Assembly (NCBI GenBank): GCA_902625535.1
Contig: CACOBT010000007.1
Coordinates: 5,220-69,219 of the forward strand
Direction of reading: 5' to 3'
Source: an uncultured beta proteobacterium
Lineage (GTDB): Bacteria > Pseudomonadota > Gammaproteobacteria > Burkholderiales > Burkholderiaceae_A
Length of the DNA stretch: 64,000 nt
Shown: piece by piece, positions 1 to 64,000 of the stretch
Layout: every line of letters starts with the position of its first letter
Numbering within the stretch: the first letter of the stretch is position 1
Position numbers and translations under genes: made by a program
Notes under the pieces: model-generated
Database searches by the model: none
The model's input: only the letters and a program-made list of their open reading frames with translations
What the model was told of the DNA's origin: nothing

Positions 1-80
1 CAAACATCTCTTTCTTTGTGACTCTTGGCTGTAACACGTTCTTTTTTTAGATAGAATAGAGTATATAAATTTTAAAAATC

Positions 81-1394
81 ATGGAAAAAAAGCTATATAT
101 TAAAACATACGGATGTCAAATGAACGAGTACGACTCCGAAAAAATCGCCGACCTTCTATCGGAGACTAATGCTATCTCAGAGACAAGTTCGCCTGATGAC
201 GCTGACATCATTCTTTTTAACACATGTTCCGTTCGAGAAAAAGCAGAGGAAAAAGTTTTCTCTGATTTAGGAAGAATTAAACACCTAAAGAGAAAAAATC
301 CCAATCTAGTTATTGGAGTAGGCGGCTGCGTAGCAAGCCAGGAGGGAGCAAATATCGTTAAAAGGGCGCCCTATGTAGATATTGTATTTGGGCCTCAAAC
401 ATTACATCGGATTCCCTCTATGGTCCAGAGGGCGCGAAAAGATGGAAAAAGTCAAATTGACATAAGCTTTCCTGAAATCGAAAAATTTGACCACTTGCCA
501 TCCTCGTCGAAGAGCTCTAGCACAGCATTTGTTTCAATCATGGAAGGATGTAGCAAGTATTGCAGTTTTTGTGTGGTTCCTTATACCCGAGGAACTGAAT
601 TTTCACGATCCGTGTTCGAAATAATTCCAGAAGTACAACATCTTGTCAAACATGGAGCAAGGGAAATCACATTTCTTGGTCAAAACGTTAATGCTTATTA
701 TGACAAAAGAGAAAGGCTAGATTTTGCAACTTTACTAGAACTAGTTTCCACTGTTAAAGGGTTGGAAAGAATTCGGTACACCTCGTCTCACCCTAGAGAG
801 GTAACGAGAAGCCTCATTCAAGCTTATAAAAAGTTGCCCCAGTTAGTTGATCAGTTGCACTTACCTGTTCAATCAGGGAGCGATAAAATTTTATCTGCAA
901 TGAAGAGAGGATATACTGCTATCGAATATAAATCTATTATTAAAAAATTAAGAATAAGTAGACCTTCACTGTCTTTAACATCAGACTTCATTGTTGGATT
1001 TCCCGGAGAAAATGACGACGATTTTCAAAAAACACTAAATCTCGTCGATGAACTTAAGTTTGACGGATCCTACTCATTCATTTACAGTGATCGTCCGGGG
1101 ACTCCTGCGTCTTTACTACCTGGAAAGATTGATAAAAAGACGAAGTTGTCTAGATTGGAAGCTTTACAAGCGAAACTCAATCACTATTCCCTTCAATACA
1201 GTTTAGAAATGCTGGGAAAAAAAGAAAATATTTTGATTGAGGGATCTTCTAAGCGAAATAAAAAAGAGTTGATGGGCCGCACTCAAAACAATAGGGTCGT
1301 GAATTTTGTGGGAGAGACTAGCTTGATTGGTAGGATCGTCCCAGTGTTGATTACTGACATCAAAAAACATAGTCTAAGAGGGAAGCTTATTTAA
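81..1394 (+). CDS. miaB: tRNA (i6A37) methylthiotransferase MiaB (radical SAM)
   Basis: 437-aa ORF. N-terminal '[17 protein letters not shown]' MTTase domain. Radical-SAM '[15 protein letters not shown]'. Conserved miaB-ybeY-corC-lnt order. Confidence 0.93.
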
Positions 1395-1455
1395 TGATAT
1401 CAGTGAATGTACAGCAAATTCAGGATAAAAGACTTAGAGCGTTTCACTGCTTTAT

Positions 1456-1467
1456 AAAAAAAAAAAA
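1456..1467 (+). repeat. A12 homopolymer separating two reading frames of ybeY
   Basis: 12 consecutive A read directly. The ATG frame from 1394 stops at 1469-1471. The downstream ybeY frame is open from 1458. Confidence 0.9.
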
Positions 1468-1490
1468 TTAATAAAATAATCAGTCTTACG

Positions 1491-1865
1491 TTGAATAAAG
1501 CTGCTTTAAATGATTTCATGGGCAATTATTATTTGACGGTGAGATTTACAAATGCCCGTGAGAGCAAGCTTCTAAATGCTAAGTATAGAAAAAAGAATTA
1601 CGCCACGAACGTCTTAACATTCAGCTATGAGAAATACCCAAACGTTATTGCTGACATTGTTATATGCCTTCCGATAATATATGCCGAATGTAAAGAACAA
1701 AATGTGGGATATCTTGACCATCTGACCCATATGATCATACACGGAACCCTTCACGCAATAGGATATGACCATGAATGCTCTAATGACGCACTAATTATGG
1801 AAAAACTTGAAGAAAAAATATTAAACTTATTAAGTATTTCATCTCCTTACGCGCAAAAAACTTGA
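1491..1865 (+). CDS. ybeY: endoribonuclease YbeY (major 3' part; N-terminal ~24 codons appear to lie in another frame from 1394)
   Basis: Zinc motif 'HMIIHGTLHAIGYDH' (HxxxHxxxxxH). 'NYATNVLTF' block typical of YbeY. The ORF as given starts at TTG and is short for the family. Confidence 0.85.
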   Translation: MNKAALNDFMGNYYLTVRFTNARESKLLNAKYRKKNYATNVLTFSYEKYPNVIADIVICLPIIYAECKEQNVGYLDHLTHMIIHGTLHAIGYDHECSNDALIMEKLEEKILNLLSISSPYAQKT

Positions 1866-1919
1866 TTTTAAGGAGTTTTTTGGCAAAATATAGATTCCTT
1901 GACTAAAACATGCCGGCGC

Positions 1920-2834
1920 ATGAACGACGACCCCAATCCGGGAAGATTTATAGAACTTGTAAAACGATTTTTCAACCGTTTTTTTAAGAAACCTGACAAC
2001 AGGGAAGAATTCATCGAACAAATTCATGAGGCGGAAGAACACTCGGTTCTGAACGCAGACGCAGTTTCGATGATGGAAGGCATCTTACAAATATCGGACC
2101 TCGCAGTCAGAGACATAATGGTACCCAGGGCAAGAATGGACTGTATAGAAGTAGAGACAAGCATTGACGATATTTTAGACTTTGTTACTGAAATCGCACA
2201 TTCCCGATTTCCCGTTATTAAGGGAAAAAAAGATAATGTGATAGGTATAATACTCGCAAAGGATCTTCTCTCGATCCTTCACAGGGATGAGGATATCCAT
2301 AGAGATGAAGAGAGTATTAGGGGCTTGATGCGACCAGCAGTGTTAGTTCCAGAGTCAAAAAAATTAAACGCTATGCTGCGAGATTTTAGGATTAAGAGAA
2401 ACCATATGGCAATTGTCGTGGATGAGTATGGCGGAATCAGCGGATTAATAACTATCGAAGATGTGTTGGAACAAATAGTTGGCGATATAGAAGACGAACA
2501 TGATACTGATGAAGAAAAAGATAATATTTTAGAAATTCCTGCTCAATTGAACCGCTTTCGAGTAAGGGCTGGAACTTCCTTAGACCAGTTTAATAATTTT
2601 TTTTCAACGAAATTCAACAGCGATGCTGTTGAGACAATAGGTGGTTACGTCACTGACCATTTAGGACACGTTCCTCGACGTGGAGAAAAAACAGAAATTG
2701 ATAATATTGCTTTCGAAATTCAACGCGCAGATGCTAGGAGGGTTTATCAACTGGTTATTGATATTGAAAAATTTAGCCCTGCTAGGGAGATAAAAGATAA
2801 TAAAGCGATAACTTATTTAAATGGTGAGTCTTAG
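1920..2834 (+). CDS. corC: CBS-domain Mg/Co efflux-associated protein CorC/YbeX
   Basis: CBS pair ('VRDIMVPRARM', 'MAIVVDEYGGISGLITIEDVLEQIVGDIEDEHD') plus CorC_HlyC-type C-terminus. ATG at 1920 preferred over the TTG at 1899. Confidence 0.88.
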   Translation: MNDDPNPGRFIELVKRFFNRFFKKPDNREEFIEQIHEAEEHSVLNADAVSMMEGILQISDLAVRDIMVPRARMDCIEVETSIDDILDFVTEIAHSRFPVIKGKKDNVIGIILAKDLLSILHRDEDIHRDEESIRGLMRPAVLVPESKKLNAMLRDFRIKRNHMAIVVDEYGGISGLITIEDVLEQIVGDIEDEHDTDEEKDNILEIPAQLNRFRVRAGTSLDQFNNFFSTKFNSDAVETIGGYVTDHLGHVPRRGEKTEIDNIAFEIQRADARRVYQLVIDIEKFSPAREIKDNKAITYLNGES

Positions 2835-4236
2835 CCTTGTAGCTTTAATTTCAACAGTTCTTTACCTAAACGCCAACAATAATCCAAACTATAGGAAGGT
2901 TTCTTATCTAGTTATCTTTAGTTGCTCTCAGCTAGGTCTATACTGGATTTTTGATAGTTTATATTTCATCGGAGGGTTACCGCTTCTCCTTTCAATTTTT
3001 TCTACAGCGTTGCTGGCATGTTATGTGGCAAGTTTTTATATCGTTGCCCTTATTTTAAGCAGATCATACAGCTTCTCAAGCCTTGAGATTGCGGCGTTAG
3101 TAACTAGTTTGGAGGGACTTCGAAGTATTCTTTTTAGCGGCTTCCCATGGCTTGAAATAGGAGTGCTGGGAATTGATCTGCCATTTGCTAACGTAGCTCC
3201 TTTTTTTGGAAGTTACGGCGTCACTTTTTTTATTGTTTTTTGTATTGCTACTTTGGTTAACAACTGCAATACTGCATCATTTTTAAAAATAACATTTATC
3301 ATCTTAGTTAGCGTTAGTCTATCCTTTGTTAGCTTGACCGAAGAAACAAAAAAACCAATTAAGATAGTCCTGGTACAGGGGGGTATTCCACAGTCAATCA
3401 AATTTGACTCTGACCAAGAGTTAAGAAACCAAGAGACATACTATTCTCTTATTAAGAAGGCTTCTATGGAACATGAGGGCATAAATGCAATAATTTTGCC
3501 CGAAACTGCGTTAACAAAGCCCTTTGAACTCATCGAAAAAACGTTCTTAAAGAAATTATCAATTGTTTTAGAGACCAATGAAAGCTTACTTCTTACAGGA
3601 GTCCCTAATTTGAAGAATGGAAATTGGTACAACTCACTGTTTTCACTAGAGGCAAATCCAGAGAATCCACATTTTTTCAAAAAAATCGGTGAGTATAACA
3701 AACGCCATTTAGTTCCATTCGGTGAATTTATTCCCCAGGGATTTAAGTGGTTTGTCGATTTGATGAACGTTCCATTGGGAGATTTTTCCCGAGGACAGCC
3801 TCTGCAGGATCCGCTTTCACTGGACGGGCATCAATTTGTAGCAAATATTTGCTTCGAAGACTTGTTCAACTGGGAAATAATAAAAAACCTTCGGCAAACC
3901 TCATTGAAAAATGAATCCTCAATCCTACTGAACATCAGTAATCTAGGTTGGTTCGGGGAGTCAAATTCTCTCAAATATCATTTAATGGCAGCTAGGATGC
4001 GAAGTCTTGAAACAGCAAAACCAACTCTTCGATCTACTAACACTGGTATGACAGGTTATATTGATCACAGGGGGGTAATAGCGGCTGTTCTGCCTCCGAC
4101 ATCTCCAGGTTACCTCGTTGTTGAAATTTCAGGTCGGGTGGGAAATACCCCTTTTACATTATTCGGAAATACGCCTATTGCTCTACTTTGTATTTTTGTT
4201 TTATCAGCTGGCGTCGTAAGGAGGATTTTTCGATAA
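2821..4236 (+). CDS. lnt: apolipoprotein N-acyltransferase
   Basis: Polytopic N-terminus plus CN-hydrolase domain. Catalytic contexts 'ILPETA', 'YNKRHLVPFGEFIP', 'ANICFEDLF'. Follows corC. Confidence 0.87.
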   Translation: MVSLSLVALISTVLYLNANNNPNYRKVSYLVIFSCSQLGLYWIFDSLYFIGGLPLLLSIFSTALLACYVASFYIVALILSRSYSFSSLEIAALVTSLEGLRSILFSGFPWLEIGVLGIDLPFANVAPFFGSYGVTFFIVFCIATLVNNCNTASFLKITFIILVSVSLSFVSLTEETKKPIKIVLVQGGIPQSIKFDSDQELRNQETYYSLIKKASMEHEGINAIILPETALTKPFELIEKTFLKKLSIVLETNESLLLTGVPNLKNGNWYNSLFSLEANPENPHFFKKIGEYNKRHLVPFGEFIPQGFKWFVDLMNVPLGDFSRGQPLQDPLSLDGHQFVANICFEDLFNWEIIKNLRQTSLKNESSILLNISNLGWFGESNSLKYHLMAARMRSLETAKPTLRSTNTGMTGYIDHRGVIAAVLPPTSPGYLVVEISGRVGNTPFTLFGNTPIALLCIFVLSAGVVRRIFR

Positions 4237-4239
4237 AAT

Positions 4240-5142
4240 ATGACTATGTTATCAATTCAAAATATTATTTCTAAATTAGAGCAATTCTGGGCGGACAAAG
4301 GATGTATTATACTTCAACCCATTGACACTGAAGTTGGGGCTGGAACGTCACATCCTATGACTTTTTTAAAAGCAATTGGGCCAGAACCATGGAACGCCTG
4401 TTACTCTCAGCCCTCCAGACGTCCTTCAGACGGAAGATACGGCGAAAATCCGAATCGACTACAGCATTATTTTCAGTTTCAAGTTATCTTTAAACCTAGT
4501 CCTGAAAGGATGGTGGATTTATATCTTGAATCCTTATCTTGTCTCAGCATAGACCCGCAACACAATGATGTAAGGCTTGTTGAAGATAATTGGGAAAATC
4601 CAACCCTAGGTGCGTGGGGGTTAGGATGGGAAGTTTGGTTAAACGGCATGGAAGTTACCCAATTCACATATTTTCAACAAATCGCCAGTCTAAACTGCAA
4701 ACCTATAACCTGCGAAATTACTTACGGTGTGGAAAGACTTGCTCTGCACATTCAAGAGAAAGAAAACGTTTATGAATTAATATGGATGTCTCATGAAGAT
4801 GATAGAGGAAAGGTTTTTGAAGTAAGTTATGGAGACATATATAGACAGAATGAAGTTGAACAATCGATTCACAACTTTGAAATGAGTAACCCAAAATTTT
4901 TGTTTGAGAGTTTCGACCAATATGAAAGTGAGGCACAAAGGCTTCTCGATAAAAGTCTTCCGTTACCGGCTTATGAATATACGCTAAAATCAGCGCACAC
5001 ATTCAATTTGCTAGAGGCAAGAGGATGTATATCCGTCACGGAAAGGGCGCGGTATATAAAAAGAATTCGAGATTTATCAAAGGAAATCGGGAAAAAATAC
5101 CTAGAATCACGAGAAAATCTAGGATTTCCAATGGTGAAATAG
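4240..5142 (+). CDS. glyQ: glycine--tRNA ligase alpha subunit
   Basis: Highly conserved blocks '[16 protein letters not shown]', '[22 protein letters not shown]'. Confidence 0.96.
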
Positions 5143-5145
5143 ATT

Positions 5146-7308
5146 ATGTCAAACTCAATACTGCTAGAAATACTGACCGAAGAATTACCTCCAAAATCCT
5201 TGAGAGATATATCAACATCACTTCTAAATCTTTCGTTGAGTTTTTTACAAAAAGATGAGCTTTTTTTTGATAAACCCAGTTTTAAAATCTTCGCTACACC
5301 CAGACGAATCGGTTTTCTCATTAGAAATGTTTCGACAATGGCACCAGATAAAGAAGAAAAAATCCGGTTAGTTCCGAAACAGATTGGTTTAGATAACAAG
5401 GGAACAATGTTACCTCCATTGGAGAACAAATTAAGGGGTCTCTTACAAAATAATTTCAAAATCGTCCCTTTAAAACCTGACTATCTAGAAACGTTGTTAA
5501 AAGATATTTACAGTGAGGAGCTAAACGGTAAAGAATTTCTTTTTATCGATGTTTCAAATAAGGGTATAAGTATAGAAGAATCGGTGAAAAAAAATCTGGC
5601 TTTGTGTCTGAAAAAGTTACCAATTCCAAAATTGATGAAATATCAAAAATTAAATCCACAGCGAATAATACAAGACGTTGAGTTCATACGTCCAGTCAGA
5701 GGCATCACCTTAATGATTAATGACAAACTATTAGATATCGAGATTCTCGGTGTAAAATCCTCAAGAATCACGAGTGGCCATAGGTTTTTAGGTAGCAAGG
5801 CTGTCGAAATTAGATCAGCGTTAGAATATGAATCTCAGCTTTTTGAGACGGGAAAAGTGATTGCGGAATTTGAGAAAAGACGTATTAAAGTCAATGAGTC
5901 AATTGACCAAATTTGCAAACAACAGAACTGTAAAGCCATCATTGACGATCACCTACTCGACGAGATTACTGCTCTCTGTGAGTGGCCAAAAGCGCTTCTT
6001 TGTGAATTCGATAAAGAGTTTTTATCTCTTCCAGATGAATGTCTTATTTTAACCATGCAGAGGCATCAAAAATATATCCCCTTAGCCGAAGACGATAAAA
6101 GTTTAAGTAATAAATTTATTGTTATCGCCAATAATACTCCTGAAGATGTGACGGGAATAAAAAACGGTAATGAAAAAGTTCTGAGAGCAAGGCTAAAAGA
6201 TGCTCATTTCTTTTTTCAAAAAGATAAGAAAAAATATTTGATTGAGAGAAACCATGATCTTGCGTCGGTAACATATCACAGTCTTCTAGGAATGCTGAGT
6301 GACAGAGTTGAAAGAATAAAATCTCTTTTGTTAGATTGGAGTACGAAAATAAATTTGAATAAATCAGACTGCATTACTCTGGCTGATGTTTCGAAGAATG
6401 ATCTTGTAACTCTCATGGTAAATGAGTTTCCTGAACTTCAGGGGACTATGGGAAAATATTATTATTTATCTGAAGGGGGAAAGTTACATATTGCTGAAGC
6501 AATTGAGGACCAATACAAGCCAAGATATTCAGGGGATAATCTTCCCAAGAGCAAATTAGGAAAATCACTTGCACTGGCTGACAAGTTTGAAACGATTGCT
6601 GGTCTTATTAGTATTAATTTACTGCCAAGCGGTGATAAAGATCCATATGCAATGAGACGAAGTGCCCTAGGAATAATCAATATTCTCATGTCGGAGCGTT
6701 TCAACACTAACCTTAGTTATTTAATTGAATCATCATTGAGTATATTTATTTCAGATAGAGAAAAAAAAGAAGATGCAATAAAAAAAATGAGTCGATTTAT
6801 TTCCGACCGTATATTTTTCTTATTCAAGGACAAGGGTAATAGGCCTGACTGTATCATGGCATGCATGAAATTTTGTCATGTCGATATCTATCACTTTCCC
6901 CACTTACTAAAAGAACTCGAAAAAGTAGCGATTGATGATGATTCTCGAGATTTATTTTTAATTAATAAGAGAATTAAAAATATTTTAGAAAAAGCAGGGG
7001 TAAATAAGGAGGGGTTTGATGCCATAGATCAAAACTTATTAATAGATCAAGCTGAAAAAGATTTATTCCTAATTTCAAATAATTTACGTGATCAAATTAG
7101 TGATCAAATTTCTCATAATAAATTTGATAAATACCTACAGTCCTGTGAAGAATTTAAAAAGCCCATTGAAATTTTTTTTGAAAATATCATGGTTAATGTT
7201 GACGAAAAAGCCATTAAAAATAACCGGATTTTTTTACTTTCACACGTTTATACCATTATGAATCAACTAATCGATTTGTCGTTGGTATCCAAGGGTCGTA
7301 ATGAGTAA
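5146..7308 (+). CDS. glyS: glycine--tRNA ligase beta subunit
   Basis: 720-aa ORF 3 nt after glyQ. N-terminus 'ILLEILTEELPPK' and 'FATPRR' typical of GlyS. Confidence 0.93.
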   Translation: MSNSILLEILTEELPPKSLRDISTSLLNLSLSFLQKDELFFDKPSFKIFATPRRIGFLIRNVSTMAPDKEEKIRLVPKQIGLDNKGTMLPPLENKLRGLLQNNFKIVPLKPDYLETLLKDIYSEELNGKEFLFIDVSNKGISIEESVKKNLALCLKKLPIPKLMKYQKLNPQRIIQDVEFIRPVRGITLMINDKLLDIEILGVKSSRITSGHRFLGSKAVEIRSALEYESQLFETGKVIAEFEKRRIKVNESIDQICKQQNCKAIIDDHLLDEITALCEWPKALLCEFDKEFLSLPDECLILTMQRHQKYIPLAEDDKSLSNKFIVIANNTPEDVTGIKNGNEKVLRARLKDAHFFFQKDKKKYLIERNHDLASVTYHSLLGMLSDRVERIKSLLLDWSTKINLNKSDCITLADVSKNDLVTLMVNEFPELQGTMGKYYYLSEGGKLHIAEAIEDQYKPRYSGDNLPKSKLGKSLALADKFETIAGLISINLLPSGDKDPYAMRRSALGIINILMSERFNTNLSYLIESSLSIFISDREKKEDAIKKMSRFISDRIFFLFKDKGNRPDCIMACMKFCHVDIYHFPHLLKELEKVAIDDDSRDLFLINKRIKNILEKAGVNKEGFDAIDQNLLIDQAEKDLFLISNNLRDQISDQISHNKFDKYLQSCEEFKKPIEIFFENIMVNVDEKAIKNNRIFLLSHVYTIMNQLIDLSLVSKGRNE

Positions 7309-7852
7309 GCGTCTGATTATTCTGGATAGAGATGGTGTGATAAATCATGATTCTCCAAATTACATTAAAAGTCCTAACGATTGGCATCCGATACCTGGGA
7401 GTATAGAGGCTATCGCTAAAATGAGAGCAAAGGGATGGAAAATTGCGATTGCGACTAATCAATCTGGAGTTGGTCGAGGCATCATACAAATGGTAGATTT
7501 ATTCAGTATTCACGCAAAATTGCTTAGTTCAGTTAGACAATATGGCTCTGATATTGATTGTATTTTTTTCTGTCCACATCGTCCTAACCAAAACTGCTCC
7601 TGTAGGAAACCAAAACCAGGGATGTTTTTAGAAATAACAAAACGATTCGGTATATCTGGGAACTCTTGCGTTACAGTTGGGGACTCTCTCCGTGATTTAA
7701 AGGCAGCAGAAGCGGTCTCAGCGAGATCAATACTAGTCTTGACTGGAAATGGGGAAAGAACGTTAATGGAACACAAGTCCGGCCTCAATCTAATGCCTTG
7801 TAAGGTTCAAATAGAAAATGATCTCAGTTCTTTAGCTGAAAAAATTAGTTAA
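7301..7852 (+). CDS. gmhB: D-glycero-D-manno-heptose 1,7-bisphosphate phosphatase
   Basis: HAD motif 'ILDRDGVIN'. Zn-binding loop 'CPHRPNQNCSCRKPKPGM'. 'VGDSLRDL'. Confidence 0.88.
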   Translation: MSKRLIILDRDGVINHDSPNYIKSPNDWHPIPGSIEAIAKMRAKGWKIAIATNQSGVGRGIIQMVDLFSIHAKLLSSVRQYGSDIDCIFFCPHRPNQNCSCRKPKPGMFLEITKRFGISGNSCVTVGDSLRDLKAAEAVSARSILVLTGNGERTLMEHKSGLNLMPCKVQIENDLSSLAEKIS

Positions 7853-8571
7853 TGTTCATTTTCCGTTCAATAATATTCTTTTTATTTCAGGTTTTTTCCC
7901 TTTTTTTTTGGGGAATACTAGTAATAGTGATAATACCCTTCCTGAATTTAAAAACGCGATATTCAATAACAATGCTTTGGCCAAAATTAAACCTAAAGGT
8001 TGCCGATAAGCTAATTGGAATTAAATGCGAAGTGCGAGGATCTCAAGTCATTGATCGTAACTTAAATTCAAATATTATTTTATGCAGCAATCACCAAAGT
8101 ACCTGGGAAACTTTTTTCATCGCGTCCTGTTTAAAGAAGCAAGTTTGTTTCATCTTTAAACGAGAACTACTTTTCATTCCATTTTTTGGGTGGGGAATTT
8201 TTTTGCTGGATATGATCCATATAAATCGAAGAACGGGAAGAAATGCTATTCATACAATAATCAATGAAGCTCCTAACCAATTTGCTCAAGGAAGGTGGTT
8301 AGTTTTTTTCCCAGAGGGGACACGGGTTTCTATATCAGAAAAGAAACGCTATAAAATTGGTGCAGCGGTCATAGCCAGTGAACTAGGGGTTCCTATAATT
8401 CCAATCGCACATAATGCAGGGAAACTCTGGAAAAAAAATGCTTTTATCAAAAGACCTGGAACAATCATAGTAAAGTTTGGAGATGAAATTTATCCTGAAG
8501 GTAAAAGACCCGACCAAATCATCTCTCTGGTTAAAGACCGTATTGAAAAATTGAAAAGCGAAATAAATTAA
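7852..8571 (+). CDS. plsC: 1-acyl-sn-glycerol-3-phosphate acyltransferase
   Basis: N-terminal TM. Acyltransferase blocks 'NHQSTWE' and 'FFPEGTR'. Confidence 0.85.
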   Translation: MFIFRSIIFFLFQVFSLFFWGILVIVIIPFLNLKTRYSITMLWPKLNLKVADKLIGIKCEVRGSQVIDRNLNSNIILCSNHQSTWETFFIASCLKKQVCFIFKRELLFIPFFGWGIFLLDMIHINRRTGRNAIHTIINEAPNQFAQGRWLVFFPEGTRVSISEKKRYKIGAAVIASELGVPIIPIAHNAGKLWKKNAFIKRPGTIIVKFGDEIYPEGKRPDQIISLVKDRIEKLKSEIN

Positions 8572-9362
8572 TTTAATTTATTTCTAAAAATGAGATTTGC
8601 CAGTTTTATGAAATCAGAGATCGGAACCTCTTCAGCACGATCCGTAGGATCAATCCCCACACTCATCAACTCCGGCTCAGAAGCAAAACCGTTTAAACAA
8701 TTTTTTATCATCTTCCTTTTCATGGAAAACGATCTTCTAATCACTTCAAAGAGGACGTTTTGGTCTAAAACTCGTTTTTCGTACTTGTCGTTAGGTAACA
8801 TTTTAATCACAGAAGAATGTACATTTGGAATAGGTTTGAAATTGTCAGGCGTTACATCGATAACTTTCTCAACATCATAAAATAGTTGAATCAAGACGGA
8901 AAGCCTACCATACTCTTTGTTTTTTGGTGTAGCAATTATTCGATCTACAACCTCTTTCTGAAGCATTAAAAACTGATCCTGAATAAGCCGTCTAGACTTA
9001 AGTAACTTGAAAAGTATCTGTGACGAAATATAGTAGGGTAAATTACCTAAAATTCTCACTCTCCCATGCCTTAGAGAACTTCTTAAATAGGTATTGAGAT
9101 CAAATTTCAGTATGTCCCCATATAGTATTTCAACATTAGGTTGCGGGAATTTTTTTTTCAACAACGGAATAAGTTCTTTGTCTTTTTCGAGTGCTGTAAG
9201 CTCAAAACTGCATTCTGTGTTGGAGATTATTGAGCCCGTTAGTGCACCCTCGCCCGGACCAATTTCAAATAAAAAATCGTTGGCCCGAATATGCAGGTGA
9301 GAAATTATACAATCTGTAATGTGGGTATTTATTAAAAAATTTTGGCCCAAATGCCTCTTCAT
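8568..9362 (-). CDS. rsmA: 16S rRNA (adenine1518/1519-N6)-dimethyltransferase
   Basis: 'LGQNFLIN' and SAM-binding 'FEIGPGEGALT'. Downstream of surA. Confidence 0.92.
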   Translation of the reverse strand: MKRHLGQNFLINTHITDCIISHLHIRANDFLFEIGPGEGALTGSIISNTECSFELTALEKDKELIPLLKKKFPQPNVEILYGDILKFDLNTYLRSSLRHGRVRILGNLPYYISSQILFKLLKSRRLIQDQFLMLQKEVVDRIIATPKNKEYGRLSVLIQLFYDVEKVIDVTPDNFKPIPNVHSSVIKMLPNDKYEKRVLDQNVLFEVIRRSFSMKRKMIKNCLNGFASEPELMSVGIDPTDRAEEVPISDFIKLANLIFRNKLN

Positions 9363-9373
9363 CAGGGGTAAAC

Positions 9374-10645
9374 CTAGATTTTTTTGTCTATAAAGCTGTT
9401 AGCCCTCATGTCCGATATCCATTCACGTACAACTTCTTTAATGCGTTTTTCCCTGATAAGATTCTTTGCAAGAGTTAACTTACGCTCAGGGCTCACTTTC
9501 TCTTGCACCCTATCCATAACCATTATTAGATGATAACCGAATGGTGTTCGAACTGGATTACTTATTTCGCCAGGAGCTAATGTCAAAGCCTCTCTTTCAA
9601 AACTGGGAACGTAATCCCCCTGGTAGACCCATCCTAAGTCACCGTTATTTTTCGCTGATTTTTCGTCATCTGAAAATCTTTTTGCAAAACTCTCGAACGG
9701 TTCTCCTGCCAGAACCCTATTTTTAATTTCCTTCAATGACTCAAACGCGGCCTTCTCATCATCTCTTTCATTAACTCGTTTTAATATATGTTTCACCCTA
9801 TACTTAATAATCTTATCTCTGATCACGGTAGATCTGCGGTCCACAACATAAAGAATGTGAAACCCACTTTTGCTTTCAATTATCTCAGAGTAGGTCCCCG
9901 TTTTAAGTTCTATAACGTGATTAAGAAATATTTCAGGGATTCGATCATATTTTTTCCAACCCCAATCCTCAAATTCGAATCTCTTATGTTGTCTGATTTC
10001 AGAATTCCCATTCTTTTCACTGATTAACGATTCTAATATTTTTTCAGCAGATCTTTTTGAAGTCTCTCTGCTAATTTCACTGTTGAAAGGGACCTTAAGA
10101 TGCATGATAGCTATCTCTCCCGATGACAAGTTAAATTCCACTTCCGTAGACAAAAAATTTTCCGCCTCTGCGTCGGATACATACAGCTTCTGATCTAGCT
10201 CTCTATCTCGTAACCGAGTAAGTAACACATCAGTCTCTAATTTAGCTTTGAAATCCTCATAACTAATTCCGGCTTCCCGTAATTTTTCCCTAAGCCCTTC
10301 CACCGTCAGTTCCTGATTGCCAGCAATATCTTCGAATATCGTGGAAATAGTATCAGAATCAACCGATATATTGAGACGTTTTGCTCTTTGAACTAGAATT
10401 TTTTCATCTATCATTTTTTCCAAAACAGCATTTTTTTGTGCATCCGAAAATCCCCGGTAATCTCTCACCGTCAAACTTTGTATTGCTATATTTGCTTGTA
10501 ACTCACTTTCTAATATCGCTTCTCCGTTCACCACTGCAATAACCCGATCGATGATAACCGGCTCTGCATTCACTGCCTGAAATATATTCAAAATGGTCCA
10601 GTAAACGATTGTAAGCATTTTCCTACCCATAAAAATCTCAATCAT
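9374..10645 (-). CDS. surA: periplasmic chaperone / peptidyl-prolyl isomerase SurA
   Basis: Signal peptide, SurA N-domain and two parvulin domains ('GFHILYV', 'FGYHLIMV'). ATGA overlap with the lptD stop. Confidence 0.88.
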   Translation of the reverse strand: MIEIFMGRKMLTIVYWTILNIFQAVNAEPVIIDRVIAVVNGEAILESELQANIAIQSLTVRDYRGFSDAQKNAVLEKMIDEKILVQRAKRLNISVDSDTISTIFEDIAGNQELTVEGLREKLREAGISYEDFKAKLETDVLLTRLRDRELDQKLYVSDAEAENFLSTEVEFNLSSGEIAIMHLKVPFNSEISRETSKRSAEKILESLISEKNGNSEIRQHKRFEFEDWGWKKYDRIPEIFLNHVIELKTGTYSEIIESKSGFHILYVVDRRSTVIRDKIIKYRVKHILKRVNERDDEKAAFESLKEIKNRVLAGEPFESFAKRFSDDEKSAKNNGDLGWVYQGDYVPSFEREALTLAPGEISNPVRTPFGYHLIMVMDRVQEKVSPERKLTLAKNLIREKRIKEVVREWISDMRANSFIDKKI

Positions 10646-13011
10646 CGAAAATTATCAAAACTTGATGGCATGGGCTTTAGCTGATTGATCCTTCTGTAAT
10701 TTGGAATTCCACGTTTAAGTGCATTTAGTGGATCAGCACCAACCCTCGCGATACCATTTAACTCAATTTGAAAAAACAAGGCATTAGTAGCTTCCGTTGA
10801 ACCGGTTACATAACGCTGAGCTACTAGTCTTGAGACCCAACAACCTCCATTGTACTCCAACCCAAAGAGAGCTTCCACTAATCCGGGCGGCTGATTGCCT
10901 GACGCCTCGCTTCTACTTTGGAAAGAGTAGTTATATCTACCTACAGCATACCAATTATTTGATACCGGAGTTTGGAATGCTAAATCAGCCGAATCTACGG
11001 AGTTTCTGGTGAACCTGTAATCAAACGATATTGCTCGACCTGGCTTGGGCGAGAATCGAACACTAACGATTTGATTTTGCCAAAGCCCTAACTTTCGGGT
11101 GTACTGCCCCAGCGCTGATATAGAAAGATTCCCTGAAGCCTTAACACCAGTTTCAAAAAAAAGATCTGACTCGTCATCCTCCCTAACGGGTTGACCAGGA
11201 AGTACCACTCTTTGCCTATCAAAATAATATCGTTGTGCAACCGAGGCTCGCACTCGTTCAAACCCATTTCCGTCTAAAAATCTCGTTGTCAGAGCGGCGG
11301 TAAGAAAATTTTTATCTGCTACTCTGTCATCACCAAAAAAACTAGTTTCGGAGAGTAGTTGAGCTAAACTTGATGTCACACTGCTTGTATCAAAAACTGG
11401 AAAATCATCTTGGTTATGGTACGGTGTAAAGGCGTAAAAAAGCATCGGTTCGACAGTGTTAGTGTACATGTTTCCCCTAAATTTTGATTTTCTCTCAAGG
11501 GCAGAGGATAACTCCAAACTTATTCCCGGAACCAATCTTTCGTACGAATTTTTACTACCGTCTATGTTATTTGCATAAACTCCCAAGAGAGGTTGATCAA
11601 TTTTGAACCTCTTAGCAGTCTCGGATGAATTGCCATCTTTGGATTTGCTGTAAAGTGTATAGTGTATGTTAGATGCTGGAACCAGCTTTACAGCTCCTAG
11701 ATTGAATGGCGTCGAAAAACTAACCTTTCCAATAAATCGTGTACCATCTGTCAAAGAAGGATGTGTGAAATGCGTAGCCTCAGCCGCCAGCGTCATATCC
11801 ATTTCTTTGTGGCCAATTGAAACATCCGTACTTTTGCTAAAAGTTAATTTCGGACTCCACTCATATGGAGGCAAAATCGGTGCTCCAGGGTCTTGTAAAA
11901 CTTGATACCCCTGATAGCCACCCTGATAGGCCCAACCATTCAAGTTTCCATTAATTTGAATGGTAGTCGGTAATATTCTTTGAGATGCGGCTAAAACTGA
12001 CGCGCCAAAATCAGCAAAATAATCGTTATCTGATACTCTATTCAAATTTAAAGAAATGCTTGTTTGGGCTGGCAGACTATATCGCACGGAAGCTCTTCCG
12101 AGCCACCTGTCTTCACCAGCAATCTTGTCTGAAGGCAAAACCTGCAAGCCAACCTCTGTGTAATAATCTATCCCTAGAAGACGTAGGTCTGCCCCCACTT
12201 GAACTCCTCGACGGCCAACCAACCTTGGATAAAAAGTTAGGTCTCTATTTGGCGCAATATTCAAATAATAAGGAACTGTAAGATCCAAACCTAATTTTGA
12301 ATTTACAGAAAATGTAGGAGCAAGAAGCCCAGATTTTCTTTTTCCTGATATTGAAAACGATAAATTTCCTACCGGTATCAATTCCGAATTATTCCAATAC
12401 AACGAGGTGCCTTCCGTTCTTGCCACAGAACGTACATCATCTACGATTATTGTAGAGGACCTCAATTCCCAGGCAGGCCTATCAGCAGGACATGTTGTGA
12501 ATGTGGCACCGCGGAGAATTATCTCCTTCGGACGAATGAATTCTACCCTATCAGCTTTTCCTCTTCCATTAATCCTTGTGAAATCGTATCTAACATCCTC
12601 AAAAAATCCCTGCATCGTCAATGGATTCAACGAGAGACGAGGCCCAGTATATAACTCTCCTTCCCTAAAGAAAGTAACATCTCCTACAGCATCTAACTCA
12701 CTATTCACAAGATCATAAACTAATTTATCGGCACTCAAACTGATACCTGACTTTCTATACTGAGCACTATTTTCTACAATTATTTTGTCGTCAATTTGGC
12801 CTGTTATTTTCTCCCCAAGCAAATAACTTGGACCAATAATGTCTGGGCTAAGCTTCAAAGTTAAATCAGAATCTATCCTTAGTTCAAAATTAGAACTTAA
12901 AATCGAATCCGGATTATCTGCATTAGTCTCTCCAGAAACTTTTTTTTGTATACTAAATACGCATACTATAATAAATATAATGCTATTGAGAAAAAACCGG
13001 TAGGTAATCAT
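10642..13011 (-). CDS. lptD: LPS-assembly outer membrane protein LptD
   Basis: 789 aa with signal peptide, OstA-like N-domain and large beta-barrel region. lptD-surA-rsmA synteny. Confidence 0.9.
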   Translation of the reverse strand: MITYRFFLNSIIFIIVCVFSIQKKVSGETNADNPDSILSSNFELRIDSDLTLKLSPDIIGPSYLLGEKITGQIDDKIIVENSAQYRKSGISLSADKLVYDLVNSELDAVGDVTFFREGELYTGPRLSLNPLTMQGFFEDVRYDFTRINGRGKADRVEFIRPKEIILRGATFTTCPADRPAWELRSSTIIVDDVRSVARTEGTSLYWNNSELIPVGNLSFSISGKRKSGLLAPTFSVNSKLGLDLTVPYYLNIAPNRDLTFYPRLVGRRGVQVGADLRLLGIDYYTEVGLQVLPSDKIAGEDRWLGRASVRYSLPAQTSISLNLNRVSDNDYFADFGASVLAASQRILPTTIQINGNLNGWAYQGGYQGYQVLQDPGAPILPPYEWSPKLTFSKSTDVSIGHKEMDMTLAAEATHFTHPSLTDGTRFIGKVSFSTPFNLGAVKLVPASNIHYTLYSKSKDGNSSETAKRFKIDQPLLGVYANNIDGSKNSYERLVPGISLELSSALERKSKFRGNMYTNTVEPMLFYAFTPYHNQDDFPVFDTSSVTSSLAQLLSETSFFGDDRVADKNFLTAALTTRFLDGNGFERVRASVAQRYYFDRQRVVLPGQPVREDDESDLFFETGVKASGNLSISALGQYTRKLGLWQNQIVSVRFSPKPGRAISFDYRFTRNSVDSADLAFQTPVSNNWYAVGRYNYSFQSRSEASGNQPPGLVEALFGLEYNGGCWVSRLVAQRYVTGSTEATNALFFQIELNGIARVGADPLNALKRGIPNYRRINQLKPMPSSFDNFR

Positions 13012-13046
13012 CGCTATCTTTATACTTTATCACTTATTAACATAAC

Positions 13047-14090
13047 TTGACTAAACCATTGACCGAGAGCAAGAACGATATCCGATTATCCCAAGCGAAA
13101 AAATGGATAGATTCATGTATTTTAAAAGACTGCCAAACTTATCATATAGCCCCTATATCATCCGATGCGTCTTTCCGTAGATATTTTAGAATAACTGCAT
13201 CAAGTCTTGATCGTCCTCTAATTCTAATGGACTCCCCCCCGGAAAAGGAGCCTATACAAAAATTTTTGTCTCGAGCAGCAATCTTTAGTGAGCTGAAAAT
13301 AACCATTCCGACAATATATGCTCAAAATCTTCCAAATGGTTTTCTAATTATTGAAGATTTTGGAGATACGACACTCCTGAAGGAGATTGCAAAAAGTAAG
13401 AAACCCGTAGAGCTCCTATTTTCAACGATCGACATATTACTTCAAATTGAATCCGAATATCAAAAAAAGAAAAAAATTTGTGATCGGATTATCGAATCTT
13501 TCTCGGAAGAAGAACTGCTAGATGAGTTAAATCTTTTTCGGGATTGGTATGTTGGCACCCACTTAAATCAGAGTTATAAATCTTTTTCCAATAAAGATTT
13601 TAAGAACTTTTGCTATCTCTTAACCTCATCAATATTGAGAGAACCGAAGATACTCATTCATAGAGACTTTCACAGCAAAAATCTTATGTATATTCAAGAA
13701 TTAAAAAAAATTGGTGTTATCGATTTCCAGGATGCGGTTATAGGCCCGCTTACATATGATTTGGTATCCCTCTTGAAAGATGCTTACGTTAATTATGACG
13801 AAGATACTGAGCATGCATGCCTAAGTTATTTTTATAGAAAAATGACGGAGCGTGGGATTCTAAAAAAAGATTTTGAATCTTTCAAAAAGTCCTACGACTA
13901 CACGGCAATTCAGAGGAACATAAAAATCATTGGTATATTTTGCAGGCTGAAATATCGAGACAAAAAGGACAACTATATGACTTTTATCACAAAATTGATT
14001 CATCGAACCCATTCAATTAGTAAAAAATACACCGAATTAAGTTTCATCACAAATTTTTTCAGAGGAATCCTTAATAATCCTTTAAACTAA
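13047..14090 (+). CDS. amgK: aminoglycoside-phosphotransferase-fold kinase, probable anomeric MurNAc/GlcNAc kinase
   Basis: Catalytic loop 'LIHRDFHSKNLMY' and 'VIDFQDA'. Divergent from lptD and followed by murU, as in Pseudomonas amgK-murU. Confidence 0.7.
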   Translation: MTKPLTESKNDIRLSQAKKWIDSCILKDCQTYHIAPISSDASFRRYFRITASSLDRPLILMDSPPEKEPIQKFLSRAAIFSELKITIPTIYAQNLPNGFLIIEDFGDTTLLKEIAKSKKPVELLFSTIDILLQIESEYQKKKKICDRIIESFSEEELLDELNLFRDWYVGTHLNQSYKSFSNKDFKNFCYLLTSSILREPKILIHRDFHSKNLMYIQELKKIGVIDFQDAVIGPLTYDLVSLLKDAYVNYDEDTEHACLSYFYRKMTERGILKKDFESFKKSYDYTAIQRNIKIIGIFCRLKYRDKKDNYMTFITKLIHRTHSISKKYTELSFITNFFRGILNNPLN

Positions 14091-14095
14091 TTCAG

Positions 14096-14821
14096 ATGAA
14101 TGCAATGATACTCGCTGCTGGAAGAGGGAATAGATTAATGCCTCTCACAAAACACATTCCGAAACCGCTTATAAAAATCAACGGTAAATCAATATTAAGG
14201 CAACAACTTGATGGACTTCACAACGCAGGATTTCTTAACGTAGTTATAAATATTTCATACCTGGGTCACTTGATTCTCAAAGAATTTGGTTATCGACACA
14301 AGGGTTTAAATATTTCTTATTCTTTCGAACCATCCCAGCCTCTTGAAACTGCGGGTGGCATCGCTTTTGCAAAGCCATGGAGACTTCTAGGTCAACCATT
14401 TCTAGTAATAAATTCCGATATCATATGCGACTGGCCACTGAGTAAGGCCCTTAGAATATCATCCGATGGTTTCCTTAAAAAAAAACTTGCTTATCTAGTT
14501 TTGACGAGTAGTATGTCACATCATGGAGACTTTTATCTTTCTAAAAACACGGTATTTAATACAGTAGGTGATCAATCTACAAATAGGTCACATAAACTTA
14601 CCTTTACCGGTATTGGGATTTATCGGCCGGAATTTTTTAATGGTGTGAGACGGGGAACGTCCCGTAGCCTCAGGGATGTCCTCATTCCCGCAATCGGCGA
14701 GGGATTAGTGATGGGAGAGTACCACGATGGAATTTGGGAGGACATAGGCACAAAAGAAAACCTTAAAAGAATCGAAAATATCTATAAAAGTCGGGAGGAA
14801 AAAGTTGACGAGAGAAATTAA
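14096..14821 (+). CDS. murU: nucleotidyltransferase, probable MurNAc-alpha-1-phosphate uridylyltransferase
   Basis: N-terminal 'MILAAGRGNRLMPLTKHIPKPL' sugar-nucleotidyltransferase loop. Adjacent to the amgK-like gene. Confidence 0.75.
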   Translation: MNAMILAAGRGNRLMPLTKHIPKPLIKINGKSILRQQLDGLHNAGFLNVVINISYLGHLILKEFGYRHKGLNISYSFEPSQPLETAGGIAFAKPWRLLGQPFLVINSDIICDWPLSKALRISSDGFLKKKLAYLVLTSSMSHHGDFYLSKNTVFNTVGDQSTNRSHKLTFTGIGIYRPEFFNGVRRGTSRSLRDVLIPAIGEGLVMGEYHDGIWEDIGTKENLKRIENIYKSREEKVDERN

Positions 14822-16151
14822 AAAAAAATCTTTGTCTAGAACGATAAATTACGAGAAATTTAAAAAACGAAGACTTGTACTAAAAAAGAATTTGCAACAA
14901 ATAACTGCTGGTAAACCGTTTACTGCGATTCTACACTCTGGTCTGGAAGTTAGCAGGAATGGTGATGTCTTCTATCCATTTAGATGCGATAGCAACTTTT
15001 ACTATCTCACAGGCTTTAATGAGTCGAATGCCTGGATGATGATGTATTCAGACGGAAAGCGACAATACGAAGAAATAATAATATCAAAAACTAAAGATAA
15101 AACAAAAGAGTTATGGGATGGTGACATAATTGGACAAGAGAAAGCAAAAAAAAAGTATTTGTTTGATAAAGCGTACTCTATCGAAGTAGTTGATCAAACA
15201 GTAATTTCTAAACTGGAATTATCTCAATGTATTTTCTTTCCTATCTCTGACAGAAACTTCTCGCGAACGGTTTCTGACTGGTTATCCAAATTGACACGTA
15301 AAAAGCGCATGGGAATTGATAACCCAGATCACTTAGGTGACTTAAGCCGGATACTTGAAAATCAGCGAGTGGTAAAAGATTTATACGAATTGAAAATTAT
15401 GAAAAAGGCAGCAAGTATTTCGGCCGCTGCGCACATAGAAGCCATGAAAGTTTCTAAACCCGGTCTAAAAGAATTTGATATCGAAACTGAGTTATTGCGG
15501 GTTTTTCGGAATAATGGAGCGTATGATGTTGCATATCCCTGCATCGTTGCAGGTGGACCTAATGCATGCGTTCTTCATCATAAAGCAGGATCTAGGCTAT
15601 TACAAAAAAATGATCTAGTACTTATTGATGCTGGATGCGAGTTACAAGGGTATGCGTCTGACATAACAAGGACGTTTCCAGTGTCCGGTAAATTTACAGA
15701 AGCTCAAAAACTCATATATGAGATTGTTCTACAAGCTCAGAAAGATGCTATTCAAAAGATCAAAGTAGGGAAAAAGTATGCCACCCCTCACGATGCAGCT
15801 GTAAGATCTATAACCAAAAACTTGATAGATGCAGGTCTAATTAAGAACAAAAGTGTTGATGAAGCAATTGAAAAACGAGATTATCAGAGATTTTATATGC
15901 ACAAAACAGGCCACTGGCTAGGATTAGATGTTCATGATGTTGGTTCTTACGATACCACCTTTAAAGAAAATATGGTCTTGACTGTCGAGCCAGGAATATA
16001 CATACGCCCATCTAAAGATATTCCTCGCGAATTTTGGAATATAGGGATTAGAATAGAGGACGATGTAGTTGTAAAAGAAGAAGGATGTGAACTTATTAGC
16101 AGAGGTGTGCCAGTTGAACTAAATGAAGTAGAAAAACTTGCAAGTCTATAA
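14805..16151 (+). CDS. pepP: Xaa-Pro aminopeptidase (M24B)
   Basis: Metal-ligand contexts 'LIDAGCELQGYASDITRTF', 'HKTGHWLGLDVHD', 'TVEPGIY', 'IRIEDDV'. Starts at TTG. Confidence 0.9.
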   Translation: MTREIKKKSLSRTINYEKFKKRRLVLKKNLQQITAGKPFTAILHSGLEVSRNGDVFYPFRCDSNFYYLTGFNESNAWMMMYSDGKRQYEEIIISKTKDKTKELWDGDIIGQEKAKKKYLFDKAYSIEVVDQTVISKLELSQCIFFPISDRNFSRTVSDWLSKLTRKKRMGIDNPDHLGDLSRILENQRVVKDLYELKIMKKAASISAAAHIEAMKVSKPGLKEFDIETELLRVFRNNGAYDVAYPCIVAGGPNACVLHHKAGSRLLQKNDLVLIDAGCELQGYASDITRTFPVSGKFTEAQKLIYEIVLQAQKDAIQKIKVGKKYATPHDAAVRSITKNLIDAGLIKNKSVDEAIEKRDYQRFYMHKTGHWLGLDVHDVGSYDTTFKENMVLTVEPGIYIRPSKDIPREFWNIGIRIEDDVVVKEEGCELISRGVPVELNEVEKLASL

Positions 16152-16168
16152 AAACCGCAATTCATAAA

Positions 16169-16441
16169 ATGATAACGAGATCACCAAAAAATGATAAACC
16201 CCCGTTGGAGGAAACGCTAGTTGAATGTCTCGATATATACTTTCAGCGGCTAGGAGAACAAAAGCCTCATGCTGTTTTAGCGATGGTTACCGAGGTTATT
16301 GAAAAACCAACGATTGTTTACGTGATTAAAAAAACTGGGGGCAATATATCAAAAGCAAGTGAGATACTTGGCGTAACGAGGGCGACCCTGCGAAAAAAAA
16401 TATCAAAGTATAAAATCGAGAATGGCAGACCCTTAAAATGA
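16169..16441 (+). CDS. fis: DNA-binding protein Fis
   Basis: 90 aa. C-terminal HTH 'GGNISKASEILGVTRATLRKKISKY'. Immediately upstream of purH. Confidence 0.85.
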   Translation: MITRSPKNDKPPLEETLVECLDIYFQRLGEQKPHAVLAMVTEVIEKPTIVYVIKKTGGNISKASEILGVTRATLRKKISKYKIENGRPLK

Positions 16442-18033
16442 AAAATGTTAATAATGCTCTTTTATCTGTTTACGACAAGAGAGGCTTAGAGGCTTTCGCA
16501 AAAGGACTTGTGGAACAAAATATCAATATCATATCGACAGGCGGAACCGCCAATATCCTTGAGCAAAAAGGAATAAAAACCACTAAGGTTGAGGAGATTA
16601 CCAATTTCCCCGAAATTTTGGATGGAAGGGTAAAAACCCTAAATCACAAAATTCACGGTGGAATTCTAGCGAAACGGGACAATAAGGAGCATTTAAAAGT
16701 ATTGACTAACTTAGAGATTCCGATGATAGATCTAGTTGTTGTTAACCTTTACCCATTTGAGGACATCCGAAAGCAGTCTGTTGGAGATGAAAACAAAATT
16801 ATTGAGGGAATTGACATTGGAGGATCAACCTTAATAAGGGCTGCGGCGAAGAACTTCCGTGACGTAATTGTAGTTGTTGATCCCGAGGACTATGCATCGA
16901 TTTTGGACCAGATAAGACAAAAAAATTCCCTGCTCAGCTTTCGAAAAGAGTTGGCTAAGAAAGCCTTTCAACACACCTGCTATTACGATGCTGCTATCTC
17001 AGATTATTTTTTTTGTGATGAAGAAAAAGTGTCCAATACTCAATCACACGATGGGCTAGAATCTGAATCTATACTAATACACCTAAGAAAAGTTCAGAGA
17101 TTAAAATACGGAGAAAATCCACATCAGAGGGCAAACGTCTATGTAAACTTGTGTGAAAATAAAAATTCAACTATTCTCGAAAGTCAGGTTCAAGGAAATG
17201 AAATTTCATTTAATAATTTGCTCGATATCGAAACAGCTTTCCAGTGCGTCAGTGCAGTGAAGGAAAAATGCTGTACGATTGTAAAACACAACAATCCCTG
17301 TGGTGCAGCTATTGGAAATAATTCGTTGGACGCTTTTCAAAAAGCCAAAGAATGCGACCAGATTTCTTTTTTTGGTGGGGTCGTTGCATTTAACCATGAG
17401 ATTGATGAGGAATTAGCTAAATTACTTACGAGTTTTTTTTTGGAAGTCGTTATAGCTACTAATATTACCGCCGGTGCGAAAACACTCTTTAGGAAGAAAA
17501 AGAATTTGAAAGTTTTTTCCCACCCGGTTCTTTCGCAAAATAAACCGGCTCTATTAGATATTCGTAAACTTAATGAACTATATCTTGTCCAGGAATCTGA
17601 TGGCTTTGGGTTGGAAAAATCAATTGATCTTTGTGACAACGAGTTGACATCCGTTACATCAAAAGTTCCTTCAGCCAAGCAAATCAGAGATGCTCGCTTC
17701 GCATGGCATATTGCAAAATTTGTTAAGAGTAACGCGATAGTACTGTGTAAAGATCTTAAAACTATCGGCATAGGTGCCGGTCAAACGAGCAGGATTGACG
17801 CCACTAGAATCGCAATAAAAAAAGCATTAGATAACGGTTTTGATCTTAAGGATGCGGTGGTTGCATCCGATGCATTTTTCCCTTTCAAGGATAATATTGA
17901 GGAAATTGCAACCAGCGGTGCCTCATGTATTATACAACCAGGAGGATCAATTAAAGATGAGGAGGTCGTAGCCACTGCTCAAAAGCTCGGTGTGAGCATG
18001 ATCATGACCAAAATGCGTCATTTTAGGCATTAG
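16438..18033 (+). CDS. purH: bifunctional AICAR transformylase / IMP cyclohydrolase
   Basis: 'ALLSVYDKRGL', 'IISTGGTA', 'VKHNNPCGAA' blocks. 531 aa. Confidence 0.95.
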   Translation: MKNVNNALLSVYDKRGLEAFAKGLVEQNINIISTGGTANILEQKGIKTTKVEEITNFPEILDGRVKTLNHKIHGGILAKRDNKEHLKVLTNLEIPMIDLVVVNLYPFEDIRKQSVGDENKIIEGIDIGGSTLIRAAAKNFRDVIVVVDPEDYASILDQIRQKNSLLSFRKELAKKAFQHTCYYDAAISDYFFCDEEKVSNTQSHDGLESESILIHLRKVQRLKYGENPHQRANVYVNLCENKNSTILESQVQGNEISFNNLLDIETAFQCVSAVKEKCCTIVKHNNPCGAAIGNNSLDAFQKAKECDQISFFGGVVAFNHEIDEELAKLLTSFFLEVVIATNITAGAKTLFRKKKNLKVFSHPVLSQNKPALLDIRKLNELYLVQESDGFGLEKSIDLCDNELTSVTSKVPSAKQIRDARFAWHIAKFVKSNAIVLCKDLKTIGIGAGQTSRIDATRIAIKKALDNGFDLKDAVVASDAFFPFKDNIEEIATSGASCIIQPGGSIKDEEVVATAQKLGVSMIMTKMRHFRH

Positions 18034-18034
18034 A

Positions 18035-18541
18035 ATGGTTATTCTCGGCATAGATCCCGGCTTACGTAACACAGGATTTGGTGTAATCGAGTTAAAAAAA
18101 AATTTGGTTACTTACATTTCAAGTGGCACAGTAAGCTCTCAAAGTAACGATACAAATGCGGATAGATTAAAAGATATTTTCATGGGTGTAACAGAGGTAA
18201 TCCGAAGCTACGAACCAAAGTACGCTGTAATGGAAAAAGTGTTTGTTAACACCAACCCAAAAACAACATTGGCTTTGGGGCAGGCTAGAGGTGCCTCATT
18301 GACGGCGATAGCCTTGGAAAAAATCCCTCTTCTTGAATTAAGTTCGAATGAGATAAAAAAATCTGTTGTTGGAAACGGACATGCTACAAAATCGCAAATG
18401 CAATTTATGGTAAAAAATCTGTTAAATCTTAATAAAGAAGTTTGTCAGGACGCTTCTGATGCTCTTGCAAGTGCAATTACTCTTTCGCATAGGTTAAAAT
18501 TAAGACACCATGATCAACCGAATTTCGGGAACAATTATTGA
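18035..18541 (+). CDS. ruvC: Holliday junction resolvase RuvC
   Basis: 'ILGIDPGLRNTGFGVI' and 'DASDALASAI'. ruvCAB order. Confidence 0.93.
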   Translation: MVILGIDPGLRNTGFGVIELKKNLVTYISSGTVSSQSNDTNADRLKDIFMGVTEVIRSYEPKYAVMEKVFVNTNPKTTLALGQARGASLTAIALEKIPLLELSSNEIKKSVVGNGHATKSQMQFMVKNLLNLNKEVCQDASDALASAITLSHRLKLRHHDQPNFGNNY

Positions 18542-19070
18542 AAAGAATCCTTCGGCGATAGTTTTAAACGTTGGAGGAATAGGTTATGAAATAGGGATTC
18601 CAGTTAGTACTTTTTCAAAGTTACCGCAAATCGGAGAAAAAACACTATTATTCACCCATCTTTACATCAGAGAAGATTCTCATCAACTTTTCGGCTTTCT
18701 TGAAAAGCTGGAGAGAGATTTGTTTGGCAAGATCATCAAAGTGAGCGGAATCGGTCCTAGAGTTGGGATGGCAATCTTATCTACTATTTCCCCGATCGAC
18801 TTAGTAAGCTATGTAGAGAGTAGAAATGTAGAAAATTTGTGTCAAATTCCTGGAATAGGAAAAAAAACCGCAGAGCGAATGATTTTAGAATTAAACGGAA
18901 AAATTGGACAGGCATCCAAACCGCACAATAATGATAATGATGAACTAGTACACGCATTGTTATCGCTTGGGTACTCAGAAAAGGAGGTGAGGTCGACAGT
19001 TTCAGCCATTGAGTATAAGCTATCGATACAGGAAAAAATTAAAAAAGCCTTGAAATTATTATCCGGTTAA
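18510..19070 (+). CDS. ruvA: Holliday junction DNA helicase RuvA
   Basis: '[28 protein letters not shown]' and HhH '[16 protein letters not shown]'. Confidence 0.92.
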
Positions 19071-19074
19071 AGAA

Positions 19075-20160
19075 ATGATTAGATACAACGATAACGAATC
19101 AGGTAAACGAACTATAGTTGCCGAATCGCCAAATCAGCGCGAAGAAAAACTTGAGAAGGCGTTGAGACCTAAAAAACTTGATGACTATGTCGGACAGGAA
19201 AAGATCGTTGAGCAGATTAGAATAACAGTTCAAGCGGCCACAATGAGGAGTGAACCTGTTGATCACATACTCCTATTTGGTCCTCCAGGATTAGGAAAAA
19301 CGACGCTAGCTCATATTTTAGCGGAGGAAAGAGGCGTAGATTTGAAGACAACATCGGGTCCAGTTTTGGAACGAGCAGGTGATCTAGCTGCAATATTAAC
19401 GAACTTAGATAAAAATGATATTTTGTTCATAGACGAAATACACAGGGTCCCAACTGTAATAGAAGAAAAGCTTTACCCAGCTCTAGAGGACTTTAGTTTG
19501 GATATAATGCTAGGGGATGGACCCGGCGCGAAATCCGTTCAAATGCCTCTACAACCATTTACTTTAGTTGGTGCTACAACTAAGGCCGGAATGCTTACCA
19601 ATCCTCTACGCGATAGGTTTGGCTTGATCTTAAGATTGCAATTTTATACCGCAACAGAATTAAAAAAAATTTTGGAAAGATCCGCATCGTTATTAGGAGC
19701 AGATTATACAGATTCCGGAATAGGCGAAATTGCGAACAGATCAAGAGGAACTCCACGTATTGCAAATAGGTTGCTTAGGAGAGTACGTGATTACGCACAA
19801 GTAAAGTCAAACTCAGAAATATCTCAAAAAAATGCGTGTTTGGCCCTTGATTCATTAGACATAGACCAAATTGGATTTGATTCATTAGACCATATGTTAA
19901 TGAGTGCCATTATTGACAAATTTGATGGTGGTCCTGTTGGTGTTGAGAATTTAGCAGCCTCGCTTGGAGAAACAAAAAATACGATAGAGGATATTATCGA
20001 GCCATATCTTATTCAACAAGGATACCTACAACGCACACAAAAAGGCAGAGTCGCTACAAAAATTGGATTGGAACATTTTTCGAATAATGATTTTAAATTA
20101 AAGGAGAAATCTTTTTCTTTGGGGTATGGTGACAGTGCTACACAAGTTAAAGAAAGTTGA
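19075..20160 (+). CDS. ruvB: Holliday junction DNA helicase RuvB
   Basis: Walker A '[11 protein letters not shown]', 'FIDEIHR', '[16 protein letters not shown]'. Confidence 0.95.
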
Positions 20161-20162
20161 AA

Positions 20163-20831
20163 ATGATCGATAATGAGTTATCAATAGTTTTTCTAATTAT
20201 AAATGCAAGTTTGCCTGTTCAGTTTGTAATAGCAGTTTTAGCAGGTATTTCAATAGTTTCGTGGGGTATTATAATCTCGAAGTTCCTAGTTTTCCGTCGA
20301 GCAAAGAAATCTTCTTCTGAGTTTGAAAATGAATTTTGGTCTGGAGGAGAACTTATGGATCTAATGGGTAAAATTGAAAGCAGACAAATTCAGGGCGAGA
20401 TGCCACGTATTTTTAAGTCAGGTATGACTGAGTTTAGGAAGAGTGTTAACCAAGGTAATCTCCAGACCGAAGCTATTATAGACAACACAAGAAGAGCTCT
20501 GAAAGCAGCAACTTTTAAAGAGATTGATGAGCTAGAAAATAAACTTCCTTTTCTAGCTACGGCAGGCTCCGTTTCTCCATACATAGGTTTATTTGGAACT
20601 GTTTGGGGAATAATGCAAGCTTTCTTATCCCTAGCTAATATCGAACAAGCAACCTTAGCAAATGTTGCCCCTGGAATTGCAGAAGCGTTAATTGCAACCG
20701 CCATAGGATTGTTAGCCGCAATTCCAGCTGTAATAGCCTTTAACAATTTATCTACTAAGCTGGAGAGTCTTTCTTCTAAATTTGACACTTTTATTGAAGA
20801 GTTCTCAAATATATTACAAAGGCAGATTTAA
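20163..20831 (+). CDS. tolQ: Tol-Pal system protein TolQ
   Basis: MotA/TolQ/ExbB family with 3 TM segments and 'GLFGTVWGIMQAF'. ATG at 20163 preferred over TTG at 20157. Confidence 0.9.
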   Translation: MIDNELSIVFLIINASLPVQFVIAVLAGISIVSWGIIISKFLVFRRAKKSSSEFENEFWSGGELMDLMGKIESRQIQGEMPRIFKSGMTEFRKSVNQGNLQTEAIIDNTRRALKAATFKEIDELENKLPFLATAGSVSPYIGLFGTVWGIMQAFLSLANIEQATLANVAPGIAEALIATAIGLLAAIPAVIAFNNLSTKLESLSSKFDTFIEEFSNILQRQI

Positions 20832-21257
20832 ATGTCAATGCGAATCAAGAAATTAAGACGAGGGAAAATAATTAGCGAAATTAACGTCGTTCCTTACATA
20901 GATGTTATGTTAGTTTTACTAGTTATATTTATGGTAACAGCTCCCTTGATTACGACGGGTATTCTTAATCTTCCAGAAGTTAGCAAAACAGCGCCTAAGA
21001 AAGAGAATATAGTCACTATAGAGATAAGAAAAAACGAATCAATAAAAATAAAATTACAAAATGACAGGGTCGGAACAACAGTGACCAAATCAACCCTACT
21101 GGAAAATATTAGACGTATCCAGTCATCCTCTGGAGATAGTGCCGTTGTGATATCAGCGGAAAAAAATGTACCTTATAATATTGTTCTTGAGACAATTGAA
21201 ACACTGCATGTCGGGGGATTTAATCGTGTCGGCTTATTGGTAAAAAAGAAAAGATAA
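20832..21257 (+). CDS. tolR: Tol-Pal system protein TolR
   Basis: ExbD/TolR signature 'EINVVPYIDVMLVLLVIFMV'. Confidence 0.9.
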   Translation: MSMRIKKLRRGKIISEINVVPYIDVMLVLLVIFMVTAPLITTGILNLPEVSKTAPKKENIVTIEIRKNESIKIKLQNDRVGTTVTKSTLLENIRRIQSSSGDSAVVISAEKNVPYNIVLETIETLHVGGFNRVGLLVKKKR

Positions 21258-21279
21258 CTTATTTAATCTATATAAAAAA

Positions 21280-22128
21280 GTGAGTGATCATCACACGACA
21301 ACGAGCAATTATTTTCTTACAGGGATAATGGTTTCCGCGATCATACATATAGGCGGTTTTTACGCGGTTTATCTTTTTCTTCGTTCTTCCAAACCGGAAA
21401 TTGTATATGTACAGGCCGAACTATGGTCTGGAGAATATGGAGCGATTTCGCCAATCCAAAATGATACCCCAGGATTGAATGCTCCAAAGCGGGATAGTGC
21501 GCCTCCTAATCAGCAAAATAATCAAAATTCTGCAGTTAAAGAGTCAAGGGGAGATGAAATAGGATTAGAAAAACAAAGAAAAGAAAAACTAGCCAAAGAA
21601 AAATTAGCCAAAGAAAAATTAGCCAAAGAAAAAGCAGAAAAACAAAGAAAAGAAAAACTAGCCAAAGAAAAATTAGCCAAAGAAAAAGCAGAAAAAGAAC
21701 GAGTAATAGCTCAGCAAAGAAGCGAGGAAGTTAAACGGTTAAAAAATGCACTGGCTGGGATGAATCTAAATGAGGTCCCAAAAGGTGGGAATAACAATAA
21801 AACAGTTGCAGGGGTTGAAGGAGGATCTGAAGATGGGAAAAGGATGGGGGAATTGGCAGACTATGCCGAGCAAATACGTTCAAAAATTCGAAGAAAAATC
21901 ATCTTTGATTTAAGAAAAGTTGCTGGAAATCCGAAAGTTGTCTTTACGGTCGAAAGGGCTAATGGACGTTACGAAAAAATTCGATTAAAAAAAAGTAGTG
22001 GTAATCTTAAGTGGGATAGTGCAGTAAAGGATGCTATCAAACGCTCTGTTCCGTTACCAAATCCAACCGGAGATGACATGCTGGTATTACCAAACGAATT
22101 GCTACTATCATTCACCCCACGAGATTAA
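21280..22128 (+). CDS. tolA: Tol-Pal system protein TolA
   Basis: GTG start, N-terminal TM, Lys/Glu/Ala-rich helical domain and C-terminal TolA-III-like domain. Position between tolR and tolB. Confidence 0.8.
   Translation: MSDHHTTTSNYFLTGIMVSAIIHIGGFYAVYLFLRSSKPEIVYVQAELWSGEYGAISPIQNDTPGLNAPKRDSAPPNQQNNQNSAVKESRGDEIGLEKQRKEKLAKEKLAKEKLAKEKAEKQRKEKLAKEKLAKEKAEKERVIAQQRSEEVKRLKNALAGMNLNEVPKGGNNNKTVAGVEGGSEDGKRMGELADYAEQIRSKIRRKIIFDLRKVAGNPKVVFTVERANGRYEKIRLKKSSGNLKWDSAVKDAIKRSVPLPNPTGDDMLVLPNELLLSFTPRD
21568..21690 (+). repeat. in-frame tandem duplication inside tolA (54-nt unit x2, first copy carrying an extra 15-nt 'aaattagccaaagaa')
   Basis: Read directly: 21568-21636 and 21637-21690 are identical except for the extra 15 nt. 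Encodes EKQRKEKLAKEKLAKEK(LAKEK)A. Confidence 0.9.
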
Positions 22129-22202
22129 ACATTAACATTGAATATTTATCTTAAAACTAATATAACTTGAGATGTTTAGTTATTAGTCCTAAAATCAGAG
22201 AC

Positions 22203-23519
22203 ATGAAATTAAGATACGCCTTATACCTATTTCTGTATTTTTTTAGTAACTTGACCGGCTCTCTCCATGCGCAGTCGTTAAGTATTGAAATTACCGGAGT
22301 TGGACAGACTCAGATGCCAATTGCACTAGCACCTTTTTCTGCAAAGAATAATAAGGAATATGACTTTCGAAAAACTCTTGATGACGTTATACAGGCAAAT
22401 TTAAGGAGAACGGGAGCATTTAATTTGTTACCGTTACCACCTCAAGACCCCGACTTGCGTCATGATCTTGAACTTTCTCCTGGTTTTTTTGATACATGGA
22501 AAAATTTGGGAACACATGCCCTCGTTGTTGGTACTCTGGAGGAACGCCCTAAAACAAAAAAAATTATTACAAGCTTTAGGGTTTTGGATACACTACGCTC
22601 TCTAGATCTCGGAGGATTGTCTCTACAAAGTACCCACGGAACTACTGAAGCCAGGACAGTTGCACACAAAGTCTCTGATTTTATTTTTGAGTCTCTAACG
22701 GGTGAACCTGGGTTTTTTTCAACCAGAATTGCGTACGTTGTGAGAAAAAATATGAGTAACCACACTCTTATGATTTCCGACTCTGATGGGTTTAATGAAA
22801 GACCCGCTCTAAAATCTTCGACGCCAATAATTTCTCTGGCCTGGTCGCCGAAGGGCGATAAGCTCGCCTATGTGTCTTTTGAAACAGGCAAACCGGTAAT
22901 TTTCATCCATCGGCTATCGACTGGCAAAAGGTCGATTCTCGCCAACTATAAGGGTTCAAATAGTTCCCCAGCGTGGTCTCCCGATGGTAAGGTCCTCGCA
23001 TTTGTCCTCACCAAAGACGGTACGTCCCAGATATACACATCTTCTTCAGTTGGGGAAAATCTTAAAAGGATTACTAGAGTCCGCGCTATTAACACTGAGC
23101 CAAGCTTTTCCGCTGATGGTAGCCGGATTTTTTATACTTCTGACCAGGGAGGGAGCCCTCAGATTTATTCGATAAATTCCCAGGGTGTTGGCCGGCCTAA
23201 GCGCATAACTTTTAATCGCAAATATAACGCAAGACCTGTGGCCGGTCCAAACGGATCCTTTTTATCATACGTAACACAAATCGATGGTAAATTCGTGGTC
23301 GCGGTTAGGAATTTAATAAGTAATGAAGAAAGAATATTGAGTAGAGGACCCCGCGATGATTCACCAAGCTTTGCACCTAATGGAAATTGGCTCATTTTTT
23401 CAAGTACAATAAGGGGAAGAGAAATCCTTTCTGCTGTTTCGGTTGACGGAAAAGTTAAAACTAGACTGTCCCTTGAATCTGGAAATATCAGAAGCCCAGC
23501 ATGGGGAAACATTCCTTAA
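22203..23519 (+). CDS. tolB: Tol-Pal system beta-propeller protein TolB
   Basis: Signal peptide 'MKLRYALYLFLYFFSNLTGSLHA'. PD40 repeats ('PAWSPDG', 'PSFSADG', 'PSFAPNG'). The ORF track start 22167 is an upstream TTG. Confidence 0.9.
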   Translation: MKLRYALYLFLYFFSNLTGSLHAQSLSIEITGVGQTQMPIALAPFSAKNNKEYDFRKTLDDVIQANLRRTGAFNLLPLPPQDPDLRHDLELSPGFFDTWKNLGTHALVVGTLEERPKTKKIITSFRVLDTLRSLDLGGLSLQSTHGTTEARTVAHKVSDFIFESLTGEPGFFSTRIAYVVRKNMSNHTLMISDSDGFNERPALKSSTPIISLAWSPKGDKLAYVSFETGKPVIFIHRLSTGKRSILANYKGSNSSPAWSPDGKVLAFVLTKDGTSQIYTSSSVGENLKRITRVRAINTEPSFSADGSRIFYTSDQGGSPQIYSINSQGVGRPKRITFNRKYNARPVAGPNGSFLSYVTQIDGKFVVAVRNLISNEERILSRGPRDDSPSFAPNGNWLIFSSTIRGREILSAVSVDGKVKTRLSLESGNIRSPAWGNIP

Positions 23520-24148
23520 CGAGTTATTTGGATATCTACTTAAACGTGAAAAATTTTATTTTCGACGAAAAAAATAAAAACATATCAACAAAATTTATTT
23601 TGTTAATGATTCTATCATTGGCAGGCTGCTCATCAATTGATTTAGATGGGAATGAAGATAGTCTTTATTCCGCGCCCATCAAAACTTCTGAAAACAGAGA
23701 AAAATTAAGTAATGATGACGATAACAAAGTTAACAATTCTTCAATAATTTCATCGCAAAATCTAACACCGAAAACCATTCCAAAAGTGTCTTTAGAAAAC
23801 TATGGTGATTTTGAACCTGCTGTTTATTTCGACTATGATCAATTCAACGTCAAATCTGTTTACATCGACATTATAAAAAAAATAGCTCAAGTAATGAGAG
23901 AAGATCTTAAATTAAATGTAATGCTTGAGGGACATTCGGATGAAAGGGGCACTAGGGAATACAACGTGGCATTGGGACACAAAAGAGCCGAGTCTGTTGC
24001 AAAAGCATTGGAAGCGGAAGGGATTGATCGTAAACGTATGGATACAGTTAGTTTTGGGGAAGAAGATCCTGAAGATAATACCCAAAATGAAGACGGGTGG
24101 GCCAAAAATAGACGGTGTGACTTAATTTTAAAGAGGGGAATACAATAA
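23501..24148 (+). CDS. pal: peptidoglycan-associated lipoprotein Pal
   Basis: Lipobox 'LSLAGC'. OmpA-like 'NVMLEGHSDERGTREYNVALGHKRAESV'. The true start may be the GTG at 23546. Confidence 0.88.
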   Translation: MGKHSLTSYLDIYLNVKNFIFDEKNKNISTKFILLMILSLAGCSSIDLDGNEDSLYSAPIKTSENREKLSNDDDNKVNNSSIISSQNLTPKTIPKVSLENYGDFEPAVYFDYDQFNVKSVYIDIIKKIAQVMREDLKLNVMLEGHSDERGTREYNVALGHKRAESVAKALEAEGIDRKRMDTVSFGEEDPEDNTQNEDGWAKNRRCDLILKRGIQ

Positions 24149-24925
24149 GTGACTAAACTTTATTCTATCTTAGCAAGATCATCAATAATATTGTTTATTG
24201 GATTTCTTCAAACTAATTCTTTTGCTTTCATCGAAGATTCTGATGCCAGGAGGGAAATTCTTAAAATGCGAGAGCAAATAAAGACGTTAGAAAAATCTAT
24301 TAAAGAATCCCAAAATCTCATTAATAGTTATAAAGGGGGTCAAATAATACTACTGAACCAGATCGAGGAACTTAACAAAGAATTAGCTAGATTTCGAGGA
24401 TTTTCTGAAGAGTTTACAGAAAATGCAACACGTACAGAGGAACGTATTTCAGGATTTGAAGAGAGGATCGTCGAAATATTCGATAGACTAACCGCACTTG
24501 AGCCGAAAACTGTCTCTCTCATGGGCCAGGAATTTTTAGTTAAGGATGAAGAAAAAATCTTATACGAGAAAGCTGCGAAATCGATATCCGATGGTAAATA
24601 TAAACAGGGGGTTAATCTTTTTTCACAACTGCGAAAAAATTATCCCTCCTCCCCACTAATTGCATTTGCCCTGCACTCGGAAGGTGTGGGTAATTACGTT
24701 TTAAAAAATCATGTCGCGGCCATTACTTCGCTAAAGTTACTAAAGAAAAAATACTCAAATTATCCTAAATTACCTGAGGCAATGCTGACGTTGTCCGCCG
24801 CATTGGTAGAGACGAAAAAAAATAATGAAGCTACAAAAATACTTAACGAAATTATAGAAAAAACACCTTCTACAGATGCAGCATTGACAGCAAAAGAAAG
24901 ATTAAAAGCGCTATCGAAAAGATGA
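24149..24925 (+). CDS. cpoB: cell division coordinator CpoB (YbgF)
   Basis: Signal peptide, coiled-coil N-domain and TPR-like C-domain. Last gene of the tol-pal block. Confidence 0.8.
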   Translation: MTKLYSILARSSIILFIGFLQTNSFAFIEDSDARREILKMREQIKTLEKSIKESQNLINSYKGGQIILLNQIEELNKELARFRGFSEEFTENATRTEERISGFEERIVEIFDRLTALEPKTVSLMGQEFLVKDEEKILYEKAAKSISDGKYKQGVNLFSQLRKNYPSSPLIAFALHSEGVGNYVLKNHVAAITSLKLLKKKYSNYPKLPEAMLTLSAALVETKKNNEATKILNEIIEKTPSTDAALTAKERLKALSKR

Positions 24926-24928
24926 TCT

Positions 24929-26008
24929 ATGGACATAGCTTCGGTTAAGCTAGCGATATTATTTTCAGGATTACTACTGGGTATCGTTTTTGGTTTTGCT
25001 TGTCAACGTTCGCGCTTTTGCTTCCTAGGTGTGATATCTGACATATACGTCTACGGGAATCCAGGAAGACTAACCTTATATTTATTAACACTTATCACAG
25101 CTGTTTTAGGTAGCCAAATATTAATCTGGTACGGATTTCTAAATCCAATTGATTCAGTGTATTTTAATATCAAAAATCAAACTGTTTCGTGTATTTTTGG
25201 AGGAGTCTTATTTGGAATTGGAATGACTCTTTGTTCTGGATGCACCACAAGCAACCTGATAAAAGTTGGTGAAGGAAATATTAAGTCCTTACTTATTTTA
25301 ATCCTCACGGGAATAGTAGCCATATCAACAATGCGTGGCTCTCTGGGAGTCGCTAGGGTACATATTTTAGAAGATAACTTTATCATAAGAAAAGTAAATG
25401 GTTTTTTTGAACTGAATGACTCGTTAGTTTCTCTTGTAGGACCTGCATTTTTTTTGGTATTGATTATCGCTACTTTTTATATTTTGTCAAAAAAGAGTAT
25501 AGATTGTAAAGGAAATTCGATTTGGGGATTTATTATGGGTTTATGCATTGTTGGAGCATGGTTCATGTCTGGCAATATTGGCTTTATAGCTGAACATCCC
25601 GAAACCCTAGAAAGTAAATATTTACTTACAAACTCTGGAAGACCAGAATCATTTAGTTTCATAGGACCACTAGTCCATTCACTTGAGTTTTTCTTATACC
25701 AGAGTGACAGTAGTAAATTTATATCGTTTGGAATCACAATTCTTTTAGGACTGTTATTTGGGTCGTTTCTTTCATCGTTTTTCCAGGGGAGATTTAAAAT
25801 AGAATTTTTCACGACGAAAAGCGATTTTTTTTATTGTGCAATTGGCTCAAGCTTTATGGGGATTGGTGGTGTGACAGCATTCGGGTGTACTCTAGGCCAT
25901 GGACTTACTGGGCTATCAATTGGCGCGCTTAATTCAATTATTACCGTAGTTTCGATTATTTTTGGTGCCACTTTAGGCATTCGTCATTTGGAAAATAAAG
26001 TTGCTTAA
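24929..26008 (+). CDS. YeeE/YedE family sulfur-compound transporter
   Basis: Polytopic, two homologous halves with conserved Cys contexts 'CQRSRFCF', 'LCSGCTTS', 'AFGCTLGHG'. Confidence 0.8.
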   Translation: MDIASVKLAILFSGLLLGIVFGFACQRSRFCFLGVISDIYVYGNPGRLTLYLLTLITAVLGSQILIWYGFLNPIDSVYFNIKNQTVSCIFGGVLFGIGMTLCSGCTTSNLIKVGEGNIKSLLILILTGIVAISTMRGSLGVARVHILEDNFIIRKVNGFFELNDSLVSLVGPAFFLVLIIATFYILSKKSIDCKGNSIWGFIMGLCIVGAWFMSGNIGFIAEHPETLESKYLLTNSGRPESFSFIGPLVHSLEFFLYQSDSSKFISFGITILLGLLFGSFLSSFFQGRFKIEFFTTKSDFFYCAIGSSFMGIGGVTAFGCTLGHGLTGLSIGALNSIITVVSIIFGATLGIRHLENKVA

Positions 26009-26012
26009 TCCA

Positions 26013-26041
26013 TTGACCTGAACACCCTTTACGGATTAAAG
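26013..26041 (+). promoter_or_regulatory. candidate sigma70 promoter of tRNA-Lys
   Basis: TTGACC (26013-26018), 17-nt spacer, TTAAAG (26036-26041), about 20 nt before the tRNA 5' end. By eye only. Confidence 0.3.
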
Positions 26042-26060
26042 TAGTTAGTTGGATGTACGT

Positions 26061-26136
26061 GGGTCGGTAGCTCAGCTGGTAGAGCAGCGGACTTTTAATC
26101 CGTTGGTCGTGGGTTCGAACCCCGCCCGGCCTACCA
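26061..26136 (+). tRNA. tRNA-Lys (anticodon UUU)
   Basis: GGGTCGGTAGCTCAGCTGGTAGAGCAGCGGACTTTTAATCCGTTGGTCGTGGGTTCGAACCCCGCCCGGCCTACCA. Cloverleaf folds by hand: 7-bp acceptor stem with 2 G-U pairs, anticodon loop CT-TTT-AA, T-loop GGTTCGAAC, encoded CCA. Confidence 0.93.
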
Positions 26137-26139
26137 TTC

Positions 26140-26661
26140 TTGAACTCATTTTTGGAACACAGAATTATTAATTCTTCAACCGTCACATTAGGTTATTCAG
26201 ATACCGAGGATCGGTTATGGATACGTATTCTTAATAAGGATGGAACCGACAAGAAAATGTGGTTGACTCGAAATCTATGTGAAAAAATTTGTATATGTTT
26301 GGTATCCAACTTAGAAAAAACATTAAGTCCTAACTCTGAAAAAAACTCGAAACCGTCTAAAAATATGGCAAAAATATTGGCAACTGAACATCAAGTTGCT
26401 CTCGAGGAGGCAACAAAAAAAAAACCTAACGATTCTGTTGAGGCTGTAAAACCTAAATATAATTCTCCAATACGATTATGTAGCTCCGTTAACATCCAAT
26501 TTGGGAAAGCCTGGAAATTGCAGTTTTTTTGCGCGGAGGAAGCTAATTCCTTTGAGATCAAAACAGACCGTAAGAATATTCACCAGATACTATCCGCTAT
26601 TATAAAACAATGTGCCCAGGCGAATTGGAATATTGAAAATCTCCCTAAATGGGGATTATAG
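26140..26661 (+). CDS. hypothetical protein (start uncertain)
   Basis: 173-aa ORF opening 3 nt after the tRNA at a TTG. The first ATG is 39 codons in. No recognisable motif. Confidence 0.35.
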   Translation: MNSFLEHRIINSSTVTLGYSDTEDRLWIRILNKDGTDKKMWLTRNLCEKICICLVSNLEKTLSPNSEKNSKPSKNMAKILATEHQVALEEATKKKPNDSVEAVKPKYNSPIRLCSSVNIQFGKAWKLQFFCAEEANSFEIKTDRKNIHQILSAIIKQCAQANWNIENLPKWGL

Positions 26662-26677
26662 TGTTCTAGTCTTTAAT

Positions 26678-26902
26678 TTATTTTTTAAACTGATCCTTCC
26701 ATGCATCTACAGCATTCCCGGCACGCTTACCAGCATCCTTTCTCATAGTACTTGAACCACGGTATGCTTTTTTGCGCTCATATTTTTTTCTATCCACATA
26801 TGCTTTGCGTTTCTTAAACACATAAATTGCCGAAAAACTCGCACCCCCTAAAGCTATTCCACTTAAAGCCGCAATTATAACTTTCCGTTTGACAGAATTC
26901 AT
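26678..26902 (-). CDS. small Lys-rich single-TM protein, unknown function
   Basis: 74 aa. TM 'VIIAALSGIALGGASFSAIYVF' followed by a basic tail. Confidence 0.4.
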   Translation of the reverse strand: MNSVKRKVIIAALSGIALGGASFSAIYVFKKRKAYVDRKKYERKKAYRGSSTMRKDAGKRAGNAVDAWKDQFKK

Positions 26903-27227
26903 TTAAGGATTCTCTTATTTTGTCGATGTAAGTACATAGTATACTAGAATTAGCGGAAAAAAATTTATGTTCTCAAGTCTCGTAGTTGCTTTAATTATTA
27001 CTCCTTTGGAGCTGTCTCCCAAACTGATGTGGTGCGCAAAAAAGTCAAACCAAACTCACATAAGCTACTGCTTCAAAGAAAAAAAAGATTGCTATAGTTT
27101 TAGCTCTCAAAAGCAGAAGCAATTTAAGGAAAAGTACCTATTTCCGTGTCTACCTACGAAGGTTTAGCAAAAAAAGAATGTAAATTGAAGACAACAGTAA
27201 TTCAAGAACCAACGATTGGCAGAAAAA

Positions 27228-28325
27228 TTAATTAGTTTCAAACAAAATACGAAGAAAAAAATAGATCAGTTGTAAATATAGGCAGACTTCAAAAATATTC
27301 AATCCATTAACTTTTCTAATCACAAGTGCTAATAGATACCCCATCCAAATAAAGATTGATGTTAACCCCATATAATAATCAGAATTATTTATTATAATTT
27401 GGTGATAGGAATAACTTTTATCTACAGCATAAAATAATCCGCATAACACTATCACGTGAATATATCGTTGATTTTTATCTAATAAATGATAAATTTTTTC
27501 TTTCAATGTCTTTTCCTTATAAATCTCTTCCGTAGATATATTAGGAATAGGTGTGTGAGCATTATCAACGATTTTATTTTTTGTATCCAGAATGCTTTTG
27601 CTCACCATCTGAATTTTTTTTAAAATAATCGAATCATTTTTAATATTCCTCAATCCCCTAATTAGTTTCTTCAAATTGTATTTCTCATCTTCTGCAGGAT
27701 TAGAAGAAAATAAATCTTCAAGTGCGAACGAGACGCTATGAAATATTACTGAAAGCGGACATTTCAATTTCTCAACATTTAAATCCTTTATCCAATAATT
27801 TTCGTAGTCTTCCATCGATACCTCAATTATCTTATTTGAATTCCTATGATATTCCTTCCCATAAAAATTAAAGAATGTATCCCAATCTCTACTGATTGCA
27901 TCTACAAGATCTTTGTGTTGCTTCTCCAGGTTTGGCAAGATCCATAAGGGTTTCTGTAGTCTAAAGATAGAACTCGTTGATATACTGAAATCAATGACAT
28001 ATATCTTCGTAAAGCAAGTTGTAGAACTCTCCTTAAATGTAAGGTTACGGAGGGCCACATCATAATGAAAGATACCTAAATTGTAAATTTTCTGAATGGC
28101 ATTCATAATCGCTAGGGCTATTTCTAGCTTTTGGTTAAATGATAAGCATTTTTTCTGTTCAAAAAGATTTACTCCCACATTATCCATAATAATTTTTTTT
28201 TTATTTGCAATTCCTTGTCTTAAGATGGGAACAGGTGCATCACGCTGGTTTAGATAAGTGAGAATTTGTATTTCCCTGAAATAAGAATAAGAATTGTCAA
28301 AAACCTTATCAAATTTATCCTTCAT
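27228..28325 (-). CDS. membrane-anchored protein-kinase-like protein lacking the N-lobe
   Basis: Catalytic-loop-like 'GIFHYDVALRNLTF' (HxDxxxxN) and 'IYVIDFSIS' (DFG-like). No Gly-rich loop or VAIK lysine upstream. About 3 C-terminal TM segments. Last gene of the SEDS/PBP/FHA/PP2C operon. Confidence 0.6.
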   Translation of the reverse strand: MKDKFDKVFDNSYSYFREIQILTYLNQRDAPVPILRQGIANKKKIIMDNVGVNLFEQKKCLSFNQKLEIALAIMNAIQKIYNLGIFHYDVALRNLTFKESSTTCFTKIYVIDFSISTSSIFRLQKPLWILPNLEKQHKDLVDAISRDWDTFFNFYGKEYHRNSNKIIEVSMEDYENYWIKDLNVEKLKCPLSVIFHSVSFALEDLFSSNPAEDEKYNLKKLIRGLRNIKNDSIILKKIQMVSKSILDTKNKIVDNAHTPIPNISTEEIYKEKTLKEKIYHLLDKNQRYIHVIVLCGLFYAVDKSYSYHQIIINNSDYYMGLTSIFIWMGYLLALVIRKVNGLNIFEVCLYLQLIYFFLRILFETN

Positions 28326-29007
28326 TTTTTTTTTCTATAAAAGCCATGCAGATAGACATATCGTCTTTGCTGCCTCTTTCTCCTGAAATACTAAGCAAGG
28401 ACTCAACAATCTTTCTAAGGTTAGATGGATTAAATTTCTTTATGTCTTTTTTATTTAATATTTTTTCTATGTCACTATTTTTTATGAAGTCACCAACTCC
28501 ATCAGACATCAGAAAGACACATGCTACGTTTTCTCGATATAATCTCGTATAGTGTACCAACTCACAAACGTCAGACCCTATAAGCTGCCAGGGATTACCA
28601 TTATAATCCAAATCTCTAGGTATACTGCAGTGTTCAGTCCATTCTCCATCTGGATTACGCGTAAATACTTTGCCATAACTATCTCCAACACTAATGATTT
28701 CATACGAGTCTTTTAATATATTCAAACCAAGTAACGTTGATGCTCCAGCCTCATTATTCAAGGCGCAATTTTCGTGTATGTCTAATACAATTTTTGATAT
28801 TTCTCGTTCTCTATCTACTTTTTTCATGGCGATCGAACTTATCTTTTTTGAGAACAGACTAGCCAACTTCTTTGCTAATTTGCCACTATTTTTACACGAG
28901 TTAGCTCCATCACATAAAGTAAAGCTATCTGAAACTCGAGCAAAAGCATCAAAACACTCATACTTACGTTTCCCACCATTAATGACAACTGCATATTCAT
29001 AGGTCAT
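28315..29007 (-). CDS. PP2C-family Ser/Thr phosphatase
   Basis: PP2C motif series 'LCDGANS', 'SVGDSYG', 'FLMSDGVGDF', 'GSKDDMSI'. 230 aa. Confidence 0.8.
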   Translation of the reverse strand: MTYEYAVVINGGKRKYECFDAFARVSDSFTLCDGANSCKNSGKLAKKLASLFSKKISSIAMKKVDREREISKIVLDIHENCALNNEAGASTLLGLNILKDSYEIISVGDSYGKVFTRNPDGEWTEHCSIPRDLDYNGNPWQLIGSDVCELVHYTRLYRENVACVFLMSDGVGDFIKNSDIEKILNKKDIKKFNPSNLRKIVESLLSISGERGSKDDMSICMAFIEKKNEG

Positions 29008-29011
29008 TTTT

Positions 29012-29995
29012 TCAAACTATGGTGGGACGTGGTGTCTTATCTGTTGCGTGAGTTTCTTCGCGTGACACTGGTTGAAGCTCCAAAACTGGGAATTCAGCAG
29101 GATCAACATTTCCCGTTAAGTGCCCAATCTTTTCAGGAGGAACACCAAGATACAATCGTTCCCCGGTTATTTTTACAGGATAATTCTTGCCACGTTCCAA
29201 AATCTCACCCTCTTTATTTTTACAAGTTAAGGTAGCCTCCTCAGGAATTGAATAAAACATCTTATCTAAAATTGAATAAATGAAAATTTGGTGCCTTGAT
29301 ACATATTTTGCCTTAATGAGAACTGGAGTGATTCCAAAGTCTCTACAAGCAGTATCCGGATTTTTACCTAAAAGAGTCGGTAGTGTTACTTTTTCAGTCC
29401 TATGTCCATCTCGATCAGTAATAAGTACTTTGAGGTTAACTTTGGTTCTTACTTGATCAGTATGATTTTTTGTTATAAGATCAGTTATATGGTCGGTATT
29501 CCTTTTATTCTTTTTAGGATTTCCTAATTTTGCATCACTCGAAAAAAGAATTCTTCTCCCCTTTATAGAAATGAGATACTTCTCGTCTTCTGAATTTCCC
29601 TCTAAACTTCTAACATCGATTTTAAAAGTTGGGACAAGATCATCCTCTATGACAACTCTTGCCCCCCTATCCGAAAAGTACTCCTGCTGTAAAAAGGATT
29701 TGCAGAATTCTTTTCGAAACTCTGGATTTATATCCTCATGCACTCTAAGAAACTCCTCAAGAGCTCGCGCAACTTCAATATCATTTGGGACAAAGTTCAG
29801 TGATTGTAATGGGAAATAGGACTCCTCTAATACACTTCTCATGTATTTTCCTTCTATCCTATTAACTGCTTTAGTGATAGCGTCGGTTGAGGTCGCTTTA
29901 AGCTCCACCAAAAGGACATCCGCGAAGCTATCGGTATTGTCTGTAAATATAAAATTTTTATTGCTAGATAATTTCTTTTTAAACCAATCAAACAT
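29012..29995 (-). CDS. FHA-like domain protein (FhaA/TagH-like architecture)
   Basis: C-terminal 'LLGKNPDTAC...YVSRHQIFI...VKITGERLYLG' resembles the FHA GR / SxxH / terminal-Gly pattern, with R->K and one residue missing. Start set at the ATG 1 nt after the upstream TGA. Confidence 0.5.
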   Translation of the reverse strand: MFDWFKKKLSSNKNFIFTDNTDSFADVLLVELKATSTDAITKAVNRIEGKYMRSVLEESYFPLQSLNFVPNDIEVARALEEFLRVHEDINPEFRKEFCKSFLQQEYFSDRGARVVIEDDLVPTFKIDVRSLEGNSEDEKYLISIKGRRILFSSDAKLGNPKKNKRNTDHITDLITKNHTDQVRTKVNLKVLITDRDGHRTEKVTLPTLLGKNPDTACRDFGITPVLIKAKYVSRHQIFIYSILDKMFYSIPEEATLTCKNKEGEILERGKNYPVKITGERLYLGVPPEKIGHLTGNVDPAEFPVLELQPVSREETHATDKTPRPTIV

Positions 29996-29996
29996 A

Positions 29997-30329
29997 TCAA
30001 ACCTCATCTTTACTAACTTCGATAATCTCAAAATAATCATAGTTTTCTTTGGGAGGAGTCTTTTTCGTTTTGATAATTGTAACCTCCAAAAGATATTGGT
30101 TAAAGCCTTCTATTTCGTTTATTTGATCGAAAAAAATTTCTTTAAACTCTGATTTTGAAATTTCTCCGTAGATCACTTCAGGTATGTTTACCTTCACATA
30201 CCTCTTTTCTTCAATTCTTTTTTTTAATTCGATAACAAATGATAACAAACACTCTTTTGAGTTGGTATTGTTTCGAAAATATTTATATTCTGTTAGCATG
30301 TCTGGGCTATAAAAGTTAACTTCACTCAA
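29997..30329 (-). CDS. hypothetical 110-aa protein
   Basis: Translationally coupled on both sides: 8-nt overlap with the PBP-like gene, and stop TGA-T-ATG to the FHA-like gene. No recognisable motif. Confidence 0.5.
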   Translation of the reverse strand: MSEVNFYSPDMLTEYKYFRNNTNSKECLLSFVIELKKRIEEKRYVKVNIPEVIYGEISKSEFKEIFFDQINEIEGFNQYLLEVTIIKTKKTPPKENYDYFEIIEVSKDEV

Positions 30330-32349
30330 AAAAAATATATTTGAGTATTTTCATGTGCAAATCGGCAGCCCTATTTGGAACATCGGAATTTCCACTTTCA
30401 GAAACAATAATTCCAACAGCAACTTGGTTATAATCTTTTATTTTTATTTTGTAATTTGTAAGCTTAGCTAAATTTTTAATATCAGTTAGTCCTCCAAAAA
30501 GAGTTTTCCCTCTATGATTTTTATCTTGAAAACTCACTGTACCTGTCTTGCCTAAGATCGGACATCTCTGTTGACATATCCCATTAAAAGTGTTGGAAAA
30601 TGCTTTACTCGCAGTTCCACTCCCTTTCCAATCACTTGTCTCGGGCATTAATACTTGTTCTAAACCCCTTAAAACTGTATTAGCTGAATTTGAGTCTTCT
30701 TTTAGAACAAAACTCTGAGCTTTTTTTGTAGACAAAGAATCAGTCTTTTTTTCCATCATAAAGGGTAAGATAGGATGAACATTGTTTTTTAATTGAAATA
30801 AGTTTGAAATTATTGATGCGACGCCGAGCGCACTAACTCTCGAATCTCCTCCTCCTATAGAAGCCTGGATAATTCGAGTTGTGTTTCCCAATCTTAAATC
30901 ATTACCGATTGAAGATTTATTTAAACCATCCCGAAATTGGTTATAAGCATCCCATGAGAGAAATTCTACGATGCCGTTTTCATTCAACTGCAAACCGTCC
31001 TGGATAGGAAGATAACCTAGGAATGGAGACAGATTACTTTCTAATGAGTCTCCATTTGCAATGAATGGAATACTTCCACAGTTAGGATCAAATGGTCGAT
31101 AAAGTCCCTCGCTTCTTCCGAAAACAGAGCCGTTCGCACAATTTGTAGAAAACCCAAACATATTAATATAGTAACCCGTACGTATCAACGTTGAACAAAT
31201 ATTCCTATCGGTTGCTCCATCACAAATTGCCCTTCTTTCCCACCATTCATTTCTTTTTCCTGATGGGCTTTGATTGTTACCAGAGGTTTTTAGTTGATTC
31301 AATATCTCTACAGTATTATTATTTCCCTCAGAGGCAATGCCTAGACCAAAAAATAATTTTGAAATTGATGCGGGCGGCGAACGTACCCTCAACGTCGCCA
31401 AATCCCCCAACGGCTTAAGCCCATTTTCTGAGCAAAATGACCCCATGCACTTAACACCAATTATGCCACTTGTAAAAGGATCAATTAATACTATAGAAAT
31501 TCCCTCTAATTGATCTATACGTAGAATCGTGGTGTCACAACGCACTGAATCCTCAAAACAAATTTCAAGAGAATTTAAAGACAACTGAATATTCGGATTC
31601 AAGGTTAAAAGATAATCAAAATTTTTGGACTTAATTCCTCCGACTGAACCATCTTGCTTATTTTTTATTTTTGTTTGAGCCTCAAGTTTTCTAGCAGTAT
31701 TTGTCAGATTTTTAAGTTTAGGAAAATTCAAAAATGTTTCTATATTTTCTCGTTCAACGATACAATGCTTAATTGAACCTGCAAGATAGACAAGTTCATC
31801 GGATTGTAACTTATGATAGAGGCATAAAGGTTTTTTCTTCCATTCTAAATCTTCGGTGAGATAAGCCTTAACCATACCTTTAATACTAGAAGACTGATTT
31901 TTTCCTTTAACATTTATTTTTTTTGCCACCTCAAGATCCTGTATCAATTTTATACATTCATTGCGAAAAAATGGATAATAAAACTTACTTATAGATCTGA
32001 TATATTTTTCTTTAGTCATCCCTGGATAATTCCGTAAAATTTTCATTGAGGAAGAATAAATTATATTTTTTGTTCTTTGGTTGCATGAAAACTGATTTAT
32101 AAACTGTACAACCGGATTAAAATTTTGATCCTCTTTGTCATTCGGTCTATAATTAATCGACTCCGGATATGTATTCCACTCCTCTATCAGGTTAGAAATT
32201 CGAGTTACTTTTTCTTTTGGAGCATATGGACCTGTTGTTATCGTGTTTGTCTGTAATGCATTTGAAAGAAATAGAATTATTATTGATATCAAAGAGGATA
32301 ACCCCAGAATATACAAAAATCTAATCACTAATACTTTGCTATAAATCAT
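30322..32349 (-). CDS. penicillin-binding-protein-like transpeptidase (class B-like)
   Basis: N-terminal TM. 'ISIVLIDPFTSGIIGV'. SxxK 'PPAS328ISK331'. SxN candidates 'S356GN' and 'S401TN'. 'IGGGDSRVSALGVASIISN'. 'GK601TGT'. Confidence 0.75.
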   Translation of the reverse strand: MIYSKVLVIRFLYILGLSSLISIIILFLSNALQTNTITTGPYAPKEKVTRISNLIEEWNTYPESINYRPNDKEDQNFNPVVQFINQFSCNQRTKNIIYSSSMKILRNYPGMTKEKYIRSISKFYYPFFRNECIKLIQDLEVAKKINVKGKNQSSSIKGMVKAYLTEDLEWKKKPLCLYHKLQSDELVYLAGSIKHCIVERENIETFLNFPKLKNLTNTARKLEAQTKIKNKQDGSVGGIKSKNFDYLLTLNPNIQLSLNSLEICFEDSVRCDTTILRIDQLEGISIVLIDPFTSGIIGVKCMGSFCSENGLKPLGDLATLRVRSPPASISKLFFGLGIASEGNNNTVEILNQLKTSGNNQSPSGKRNEWWERRAICDGATDRNICSTLIRTGYYINMFGFSTNCANGSVFGRSEGLYRPFDPNCGSIPFIANGDSLESNLSPFLGYLPIQDGLQLNENGIVEFLSWDAYNQFRDGLNKSSIGNDLRLGNTTRIIQASIGGGDSRVSALGVASIISNLFQLKNNVHPILPFMMEKKTDSLSTKKAQSFVLKEDSNSANTVLRGLEQVLMPETSDWKGSGTASKAFSNTFNGICQQRCPILGKTGTVSFQDKNHRGKTLFGGLTDIKNLAKLTNYKIKIKDYNQVAVGIIVSESGNSDVPNRAADLHMKILKYIFFE

Positions 32350-34351
32350 GTATTGACCCTCGTTTGTTAATTCTCATTGTCAATCCAATAAAAAGGCCGT
32401 AGGTAAGGCAGGGTATAATAATCGCCGTAAACCCTATACTTGTGAATGGAATACTTATGCCAGATAAGGGGATTAACCGCCAGTTTCCAAATGTACTTAA
32501 AATTATCTGGATAATACTGCTACATGAAATATAGAAAAGAAATATCGAAAGTAGCCTATTCTCCTTCTCACCTGTTAAAAAAATATAGAAGGTTTTGGCA
32601 GCAATGAACGCAAAAAAACCCACTAGGATCAAAAGAAAAATTATCGCACCATAGAAGCCAAAAATTTTCTCTATCACGAGTGGCATATAATCACTCAAAA
32701 CCTGCAGAGGAACGCAGACACCGTAGTCGTTACACCAGGAATAACCAACCAGAAGACCGTCTTCATCTGAATTAGAAAAATTAATTAGCCTCGCAAAATC
32801 ACTCACTGGCGCATTCATTGGTTCCATCATTAACGTGACGCGCTCCCTAACTTTCTCTGTAAATGAGGCAAAATACCCAAGTACAACTAAAATTAAAAAC
32901 CAAAAGAAAAAAAATCTTAATCCAAAAACTATTGAGACTAGTATCATTATCAATACAAAAGTAATGAATACTCCACCAATATCGTTAAAAATAAATAAAC
33001 TAAAAAAAATTAAAGAAAACGTGATTAATAAGAAGTAAAAAAAAGCTCGATATATATGGACCATGAGAAAATCAGATGTCATGATATTGTCATTTGAGTA
33101 TTTTTTCCAAAATAAAAATTCTTTCAACTTAGTCATACTAAAGGTGCTACTACAATATTTCTGTATCAAGAAAATCTCCCGTGCATGACGGCTAGTCATA
33201 AACGCAGAAAATAAGACTATAAAAATTTTCATTATCTCAGAACCTACTGCGGCAGAAAAACTTGCATAGCCAGCAAAACCGATTAGAATGCCAAAAAAAA
33301 CTAATTTTCTCTGATGTTGATGCATTCGCTGTAACACTATCTTAAAGTAATCTAGATAGAATATTGATGCGAAGAGCACAGTATATCCAACTAACGTGAC
33401 TAAAACTTGTCTTTTGAAAATATCAATAAACGGACTAATAATAAACTGGGAAGAGGTAAATCCGAAATTGATAGCTGCGTCAAGTGTTATATAAAGAGAT
33501 ACGCATATAAAAAAGCACAAGGATGTGAGATAAACTAGCAATGTTTTCGATTGATGTTCCAGATAAAAATAGACTATAAACATTAAGGGGACTATGATAA
33601 TCAACGGTAGATAATTTTTTAATATCGATATTGTACGATGTGTTTCCTCTAATTCACCCCCCTGTCGTAGTATTGTTCCAATTCCCCATGAAACTTTTTT
33701 AAATTCACCGCTAACTTGTGAGTACAACATTCCATCAAGTTCAAGAGATATCAAAAATAAATTGCGATATTGACGTTCTCGTTGTGTTTCATCATGAAAC
33801 AAATTATCTTCTAGGTCTTTGAATCGCTTCTGCAAATTATTTACACGTTGGTCTATTAATAGAGCGAGTGTTTGTTGTTGTTCGCTCCGATCAGAACTCC
33901 CTATTAGATGATTCCTTAGAAAAACCAAAAATTCCAGTTTCTCTCTTTTATCTTGATAAATATTGTTCCAAATCTCCTGGTATGATTTATCACTTAGTTT
34001 CTGGTTCTTTGAACTTGATAATAAACTGGAGATATAGTCTAAATATTTCCTTATTCCGTGATGTTGGAAATTATCGCTGATGATATCTCCTGTAAAACAG
34101 TTAACCTGTTCTACGTTAGTTTGTCTGAATGCTGAGCATAAAATCTCGCTGTCGGATTTCTCACCTAGGATTGGGATTCTAGATTTGTCAAAATTCTCAA
34201 TTTCACTTGCTGTATTTTGATATGCCTCATTTAAAGAGTAAAGCCTGGTTTCGTCGTTGATTAAGCTTAGATTAGATAGGTAGAGCATTACTACCAGTAA
34301 TGATAAAATGAATATAGCGTGTGTGTTTTTTTTATTCGAAAACTTTCTCAT
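32339..34351 (-). CDS. SEDS-family (FtsW/RodA-like) membrane protein with ~240-aa N-terminal extension
   Basis: Polytopic C-terminal ~430 aa with 'NDIGGVFITFVLIMILV' (cf. PDLGTAL) and near-C-terminal 'GISIPFTSIGFTAII' (cf. G-PLPF-SYGGS). 11-nt overlap with the PBP-like gene. Confidence 0.7.
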   Translation of the reverse strand: MRKFSNKKNTHAIFILSLLVVMLYLSNLSLINDETRLYSLNEAYQNTASEIENFDKSRIPILGEKSDSEILCSAFRQTNVEQVNCFTGDIISDNFQHHGIRKYLDYISSLLSSSKNQKLSDKSYQEIWNNIYQDKREKLEFLVFLRNHLIGSSDRSEQQQTLALLIDQRVNNLQKRFKDLEDNLFHDETQRERQYRNLFLISLELDGMLYSQVSGEFKKVSWGIGTILRQGGELEETHRTISILKNYLPLIIIVPLMFIVYFYLEHQSKTLLVYLTSLCFFICVSLYITLDAAINFGFTSSQFIISPFIDIFKRQVLVTLVGYTVLFASIFYLDYFKIVLQRMHQHQRKLVFFGILIGFAGYASFSAAVGSEIMKIFIVLFSAFMTSRHAREIFLIQKYCSSTFSMTKLKEFLFWKKYSNDNIMTSDFLMVHIYRAFFYFLLITFSLIFFSLFIFNDIGGVFITFVLIMILVSIVFGLRFFFFWFLILVVLGYFASFTEKVRERVTLMMEPMNAPVSDFARLINFSNSDEDGLLVGYSWCNDYGVCVPLQVLSDYMPLVIEKIFGFYGAIIFLLILVGFFAFIAAKTFYIFLTGEKENRLLSIFLFYISCSSIIQIILSTFGNWRLIPLSGISIPFTSIGFTAIIIPCLTYGLFIGLTMRINKRGSIHDL

Positions 34352-34366
34352 GGATTCACTGACATA

Positions 34367-34714
34367 ATGAAATCAAAATACTTCCTAGTAACACTATTTA
34401 CTATATCATTACTCATGTCTTTTGGTTGCGATCAAATTTTGAACAGAACTCTGGAATCAATTAAAGAAGTGAAGGAAAATCCACCTACACTAAACCAGGA
34501 AAAAAGCGAGCGAGAAGAATTAATTCCTGATAAGGATAGAATCGTAAATGGCACAGCAAAAGAAGAGGAAAAACCCTCGCAAAAAATAGTAATCGAAAAT
34601 ACTTCGAATGCTGATGATAATCGGATATTAGAAAAAGAATATAATGTGATAGGAACCGACAAAGATGGTCCTTATAGGTCCGGAGAAATTAACCGTATAC
34701 GCTCACGGAAATAA
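34367..34714 (+). CDS. small secreted lipoprotein, unknown function
   Basis: 'MKSKYFLVTLFTISLLMSFGC' signal peptide with lipobox. Glu/Lys-rich mature part. ATG 34367 preferred over GTG 34319. Confidence 0.55.
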   Translation: MKSKYFLVTLFTISLLMSFGCDQILNRTLESIKEVKENPPTLNQEKSEREELIPDKDRIVNGTAKEEEKPSQKIVIENTSNADDNRILEKEYNVIGTDKDGPYRSGEINRIRSRK

Positions 34715-35875
34715 CTATTTATCCTGATCACTTTTTTCTTCGAATGTGGAAATAATTCCCTTAAGGGTACCATCAAACTTTCCAATATCCTCAACAAGTT
34801 CCTCCAAAGTCATATTTTCCCAAATTGCAACTCGTCTTAATACATAAGAGGAGGGACTATGTGGCTCTATTGCCCTCAGTTTTTTCGATAGATCTCTTAT
34901 ATTCTCATAAATTTCATTTCTTTGATCTCTTTCATTCTTTGCAAGTAAGGGACGTTTTTCAACGGCCACTCTACTATTTTTCTTTTGTTCCTCACCGACT
35001 AATATTTTTAAGTCTTGTTGAAGTCCATCTTTGGAAATTGTTTGCTCCATTGGAGAAGATCCTTCAACCATATTAGCCCCCTCTTTAGGTAAATGACTTT
35101 TTATTTTATTATTAAAGAATTCAATTTCTGTAAGAAAAGTTAGCATTTTTACAAATGAAATTGCTTCACTTCCCAGTTTTTCATCCAACAATGAGTCAAT
35201 TTTCTTTACTATCTCTATTGATTCGTTAGTATTCAGGTCCAAATCTTTCAAATAACTAGTATCATCTTTCTGCACATGGATATCCGAAATTTTTGAGTTA
35301 ATTGGCGGAGAATCTTGCCTTTCAAGTTGATTTGTTAGAGTTAATACTCTATTTTTGATCTTCAAATAATCGAGATAGTTGAACTCTTTTTCTCGTCCTT
35401 TATTGCTCGGAAGAAGAACAATATTTTCCATTAAGAAGTCGGGGCCCTTAGTAGCCAGCCACTTATACGGTGCTATACGTGATTCGGGATCAGTTACATC
35501 ATATTTTGGCCATAATGTATCCCAGTACTTTTCAGTAAGTTGGAACATCAGCAAAAGACCAAATTTTAAGCCTTCCATACCCGCCAAGGATGTCCATCCT
35601 TGTATTAAAAATATGCATATACTAAGGTCCTTGGTCTCTGTTTGCAGTAATTCTGAAGAAATATTAACCACTTTTTTCCAATCCGTTTGTTTTAGAGGTC
35701 TTTCCCATTCCCCCATAGGTAGCGTCGGGTCATCCGCATTCTTTTCACTAAGTATGGATAAGTATCTATTATCGTATCGAGCCCATTTTCCAGAAGGATT
35801 TTTTTTCTCAATCGGCTTAAGTAGTCTCGTTAAGTCCATATCAGTAACCGAAAAAATCTCATTCTTTGACTTCAT
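34715..35875 (-). CDS. tssA: type VI secretion protein TssA (ImpA N-domain)
   Basis: ImpA_N pattern 'LLKPIEKKNPSGKWARYDNRYLSI...EWERPLKQTDWKKV...DLSICIFLIQGW'. Last gene of the T6SS operon. Confidence 0.85.
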   Translation of the reverse strand: MKSKNEIFSVTDMDLTRLLKPIEKKNPSGKWARYDNRYLSILSEKNADDPTLPMGEWERPLKQTDWKKVVNISSELLQTETKDLSICIFLIQGWTSLAGMEGLKFGLLLMFQLTEKYWDTLWPKYDVTDPESRIAPYKWLATKGPDFLMENIVLLPSNKGREKEFNYLDYLKIKNRVLTLTNQLERQDSPPINSKISDIHVQKDDTSYLKDLDLNTNESIEIVKKIDSLLDEKLGSEAISFVKMLTFLTEIEFFNNKIKSHLPKEGANMVEGSSPMEQTISKDGLQQDLKILVGEEQKKNSRVAVEKRPLLAKNERDQRNEIYENIRDLSKKLRAIEPHSPSSYVLRRVAIWENMTLEELVEDIGKFDGTLKGIISTFEEKSDQDK

Positions 35876-38800
35876 AGTTGTGGAATCTCTTTAACGTAAG
35901 ACAAAGGAAGTTTCAGTGCTTTACTATCAATTTTTCTTTTTAAAATTATCTTAAAGAAAATCCTCGCGTTGGATGGAGCTCTCCCTTTAGATAATACTTC
36001 ATTATCAATTATCACCGGGAATTCAAATTTTAACGTATCCCCAACAGCATTTTTTTCCTTGGTGACTTTATGCATATTAATCATATCGAGCAAACCCCAA
36101 CTACCAGGAAAGGAATAAATTGCTGTCTTCCCAGAAACCCGATAAAACGGATTTTGGTTATCTCTTTGAGGAGAAACATTTGTATCAGATGCAAACCTAA
36201 GTTCCAGTTTTACGGGTTCTCCAAAGTTCCACTCTATGTCTTTTTTATCGTTAAGGATATTAATCGATTTCCCCCCCGAGTGAAAAACCCATGAAATAAT
36301 TTTATTCCCGTACAATTCTCCATCGCGTCCTCCACGAACTTCTATATCAACTTCATAACCCCGATCATCTTCCTTGCTTTTTACAAGATATGGTGAGAAA
36401 AGGGATTTTAATGTATCCAAATTTGAATAAAACATAGTGACTCTATTTAATGTATCATTCTTATCAATAATCGAAATAACCTTATCCCTGGGAGGAAATT
36501 TTGAAAAAACATTTACCACTTCAAATAAACTTGCCTCTTCCAAAGCTTGATAGTCCTTCGCTGATATATTATTGAAAACTTTGTTTGCGAATGGTTTCTT
36601 CTTGAGTAAAAGATTCTTGTAGTCGAGTGATGCAGATACCCACCTTTCCTGAATACTGTAGCGCCTTAAAGAATCGCAACGCTTAGATATTTCACTTACA
36701 ATCGAACCGTACTTGAGAAAAAAAAAGTTATTATTATTTTTATTAATATCAACCTTATCTAATTTATCTCTACAATTTTCGATTGAAAAATCCTCATAGA
36801 TATCCTCTAAAAAATTTTGTAGTTGCATTAGAGTGCTACTCGGAATATTCTTATTGTAATTATAAATTTCAGAACCGATCATTCCCCAATAGTTTTTTTC
36901 GGACTTGTAATATTTTGTAGGGAGACCATCTAGATAAGCTTTTGCTAAATCACTAATTTTTTCTAATTCCGACATTTGGAATCTAAAAAATTCCTTCAAT
37001 TCCATAAAAGATTGTACCGAGTAGGAGGATTCGATTAAACCTATTCCTCCATCCCAATCTTGCACTCTTTCAAAGGCAGGAAGTAGAAAATCTTTCTCAC
37101 TTAAATAATTATTTAAAACCCCAAGTCTATTTGCAGCATCGGATATTATGATATTTTCGATTAATATCGCTTCGTTATTATGACCTGATCGTCGAGAAAA
37201 TTCCTCCGCTTGTCGCAATAGTTTGAGATTTTCTAAATATTTTTCTGAATTTTCATTTTGTAAGTTAAAGGAAGCGATGTAATCATCGATTTTTTTTCCA
37301 GAATATGCTTTTTTCAACAGATAAAAAAGATTCAGTACTTTTTCCTTATTTATACGATCCTCTACTATTTCGCTTTCGAACTTCTCAAAAGAAGGAATTT
37401 TTGATATGGCAGAAGAATCATCCATCTCTTGCAAAGATACAATTCGCTGTAAAACATCATAGTCCCAGAAATTAATTTCGTCCCCAAGCATAAAAGCCAT
37501 TTTCACATCGTTTAAGCCTTCATTTAGTATGTTTTCCCTAGCTACCGCGTCATTCAAGATAATTTCCTTAAGTTTTTGTATGTCGTTGCCTTGATTCATA
37601 TTTTTCATGAAAATAAGTACTTCGCTAAGCTTGGAAAGAGAATTAAAATATGTTGTAAGATTTCTGTTGTTTAAATCAAAACCAAACTGAATTGAGTCCT
37701 CGGCTCTATTAGAATAAGCTCTTCTAATTAATGATATTATTTTTTTCTCAACTTGGTTATCGATGCTTTCGAGCACACGGTCTCTGTATTCAGTCGGAAA
37801 TAAAATCAAGTCCTTGTTCAGGTACTTATCTCTAGAACTCCGTAGCGTTAAAGCATCATCTAAGTAATTAGTATCCCATTCAACAATTGGTCTATCCTCA
37901 TTAATTGTCATTTTTGAGTCAACATTAATAGACATAATTGGCGCAGATAAAAGTTTCTCGATAGCTTTTTGTAAATCTCTTCTTTTCTCGGAAAGGATTA
38001 GAACTTGATTTCCATTGTCATTACGACCAATCTCAATACCCTCTTCCGTACCTCTCTGAAGAACTAAGGACTCATAATTGACACGTAACCGTCCAAACTC
38101 TTTGTTTGCTCTTACCTTAATATCGGATGATATATTTGGACCTAATAGCGTATTATTTTGAATTTCTTGTAAAAATTCTTCATAGTTATCTCCCAAATCT
38201 AATTGATCCTTCAACATCCACAAACCTCCTCCTTTTGTCAACAGGATTTCCTGGTCTTGGATACTAGAAAGAATTTCCTCAAGGAGTTCTACAATTTCAT
38301 CTCCGCTAAGTTTTATAAAATCGGCAGTTAAGAATCTTTCTTGTGCCTCTACTATTTTTCGCTCATCTTCTAACAATGAATTTAAAGAAAATAATTCATC
38401 GTTCAAATTCAAAACACCCTCAATGAGCGAGCACTTCAAAGCGTTAGAGATAATTTTTGAGCTTATCACCTCTTTATTCTTATTAACTGTTTTATTAAAC
38501 AAGCTTGTTACACCAGATAAATCGCCATATAAATCGACTTGTAAAGCAAAACTCGTTAAATATCGAAAATCATCATTACTACTCCTCCCGTTATACCGTA
38601 ACCTGTTCATCGCCAAAACTGCTCTCTCTAACTCCTTTGATTTAGCTAAAAAGGTTTCGAGGGATCTGAAGTTTGGTGAATCGGAGAGCTTTAAAGATCT
38701 CCCTTCAGGAGGAGCTAATTTGCCGCTATCTCGTTCCGGTGGCTTGCAAGTATTATCCCTGAGCGATAGACTTCCAGTTACGGGGTCATAATATGAACCT

Positions 38801-40269
38801 GTTAAATCAGCGGTTTTTAATTCTAGCGATCTTTTAAAAGTATCCACTACTAATTCACCAAAATCTTCTCTGACTCGGGTATTCGCTCTCAAAAAAACGT
38901 CGTCAAAAATCGGCAATGATCCTGGAATGAAGATTGAACCGTAGTCCGTAAAACCCCCTTTGAATCTGATATTTTCTAGCTCTTCTAATCCGATGATCAA
39001 TGATACTGCCGTTTTCCTATACCACTCAAAGTTTAGTGAGTTACCAGTTCTACTTGCCTCATTCCTCTGCCTGGCATCCTCATTTAACCCTGATATTCCG
39101 TCGGTTAGTCTTCCAACAACTTGATGACCTTTTATTGCAGAAAATACAAGTCCAATTGACCAAAAAGAAATGAATGAAAAAAATAACCACTTAAAAATTT
39201 TATTAGGTTCCGAATTTTTAAATCTTTGATTATTCGATGGTCTCAATAGGCCGAACTCACCAAAAAACTTCATTCCGAACAGATCTTTAGTGAAACTCGG
39301 TTTTTTATGGTTTGTTACCATAAAAATACCTCTAAAGAAAAATGGCTCGTAAAATCCACTCGATTCTACTAGACCCTCTGTATATTCTACTAATCCATTT
39401 TGCAAATTTTTAATTTCAAGAGGCAGGAGAAACTCCTCTAGTCTATTATTTTTATCTGGATGGGACGCACCCATTTCCATTACTAAACTGCTTACTCTTG
39501 CACTAATTTCGTCTATCGCCTGAACGATCCACTTTTTTGAAAATATTGTAAAAAGATCATTAGGATTAGACCACCCTAAAATACTGTTTCTCATTGATTT
39601 TGGTAGGCTTTGCGCAAAAGAGGAAAAACCTTGAATTTCTTCACATCCAGAGACTATAAGATAGACGGGTATTCTGATTGAAAAACTATTTTGTACCATC
39701 CAAATTCGCTGGCTAGTAATCTTTGATAGATTTTTTAACACTGTTTTAGCCTCTATGTTGCTGCGCGAATCCAACAATATATTCGCGGGAACACTTATCA
39801 CAATCGAATCAATAGGCCTGCGAGGTCTATAACGGTTACAAAGTTTTAAGAACTCTGCCCACTTAATTTCCTCTCTTGATGATTCGTTTTGACCAGCCAA
39901 TGCGTTAGAAGAAAACTCTAAAATTAGACCTTTGCTAAAATAATGCCAGAAAAAACTTTTATTTCCATCTAAATTTTTTGACACACTAGAACGAGTTACG
40001 TCAATTTCTTCTATGGGAATACGATTATTCTCTCCCCCTTCATTTAAAAGAATAACCCAGGGATAATCATATTTTTTCTTCTTTGGTAGTAGCATTTTTT
40101 CTGACCCTAGGATTCCTTTTCTAAATATATCCCTGATCTTTCTTCTACTAAGAATGAACTCCTTCTTTTTTTTGCCTTGTTGTTTCACGCTAAAAAAAAT
40201 AGATAGTGAGAAAATTAATAACGCAATAAAGATAATCAAAAATAACCAAAAAAAGGATATATTACTCAT
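35872..40269 (-). CDS. tssM: type VI secretion membrane protein TssM (IcmF family), 1465 aa
   Basis: N-terminal TM, cytoplasmic domain, TM around residue 360 and a very long periplasmic IcmF-like region. Position after tssL. The P-loop position reads 'PWVILLNEGGENNR'. Confidence 0.9.
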   Translation of the reverse strand: MSNISFFWLFLIIFIALLIFSLSIFFSVKQQGKKKKEFILSRRKIRDIFRKGILGSEKMLLPKKKKYDYPWVILLNEGGENNRIPIEEIDVTRSSVSKNLDGNKSFFWHYFSKGLILEFSSNALAGQNESSREEIKWAEFLKLCNRYRPRRPIDSIVISVPANILLDSRSNIEAKTVLKNLSKITSQRIWMVQNSFSIRIPVYLIVSGCEEIQGFSSFAQSLPKSMRNSILGWSNPNDLFTIFSKKWIVQAIDEISARVSSLVMEMGASHPDKNNRLEEFLLPLEIKNLQNGLVEYTEGLVESSGFYEPFFFRGIFMVTNHKKPSFTKDLFGMKFFGEFGLLRPSNNQRFKNSEPNKIFKWLFFSFISFWSIGLVFSAIKGHQVVGRLTDGISGLNEDARQRNEASRTGNSLNFEWYRKTAVSLIIGLEELENIRFKGGFTDYGSIFIPGSLPIFDDVFLRANTRVREDFGELVVDTFKRSLELKTADLTGSYYDPVTGSLSLRDNTCKPPERDSGKLAPPEGRSLKLSDSPNFRSLETFLAKSKELERAVLAMNRLRYNGRSSNDDFRYLTSFALQVDLYGDLSGVTSLFNKTVNKNKEVISSKIISNALKCSLIEGVLNLNDELFSLNSLLEDERKIVEAQERFLTADFIKLSGDEIVELLEEILSSIQDQEILLTKGGGLWMLKDQLDLGDNYEEFLQEIQNNTLLGPNISSDIKVRANKEFGRLRVNYESLVLQRGTEEGIEIGRNDNGNQVLILSEKRRDLQKAIEKLLSAPIMSINVDSKMTINEDRPIVEWDTNYLDDALTLRSSRDKYLNKDLILFPTEYRDRVLESIDNQVEKKIISLIRRAYSNRAEDSIQFGFDLNNRNLTTYFNSLSKLSEVLIFMKNMNQGNDIQKLKEIILNDAVARENILNEGLNDVKMAFMLGDEINFWDYDVLQRIVSLQEMDDSSAISKIPSFEKFESEIVEDRINKEKVLNLFYLLKKAYSGKKIDDYIASFNLQNENSEKYLENLKLLRQAEEFSRRSGHNNEAILIENIIISDAANRLGVLNNYLSEKDFLLPAFERVQDWDGGIGLIESSYSVQSFMELKEFFRFQMSELEKISDLAKAYLDGLPTKYYKSEKNYWGMIGSEIYNYNKNIPSSTLMQLQNFLEDIYEDFSIENCRDKLDKVDINKNNNNFFFLKYGSIVSEISKRCDSLRRYSIQERWVSASLDYKNLLLKKKPFANKVFNNISAKDYQALEEASLFEVVNVFSKFPPRDKVISIIDKNDTLNRVTMFYSNLDTLKSLFSPYLVKSKEDDRGYEVDIEVRGGRDGELYGNKIISWVFHSGGKSINILNDKKDIEWNFGEPVKLELRFASDTNVSPQRDNQNPFYRVSGKTAIYSFPGSWGLLDMINMHKVTKEKNAVGDTLKFEFPVIIDNEVLSKGRAPSNARIFFKIILKRKIDSKALKLPLSYVKEIPQL

Positions 40270-41231
40270 CAGAGTTCTCTCGTCTTAGAGTTATTTTTTT
40301 CAATCAAATCTAGAATTACTAATCTGTAATTGAGAGTTTTTTGTATTTGTACGGTCTTCTTAACATCGAGGACCTCACGTAGTGGTTTTGTTATAACTAA
40401 ATAAACTACCTGGGAAAACAGTAAAAGCAAAATAGTTATAAGAACTGAGATCAATACTGGTTTATTCAAACGAAAAAATTTTACAGGATTAAAATTCGAA
40501 ATTATTCGTTCGTAGTGGACAGAATCAATCTGGTCATATCCTTCTATCCTAGATGATGACCGATTGAGACCCGGCTCTTTTTTAACGAGGTAAACATAGA
40601 GTAACCGTATGTATTCTCGAATATCCTCCTTCGACTCCTTACCTCTATACTGTCCTTCGAAACCAATGATTAGCGCCTGCAGATATAATTCTGCAAGATC
40701 ATCCCTCTGTTCGCTTTTAGAACTTAATAGATGATCTATCCGATCAAATATTTGTTGGCCAGCAATGCTTGTTTTAAATATTTTTTCCTCAATCAAATAA
40801 TTAATAAACTCAGATCGTCCAGGCCACGGTCGACTCAGGAAAAGTTCATCGGCTACCGCTGTAAAAATATACCAAATTTCCTCGTTCCTCTCTTTTTCCA
40901 GAGGCATTGCAATTTTAGCGAACTCAATTTTCTTAAGTTCCAAAAGTCTACATACCCTATCACGGACTTGTAAAGCTAATGATTGTGGTGGTGTTAATTC
41001 TCGATTTTTTGCTTCCATTTTCAGAGAATCATTTTCTATATTTTTAGCGTTTCCGGTTTGAGATAACTCTGTATTTTTTAATATAGTCAAAATTTCTGTA
41101 AGGAACTCTCTAAGTTGAGTAACACTTGTACTCGTACGGATTTCTCCACCTGCTTTTTGCGAATTCAATTCGACAATTGTCGCGTGATTATCTATTCTTG
41201 GTTCGAGATATTTATCGTTAAAATCTTTCAT
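40269..41231 (-). CDS. tssL: type VI secretion protein TssL (DotU family)
   Basis: DotU core 'IWYIFTAVADELFLSRPWPG', 'LYLQALIIGFEGQYRG'. Single C-terminal TM. No OmpA-like extension. Confidence 0.85.
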   Translation of the reverse strand: MKDFNDKYLEPRIDNHATIVELNSQKAGGEIRTSTSVTQLREFLTEILTILKNTELSQTGNAKNIENDSLKMEAKNRELTPPQSLALQVRDRVCRLLELKKIEFAKIAMPLEKERNEEIWYIFTAVADELFLSRPWPGRSEFINYLIEEKIFKTSIAGQQIFDRIDHLLSSKSEQRDDLAELYLQALIIGFEGQYRGKESKEDIREYIRLLYVYLVKKEPGLNRSSSRIEGYDQIDSVHYERIISNFNPVKFFRLNKPVLISVLITILLLLFSQVVYLVITKPLREVLDVKKTVQIQKTLNYRLVILDLIEKNNSKTREL

Positions 41232-41235
41232 TAAT

Positions 41236-42564
41236 TTATTCAGTTATATTTTTCTCGCCTTTAACAAAAAGTAGCATTCCTTGAGGAACTACATAAACTA
41301 AATTACCTGCCGATGGTACGACTTTTATGCGATACTCTGAATCCTCTAAGTCTTTTGGGCATAAAACCTCAAATAATTCGATACCGGGAAGAGACTTCAG
41401 CTTTAGTTTAGAATCACCATCAATTCTTCTTCTTTTCATACCGAGAATTCTTTTCTCTCTACACTTTACAATTTCAGTGGACTTTTCAATTATTATTGAC
41501 TTAATCCATGTGTCAACATTTTCGAGCGGTATTCCTTTTACACCAAAAACTAGAGATTGATCTACCCACTCCGGTCTTAAGACTATTTCAAAGCTGTCAT
41601 TTTCTTTCGTGAACGGGATCTCATGATAACTCTGACTTACTTCCTCTAAGAATTTAAACAAACTGGAAAATAGTGATGAGAAAATGTTATGCAGATTATT
41701 ATGAGAATATTTTGGAGGACATGTAGGAATTCCTCCAACTTTTAATTGACTGAGGGGACCTAATAAATCACAAAGAACGATATATAAGTGGCGCGGCGAA
41801 ACAACCTCCATCTGAATTAGACTTTCTAATTTTGGTAAAGCAAACGCCATGAGGCTAAGTCTTTGTATAGTGGACGTTTGATCAGGGTCGGAAAAATTTC
41901 TCTCTTGTGAATCAACCTGTCGAGCAAAAAAAGTTGCTTTAGAACGCAGCTCCTCAGCGAGACGTTTTAACTCATTTGTTAAGAAGTCGGAAACACTAAT
42001 ATCAATTAATGGGGGAATATAATCGCTAATCTTTATGACACCATCTTCACTTTTTAAAACACAAAGTCTAAAGGCGGTATATGAACCAGGTGGTCGCTGA
42101 CCTGCATATATTTTTAAATTGTGTGCTAATCTCGGTATATCGATTGGTTCTCCATCCTGGAAATCATCTGGAACAGGATCGCCAACCTTTTCCTCAAAGC
42201 GAAAATTACCCTCTTTATTTTTTTTTGTTCCTATTGGTAGGCCGATAAAAATATTTATGCTTTCTGCATTCTTTGTATCCTCAGATAATTCATCTAATTT
42301 AATCTCCAATGATGAAGTTTCCACCTCTCCATCCCAATTCACAGCAGTGCCATCAGGCATAAATGCATCCAGCTTTAATATTCGAAAAATACCTCCTGCG
42401 AGTAAAGCATTATCAACTTTTAGATTCTTAATTCCCCACGAATCGCCAAATCTGCTCATAGTATGAAAAGCGATCAGTTGATCTACTCTTGATGATTCTG
42501 TTTGAAAATGCTGTGGAGATAGTAGCATTCCTTCATGCCATTGGATCCTATCTAAAATATTCAT
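41236..42564 (-). CDS. tssK: type VI secretion baseplate protein TssK
   Basis: N-terminus 'IQWHEGMLLSPQHFQ' characteristic of TssK. 442 aa. Confidence 0.9.
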   Translation of the reverse strand: MNILDRIQWHEGMLLSPQHFQTESSRVDQLIAFHTMSRFGDSWGIKNLKVDNALLAGGIFRILKLDAFMPDGTAVNWDGEVETSSLEIKLDELSEDTKNAESINIFIGLPIGTKKNKEGNFRFEEKVGDPVPDDFQDGEPIDIPRLAHNLKIYAGQRPPGSYTAFRLCVLKSEDGVIKISDYIPPLIDISVSDFLTNELKRLAEELRSKATFFARQVDSQERNFSDPDQTSTIQRLSLMAFALPKLESLIQMEVVSPRHLYIVLCDLLGPLSQLKVGGIPTCPPKYSHNNLHNIFSSLFSSLFKFLEEVSQSYHEIPFTKENDSFEIVLRPEWVDQSLVFGVKGIPLENVDTWIKSIIIEKSTEIVKCREKRILGMKRRRIDGDSKLKLKSLPGIELFEVLCPKDLEDSEYRIKVVPSAGNLVYVVPQGMLLFVKGEKNITE

Positions 42565-42576
42565 TCGTAACCCCTA

Positions 42577-43098
42577 TTAATTCCTTTTAAGTGTATATAC
42601 GTTGAGTTCATCTACATCAAAATCAATTACCACCATCCCTTCTAGATTATCAATGCGGGCCTTGTAATCACCATCATTAAAATACTTCCCAAAAACTAAA
42701 GCGCCGAAAACTCTTTCTTCTTTAAAAAATTTTTCCGGTACTTTTAATCCATCCTCAGGAGCTAGCTCCCAGCTCTCTATTACAATCTCTTCTGCAAATG
42801 TCTTTAAAAGGATGTCTTTCTGATCAAACCATTTGCTTGAGTCTAATTCCAAAATTTTATTAAAAAGAGCCTCATCTTTAATCAATGTAATATCGATAGC
42901 GATAGGATAGTTTCTGTTTGCATTTTTTCTTATTATGATATCCACCGATTTCCAATACAGTCTTTCACCAGGAGGAAATATATAATTTTTTGTGGACTTA
43001 TAAACCTTTAACGGTACGTCTAAAACGCCGCACCCGTTTATAAGTAGTACAACTAGTGACAAGAAAATATTTCGGATAGTTATTTTTAAAACTTTCAT
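42577..43098 (-). CDS. tssJ: type VI secretion lipoprotein TssJ
   Basis: Lipobox 'LLINGC'. Size (173 aa) and position immediately upstream of tssK-tssL-tssM. Confidence 0.7.
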   Translation of the reverse strand: MKVLKITIRNIFLSLVVLLINGCGVLDVPLKVYKSTKNYIFPPGERLYWKSVDIIIRKNANRNYPIAIDITLIKDEALFNKILELDSSKWFDQKDILLKTFAEEIVIESWELAPEDGLKVPEKFFKEERVFGALVFGKYFNDGDYKARIDNLEGMVVIDFDVDELNVYTLKRN

Positions 43099-43298
43099 TT
43101 TTCGCCGTCGTATCGTTGGTTAGAACTTTTTTCTGGCTTCGCTTTTGTAGAAATTTTTATATTATTCTCAGAAGCGATTTTAATACCTCTTTTTTTCCCT
43201 AACTCATAGACAACCATCAATGACGCTATAAAAAAAATCAAAAAACTTATAATTGCTATCATAGTTAATCGGGTCGTAAAAGAAAAAGTTATGTTCAT
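43095..43298 (-). CDS. small single-TM protein, unknown function
   Basis: TM 'LTMIAIISFLIFFIASLMVVY'. ATGA overlap with tssJ. Start set at the ATG that avoids overlap with the PAAR-like gene. Confidence 0.45.
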   Translation of the reverse strand: MNITFSFTTRLTMIAIISFLIFFIASLMVVYELGKKRGIKIASENNIKISTKAKPEKSSNQRYDGEK

Positions 43299-43308
43299 TT
43301 GATACCTC

Positions 43309-43677
43309 TTACTTTTCATCCACAATAAACTGGGATGAAACCTCAACAGTTATGGATCCATTCCACAAGCACTGGAGTTTAGACTTTTCAGTCACAGAGG
43401 GAAACCCTCTGATCTTGACCTTTGTAGCAGTATCACTCCATGGAGATATGGTAACTGGAACACATGGCATGGGAGATCCTGCTGCTGCAACCGCTGGATT
43501 GACAGTTGTTGTACACATGCCAAAAGGAATGATATTCAAAAAAGGTACATTATCAATCTCATTTGCTGTAGGTAATCCTGCGGTAGTAACGCCGTTAATA
43601 GGAAGAACCACGAACGGGGTTGGTACTGTACCGCAAGAGCATTTCAGAATACTATTCATACAAGATGCTTTTGACAT
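43309..43677 (-). CDS. PAAR-like spike-tip protein (DUF4280-type)
   Basis: 122 aa. Cys pattern 'CSCGTVP...PFGMCTT...PMPCVP...W' matches my recollection of DUF4280. Located downstream of vgrG. Confidence 0.7.
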   Translation of the reverse strand: MSKASCMNSILKCSCGTVPTPFVVLPINGVTTAGLPTANEIDNVPFLNIIPFGMCTTTVNPAVAAAGSPMPCVPVTISPWSDTATKVKIRGFPSVTEKSKLQCLWNGSITVEVSSQFIVDEK

Positions 43678-44288
43678 TAATCTCCCCTAAAAATATTAGC
43701 AACAGACATGACCGTACTTTCTTCTCTTTTCTTGGATAATTTTTTTCCTTGTTCATCATAGTATCTAGTTTCTCCTATAGTTCTCCCATTACTAAACTCG
43801 GTTTCTTCCCTAATATTTCCGTTAAGCCAATATCGAAACATTGAGCCCTCCAAAACACCACGTAAATATGTCGACTGCTGTATTATCGTTCCGTCAGATG
43901 CGAAGTCCTTAGTAACTCCCTCAAGAAATCCCTCCCTATAAAAAGCTTCTCTTATACATTGGCCTTTCGACCAAAATTTCGAAATTCCTTCTCTTAAATC
44001 TCTTTTAAAGTTAATTATCGCTGACAACTCTCCAGCCTCATCATATAGCTCTGTTGAACCGTCTAAATATCCCTCTTTAAAACTGCGTTTAGATCTTAAC
44101 TCTCCCTTTGTATAAGTCTCAAGAAAACCATCTAAAACACCGTCTTTGAAATTACTCCTCTGCTCTAAATAACCCTCAGTATCATAAAATTCACAAATAC
44201 CATCGAGCTTAAAGTTTTTCATACAGGCTCTTTGTTTTATCTTATTATCACTATAGAACTCTTCTATTAGTCTTGTTTCCATACTCAA
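43677..44288 (-). CDS. MORN-repeat (YwqK-like) protein
   Basis: Repeated 'F-x-x-G-x-L-x-G-x-x-x-x-Y' units (e.g. 'FKDGVLDGFLETY', 'FKEGYLDGSTELY', 'YREGFLEGVTKDF', 'YLRGVLEGSMFRY'). ATGA overlap with vgrG. Confidence 0.7.
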   Translation of the reverse strand: MSMETRLIEEFYSDNKIKQRACMKNFKLDGICEFYDTEGYLEQRSNFKDGVLDGFLETYTKGELRSKRSFKEGYLDGSTELYDEAGELSAIINFKRDLREGISKFWSKGQCIREAFYREGFLEGVTKDFASDGTIIQQSTYLRGVLEGSMFRYWLNGNIREETEFSNGRTIGETRYYDEQGKKLSKKREESTVMSVANIFRGD

Positions 44289-46390
44289 CCTAATCCAATT
44301 TGTGGGGATGATACTGAAACATTTGCTCCGCCGTCAATTTCCACTGAAGTTCCCCCTTTTATTTTGGAGCTAGTGTCAGCATGTAACTCTAAGCTGAGAG
44401 CCTTCAATTTTGAAGATTGAGTGGATTGGATATCACACTTATCTTTAGTTTTGATCGTAAATGTCTTATCTGATTCCTGCGAAAATTCTTCTTTTGTGAG
44501 AATGCTAATTGAAGCATCCGCTTCAATTAGTACTTTTCCTTTAACTTTTATCAATAAGTCACCGTCTATACTTAACGAATAATTTCCTTTAACATTGCAT
44601 TCATAGTTGCCATCGACATTTTGAGTGAAATCCTGTGAATTGTTTCTTATTTCATCTCCGTTTACCTTAAAGGTCCTATCTTTTTTAACAAAATAATCCT
44701 CGGATCCCCTTGATACTTTAACTTTTCTGTCACCTTTCTCCACTTTATGTATTTCATCACCGTTAAATACAGTAGTATTCAGATTGTTCTCAATATCAAT
44801 TTTCATATCTTTGTGAGCATGTAGATAGAACTCCTCCTCATTCATCTTATCTTCAAATCTAATTTCATTCCCAATACCTCTTCCGTCATTTGAATCTAGT
44901 ATTTTAAAATTAATAAAATCAAGTGGGTGATCACTCACATCATTTGCTGCTTCAGATAAATCTGAAACAAAAGTTTCGGTAGTACTTTCCCTAGTACTTT
45001 TATTAAAAGGCTTTGTACGAATAATACTTTGGGTTTGACATGCCGGTAGATCGACTGGACGGTCCCTCTCAGAGTTGTAGACACATCCCGTGACGATCGG
45101 TTTATCTGGATCTCCGTCTACATAAGAAACTAAAACCTCCTGACCTATTCTCGGAATGAATAAGTGCCCCCAACCTGTATCCGCCCATGTTTGCGAAACT
45201 CGTAGCCAGCATGAACTGTTTTCATCTCGTATTTCTGCCCTATCCCAATGGAACTTAACCTTTATCCTACCGAGACTATCTGTCCAAATCTCCTCTCCTG
45301 GTGGGCCGACTACAAAGGCAGAGTGTGTGCCGGCAACTTTTGGTAGCTTTGTTTTTTTTAAAGGTCTTATCGGATAATCGATAGGAACCGCTTCAAATGT
45401 ATTACCATACTTATTATTTTTAATTGAGTGAGATACTGATTTGACTATATAATCTCGGTTTATCGTCTCGCTTTTATAATTTTCTAGTGAAAAAAAAGAG
45501 CCTGCTTCTAAAGAAAAACATAAACTGTGTCCTTTGTTTAATTGTGAGTCTTGTCTGATTTGTTCTGTACCTATCTTTGCCTTTCTATTCGAAAATTTAC
45601 CACCAATAAGACCGCCAGGGTAATCATAAAATTCGCCAAAACCCTTGTCAGTTGAGTATGCCTCGTTAAGAACTAATCCGGCGTTTAGATAATCATATCC
45701 TTTTAAGGAAAGCGTCTTGCCAGCAAGGTGTCTCCTAGATTTAAATTTTGTTACCGTGTCTGATCTAACCCTTTCATCCTGATTAGATTGATAAAAAAGC
45801 TTTTTTTGTTTGCACTGCTCGTGACACTCCACCGAATCACCTAGTACAAGAATATGATTGCCATCTTTAAATGAAAAAAAATAAAATATTCCTTCGGCCT
45901 CAAGTAATCTAGAAATAAAATCAAAGTCGGACTCATCATATTGAACACAATAATCTCGCTTCTCATAGATATTCGTTAAACGTTTTTCAAACTCTATCTC
46001 ATTGGAAATAAGTATCTCAGTTATAATTTCTACACTATTCAAATTTTGAAAAATTTTTCTATTCATCGTTTGTTTTAAAAGGGATAACTTGGGTACTAAT
46101 ACAAGATCAAAATATGAAAATTCTGTATCTATGCCGACTTCATCAATAGACAAAATAACTCCGCGAAATTCCCTTTCCGTGTGGTCGCCAGATAATATAG
46201 AAACGGCTGCTTCGGTACCTAGCAGCCTTTCAACGTCAATTGAGACTTCAGATGACCTCAACTTTAAATTAAATACAAAAGGTTCAGAAATAAACTCTTG
46301 GCCCCGTAGCTCATATAATAAGAGTTCATCTTCACCCAACACGGTGTCAAACCGCATCAGAGAATTTTTTTGACTATAACCGATTCTCAT
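44285..46390 (-). CDS. vgrG: type VI secretion spike protein VgrG (no C-terminal toxin domain evident)
   Basis: gp27-like N-half, 'GWGHLFIPRIGQEVLVSYVDGDPDKPIVTGCVYN' gp5 OB-fold block and beta-helix repeats to the C-terminus. The start could be the ATG at 46357. Confidence 0.92.
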   Translation of the reverse strand: MRIGYSQKNSLMRFDTVLGEDELLLYELRGQEFISEPFVFNLKLRSSEVSIDVERLLGTEAAVSILSGDHTEREFRGVILSIDEVGIDTEFSYFDLVLVPKLSLLKQTMNRKIFQNLNSVEIITEILISNEIEFEKRLTNIYEKRDYCVQYDESDFDFISRLLEAEGIFYFFSFKDGNHILVLGDSVECHEQCKQKKLFYQSNQDERVRSDTVTKFKSRRHLAGKTLSLKGYDYLNAGLVLNEAYSTDKGFGEFYDYPGGLIGGKFSNRKAKIGTEQIRQDSQLNKGHSLCFSLEAGSFFSLENYKSETINRDYIVKSVSHSIKNNKYGNTFEAVPIDYPIRPLKKTKLPKVAGTHSAFVVGPPGEEIWTDSLGRIKVKFHWDRAEIRDENSSCWLRVSQTWADTGWGHLFIPRIGQEVLVSYVDGDPDKPIVTGCVYNSERDRPVDLPACQTQSIIRTKPFNKSTRESTTETFVSDLSEAANDVSDHPLDFINFKILDSNDGRGIGNEIRFEDKMNEEEFYLHAHKDMKIDIENNLNTTVFNGDEIHKVEKGDRKVKVSRGSEDYFVKKDRTFKVNGDEIRNNSQDFTQNVDGNYECNVKGNYSLSIDGDLLIKVKGKVLIEADASISILTKEEFSQESDKTFTIKTKDKCDIQSTQSSKLKALSLELHADTSSKIKGGTSVEIDGGANVSVSSPQIGLG

Positions 46391-47426
46391 TTAACCTAAA
46401 CTCGAGTTTTACAATATCAAGATCTGCTTTTGTTATATCGCCAATCCACGTATTCCAGCCCAGCCTCATGCCGGATTGATTAGATAGTTTAAAATTTCTA
46501 ATATCTGACTTACCTAAATGCAGGTTTAGAAATATAGAAATACCCCGCGGTAGAAATCTGTAAACCAACGTAACGATTTGTGAATAGTTTTCTTCTGTTG
46601 GTAAAAAAGATAAGAATTTTTTCAAATCTAGGTTTTTAATTTCAATCAGTATACCGGATGAAAGACTCCATGATTTTGTTCCTAAAACAGCATCGTTACC
46701 TAAACTAACAGCATCTAATCCAGCCTTCAAACCTTTCCGTTGACCCGAAATACCTGACCAAGCCCCATAAAACTCACAGCAATTTACAATACTTAAATTA
46801 TATCTATCTTTAATTAATGTACGGAGGTTGGTAGAGGACCGTGGTGCTCCACCAAAAATACCTGCGTGTTTTAACCATTGAATATTAGTGGATTTTTTAA
46901 ACTCTGTGCTCGACCTCCCTAACGATGCAAGACTATCGACTATTTTTTCCATACTTGTCTGAAAATTTTGTCCCCACACCAAAGATGGATCACGCTTTTT
47001 TCTACCTAAATAAAATAGGGTAACTAGCCGATGGACAAAAATATCTAAAAAATCGGACGTAGCATATTCCTTTTTTCGTTCCCTAGAAAGAATTAGTTCG
47101 CAAAATGACTGGGGTAAGGGTCCAGAGTTTGCTGTGAATGAAAAAAATGGTGTGGCTAAATTTATAATATGTTTATCCACCTTGTCGTACTCAACCGAAA
47201 AAATATCGCTTGACTCAAAATTCAAAGTGGTAACCCCCTTAAACCGAATATGATTTCTTACCTCGCTCTCATCCAGATTTCTGTTTTGTATTGATAATCT
47301 GCGATCTAAAAGATAAATAGCACGTAGTAAATCATATTGCTGTGAACTATTTAACATTTCTTCTAATCTCAAATTAAACTGTTTCCTTTCGATAGATTTT
47401 CGGGTATCCCGGAGGGTCTCAATCAT
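46374..47426 (-). CDS. tssG: type VI secretion baseplate protein TssG
   Basis: Position after tssF. The ATG lies 1 nt after the tssF stop. About 350 aa, typical size. Confidence 0.85.
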   Translation of the reverse strand: MIETLRDTRKSIERKQFNLRLEEMLNSSQQYDLLRAIYLLDRRLSIQNRNLDESEVRNHIRFKGVTTLNFESSDIFSVEYDKVDKHIINLATPFFSFTANSGPLPQSFCELILSRERKKEYATSDFLDIFVHRLVTLFYLGRKKRDPSLVWGQNFQTSMEKIVDSLASLGRSSTEFKKSTNIQWLKHAGIFGGAPRSSTNLRTLIKDRYNLSIVNCCEFYGAWSGISGQRKGLKAGLDAVSLGNDAVLGTKSWSLSSGILIEIKNLDLKKFLSFLPTEENYSQIVTLVYRFLPRGISIFLNLHLGKSDIRNFKLSNQSGMRLGWNTWIGDITKADLDIVKLEFRLNENRL

Positions 47427-47427
47427 T

Positions 47428-49203
47428 TTATAGATACTCCTGCGTACCAGACATAGGTGCCCATTCAACAAGTTTCTCGTTTTCACAAGTAATTGACAAA
47501 CAAACGAATGAATTTACTGTCGTGTACAAGGAAAAAAACTTTGCTAAAACTAAAGTAAATAAAATTAATGATGACCCAACAAATGCGTCTCTTTCTATCT
47601 CAATACTAACGCTTACTCCAGTACAAAAGGTTCTCCATGACTGCTTTTGTATTCTTCTAACAGACTCATTCGCTACTAAGCTTTTAATTCCTCTAATTTG
47701 TTCAAAATCTCGGAGATTTCCAGTAGAAAATAAATTAAGCATCTCACGTATTTGATGTATGCCGGTATCTCCGGCAACCAAAGAATAATGGTTCAAAGTC
47801 AAAAGTGAAGTTAGTTGCCAAATTGAGCCGCCGTCGAATGAGGGATCCCTTTGGGCAGATGGTTCATAGAGTGATCTTACCTGAATGCCATCAGTGATAC
47901 CTTCAGCATCAAATCGAGAGTTTGCAGGGATTTGCTCACAAATTCTCCGATTGGTGCAAAGTAGATTTGCGTAAGCAGTCGCATTTTTTATGATTTCACT
48001 GGACAGATTCTTTTCAACCAAGCTAAAGAAAATATCCGATCCTGTCACATCTTTTCTCAAACTTTTTTCCCTTCTGGCTATCCACAATAAATCATCGCCT
48101 TCACTATCGAATGCGTCCTGACCCTCAGTAACAGCAGAAAACTCTTTTATTTTTCTGGTATTACTGCCCCCTGGCTCTGAAATTGTGATGCTCTCAATTG
48201 AATGAATTTCGGTATACGAATCATTTTTCTTATCAGCAATTAAAAGTTGATCAATTTTTCTATCCGAAAGCTTAATTGGTTCACTTATTTTTGAAAAAAG
48301 ATTGATGATCGGAACGCAATTTAATATTAAATTTTTCTCGGTTAATGCTTTTAACTTTTTTGGTAATACTGAGAAATTAAACTTTAAAATTAATTTGTTT
48401 CCAGAAAACGAGTTCAAATTTAAATTTTTCAATGTTATAAAATGAAATTTTTTCTCGAATGCAAAATATTCCTGTAACAGGCAATATGCTGGCTGACCAC
48501 CATGAGGTAGTGGAAGAGCTAATTCCTCCTCATCAAAACCTTTGAATTGAACAATATCTTTTGAACATTCAATAAGTTTTCCTGTTTGATCCAAAATAGT
48601 CACACTCCTAAGTTTGTTTATTAAGTTTTCTTGTAATTGAGAAATCATTTTCCAATCCGCATTAATATGGAAATCAAGAGTAGGAATTTGCAATTCAGAT
48701 AAATCCGAACCTTGTATAGTTTGTAAGTGAAGGAAAACATTTTCGTCCTCGTCGAATGACGTATTGACCACTTGTAAGGGAATAAAGAAAAGATCCCAGA
48801 CTGTTCTGAATGTACAAATTTGGCCAGCATCAGAGCGTGCTTCTAGACGAGAGTGCCTCGGAATTTTTAATGGACTTGTTATTTTTCCTAGTTTGGAATT
48901 CGGTGTAAGGTGGGCTACAGTTAATGACGGAATCGGCTGCAAAAGAGATGGGCAAAACTTTTCAAGGACACCATTAGCAATTTGTGAGTAATCCCTATCA
49001 ATGTCTCGACGGACTCTGGCGGACAAAAAAGCGAATGATTCTATGAGCCTCTCGACATGGGGATCTAATGATTCACTTTCCCTCAAATCTAATTTTGAAG
49101 CAACTTGTGGGTATTTTTTTCCAAAATCCTTACCTGCCCGACGTAAATATTCGAGCTCACGTGTGAAGTAATCCATTAAATCTAGCTCTCTATGACTTGA
49201 CAT
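47428..49203 (-). CDS. tssF: type VI secretion baseplate protein TssF
   Basis: N-terminus 'YFTRELEYLRRAGKDFGKKYPQVASKL', 'DPHVERLIESFAFLSARV' typical of TssF. 591 aa. Confidence 0.92.
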   Translation of the reverse strand: MSSHRELDLMDYFTRELEYLRRAGKDFGKKYPQVASKLDLRESESLDPHVERLIESFAFLSARVRRDIDRDYSQIANGVLEKFCPSLLQPIPSLTVAHLTPNSKLGKITSPLKIPRHSRLEARSDAGQICTFRTVWDLFFIPLQVVNTSFDEDENVFLHLQTIQGSDLSELQIPTLDFHINADWKMISQLQENLINKLRSVTILDQTGKLIECSKDIVQFKGFDEEELALPLPHGGQPAYCLLQEYFAFEKKFHFITLKNLNLNSFSGNKLILKFNFSVLPKKLKALTEKNLILNCVPIINLFSKISEPIKLSDRKIDQLLIADKKNDSYTEIHSIESITISEPGGSNTRKIKEFSAVTEGQDAFDSEGDDLLWIARREKSLRKDVTGSDIFFSLVEKNLSSEIIKNATAYANLLCTNRRICEQIPANSRFDAEGITDGIQVRSLYEPSAQRDPSFDGGSIWQLTSLLTLNHYSLVAGDTGIHQIREMLNLFSTGNLRDFEQIRGIKSLVANESVRRIQKQSWRTFCTGVSVSIEIERDAFVGSSLILFTLVLAKFFSLYTTVNSFVCLSITCENEKLVEWAPMSGTQEYL

Positions 49204-49672
49204 GATCGCTCTCGACTAATTTATAATTTTCTATACTGTCTTTAGACGAAACTAGAAAAGTGACTGGTTCAGTAGATTCGTCGGCCATAAGGTTACCCAT
49301 TATTTCAAACTTAAGTTCCGATTTATTCTGATGATCAACTAAATATCTAATCGTTATATTTTTCAAACGGGGTTCAAAAAAATGGAAGGCTTTTACCAAA
49401 ATCTGGTTGATATTCTTTCGGCTATCAGAATTCTGAACCGAATTGCCGTAAAAATCAGGTAAACCATAATCTAGGACGGTAAGATTTTGTTTATTCAGGA
49501 ATTCAAAAAAACTGAGTCTCGATCTCGTTTGTGATATTCTACTAAGCTCTTTAAAAACGGAGCTTTCAAGGTTTGCAATATCTAGCCACTGAGCACCGTT
49601 CTTTTCACTATCTACTGATTGCTCTAGCCGATCAAAAAGAGGAGCGTAACCACCGGTTTTTAGACGAGACAT
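49190..49672 (-). CDS. tssE: type VI secretion baseplate protein TssE (gp25-like)
   Basis: 'PLFDRLE', 'TVLDYGLPDF', 'FFEPRLKNI' gp25-like pattern. 160 aa. Confidence 0.85.
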   Translation of the reverse strand: MSRLKTGGYAPLFDRLEQSVDSEKNGAQWLDIANLESSVFKELSRISQTRSRLSFFEFLNKQNLTVLDYGLPDFYGNSVQNSDSRKNINQILVKAFHFFEPRLKNITIRYLVDHQNKSELKFEIMGNLMADESTEPVTFLVSSKDSIENYKLVESDHVKS

Positions 49673-49698
49673 TTTTTAACCCTGACATTAAGCTATCT

Positions 49699-50193
49699 TT
49701 AAGCCGGTAAATTTAAACTCAAATCCCATCCAAAAGAGTCGTTTCCTGGGCTTATAACATCCACGCCTTGCTGTTTGTATTCAATCTGAATTTTTTGGAA
49801 GTTAAGTTTAAAAATATCTGTTGGGAATTTCCCATCACCCCCCGCTTCCGTCTTTATATCGGAAACCATCGCGTTTTCCATTGTAATGACAAATATAGGC
49901 ATAAATGCGCCAGAGGCCGTACGGCCCACTCGAAGAGTAGCAGAGTGAACAGTCGCATTTGCACAGGATGAAAATAAGGCAGGTGTTGATAAATCTGACA
50001 TTTTCGTTAGAATCATATCCGAAAAAGTTACTCGTCCAGCTGTCCTTTCGGTGTTTGCAATGTCCATTTGCATTGGCATCGTGGCTTGCATCTCCCATGT
50101 TTTACACAAAATGCCTGCTTCATCATCTAAAAGAATCGTATCGTTACCTGTAACGTCGGACAAAACAAGATGGTAAATATCATTCGAGCTCAT
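49699..50193 (-). CDS. hcp: type VI secretion tube protein Hcp
   Basis: 164 aa. 'AGRVTFSDMILTKMSDLSTPALFSSCANA' matches the Hcp core pattern. Lies between tssC and tssE. Confidence 0.85.
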   Translation of the reverse strand: MSSNDIYHLVLSDVTGNDTILLDDEAGILCKTWEMQATMPMQMDIANTERTAGRVTFSDMILTKMSDLSTPALFSSCANATVHSATLRVGRTASGAFMPIFVITMENAMVSDIKTEAGGDGKFPTDIFKLNFQKIQIEYKQQGVDVISPGNDSFGWDLSLNLPA

Positions 50194-50253
50194 GACTTAT
50201 ACTCCACTAATGTAAGTTGTTTTAAAGATTTTAATGGTAGGCTATTCATTGTT

Positions 50254-51729
50254 TTAACCAGCAGGAGGAGGTAACTCAGCAACTAACCTTATGGATGCTG
50301 TTAATTCTTCCATTTGAAAATGTGGTCTAATAAAAACTACCGCTTTATAGGAACCAGGTTTGCCCGGGATTTCAGAAACATCTATCCTGGCATTTCCAAG
50401 GGGTAATCGTGCTTTTGTTTCTTGGGGAGCACTATCGTTAAGACAGACATAATCGGATATCCAGGTGTTAAGATATGTCTCAACACTCTGTCTAGTTTGA
50501 AAACTTCCAACTTTGTCTCTCATAATCACTTTTATATAATGTGCAAAACGAGAAGAGGCCAGCATGTATGGTAATCTCGAAGAGAGCTGAGCATTCGCAT
50601 TGGCATTATCTAGGTTATAAAGTTTGGGTTTGTTAACCGTCTGCCCACCAAAAAAAGCCGCGAAATTTGATCCTTTTGAATTTACGATGGCAATGAAACC
50701 TAAATCATTCAGTTCCTTTTCGCGCCTATCAGTGATAGTAACTTCGGTCGGACATTTCAACACAGTGTCACCCTCATTTGTTTTGTAAGTATGGGCCGTC
50801 ATACCTTCAACTTTACCTCCGCCCTCAACCCCTCTAATGGCACTTGTCCAGCCGTATTTTGCGAAGGCGTCCGTGATTCTCAAACCAAGTTGGTAAGAGG
50901 AATTAGCCCACAAGTATTTGGAGTGATCTTTACCATCAACATCTTCCTCGAAAGAAAATGATTCGATAGGAATAAATTTCGACCCATAAGGTAGTCTGGC
51001 TGCATATCTGGGCAGTACAAGTGATACATACCTCGAATCTTCAGAATCCCGAAAAGCCCTCCATGTAATTAATTCAGCACTTTCGAATATTTTCGACATG
51101 TCCCTGGGAGTACCCAGTTCGGTAAAAGTCTTCATATCAAATAAAGCTGGATCGGCCGCTGCGACAAAAGGAGCGTGTGCTGATGCAGCAACTTTTGAAA
51201 TCCTTTCTAGAAGAGATATATCCTGAGGATGACGACTAAAATAAAAGTCTGACAGTAGCATCGAGTAGGGACTACCACCAAAAGTGCCGTACTCATCTTC
51301 ATAAACTTTTTTGAATAAGTTACTCATATCGTAATCAACCGCTGTTTCTAGGTCTTTAAGTAGCTCTTTTTTTGAAGCGTTTAACAATCTGAGCTTTAAT
51401 CTCGGACCAGTTTCGGTCCCAAATACCATGTCGCGCAGCCCCGTCCATGCAGCCTCCAGATTTTGGAAATCAGGGCAGTGCATAATTTCGTTTAGATGAT
51501 CTGATAACAAAGAATCAATAGTCGCGATCCTATCATTAACCATAGCAACTACGTCTTTATCTGGACTGAATTTCATACCCTCATCAAGAAGCTCTGAGGC
51601 AAATTGTCCTAGCATTAATTTCGCATAAGATTCTTGAGTAGGGTTATTAACCATTCCCCCTTCCTCTATTATCCGTTCAACCAGAGACAAATCAGTCTTA
51701 ACACCTTCCTCTTTTCCACTATCAGCCAT
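50254..51729 (-). CDS. tssC: type VI secretion sheath large subunit TssC
   Basis: 491 aa. Blocks 'FGGSPYSMLLSDFYF', 'AHAPFVAAADPALF', 'LVLPRYAARLPYG', 'RFAHYIKVIMRDKVGSF'. Confidence 0.95.
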   Translation of the reverse strand: MADSGKEEGVKTDLSLVERIIEEGGMVNNPTQESYAKLMLGQFASELLDEGMKFSPDKDVVAMVNDRIATIDSLLSDHLNEIMHCPDFQNLEAAWTGLRDMVFGTETGPRLKLRLLNASKKELLKDLETAVDYDMSNLFKKVYEDEYGTFGGSPYSMLLSDFYFSRHPQDISLLERISKVAASAHAPFVAAADPALFDMKTFTELGTPRDMSKIFESAELITWRAFRDSEDSRYVSLVLPRYAARLPYGSKFIPIESFSFEEDVDGKDHSKYLWANSSYQLGLRITDAFAKYGWTSAIRGVEGGGKVEGMTAHTYKTNEGDTVLKCPTEVTITDRREKELNDLGFIAIVNSKGSNFAAFFGGQTVNKPKLYNLDNANANAQLSSRLPYMLASSRFAHYIKVIMRDKVGSFQTRQSVETYLNTWISDYVCLNDSAPQETKARLPLGNARIDVSEIPGKPGSYKAVVFIRPHFQMEELTASIRLVAELPPPAG

Positions 51730-51757
51730 TTTTTACCCCTAATATTTCGTTTAATGT

Positions 51758-52315
51758 TTATTTCTTGCTAGCGTCGGGAGACTTCTTACCATCTGATTTG
51801 GATTCCTCAGAATTGTCGTCCTTTTGCGGAAATGCCTCAGTTTTAAGCTTCTTAACCTTCTCCTGACTTACTGCTACCTCAGCAAGAACAGAATTTAGTT
51901 CATCATTTCCGTCTAATTTGGCAACTAAATCTCTTAAATACTGCCTCGCAAGTAGCAGTTTTTCTAATCGAGGAACTTGTTTAACGATATTCTCGGGATG
52001 AAAATCATCAAATTTTTCAAACTGAAGATCAATTTTTAGTTCTCCCTCCCCTTTCATTACATCTGGTATTTTCACCCCAACCTTTGGAGAAATTTTAGCC
52101 ATTACCTCATTGAAATTATCACGATCTATCTCCACAAAACGCCTGTCGCGGAGCTTAGGGAGCGATTCCTGCTGTTCTCCAGATAGGTCGGCTATTAGTC
52201 CTACTACGAAGGGTAGTTCTTTTTTTTCTATTGCATCACCGATTTCTACATCGTATGTAATTTGCACTCGCGGAGGACGGTTCCTACCGACCCATTTTTG
52301 CAGACTATCAGCCAT
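51758..52315 (-). CDS. tssB: type VI secretion sheath small subunit TssB
   Basis: 'PPRVQITYDVEIGDAIEKKELPFVVGLIADLSG' canonical TssB/VipA N-terminus. SD GGAGGG 5 nt upstream. Confidence 0.93.
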   Translation of the reverse strand: MADSLQKWVGRNRPPRVQITYDVEIGDAIEKKELPFVVGLIADLSGEQQESLPKLRDRRFVEIDRDNFNEVMAKISPKVGVKIPDVMKGEGELKIDLQFEKFDDFHPENIVKQVPRLEKLLLARQYLRDLVAKLDGNDELNSVLAEVAVSQEKVKKLKTEAFPQKDDNSEESKSDGKKSPDASKK

Positions 52316-52336
52316 TTAGACCCTCCATAACATATT

Positions 52337-52350
52337 TATACTTTAGTATA
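52337..52350. promoter_or_regulatory. palindromic operator-like site TATACTTTAGTATA (site 1), plus partial copy ATACTTTAGT at 52361-52370
   Basis: Perfect 6-2-6 inverted repeat read directly. It lies just downstream of the predicted tssB -10. The partial copy lies in the -35/-10 spacer. Confidence 0.6.
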
Positions 52351-52351
52351 T

Positions 52352-52380
52352 ATTATTATCATACTTTAGTTTAATTTCAA
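52352..52380 (-). promoter_or_regulatory. candidate sigma70 promoter of the tssB operon
   Basis: Minus strand: TTGAAA (52380-52375), 17-nt spacer, AATAAT (52357-52352), about 35 nt before the tssB ATG. By eye only. Confidence 0.4.
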
Positions 52381-52388
52381 GCTTTTTT

Positions 52389-53066
52389 TTATTTTAATTT
52401 TCTTAGTAACTTATCTGCCATTACCGTTGCTAATCGACTCCTCATTTTTATAGCCGAAAGCCGTTCCTGCTCATCGTCGGTTAGCCGTTCAATCGTTTTC
52501 ACCAACTCCTTTCTACATGAATCTATTTTTTCCTGCGTTGAAGTTAATTGGCTACGTAAATTCTCTCTCTTTTTTACCTCAGAGGATAATTCGTCAAATG
52601 CCTCTGACACAGTTTCCCAGGGCGACCTCGTATTCTGAGACTTTTCCTCATATAAGTCCGAAAATAATTCAGATAAACTTGCTCCGAGTTGATCTAGTTG
52701 TTTTGTAGCCTCAACACTACTATTTCTTGTAAATTTACCTTCATCACTAAGGGCTGAATCAACGAGAGAATTTGTTTTTGCAACCTTTCTTGCGAGAGAG
52801 TTGATACTGTCGTCATTTGAAATATCAGCAAGGTCGTGCTCTATAAAATCCTCTTCCAACTCCTGTTTTTGCTCAGAACTGGTAATTTGCTCTGTGGGAG
52901 TTGGTTCATACTCTCCTTCAAAAAAATCATCCTCTGTGGATTTCTCATCAGAATTTTCTTTCCGCTCCTGGACAACGTCTTCCCAACCCCGCTCTGGAAC
53001 ATAACTGCGTAAACCCTCCATCGTTCCCAAAGTTAGACCGCTTGCAGTCGAAGTTTTTTCAGGCAT
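52389..53066 (-). CDS. acidic, predicted helical/coiled protein of unknown function
   Basis: 225 aa. Asp/Glu/Ser-rich N-half and heptad-like C-half. First gene upstream of tssB on the same strand. No recognisable motif. Confidence 0.5.
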   Translation of the reverse strand: MPEKTSTASGLTLGTMEGLRSYVPERGWEDVVQERKENSDEKSTEDDFFEGEYEPTPTEQITSSEQKQELEEDFIEHDLADISNDDSINSLARKVAKTNSLVDSALSDEGKFTRNSSVEATKQLDQLGASLSELFSDLYEEKSQNTRSPWETVSEAFDELSSEVKKRENLRSQLTSTQEKIDSCRKELVKTIERLTDDEQERLSAIKMRSRLATVMADKLLRKLK

Positions 53067-53107
53067 ATCTGTCCCAAAGAAATGTTTTTATAGATAGAAT
53101 TAATTCC

Positions 53108-53122
53108 AATACTTTAGTATAA
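53108..53122. promoter_or_regulatory. palindromic operator-like site AATACTTTAGTATAA (site 2); related ACACTTAAGTAT at 53143-53154
   Basis: Read directly. Overlaps the -10 TATACT of the orf225 promoter on the minus strand. Also overlaps a perfect TATAAT (53118-53123) facing the histidine kinase gene on the plus strand. Confidence 0.6.
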
Positions 53123-53143
53123 TTAATGGTGCATTTTTGTCAA
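53116..53143 (-). promoter_or_regulatory. candidate sigma70 promoter of orf225
   Basis: Minus strand: TTGACA (53143-53138), 16-nt spacer, TATACT (53121-53116). Confidence 0.45.
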
Positions 53144-53170
53144 CACTTAAGTATTGTTATTTGGTGATCA

Positions 53171-54928
53171 GTGTTTATTAAACGTAACCTAAAATGGCTT
53201 TCTTACAAGACAGCCATACACCCGTATTTCCACTTTTTAAACATTTTTTTATGTTTATATATTGGATTTGCAACGGTTGATTCTAGCTCTACGACCGGGG
53301 TAGCGGAATTTGTTCAAATTTGGACCAGCGTGGTAATTCTAACAAGTACTGTCGCTATTTTGTTTGTCCCCCAGTCTTTGGTATTAGCGATTTTAAGCAT
53401 CATATATTGGCTCTGTCTTGGATTTTTTCTTATTGTTAGTGTGCAGACAGATTCATCGGGATTCTTTATTTATCTACCCTCTGTAATAACGTTGATAGCT
53501 TTTTTTGGGTCGGAAGATAGATTAACCGCGTCTCTCACGCGTTTTTTTCTACTGACGTTAAGTGGACTACTTTTATTTGCATTTCAACAGCAATTCGGTG
53601 CGAGAACAAGCGTTTTTATTTTTATTGGAATATTAGCTAGCTTTACACTGATTATTTACAGCACCCAAAATTTAAGGGTGTTAAGAAAAACAGAATTAGC
53701 GAAAATTAGAATACGAAATTTAGTGAGACAAATTTATACAGAGAAAAAGAATTTACAAATTAAACAAAGATTAGAATCAAATTTTTTAGCGTCATTCGTC
53801 CATGACCTAAGACAACCAATTCATGCGATAAACTTGTATATTTCCTCAATGGAACGAGTCTTAATCAAGTTAGAGTTAGCTGACTCTAACCTAGGGCGAC
53901 TCAGTTTCTCTCTACGACGCCTAAAAATGAGTGTGAAATACATGAATAATGTTCTGGACGGACTACTTGAAGCTACAAAATTAGAACAAGGAATCATTAG
54001 TCCGACAACTCAGCCTATTGATTTAATACAATTTGCTAAAGGAATTGTTAGCCAATATTCAGAGGATGCCGCTGAATTAGGTTTAAACCTAGAATTCAAA
54101 TCTAAAATAGCCCACGAATTATATATAAGCACAGATCCCCGACTATTAGAGAGAATTTTAAGAAACTTAATATCTAATGCACTAAAATTTACCGACTCAG
54201 GCGGAGTGAGATTAAGATTAAAAAAAAATCAAATCTCGGTTACCATTTCCGTAATAGATACTGGAAAAGGTATACCCCTCAAACTGCAAGAGAAAATTTT
54301 TGATGAATTCTCACAAGTCTCTTCGCAGACAGAGATTTTGGAAAATAACGGACTAGGACTAGGTTTGTCAATTGCAAAACGATTAACTAGTAAAATCGGA
54401 GGAGAACTGATTATTCGCAGCAGTGAAAACTTGGGCTCAATATTTAGCATTAGACTACCTGCCACATATCCAAAGCCATTCGGTTTCAGAAGGGTTGAAT
54501 TGGAACAAGCTATGGAGCAAACCGTGATTCCACAAATAACACTTACAGACCCTCAAACTACAATTATCTTGTTGGTGGATGAGGATCGCACATCAAGAGA
54601 TGCATTCAATACATTAGAACCGGAATTAAATCTAAGAATTATTTCTGGATCAAATTCTCAAACAATCTTAAATTCGTATACCGATTTAGTTACACCACCA
54701 AAGTTAATAATCGTGAATACCAGTAATCAGAAAGAAAAACCAATGCATTCTATTGATAAGCTTAATATGGAATTTAATGAAGATTTCCCAGTTATTTTTT
54801 TATCGTCTGATATTGAAAGGGAAAGTATCCTTTATAAAAACGTAAAATACGCTGAATTCATGCAAAAGCCTCTTACGATTAATGAAATACAAACTACGAT
54901 TTCAAGACTACTTGAATTAAAAATTTAG
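53171..54928 (+). CDS. membrane sensor histidine kinase with C-terminal pseudo-receiver domain
   Basis: About 5-6 N-terminal TM segments. H-box 'FLASFVHDLRQPIHAI'. N-box 'LRNLISNALKFT'. G-boxes 'DTGKGIP', 'GLGLGLSIAKRL'. REC-like tail 'ILLVDED...LIIVNTSN...FLSSD...QKPL' with Asn at the phospho-Asp position. Confidence 0.85.
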   Translation: MFIKRNLKWLSYKTAIHPYFHFLNIFLCLYIGFATVDSSSTTGVAEFVQIWTSVVILTSTVAILFVPQSLVLAILSIIYWLCLGFFLIVSVQTDSSGFFIYLPSVITLIAFFGSEDRLTASLTRFFLLTLSGLLLFAFQQQFGARTSVFIFIGILASFTLIIYSTQNLRVLRKTELAKIRIRNLVRQIYTEKKNLQIKQRLESNFLASFVHDLRQPIHAINLYISSMERVLIKLELADSNLGRLSFSLRRLKMSVKYMNNVLDGLLEATKLEQGIISPTTQPIDLIQFAKGIVSQYSEDAAELGLNLEFKSKIAHELYISTDPRLLERILRNLISNALKFTDSGGVRLRLKKNQISVTISVIDTGKGIPLKLQEKIFDEFSQVSSQTEILENNGLGLGLSIAKRLTSKIGGELIIRSSENLGSIFSIRLPATYPKPFGFRRVELEQAMEQTVIPQITLTDPQTTIILLVDEDRTSRDAFNTLEPELNLRIISGSNSQTILNSYTDLVTPPKLIIVNTSNQKEKPMHSIDKLNMEFNEDFPVIFLSSDIERESILYKNVKYAEFMQKPLTINEIQTTISRLLELKI

Positions 54929-54929
54929 G

Positions 54930-55580
54930 TTAGTATTTTGTAGAAACAATACCAAGTTTTTGAGCCACGAGAACAGCTTGTGTCCTATTTATGACGCTCA
55001 ATTCTTTAAAGATACCACCGACATGCGATTTCGCAGTTATTTCTGTGATCCCCAGTGCCTGGGCAATATCTTTATTCGCCTTACCCTCGCATATCATTGA
55101 CAGGACTTGAATCTGTCTATCAGTTAAATGAATTTGTCGTATGTCTTTGACATCACGATAGCCTGACGCAGAAAGCCAACGACTTCTCGGTTGCTCTCCA
55201 TCAACCAAAATTTTAATTAAATTCATACTTTCACCGACGGAAGCTCCTTTACTTATAAATGCAGATACGCCAGAACCAAAACAGGCACCTACTTGAAGCT
55301 CGTCATCATTCCCTGATACAGTTATAAGCTTTATCTTTGCCTCAACCGATAGGATTACCCTTATTGCAGCAAGCCCGGTGATCCCCTTCAAACCGAGATC
55401 CATCAAAACCCACCACGCGCTTTCCGGCTCTTCATCCGCGCTCGACCCATTGAAACAGGGCAAAGATTCCTCCAATGAAGAATAGACCTTAATACTGGAA
55501 TTTGGGAAGGCCTCTCGTAAAGCTGTCTCCATCGACTGACGTACGAGAGGATGATCGTCTATGATGACAAATTTAATAAT
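54930..55580 (-). CDS. LuxR/NarL-family response regulator (probable non-canonical ATT start)
   Basis: REC elements 'FVIIDDHPLVRQS' (upstream of the first ATG), 'WWVLMDLGLKG', 'ITVSG', 'FISKG'. GerE HTH 'LTDRQIQVLSMICEGKANKDIAQALGITEITAKSHV'. GGAGA sits 5 nt before the ATT at 55580. Confidence 0.75.
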   Translation of the reverse strand: MIKFVIIDDHPLVRQSMETALREAFPNSSIKVYSSLEESLPCFNGSSADEEPESAWWVLMDLGLKGITGLAAIRVILSVEAKIKLITVSGNDDELQVGACFGSGVSAFISKGASVGESMNLIKILVDGEQPRSRWLSASGYRDVKDIRQIHLTDRQIQVLSMICEGKANKDIAQALGITEITAKSHVGGIFKELSVINRTQAVLVAQKLGIVSTKY

Positions 55581-55594
55581 TACTATCTCCGTTT

Positions 55595-56089
55595 TTAAAC
55601 AAAATTAAGTAAAAAATAAAATAAATACAAAAATATCAGCATGATAGGTCCAAATAAACCTAAGGACCGTAAATTATCGTTCAAACTTGTCTCAGTGTTA
55701 AAACGATCGTCCAGATACTCTTCCGAGATATGCAGACCACTAATGCTGGATTTTGCAATTTGACTATTTAAGTCGTCAAATTCAGATACGTATTCTGTTC
55801 TGTCAGATTTAGTGATACGTGCTTTTGTATCCGAAATTTCTGAATCTGAGATACGATTTTTAATATTTTGAAGAAAATGGTCATAATCAATCCCCAACGC
55901 ATCTGCAACCCTCCTCACACAGTCGATACGATGGTCATACTCTACAAAGCAATTATTTATTTTTTCATTTTCTAATCCAATTACCTGCTCATCCGTTAAT
56001 CCAGCAACTAGTCCAAGCTCTGATACTGAGAGACCATGGTCATATCTTGCCTCTCTTATCCTCTTATGATGAATTATGAAATTATACAT
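55595..56089 (-). CDS. membrane-anchored XRE-family HTH protein
   Basis: N-terminal HTH 'IREARYDHGLSVSELGLVAGLTDEQVIGLEN'. C-terminal TM 'LGLFGPIMLIFLYLFYFLLNFV'. Confidence 0.6.
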   Translation of the reverse strand: MYNFIIHHKRIREARYDHGLSVSELGLVAGLTDEQVIGLENEKINNCFVEYDHRIDCVRRVADALGIDYDHFLQNIKNRISDSEISDTKARITKSDRTEYVSEFDDLNSQIAKSSISGLHISEEYLDDRFNTETSLNDNLRSLGLFGPIMLIFLYLFYFLLNFV

Positions 56090-56116
56090 TTTGATTTTGT
56101 CTGGTATGAGATTATT

Positions 56117-57511
56117 TTATTGGAGTACCTGCCGGGCATTAAAATAGTAAAAAAGCCTCTTGTCTGGTGAATAAATCTTCTCTAATGTCACAACTAATGC
56201 ATTGCCGCCCTGAACTCGTAACCAACCCGTCACCTGTTTGTTGGTAGCAATTTTATTTTCAATATGTACAATCTCCGAGTTACTCCCAGAAAGAATTTTA
56301 AGTTTATCCCATATGACACCAGAATGAAAAAATTTGTCAAGTGGTCCAATTAGCTTCTTCCATGTATTCGACATTCTATAAATGGCAAAATTATGATCCA
56401 GTAACCCAGTTACTTTGAAGCTTTCTCGATTATTAATTATTGATTTACAAAAAAGATCAAAGTCAAAATCGACAGCTTTTAATATCCATATTAAATATCC
56501 ATTATGTTTCTCATCATCAGTCATTTTTTCCGTACGCACTGCAAACATATGTAGCGCATTATTTTGGTCCTTAAAGGTAATTCTTGCAAATGTCACGGCC
56601 TCTTCGATACTGTCCATAAAAATGGAATCAAAATCTCTCCCTACCACGTTAGATATTCCTAATCTACTAAGAGCCGTTTTATTCGCAAACACGACTCTTC
56701 CATCTTTATTAGTAAGTAAAATAAATACAGGAAAATTATATAAGACAGACGTCATTGTTGAAGACTCAGACAATGTAGATTTCAAATCCTTTAAAAATTT
56801 CCCTATAGCAGTTTCTCGAGTAGACTCATCAATAACATTAATAAATTGAATCAGTATTATTAGAAGAATAATTTTCAATAATAACCAGGTTGTATAAAGT
56901 CCTCGGTGAGACAAGTAATCCGAGTCCTTCTGAATTTGTAACGTTATCCAAAGTCCCCACAGTATAACGCTAACCGCTGCGACAACTTTTAGGTTTTTAA
57001 AAAAAACCTTGCTATTTGGCCCGCTAGTAGGAACCTTAATACATTGGAAAAAGATACATCCAAAAATCAATATAAAAGAAAAAGATAGTAATATACTCAT
57101 CTCACCGATAGTTCGATATTTAACAACTGAAGCGTAGGCTAAAATAAAAAATAGCACCGTCGGTAACAGAGCTACTAAAACATTTTTCCATAGATTTTTC
57201 TTGCTTGGACGAGATAACATTATACAAAATAACATCAACGCAAAAAGGTCAAAAAAGATTAACGAATCCTCTAGTTTTTGTAATGGCGTGTTTTCCATTA
57301 TCCTTAAATCCTGCATTCCAACAAAAAATATACTCATTGGATGCATCAAGAAGGACAAGCTAATTGTAAGCTGAATTGGTAACACTGCCTTTGGCAACCT
57401 TCTGTAACCGATTTGAAACCCTAGAAAGGCAATGAAAATACTACATGTTAAAAAAAAATAGATTGAAGATGTATTATCCAGATACATAATTATTTTTCGT
57501 CGTTTTACCAC
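56117..57511 (-). CDS. polytopic membrane protein with cytoplasmic PAS-like domain
   Basis: About 7 N-terminal TM segments, then 'ILLTNKDGRVVFANKTALSRLGISNVVGRDFDSIF' (PAS-like). No recognisable output domain. Confidence 0.5.
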   Translation of the reverse strand: MVKRRKIIMYLDNTSSIYFFLTCSIFIAFLGFQIGYRRLPKAVLPIQLTISLSFLMHPMSIFFVGMQDLRIMENTPLQKLEDSLIFFDLFALMLFCIMLSRPSKKNLWKNVLVALLPTVLFFILAYASVVKYRTIGEMSILLSFSFILIFGCIFFQCIKVPTSGPNSKVFFKNLKVVAAVSVILWGLWITLQIQKDSDYLSHRGLYTTWLLLKIILLIILIQFINVIDESTRETAIGKFLKDLKSTLSESSTMTSVLYNFPVFILLTNKDGRVVFANKTALSRLGISNVVGRDFDSIFMDSIEEAVTFARITFKDQNNALHMFAVRTEKMTDDEKHNGYLIWILKAVDFDFDLFCKSIINNRESFKVTGLLDHNFAIYRMSNTWKKLIGPLDKFFHSGVIWDKLKILSGSNSEIVHIENKIATNKQVTGWLRVQGGNALVVTLEKIYSPDKRLFYYFNARQVLQ

Positions 57512-58340
57512 ACTGAGAGAGAGTTACGATAAATTTTTTTCTTGAAGTTAGGTTAAAATCGCGGTCAAAATGTTCACCGTAATGAAGGAAGCTTATTTGC
57601 TTTAAATGTATTGAATCAATAATTTCAAAAAATTTGATTTGTACTTTTTCGTTGAAACTCAAGATGAATCCAATCGTTAAAAGTAGCAGGAAGATAATTT
57701 TCAATTTTCTGAATCTATCTTTAGCGGCTATCTTCGTATCTTGAAACTCATTCTCAGGAAGAGCTTTATGTTCTGTATCATGACTAATTATTTTTTTCGA
57801 CCCTTCGTCAGAGGATATAGAGGAGCTTTTTTTCTCCTCGCGAATTTTAATATTTTTCGCATCGTATAAGTAAAAAGTTGATCCAAACTTGTCTATTTTT
57901 TGTTCAATTTTTTCTCGCGCTATTCCTGTGTTGAGAAAGATAATTAATCTACTCTTATCAACTTGGGATTTTTCGGTGAGAGTTCTCAGTATAGAGATTT
58001 CCTTCCCATCTAATTTATCTCCATTTTTTAATATTAAGACTGTTTTCGTATCTTGTGCAGGGCGATTCGTTACTTTACCTTCGACTAATTCGGAAAAAGC
58101 TACACCATAATCGTCAATTAAAGAGTCTGCGATGAACTTCTCAAATTCACTATCACCATAAAAAATGGTATTGGGATTTTTTTTTACCAGAACCTTTTTT
58201 AATTCAGAGGCAAGCAGGTTTAACGAATAAAAATTATCGCAACATACAAGAGTATTTTCTCTCTTTTTTGAGAGACGAATTAGCAAATCATCCACGAGGT
58301 TTTCCGAGGAGTGCCCCAGCCCAGGATCTAATTTGTGCAC
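57474..58340 (-). CDS. hypothetical single-TM protein
   Basis: 288 aa with a TM 'IIFLLLLTIGFILSF' near residue 215. No intact P-loop seen. Lies between the parA-like and TM-PAS genes. Confidence 0.45.
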   Translation of the reverse strand: MHKLDPGLGHSSENLVDDLLIRLSKKRENTLVCCDNFYSLNLLASELKKVLVKKNPNTIFYGDSEFEKFIADSLIDDYGVAFSELVEGKVTNRPAQDTKTVLILKNGDKLDGKEISILRTLTEKSQVDKSRLIIFLNTGIAREKIEQKIDKFGSTFYLYDAKNIKIREEKKSSSISSDEGSKKIISHDTEHKALPENEFQDTKIAAKDRFRKLKIIFLLLLTIGFILSFNEKVQIKFFEIIDSIHLKQISFLHYGEHFDRDFNLTSRKKFIVTLSQCGKTTKNNYVSG

Positions 58341-58367
58341 ATTTGTCCCCAGAACCCTAAGCTGTGC

Positions 58368-59258
58368 TTATTTTGGACCAATTACGGATTCTAAAATCTT
58401 GGTCAATTTAGACGGATTTTCAGTGCTTTTCGAATTAGTTTTTTTTCCAGTGAAAACTGGTCTATCCGTCGTCAGTTTTTGACCGGCAATTCGCGTATTC
58501 GACTTTTCTGCCATGTACCTACTAAGTTTGGTATTGTGGGTATCGAGACATCGCCGATCAGCAAACTTCACTTTTACTGCGTTCGTCGATTGCTTGTGTA
58601 TGATACCCGCCTGTTGAATCGCCTGCGCACAGCGACCGTAAGATTGAGCTGCCGAGGATCTCACATCATCAAAGACGAATTGTTTCTTAAATAACTGCCT
58701 GACAGACTCATCATTATAGATTGGGGGTAACAGCATAAAAGGAACGGAAAAGTCACGCTGAGTGAAGGGATCAGTCGCAAGCTCAGCATCAGAGACTCTT
58801 GAAGGACAAAGAAGCAAAGTGGGAGGAATACCGCTCTTTGAGTCAAAGACCCAACCTATCGTTTCGATAAACCTGGTTGTGGCGCTTAACTCAATAAGTG
58901 AAACGCTTGTTGGGACCACTACCAAATCAAATTCATATAGAATCTCGGGATCCATAGCAGCTGTCCACGTTAAATCACAAACTAGAACCTCAACCTTACT
59001 CGTATACCTTCTAACTCGGTTTCTACAGTCAATCAACCAACGTCTGGCGTCAAAATCGTCTAAAACGCAATGCTCTGTGACGACGTCCGAGGACCGGGCT
59101 TCATCAATCCATGTACTCGAGGATCCATGGGGGTCTAAGTCAAGCAATACAGTATTTTTGAATGCTTTTTCCGAAAACCAGATAGACAGGTTAGCGGACA
59201 AAGTACTCTTACCTACTCCACCTTTCTGACTAACAACCAAAATTTTCAACGTTTCCAT
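58368..59258 (-). CDS. ParA/MinD-family ATPase with C-terminal extension
   Basis: Deviant Walker A 'VVSQKGGVGKSTLSANL', 'LLDLDPHGSS', 'DLVVVP'. Confidence 0.8.
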   Translation of the reverse strand: METLKILVVSQKGGVGKSTLSANLSIWFSEKAFKNTVLLDLDPHGSSSTWIDEARSSDVVTEHCVLDDFDARRWLIDCRNRVRRYTSKVEVLVCDLTWTAAMDPEILYEFDLVVVPTSVSLIELSATTRFIETIGWVFDSKSGIPPTLLLCPSRVSDAELATDPFTQRDFSVPFMLLPPIYNDESVRQLFKKQFVFDDVRSSAAQSYGRCAQAIQQAGIIHKQSTNAVKVKFADRRCLDTHNTKLSRYMAEKSNTRIAGQKLTTDRPVFTGKKTNSKSTENPSKLTKILESVIGPK

Positions 59259-59280
59259 AACCGCATCCCTTTACAAAAGG

Positions 59281-59294
59281 TATACTAAAGTATT
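59281..59294. promoter_or_regulatory. palindromic operator-like site TATACTAAAGTATT (site 3)
   Basis: Read directly. On the minus strand it reads AATACTTTAGTATA and starts 3 nt after the predicted -10 of the parA-like operon. Confidence 0.55.
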
Positions 59295-59297
59295 AGA

Positions 59298-59326
59298 ATA
59301 ATACTCGATAAGCACGAGTATGGCAA
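59298..59326 (-). promoter_or_regulatory. candidate sigma70 promoter of the parA-like operon
   Basis: Minus strand: TTGCCA (59326-59321), 17-nt spacer, TATTAT (59303-59298). Confidence 0.45.
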
Positions 59327-59422
59327 GTTATAGTTATATTTGTCGGTAAAATTGAGAGAAACATTAGTCGCTAATCAAAGCCGCCTCACCTATGGGGAGA
59401 ATTCTAATAACACTAGCGAATT

Positions 59423-59458
59423 CCCGGTGACCATGTAAATCCAATCTCAGCCACCGGG
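59423..59458 (-). terminator. weak hairpin downstream of hupB
   Basis: CCCGGTG (59423-59429) pairs with CACCGGG (59452-59458). The loop is 22 nt and there is no clear U-tract, so the call is doubtful. Confidence 0.2.
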
Positions 59459-59477
59459 TTGAGAAAATTCTCTTCGA

Positions 59478-59756
59478 TCAGCGCTTATTTACAGCATCCT
59501 TAAAAGCTTTACCAGCGGTAAACTTAACGGTTTTAGACGCAGGAATTTTGATTTCCTCGCCAGTTCTAGGATTTCTGCCCATCCGCGCAGCCCTTTTTCC
59601 GGACCCAAAAGTTCCAAATCCAACAAGTTGAACGTTTTCTCCTTTGGAAACGGCCTTTATAATGCAATCTATGGTGGTTCCTAATACCTCATCAACTTTT
59701 GATTTGGGTAGGCCCGAGGAACCAGATATGGAATCAATTAAATCAGCTTTATTCAT
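59478..59756 (-). CDS. hupB: DNA-binding protein HU
   Basis: 'MNKADLID...[44 protein letters not shown]' canonical HU. 92 aa. Confidence 0.92.
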
Positions 59757-59831
59757 GTAAACCTCTAGAAGAAAGAAACAGTTTCAATTCTAACAATTTC
59801 TGTAGGCTTTTTGCCTTTTTTATGCGAATTT

Positions 59832-60512
59832 ATGTCAAATTTTTTCAGTTCAAATGTTAAAAGTTTTGTTGTAAGGAGCGGGAGGGTAACCAGTTCCCAA
59901 AAAAAAGCTCTTCGCGACTATTCTGATTTTTTTTGCATTCCTTTTTCAGAAAAAGAAGTTTCACTAAAAGAGGTCTTTGAGAATAATAATCCAATTGTTC
60001 TTGACATAGGATTTGGAATGGGGAATGAAATTATTGATTTCTCGATAAAAAACCCAGAAAAGAACGTCTTGGGCATCGAAATCTATAAACCAGCAATTGG
60101 TAACGTTCTTAATAATATTCAGAAAAATAACATTAAGAACATTAAAATAATTAATTACGACGCTTATCTTGTTTTGACAAAAATGCTTACAGATGAATCA
60201 CTTTGTGAGATCCATTTATATTTTCCAGACCCATGGCCAAAAAAGAAACACCACAAACGGAGATTAGTCAACGCTGAATTTGGTCGAATTTTGTACTCAA
60301 AGCTGGAGATCGGCGGAAAAATAAAATGTGCGACCGATAATAAAAGTTATGCAGATCAGATCGTTGAAGTCCTGAGTGAGCAAAAATGTTTCCAAAACAT
60401 GAACGCGGGATATGGCAGTCGTCCCACTGACCGAGTGATTTCTAAGTTTGAACAGAAAGCCTTTGATAACGCTTCCAAAATTTACGAGATATCTTTCGCA
60501 AAACTAAACTGA
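59832..60512 (+). CDS. trmB: tRNA (guanine46-N7)-methyltransferase
   Basis: 'VLDIGFGMGN', 'IHLYFPDPWPKKKHHKRRL'. ATG 59832 preferred over TTG 59811. Confidence 0.9.
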   Translation: MSNFFSSNVKSFVVRSGRVTSSQKKALRDYSDFFCIPFSEKEVSLKEVFENNNPIVLDIGFGMGNEIIDFSIKNPEKNVLGIEIYKPAIGNVLNNIQKNNIKNIKIINYDAYLVLTKMLTDESLCEIHLYFPDPWPKKKHHKRRLVNAEFGRILYSKLEIGGKIKCATDNKSYADQIVEVLSEQKCFQNMNAGYGSRPTDRVISKFEQKAFDNASKIYEISFAKLN

Positions 60513-61328
60513 ATGGCCAAAAAAAATTATTACGATTCCAGCAATAATCCGATACAAAGCAAACACTAATAAACTATGCGTTTTCAGATAAGAAATTAAA
60601 AATCGTATAACCAGATAGGCAGATAATAAAGAAGCACAAAACCCAATAAAAAAAAAGTATAAGTTCTCAATTTTAACTTCATCAAATTTTAGATAAATTG
60701 AATAGAAAGTAGCAGATAAGATCACAGGAACGGCAAGTAGAAATGAAAAATTCGTAGCTGTAGAACGGTTCAAACCAAAATACATCCCTCCAATAATTGC
60801 AGCTCCTGACCTACTAAAGCCTGGCATCAGAGCTAAAGTTTGCATTAAACCTATTTTGACCGCAATTGTTGTTGTCACGTTTCTCATATTATTAATTTTT
60901 TTGTTTTCTTGACGATGCAAAAATTCAACGTGAAACATTAAAAGAGCACCAATTATAAAAGATGTGCCAACGAAAACGGAATCGAAAAAGTTATCAAGGA
61001 TGTACCCTCCGAACAATAAACCAAAAATACCTATCGGAAAGAAAGCCAAAAAAAGGCATTTAAGAAGTTTACGATCTCTGAGTGTCACAATTCCAACGAA
61101 ATCTCTTCTGTAATATAGTAATACGGCTAAAAGGGCTCCAGTCTGGATTGAAATATCAAAAACTTCAGAGTATCCCTCATTGAAGCCTACCATGTCCCCA
61201 AAAAAAATTAAATGACCGGTTGAGGAAATAGGTAAAAATTCAGTAGCTCCCTCGACCACACCCAATAGGAACGCCTTAAAGGAACTAATAAAATCCAATA
61301 AATTCTCCTCAATTGATCCTGATATCAT
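60504..61328 (-). CDS. uppP: undecaprenyl-diphosphatase
   Basis: 'GVVEGATEFLPISSTGHL', 'PGFSRSGAAIIGG' BacA/UppP motifs. 274 aa polytopic. Confidence 0.92.
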   Translation of the reverse strand: MISGSIEENLLDFISSFKAFLLGVVEGATEFLPISSTGHLIFFGDMVGFNEGYSEVFDISIQTGALLAVLLYYRRDFVGIVTLRDRKLLKCLFLAFFPIGIFGLLFGGYILDNFFDSVFVGTSFIIGALLMFHVEFLHRQENKKINNMRNVTTTIAVKIGLMQTLALMPGFSRSGAAIIGGMYFGLNRSTATNFSFLLAVPVILSATFYSIYLKFDEVKIENLYFFFIGFCASLLSAYLVIRFLISYLKTHSLLVFALYRIIAGIVIIFFGHSV

Positions 61329-61436
61329 TGAATATACTTTAAAGGCCCTAACTGTACAATCTATAACTAGGACTTTGAATACTTTACATGTAATAATTAA
61401 AAAAAAACTAGTTATACATATATCCTTGGAAAAAAG

Positions 61437-62726
61437 ATGAAAAAAGCAGTAATGACAATTACCTTGTTAATATTTACTACGAACCTTTCAGCGATTGACT
61501 TATTTGATGCTGTAAATCTTGCGTTCGAGAGCGATCCTCAGTTCCTTAGAGATAGGGACTTACTCGATAAACAGAAAGAATTAATCAACCAAGCTCGAGC
61601 TCCACTTATGCCCAATATTTTTATTTCCGGCTCTTACGCCGATGCTGAGAACTCGATAAACAGTGATGCAAATACAAAAAATGTAGGTGTTACATTATCT
61701 CAGACATTATTTGACCGAGAAAAGTTTTTAAACCTGGACCAAAGTAAACTTAATCTTGAGATCGCAGAATTAAATTTTTTAATTTCAAAAGAACAAACTA
61801 TATTGAGAATAGTCGGAGCTTATTTTGATATCCTTATTGCTCAGAATAACCTCAAAACGATTGAAGCAGAAAAAGATGCTGTTAGGGAACAACTCGAATT
61901 TGCGAAAAGAAACTTTGAAGTGGGTACATCAACTATAACTGATCAGCAGGAGGCACAAGCCAGATTCGACTTAATCAGGGCGTCAGAAATTCGGACCAAG
62001 AATAGCCTTGCGATTGCTAGAACAAACTTAGAAAAATCGCTCCTTACTCCTCTACCTGAAAATCTAAGAGGTATTAATAAAAAAATTAACCTGGAAAGGC
62101 CTGAGATTACTACACCGAAGGAGTGGATGAAAATAGCGAGAGACAATAACTTAACAGTGAAGATAGCAAGGATTAAGACGGAACTTGCTTTCCTTGAATT
62201 GAAGAAAAAAAAATTAGCAAGGATGCCTAGCTTAAATTTCAGTTTGAGCGCTAATAACTCGACAGTAGACTCCACATCTACTATCTCACAAAATATCAAA
62301 ACTGCTACTTTAAGTATTTCAGCTCCGATTTATACAGGGGGAAGCATTAACGCCTCAGAACGACAAGCGATCTCTGACCTTAGAAGGGAAGAAAATAGCC
62401 TAGAATTCGAAATGCTAAACGTTGATCGTTTTGCAGGTAAATCTCTTAGGACATTCATTGCCGGACTGTCGCAAGTTGAGGCTCTTGAAGCAGCCGAGGA
62501 ATCCAGTAAGGTGGCTTTAGAGTCCAATAAGTTAGGTTACGAAGTTGGCGTTCGCATTAATATAGACGTACTTAACGCTCAAAGGCAACTTTTCTCTACG
62601 CAGCGAGATTTGGCTGTCGCTAGATATGAGGCGTTACAATCAAAATTAGAGTTGCTTAGCGCCGTTGGGGATCTAACTTTGTCTGAGGTGCAACAGATCA
62701 GCCAGTTGATTAAAAATTCGAATTAA
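61437..62726 (+). CDS. tolC: TolC-family outer membrane channel
   Basis: Signal peptide and two OEP repeats ('LFDAVNLAFESDPQFL', 'NLEIAELN...', 'DVLNAQRQLFSTQRDLAVARYE'). Confidence 0.85.
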   Translation: MKKAVMTITLLIFTTNLSAIDLFDAVNLAFESDPQFLRDRDLLDKQKELINQARAPLMPNIFISGSYADAENSINSDANTKNVGVTLSQTLFDREKFLNLDQSKLNLEIAELNFLISKEQTILRIVGAYFDILIAQNNLKTIEAEKDAVREQLEFAKRNFEVGTSTITDQQEAQARFDLIRASEIRTKNSLAIARTNLEKSLLTPLPENLRGINKKINLERPEITTPKEWMKIARDNNLTVKIARIKTELAFLELKKKKLARMPSLNFSLSANNSTVDSTSTISQNIKTATLSISAPIYTGGSINASERQAISDLRREENSLEFEMLNVDRFAGKSLRTFIAGLSQVEALEAAEESSKVALESNKLGYEVGVRINIDVLNAQRQLFSTQRDLAVARYEALQSKLELLSAVGDLTLSEVQQISQLIKNSN

Positions 62727-64000
62727 TATCATGTTGATCAACTAAAAGTAAATCGGCATATTTCGTTGATGATCCGCTTCTTTTGCGAATAAAATTATAT
62801 GCATTATCACCAAAACATTTGCTTTTATTTTTATCTTTTAAAATCTCAGAGCCCTCGGCAAACCAATCTCTGTATCTATTTATTCGAATAGCCGCAGATT
62901 CATTAATTAGACCATTTGATATTTCCTGAAAATTGAACATGTAATCGCCAAAAAAAATTACTTTTTTCTGCAAACATGCTTCTAGTGGATTCTGACCACC
63001 AAAGGGTTTTATACTTCCCCCGATAAGAACTATATCGGAAGCTGCCAAATACATTTGTACTTCCCCGATACTATCCCCTATCAAAATACTTGGGCACGGG
63101 TTTGAAGAGACACCTTCAGTCCGTAGAAATTTCGTTCGGGTATCGACGCTGAACCCGGCTAACTGAGCTTCTTTAAGCGCCTTTTTAAATCGCTCGGGAT
63201 GCCTAGGTACCAAAATTAATATTTCATCCATTTCGGGACTAAATCTATTTCTCCAACAGTCGATTATTTCTTTTTCCTCACCATCCCTGGTACTCAATGC
63301 CAACCAAACTATTTTCTTTTTACATTGAGCACGGAAACATAACCCATTAACCACATGATTTTTTTTTAACGAAACATCAAATTTTAAATTATTTAATACA
63401 GACACCTTTTTGTTATATCCTAATTCGATAAACCTGACACTATCGTTTCTTGACTGTGCTATCACCATATCAATTTCATTTATAACCGGCAGAAAAAATC
63501 TGCGCCAATTTTTGTATAAATGAAAAGATCTCGAAGATAATCTACCATTAATGAGCATGACCTTTATTTGGTTTTTTTTACAAGAATAAATCAAATTTGG
63601 CCATATCTCTGTTTCCACTAGAGCGAGTACCGTAGGATTAAAGCACTTACAAAATCTCTCAGTAGCCCATGGGAAATCTAAGGGTAAAATTTCCACCGTA
63701 AAATTTTCGAGGTCTGCAAACATTTCCGACTCTAGATAATTTTGCATGAATTTCCAGGCACTCTTAGTAGTTACAGTGAGAACAACGTTACATAGTCGAT
63801 CCTTTTTGTACAATTGCTCAATCAATGTAAGAGCTCCTTGAACTTCTCCCAATGAAACTGCATGTATCCAAATAATATTTTTTTTAAATTTTTTATTTTC
63901 CTTTTGTAATGCTTTGGAATAACCAAAAAATCTGACCATAAAATCCTCGTTGAAAGACTTTGTTTTCTTGTGCGCCAAAAAGCGTATCACCAAAAAGGGT
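62710..64000 (-). CDS. waaA: 3-deoxy-D-manno-octulosonic acid transferase (5' end beyond window)
   Basis: 'IIWIHAVSLGEVQ', 'LVPRHPERF', 'GGSIKPFGGQNPLE'. The reading frame is still open at position 64000. Confidence 0.88.
   Translation of the reverse strand, partial: PFLVIRFLAHKKTKSFNEDFMVRFFGYSKALQKENKKFKKNIIWIHAVSLGEVQGALTLIEQLYKKDRLCNVVLTVTTKSAWKFMQNYLESEMFADLENFTVEILPLDFPWATERFCKCFNPTVLALVETEIWPNLIYSCKKNQIKVMLINGRLSSRSFHLYKNWRRFFLPVINEIDMVIAQSRNDSVRFIELGYNKKVSVLNNLKFDVSLKKNHVVNGLCFRAQCKKKIVWLALSTRDGEEKEIIDCWRNRFSPEMDEILILVPRHPERFKKALKEAQLAGFSVDTRTKFLRTEGVSSNPCPSILIGDSIGEVQMYLAASDIVLIGGSIKPFGGQNPLEACLQKKVIFFGDYMFNFQEISNGLINESAAIRINRYRDWFAEGSEILKDKNKSKCFGDNAYNFIRKRSGSSTKYADLLLVDQHDINSNF

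Follow-up and report, generated by a model that had tools for sequence, protein, structure and literature searches.

Within the window, the 64-kb stretch of DNA analysed here, we identified a seven-gene module which, with a probability of roughly two in three, represents an accessory peptidoglycan synthase that is independent and phospho-regulated, and whose adjacency to a T6SS locus reflects inherited marine gene order, not functional coupling. Judged from sequence, its most likely role is to make cell wall and cross-link it, with control by a kinase, a phosphatase and a phospho-binding adaptor; its link to the T6SS is probably one of neighbourhood only. The family to which it belongs is rare, strongly diverged and found in planktonic Burkholderiales; the closest named genomes to the window are the marine Burkholderiales MAGs MED-G174, AG-913-B20 and TMED82.

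Re-derivation of the open reading frame coordinates confirmed the six packed genes reported in a first-pass annotation, all on the minus strand between 27228 and 34351, along with each of the junction distances given there. The SEDS and PBP genes overlap by 11 nt, PBP and orf110 by 8 nt (on condition of a TTG start for orf110), the orf110 stop runs into the FHA gene as TGA-T-ATG, the PP2C gene follows the end of the FHA gene after a gap of 4 nt, and PP2C and kinase overlap by 11 nt. The small lipoprotein gene that had been placed between these genes and tssA is indeed located there; it lies on the plus strand, however, and not on the strand of its neighbours. On one side, 15 bp separate its start codon from the divergent SEDS start; on the other, it converges with a gap of 0 on tssA (34715-35875), the next minus-strand gene and the end of the T6SS locus. 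Because this opposite-strand gene intervenes, the six genes are not a simple continuation of the tssA transcript. With this lipoprotein gene, the core of the module comprises seven genes, and the features of the module are:

27228..28325, minus strand: membrane-anchored kinase-like protein, 365 aa, with a cytoplasmic catalytic core and C-terminal transmembrane helices
27543..27554, minus strand: T-P-I-P motif (T258-P261), located by homologue alignment in the linker that joins kinase core and transmembrane helices
28315..29007, minus strand: PP2C-type Ser/Thr phosphatase, 230 aa (PF13672)
29012..29995, minus strand: FHA adaptor, 327 aa from the ATG of the first-pass annotation, assigned by AF2/Foldseek fold and conserved residues
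29024..29035, minus strand: T-P-R-P motif (T321-P324), located by homologue alignment in the tail at the C-terminus of the FHA protein
29997..30329, minus strand: small conserved cytoplasmic protein (orf110), 110 aa from TTG at 30329 or 100 aa from ATG at 30299
30322..32349, minus strand: class-B-PBP-like transpeptidase, 675 aa, assigned by motifs, AF2/Foldseek and partial NCBIfam matches
32339..34351, minus strand: SEDS-like peptidoglycan glycosyltransferase, 670 aa, assigned by partial NCBIfam matches, profile alignment, invariant residues and sister modules
34367..34714, plus strand: small lipoprotein of 115 aa; lipobox LMSFG-C, the mature protein beginning Cys-Asp-Gln-Ile

Profile searches bore out the first-pass domain assignments only for the phosphatase, PP2C_2 (PF13672; 4e-10, 40 bits against a cut-off of 24) being the sole tested Pfam assignment above threshold. 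PF01098 scored 12 bits on the SEDS-like protein (cut-off 26.4) and Pkinase 18.6 bits on the kinase-like protein (cut-off 31.7), while PF00905 and PF00498 gave no match to the PBP-like and FHA proteins, respectively; curated Pfam misses the expected domains of four of the six packed genes (SEDS, PBP, FHA and kinase). With the expected HMM support being weak, the domain assignments needed other evidence, and the proposed content of SEDS, class-B-PBP-like, small, FHA, PP2C and kinase-like genes was upheld by folds, motifs and sister modules.

For the SEDS-like protein, the NCBIfam ftsW model TIGR02614 matched residues 438-658 (E=7e-10), and alignment to E. coli RodA with hhalign (E=9e-5, 59% probability) paired S553-D554-Y555 with the RodA T-D-F motif, and the C-terminal RLIPLTGxxxPxxSIGxS with its RodA counterpart. 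The E/K motif and ECL4 aspartate are retained, and E372, K375, R391 and D554 are invariant across nine family sequences with identities down to 23%. The N-terminal extension noted in the first-pass annotation at ~240 aa is present, and is placed here at about 265 aa, with two invariant cysteines (C72 and C85). In our reading of its topology, two additional transmembrane helices would enclose a periplasmic segment of ~215 aa, ahead of a predicted 10-TM core.

The PBP-like protein has a transmembrane helix at its N-terminus, then a periplasmic N-domain rich in cysteines and a transpeptidase domain interrupted by a Cys-rich insertion. No Pfam match was obtained, and TIGR03423 matched residues 493-672 at 3e-5. 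S328xxK331, S356-G-[QNS] and K601-T-G (601-603) are invariant across the family, the third motif reading S-G-[QNS] instead of S-x-N. As previously noted, SxxK and KTG are kept on either side of a long Cys-rich insertion: S328 and K601 are 273 residues apart, compared with ~187-214 residues in E. coli PBP3 and PBP2, and four (376, 385, 404 and 424) of the protein's 14 invariant cysteines fall in the extra stretch. Foldseek searches with an AF2 model (mean pLDDT 63) returned 194 PDB matches with E<=1e-3, the best 50 of this longer list all being class B PBPs or PBP-type transpeptidase entries. Furthermore, hhalign aligned the LTLDxxxQ...DPxTGxIL...PPASxxK stretch to E. coli PBP2.

The two enzymes might instead be a strongly diverged housekeeping elongasome or divisome pair of streamlined bacteria, as could be supposed from the lack of mrdAB and ftsWI within the 64-kb window. 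We consider this very unlikely. The SEDS-like protein scored 38.5 bits against a cut-off of 337.5 with the ftsW equivalog model, and the PBP-like protein 22.7 against 455 with that of mrdA. Furthermore, the family was found in just 16 of 185,579 species genomes, and a single Polynucleobacter-labelled genome is among the carriers, although many Polynucleobacter species have been described. Also, none of the loci examined had a dcw or mre context, and one module copy lies beside a transposase-like ORF. Rarity, together with equivalog scores of about a tenth or less of the cut-offs, suggests that the SEDS-PBP pair is accessory.

Among the putative regulators, the phosphatase displays the PP2C Asp motifs D33-G, G-D109-S, D169-G and D215-D216, which we take to be metal-binding positions, invariant across the family. 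A profile of the kinase-like family matched eukaryote-type protein kinases in the PDB at ~1.6e-6, from hinge to DFG motif, and TIGR03724 (Bud32) matched the window protein at 1.3e-7. D89, N94, D112-F113 and the alpha-C pair R17-E18 are invariant. All family members begin around the alpha-C helix, and since the protein has no Gly-rich loop and no clear beta-3 Lys, it could be a pseudokinase.

The FHA protein gave no Pfam, NCBIfam or PDB sequence match. A novel domain occupies its N-terminal part (~24-160), the FHA domain lies towards the C-terminus (~187-310), and a conserved tail follows. Its AF2 model (mean pLDDT 74, with values of 81-92 in 10-residue blocks across most of the FHA portion) matched Mycobacterium tuberculosis FhaA (3oun; TMt 0.76, rmsd 2.9), as well as the FHA domains of Rv1747, Rv0020c, DgcB, OdhI and GarA. 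S233 and R234 are invariant in the family, and G210 is followed by a conserved Arg, replaced by Lys in the window protein. Of 54 distinct FHA homologues, 52 carry a TPxP motif within their final 22 residues, and 43 of 48 distinct kinase-like homologues carry one at around residues 239-310; T258, P259 and P261 are invariant in the kinase alignment A4. The two FHA exceptions read T-L-V-P and their cognate kinases T-Q-I-P, such that the motifs co-vary. The T-P-R-P of the FHA tail is, from these alignments, a probable phospho-acceptor or docking site.

Two small proteins complete the module. In all clades examined, one with a split arrangement among them, the PBP gene is followed by an ORF of 88-110 aa whose products display the common pattern LLAFxLxLRxxL...IPxS[VI]...FxE[IL][IV]FD with no family match among Pfam and NCBIfam models. 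As homologues begin there, the ATG at 30299 (100 aa) is the more likely start of orf110. Also, a lipoprotein with the mature end C-D-Q-[ILV] (minor variants being CDL in L016 and CGQ in L071) adjoins the module in every clade with a readable flank. Its gene diverges from SEDS in most clades; in the split-arrangement clade it comes after the PBP and small genes, in convergent orientation. Marine copies are linked to one another by tblastn, and freshwater copies (nbA/pA) carry a TPR domain (NF047558 at 6.9e-8); judged solely from position and common N-terminus, the window lipoprotein may be a short relative of the latter. In E. coli, a Cys-Asp-Gln N-terminus is an inner-membrane retention signal, and by analogy the lipoprotein may stay in the inner membrane.

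Active-site residues of SEDS, PBP, PP2C and kinase are kept across sequences down to 22-24% identity. A search of 1.84 billion representatives with the PBP profile yielded 44 matches at E<=1e-30, and the seven genes have stayed together through at least four rearrangements (88 distinct loci). Genomic context was counted for the 46 distinct loci in which 3 kb or more of flank was available. The T6SS adjoins the module in 8 of these, all eight marine and also syntenic with tol-pal; in 23 it is adjoined by an nb/p set of secreted or lipoprotein genes, in 15 by neither, and in none by both. Polynucleobacter-type nb/p sets include a protein passing the LpoB model TIGR02722 (125.5 against 110.55), LpoB being a PBP activator.

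These partner genes also bear on whether the SEDS-like and PBP-like proteins act on peptidoglycan at all. They could serve as periplasmic sensors or scaffolds resembling BlaR or PASTA-type receptors, or act on another lipid-linked glycan, with FHA, PP2C and kinase as the output. Their extreme divergence from every canonical family (no PDB sequence match and Pfam scores below threshold), their large, novel Cys-rich periplasmic domains, a kinase with no sensor domain of its own, and secreted proteins among the freshwater partners would all accord with such a role. It nevertheless appears unlikely, as the catalytic residues of both proteins are all invariant, which is not expected of a pure scaffold, and one clade's partner set holds the LpoB-type protein.

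The first-pass annotation had proposed either cell-wall synthesis coupled to the T6SS or an independent morphogenetic module merely co-resident with it. In its coupled form, the module would be a T6SS accessory of marine lineages providing phospho-regulated local cell-wall synthesis, whether opening, resealing or reinforcing peptidoglycan around the TssJLM complex or repairing damage from incoming attack. Homologous units do occur beside T6SS genes elsewhere, albeit confined to close relatives that share the synteny. All marine sublineages with sufficient flank (window-like, MED-G174-like, TMED82-like, L036 and L037) retain the order tssK-L-M-A, lipoprotein, module, down to 31-33% PBP identity, and in small genomes (contigs 1.5-1.8 Mb). 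Also in keeping with coupling, the T6SS locus of the window has no recognisable peptidoglycan-remodelling or peptidoglycan-binding accessory gene of its own, and the nbB-D/p partners of freshwater relatives are absent from the marine clades. However, tol-pal and a sulfur-transport gene on the module's other side are conserved equally well, and the pattern is therefore as expected from inherited gene order. Furthermore, 38 of the 46 loci have no T6SS gene (none within 5-10 kb in freshwater Comamonadaceae, Polaromonas and Polynucleobacter relatives), the module occurs in at least three other contexts, and the opposite-strand lipoprotein gene separates it from tssA. The T6SS Fha model gave no match to the window proteins, nor do these have the PpkA architecture, and neither a synthase nor a PBP is among the T6SS accessory genes listed in a 2026 review (PMC13584744). 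Together, these findings make a T6SS-accessory role improbable, and favour the independent module, whose relatives mostly reside away from T6SS genes.

The kinase, PP2C and FHA genes at a T6SS locus do recall the T6SS threonine phosphorylation pathway (PpkA/TagE, PppA/TagG, Fha/TagH and TagQRST). In the module, by contrast, the FHA domain is C-terminal and not N-terminal, the kinase has no periplasmic domain, and the trio always accompanies a SEDS-PBP pair, mostly without a T6SS. Three sister modules, L105 (38% GC), L106 (53% GC) and L103 (70% GC), have the same gene order, SEDS-PBP-(small)-FHA(-PP2C). The C-terminal halves of their SEDS proteins show ~29-35% identity to family SEDS proteins (E down to 2e-20; 28.8% and 1.4e-10 against that of the window), and the sister PBP matches the family from the IGxGxxR motif to KTG. 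Unlike the family, their FtsW/RodA (PF01098 passed), Transpeptidase, FHA and PP2C domains are recognised by Pfam; at 497-554 aa their FHA proteins also exceed those of the family in length, and no T-P-x-P is present in the tail.

The parallel previously drawn with the actinobacterial fhaA-fhaB-pstP-rodA-pbpA-pknA-pknB cluster was sustained by gene content, as both unite SEDS, class B PBP, FHA, PP2C and a membrane Ser/Thr kinase in one operon-like unit. The modelled FHA fold appears closest to mycobacterial FhaA, Rv1747 and GarA-type domains, and phospho-Thr control of a SEDS-bPBP pair would be the common logic. That cluster is hosted by Mycobacterium, Corynebacterium and Streptomyces, whereas the module resides in Gram-negative Burkholderiales, in the order SEDS-PBP-small-FHA-PP2C-kinase. 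It also differs in having one FHA protein with a novel N-domain, a kinase without PASTA or other extracellular domain and without a Gly-rich loop, extra Cys-rich periplasmic domains on both enzymes, an added lipoprotein and small protein, a T-P-x-P motif common to kinase and FHA tail, and sequence similarity under the reach of Pfam. The module is a new version of the actinobacterial FhaA/B–PstP–RodA–PbpA–PknA/B design. Accessory SEDS-bPBP pairs with flanking Ser/Thr kinase and phosphatase genes, and housekeeping pairs intact, were described in a 2025 survey from Senegalimassilia, Streptomyces and Pedobacter ginsengisoli, one case being in Gram-negative Bacteroidota (PMC12516126). Unlike the module, these are fusions or Pfam-typical proteins; the survey describes no FHA, lipoprotein or small-protein partner and no such Burkholderiales example. 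Being based on InterPro domains, it would likely not detect a family that Pfam does not.

In the accessory synthase that we propose, the SEDS-like protein would polymerise lipid II into glycan strands and its class-B-PBP-like partner would cross-link them, both bearing periplasmic domains that are probably disulfide-rich and accompanied by the lipoprotein. On the cytoplasmic side, the membrane-anchored kinase-like protein may phosphorylate the Thr of T-P-x-P in its own linker and in the FHA tail. The FHA domain may then bind phospho-Thr, either in trans or in the tail of its own protein, in the manner of GarA or OdhI, and thereby switch or recruit the synthase pair through its N-domain and/or the small protein, with PP2C resetting the system. 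For the bacteria that carry it, this would constitute a peptidoglycan synthase pair additional to the housekeeping RodA-PBP2 and FtsW-FtsI.

The six minus-strand ORFs that the first-pass annotation had placed at 27228-34351 were recovered at those positions, with junctions as described: overlaps of 11 nt (SEDS-like/PBP-like), 8 nt (PBP-like/orf110) and 11 nt (PP2C/kinase-like), a gap of 4 nt between the FHA and PP2C genes, and a TGA-T-ATG reading from the orf110 stop into the FHA gene. Two details were revised. The small protein gene orf110 is a real ORF, with its start most likely at the ATG at 30299, the start position in its homologues; and the small lipoprotein gene separating tssA from the SEDS-like gene is present, on the plus strand. 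The features of the module considered here are as follows.

27228-34351, minus strand: SEDS-like, PBP-like, orf110, FHA, PP2C and kinase-like genes
27543-27554: T-P-x-P site in the kinase linker, present in the window
29024-29035: T-P-x-P site in the FHA tail, present in the window
34352-34366: 15 bp between the divergent start codons of the lipoprotein and SEDS-like genes
34367-34714, plus strand: lipoprotein gene, abutting the tssA stop codon end to end

The 15-bp spacing is identical in the marine locus L006, and starts this close together imply that each promoter lies inside the other gene, or that transcription coming from tssA runs on into the operon, crossing the lipoprotein gene in antisense. 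When 26600-35000 was scanned for promoters and terminators, 38 sites were called; the expectation from shuffled sequence was 33, so the real sequence did no better. A T6SS locus lies upstream of the module on its own strand, and downstream on the opposite strand are tolQ...tolB-pal-cpoB and a sulfur-transport gene; the remainder of the window, which has a G+C content of ~36%, comprises housekeeping genes. Also observed were an ORF of 173 aa without an assigned function (26140-26661, plus strand), which lies between the module and the genes for sulfur transport and tol-pal and is kept in all marine relatives at 36-67% identity, and, 12 kb from the module beside lptD-surA, amgK and murU (13047-14821, plus strand), the MurNAc/GlcNAc kinase and uridylyltransferase of the peptidoglycan recycling bypass.

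Pfam searches bore out only one of the domain assignments proposed from reading the sequence, that of the 230-aa PP2C (PP2C_2, 40 bits against a cut-off of 24), in which the Asp motifs D33, D109, D169 and D215/D216 are invariant. The SEDS-like protein (670 aa) fell below threshold with PF01098 (12.1 bits against 26.4), and its family profile found no SEDS among PDB sequences. The ftsW model TIGR02614 gave 38.5 bits against 337.5, yet with E=7e-10 over residues 438-658, and hhalign comparison of the family alignment with E. coli RodA (E=9e-5) placed the family motifs on matching RodA motifs, including S-D554-Y on the T-D-F motif of extracellular loop 4 and RLIPLTGxxxPxxSIGxS on the C-terminal motif. 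Among nine sequences with identity down to 23%, E372, K375, R391 and D554 are invariant, as are the residues of the C-terminal stretch R625..P628-L629..G631..P635..S638..G640. The family thus carries the loop-4 Asp, the E/K motif after TM3 and a C-terminal PxxGxxLPxxSxGGS-type stretch, which presumably play the roles here that the SEDS literature gives them (catalytic Asp, E/K and C-terminal motif). From hydrophobic segments we infer that the N-terminus adds two transmembrane helices bracketing a periplasmic domain of ~215 aa with two invariant Cys, and that the remainder would form a 10-helix core of normal topology.

The PBP-like protein (675 aa) matched neither PF00905 nor any other Pfam model, sequence and profile searches of PDB sequences with its family gave no relevant match, and the mrdA model matched only its C-terminal third (3e-5). 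Across the family, SPPAS[IT][SA]K, Q-x-K-T-S356-G, RNEWWE, IGxGxxR...LG and K601-T-G-T-V are invariant, together with 14 cysteines. Of the active-site motifs, SxxK and KTG are intact, and the second is S356-G-[Q/N/S], with an invariant Ser and a variable third position compared to the canonical SxN. An AlphaFold2 model of moderate quality (pLDDT 63) combines a transpeptidase fold with a helix at residues 2-32 predicted to be a membrane anchor, as in class B PBPs. Foldseek returned 194 matches to this model with E<=1e-3, and the best 50 PDB matches listed were all class B PBPs or PBP-type transpeptidase entries; a pedestal domain of the class B type was not confirmed in the model.

For the kinase-like protein (365 aa), the Pkinase score was likewise sub-threshold (18.6 bits against 31.7), and the family profile matched eukaryote-type kinases in the PDB at ~1.6e-6. 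The Hanks-type catalytic residues are invariant, namely D89 and N94 of the catalytic loop, D112-F113 (the DFG Asp) and the alpha-C Glu. The N-lobe features are missing: because every family member starts at about the alpha-C helix, these proteins have no glycine-rich loop, and they show no clear beta-3 Lys. A Lys within an F-x-K-x-F stretch (K7), conserved in most members, might take the place of the latter, and the protein may be inactive. Its transmembrane helices lie at the C-terminal end, with no sizeable periplasmic domain. We considered whether the FHA N-terminal domain or the small protein supplies the missing N-lobe, and found this unsupported, the predicted N-terminal domain being mostly helical with no kinase match.

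The FHA protein (327 aa) matched neither PF00498 nor any other entry at the sequence level in Pfam, NCBIfam or PDB sequences, including in a profile search with its family. Its predicted model (pLDDT 74 overall, with blocks at 81-92 across most of 187-310) matches the bacterial FHA domains of FhaA (3oun, TMt 0.76), Rv1747, Rv0020c, DgcB, OdhI and GarA. An FHA domain is an eleven-stranded beta-sandwich with Gly-Arg and Ser-x-x-His loops that bind phospho-Thr. Of these loops, the family conserves G210 with a following Arg, which is Lys in the window protein, and keeps S233-R234 without exception; in place of the Asn-Gly loop it has [ST]-L-[ST]. The model of the N-terminal domain (residues 24-160) matched nothing. 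In all clades the PBP gene is followed by a small ORF (88-110 aa) that shows a common sequence pattern.

Closer inspection of the cytoplasmic proteins revealed a shared motif. Of 54 distinct FHA homologues, 52 have a tail ending in T-P-x-P-x-[V/I/A], and the linker joining the kinase core to its membrane helices carries T-P-x-P in 43 of 48. Within one subclade the sites change in parallel: L067 and L074 have T-L-V-P-N-V in the FHA tail and T-Q-I-P-I-V in the kinase linker, and L065 retains T-P-I-P-N-V in the tail and has T-L-I-P-I-V in the linker. Such a pattern suggests that T-P-x-P is a common phospho-acceptor or FHA docking site.

The module proved to be rare. No recorded contig encodes a PBP identical to that of the window. 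Relatives of the PBP-like protein numbered only 20 in a word-indexed protein search, and an exhaustive HMMER search with the PBP profile against 1.84 billion representatives yielded 65 matches at E<=1e-3, 44 of them at E<=1e-30. Unlike the housekeeping mrdA-mrdB and ftsW-ftsI pairs, the module scores far under equivalog cut-offs, was not seen with dcw or mre neighbours, and occurs in a pattern scan of one genome per species at only 16 loci among 185,579 species, all of which belong to Burkholderiales or Betaproteobacteria where record titles are informative. Metagenomes contributed another 80 loci. Carriers in the species scan include the marine MAGs MED-G174, AG-913-B20, AH-736-P17 and TMED82, freshwater Comamonadaceae, Polaromonas and Burkholderiaceae MAGs, and Polynucleobacter sp. 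IMCC 30228. Wherever a locus is long enough to reveal them, the SEDS, PBP, FHA, PP2C and kinase genes are found together. Beside the module in every clade with a readable flank is a lipoprotein with the mature N-terminus Cys-Asp-Gln-[Ile/Leu/Val] (minor variants CDL and CGQ), divergent from SEDS in marine and most freshwater clades, and convergent after the PBP and small protein genes where FHA-PP2C-kinase is inverted. This accompaniment across clades assigns the window lipoprotein gene to the module rather than to the T6SS, and the seven module genes are inseparable. Asp at +2 followed by Gln at +3 acts in E. coli as a strong signal for retention in the inner membrane, a rule that may also apply in the module hosts.

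Weak outgroup matches of the PBP profile were expected to be canonical PBPs and proved to be other atypical PBP-like proteins with no PDB sequence match. These sit in sister modules with the order SEDS-PBP-(small)-FHA(-PP2C), in which Pfam recognises FtsW/RodA, Transpeptidase, FHA and PP2C, providing through a chain of homology independent support for the window assignments. These relationships also place the window family as one diverged branch within a broader, uncharacterised type of module. Since the sister order recurs on contigs of 70% (L103), 38% (L105) and 53% (L106) G+C, this type appears to reach beyond Burkholderiales. Directly upstream of the module in a Comamonadaceae MAG (L012, 7203-8012, plus strand) is a weak DDE-transposase-like ORF, which hints that the module can move.

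A further question was whether the module is tied to the neighbouring T6SS, as had been proposed. This locus comprises the following.

35872-53066, minus strand: T6SS locus with tssB, tssC, hcp, tssE, tssF, tssG, vgrG, tssK, tssL, tssM and tssA
42577-43098, minus strand: 173-aa lipoprotein at the tssJ position just upstream of tssK, lipobox LLING-C, no family match; probably a diverged TssJ
43677-44288, minus strand: MORN-repeat protein directly after vgrG, which may be an adaptor or effector
52389-53066, minus strand: acidic coiled-coil-like protein of 225 aa upstream of tssB, no family match
53171-54928, plus strand: histidine kinase at the head of the locus, candidate T6SS regulator
54930-55532, minus strand: LuxR-type response regulator at the head of the locus, candidate T6SS regulator

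TssM is long (1465 aa), and its Pfam match covers only the N-terminal IcmF-related domain. Among the annotated window ORFs there is no ClpV/TssH-sized ORF and no recognisable TagH/Fha, PpkA, TagL or TagX gene. Of 88 distinct loci, the 46 with 3 kb or more of flanking sequence on one side were surveyed for gene context. T6SS genes adjoin the module in eight, all of them marine; co-occurrence with T6SS is not consistent across the family. In these eight tolB lies on the far side, except in the truncated L006, where pal-cpoB and the sulfur-transport gene are still present. A second set of neighbours, the nb/p secreted proteins and lipoproteins, adjoins the module in 23 of the 46; 15 have neither set, being flanked by housekeeping or unrelated genes and once by a transposase-like ORF, and none has both. 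In addition, the module differs from the T6SS threonine phosphorylation pathway (TagE/PpkA, TagG/PppA, TagH/Fha) in lacking homology as well as consistent T6SS co-occurrence: no NCBIfam T6SS Fha or PpkA model matched its window proteins, and the PpkA architecture is absent. A 2026 review of T6SS accessory genes (PMC13584744) lists peptidoglycan-binding and hydrolase accessories and no synthase or PBP, and we found no T6SS-linked SEDS or PBP in the literature. Taken together, the marine-only adjacency, the lack of Fha/PpkA matches and the content of the review mean that the arrangement in the window is best explained by gene order inherited within marine clades. It is unlikely, in our estimation, that marine lineages have recruited the module as a dedicated T6SS cell-wall builder or repairer, with kinase, FHA and PP2C switching a private SEDS-PBP pair that would act at sites where the secretion apparatus traverses the peptidoglycan or is attacked through it; if they had, no T6SS accessory of the synthase type would precede it. 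For students of T6SS the finding serves chiefly as a warning against taking adjacency in a few syntenic genomes as evidence of coupling.

The nb/p neighbours of freshwater relatives occur in at least four orientations: upstream and divergent from the module, downstream and convergent with it, co-directional, or split. This variety is good evidence for a functional tie. In L021 (2382-7650, minus strand), and also in L013, L014, L016, L038, L040, L044, L047, L069, L076, L077, L090, L094 and L099, the set comprises four genes encoding secreted proteins: a TPR lipoprotein of ~185 aa, a Ser/Ala-rich protein of ~570 aa, and proteins of ~737 and ~226 aa. The three larger partners (nbB, nbC and nbD) matched nothing in Pfam or NCBIfam. 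A variant set lies beside the module in Polynucleobacter sp. IMCC 30228 (L015, 2920-7007, minus strand) and in L049, L065, L068 and L078, where a lipoprotein passes the LpoB model TIGR02722 (125.5 against 110.55) and adjoins a 128-aa protein. LpoB is a PBP activator. An anti-phage defence role was dropped, as PADLOC defence models gave nothing significant.

Alignment indicates that the catalytic residues of the polymerase, transpeptidase, phosphatase and kinase core are all conserved; an FHA fold is present, and a Thr-Pro motif is shared by two cytoplasmic module proteins. The mechanism we propose is that the kinase-like protein phosphorylates the T-P-x-P motif on itself and on the FHA tail, and that the FHA domain binds the phosphorylated motif, perhaps alternating between the tail of its own protein and the kinase in the manner of GarA and OdhI. 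The FHA N-terminal domain and/or the small protein might couple this switch to the SEDS-PBP pair, for which the unusually long and variable cytoplasmic TM4-5 loop of the SEDS-like protein is a candidate contact, and PP2C would reset the phosphorylation state. From outside, the periplasmic Cys-rich domains and the lipoprotein may target or activate the pair, to which freshwater clades would add LpoB-type and other partners.

The likeness to the actinobacterial FhaA/B-PstP-RodA-PbpA-PknA/B cluster, pointed out in the first-pass annotation, holds insofar as SEDS, class B PBP, FHA, PP2C and membrane kinase genes are co-located; the window module lacks PASTA domains and a second FHA protein, and the resemblance is one of gene set and does not imply orthology. 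No account of such a module in Proteobacteria was found in the literature. A 2025 survey relying on InterPro domains (PMC12516126) reported extra SEDS/class B PBP genes with kinase and phosphatase neighbours in Actinomycetota, Streptomyces and one Bacteroidota, and would probably miss the window family. Domain-based surveys in general would do so, because Pfam fails on most of the module proteins. As its record name suggests that Polynucleobacter sp. IMCC 30228 is a cultured isolate, a direct test appears feasible.

Proteobacteria are taught to have two SEDS-class B PBP machines, RodA-PBP2 and FtsW-PBP3, controlled by MreBCD and the divisome rather than by eukaryote-type phospho-signalling. 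The module family would bring several new parts, including Cys-rich periplasmic domains in the two enzymes, a lipoprotein carrying a predicted signal for inner-membrane retention, a kinase that lacks the glycine loop, and a putative docking motif common to the kinase and the FHA adaptor. It would constitute a third, optional Gram-negative SEDS-class B PBP machine, wired like the actinobacterial growth-control cluster, and, in its general form, under internal control by Thr phosphorylation and external control by lipoproteins, which in some clades are of the LpoB type.
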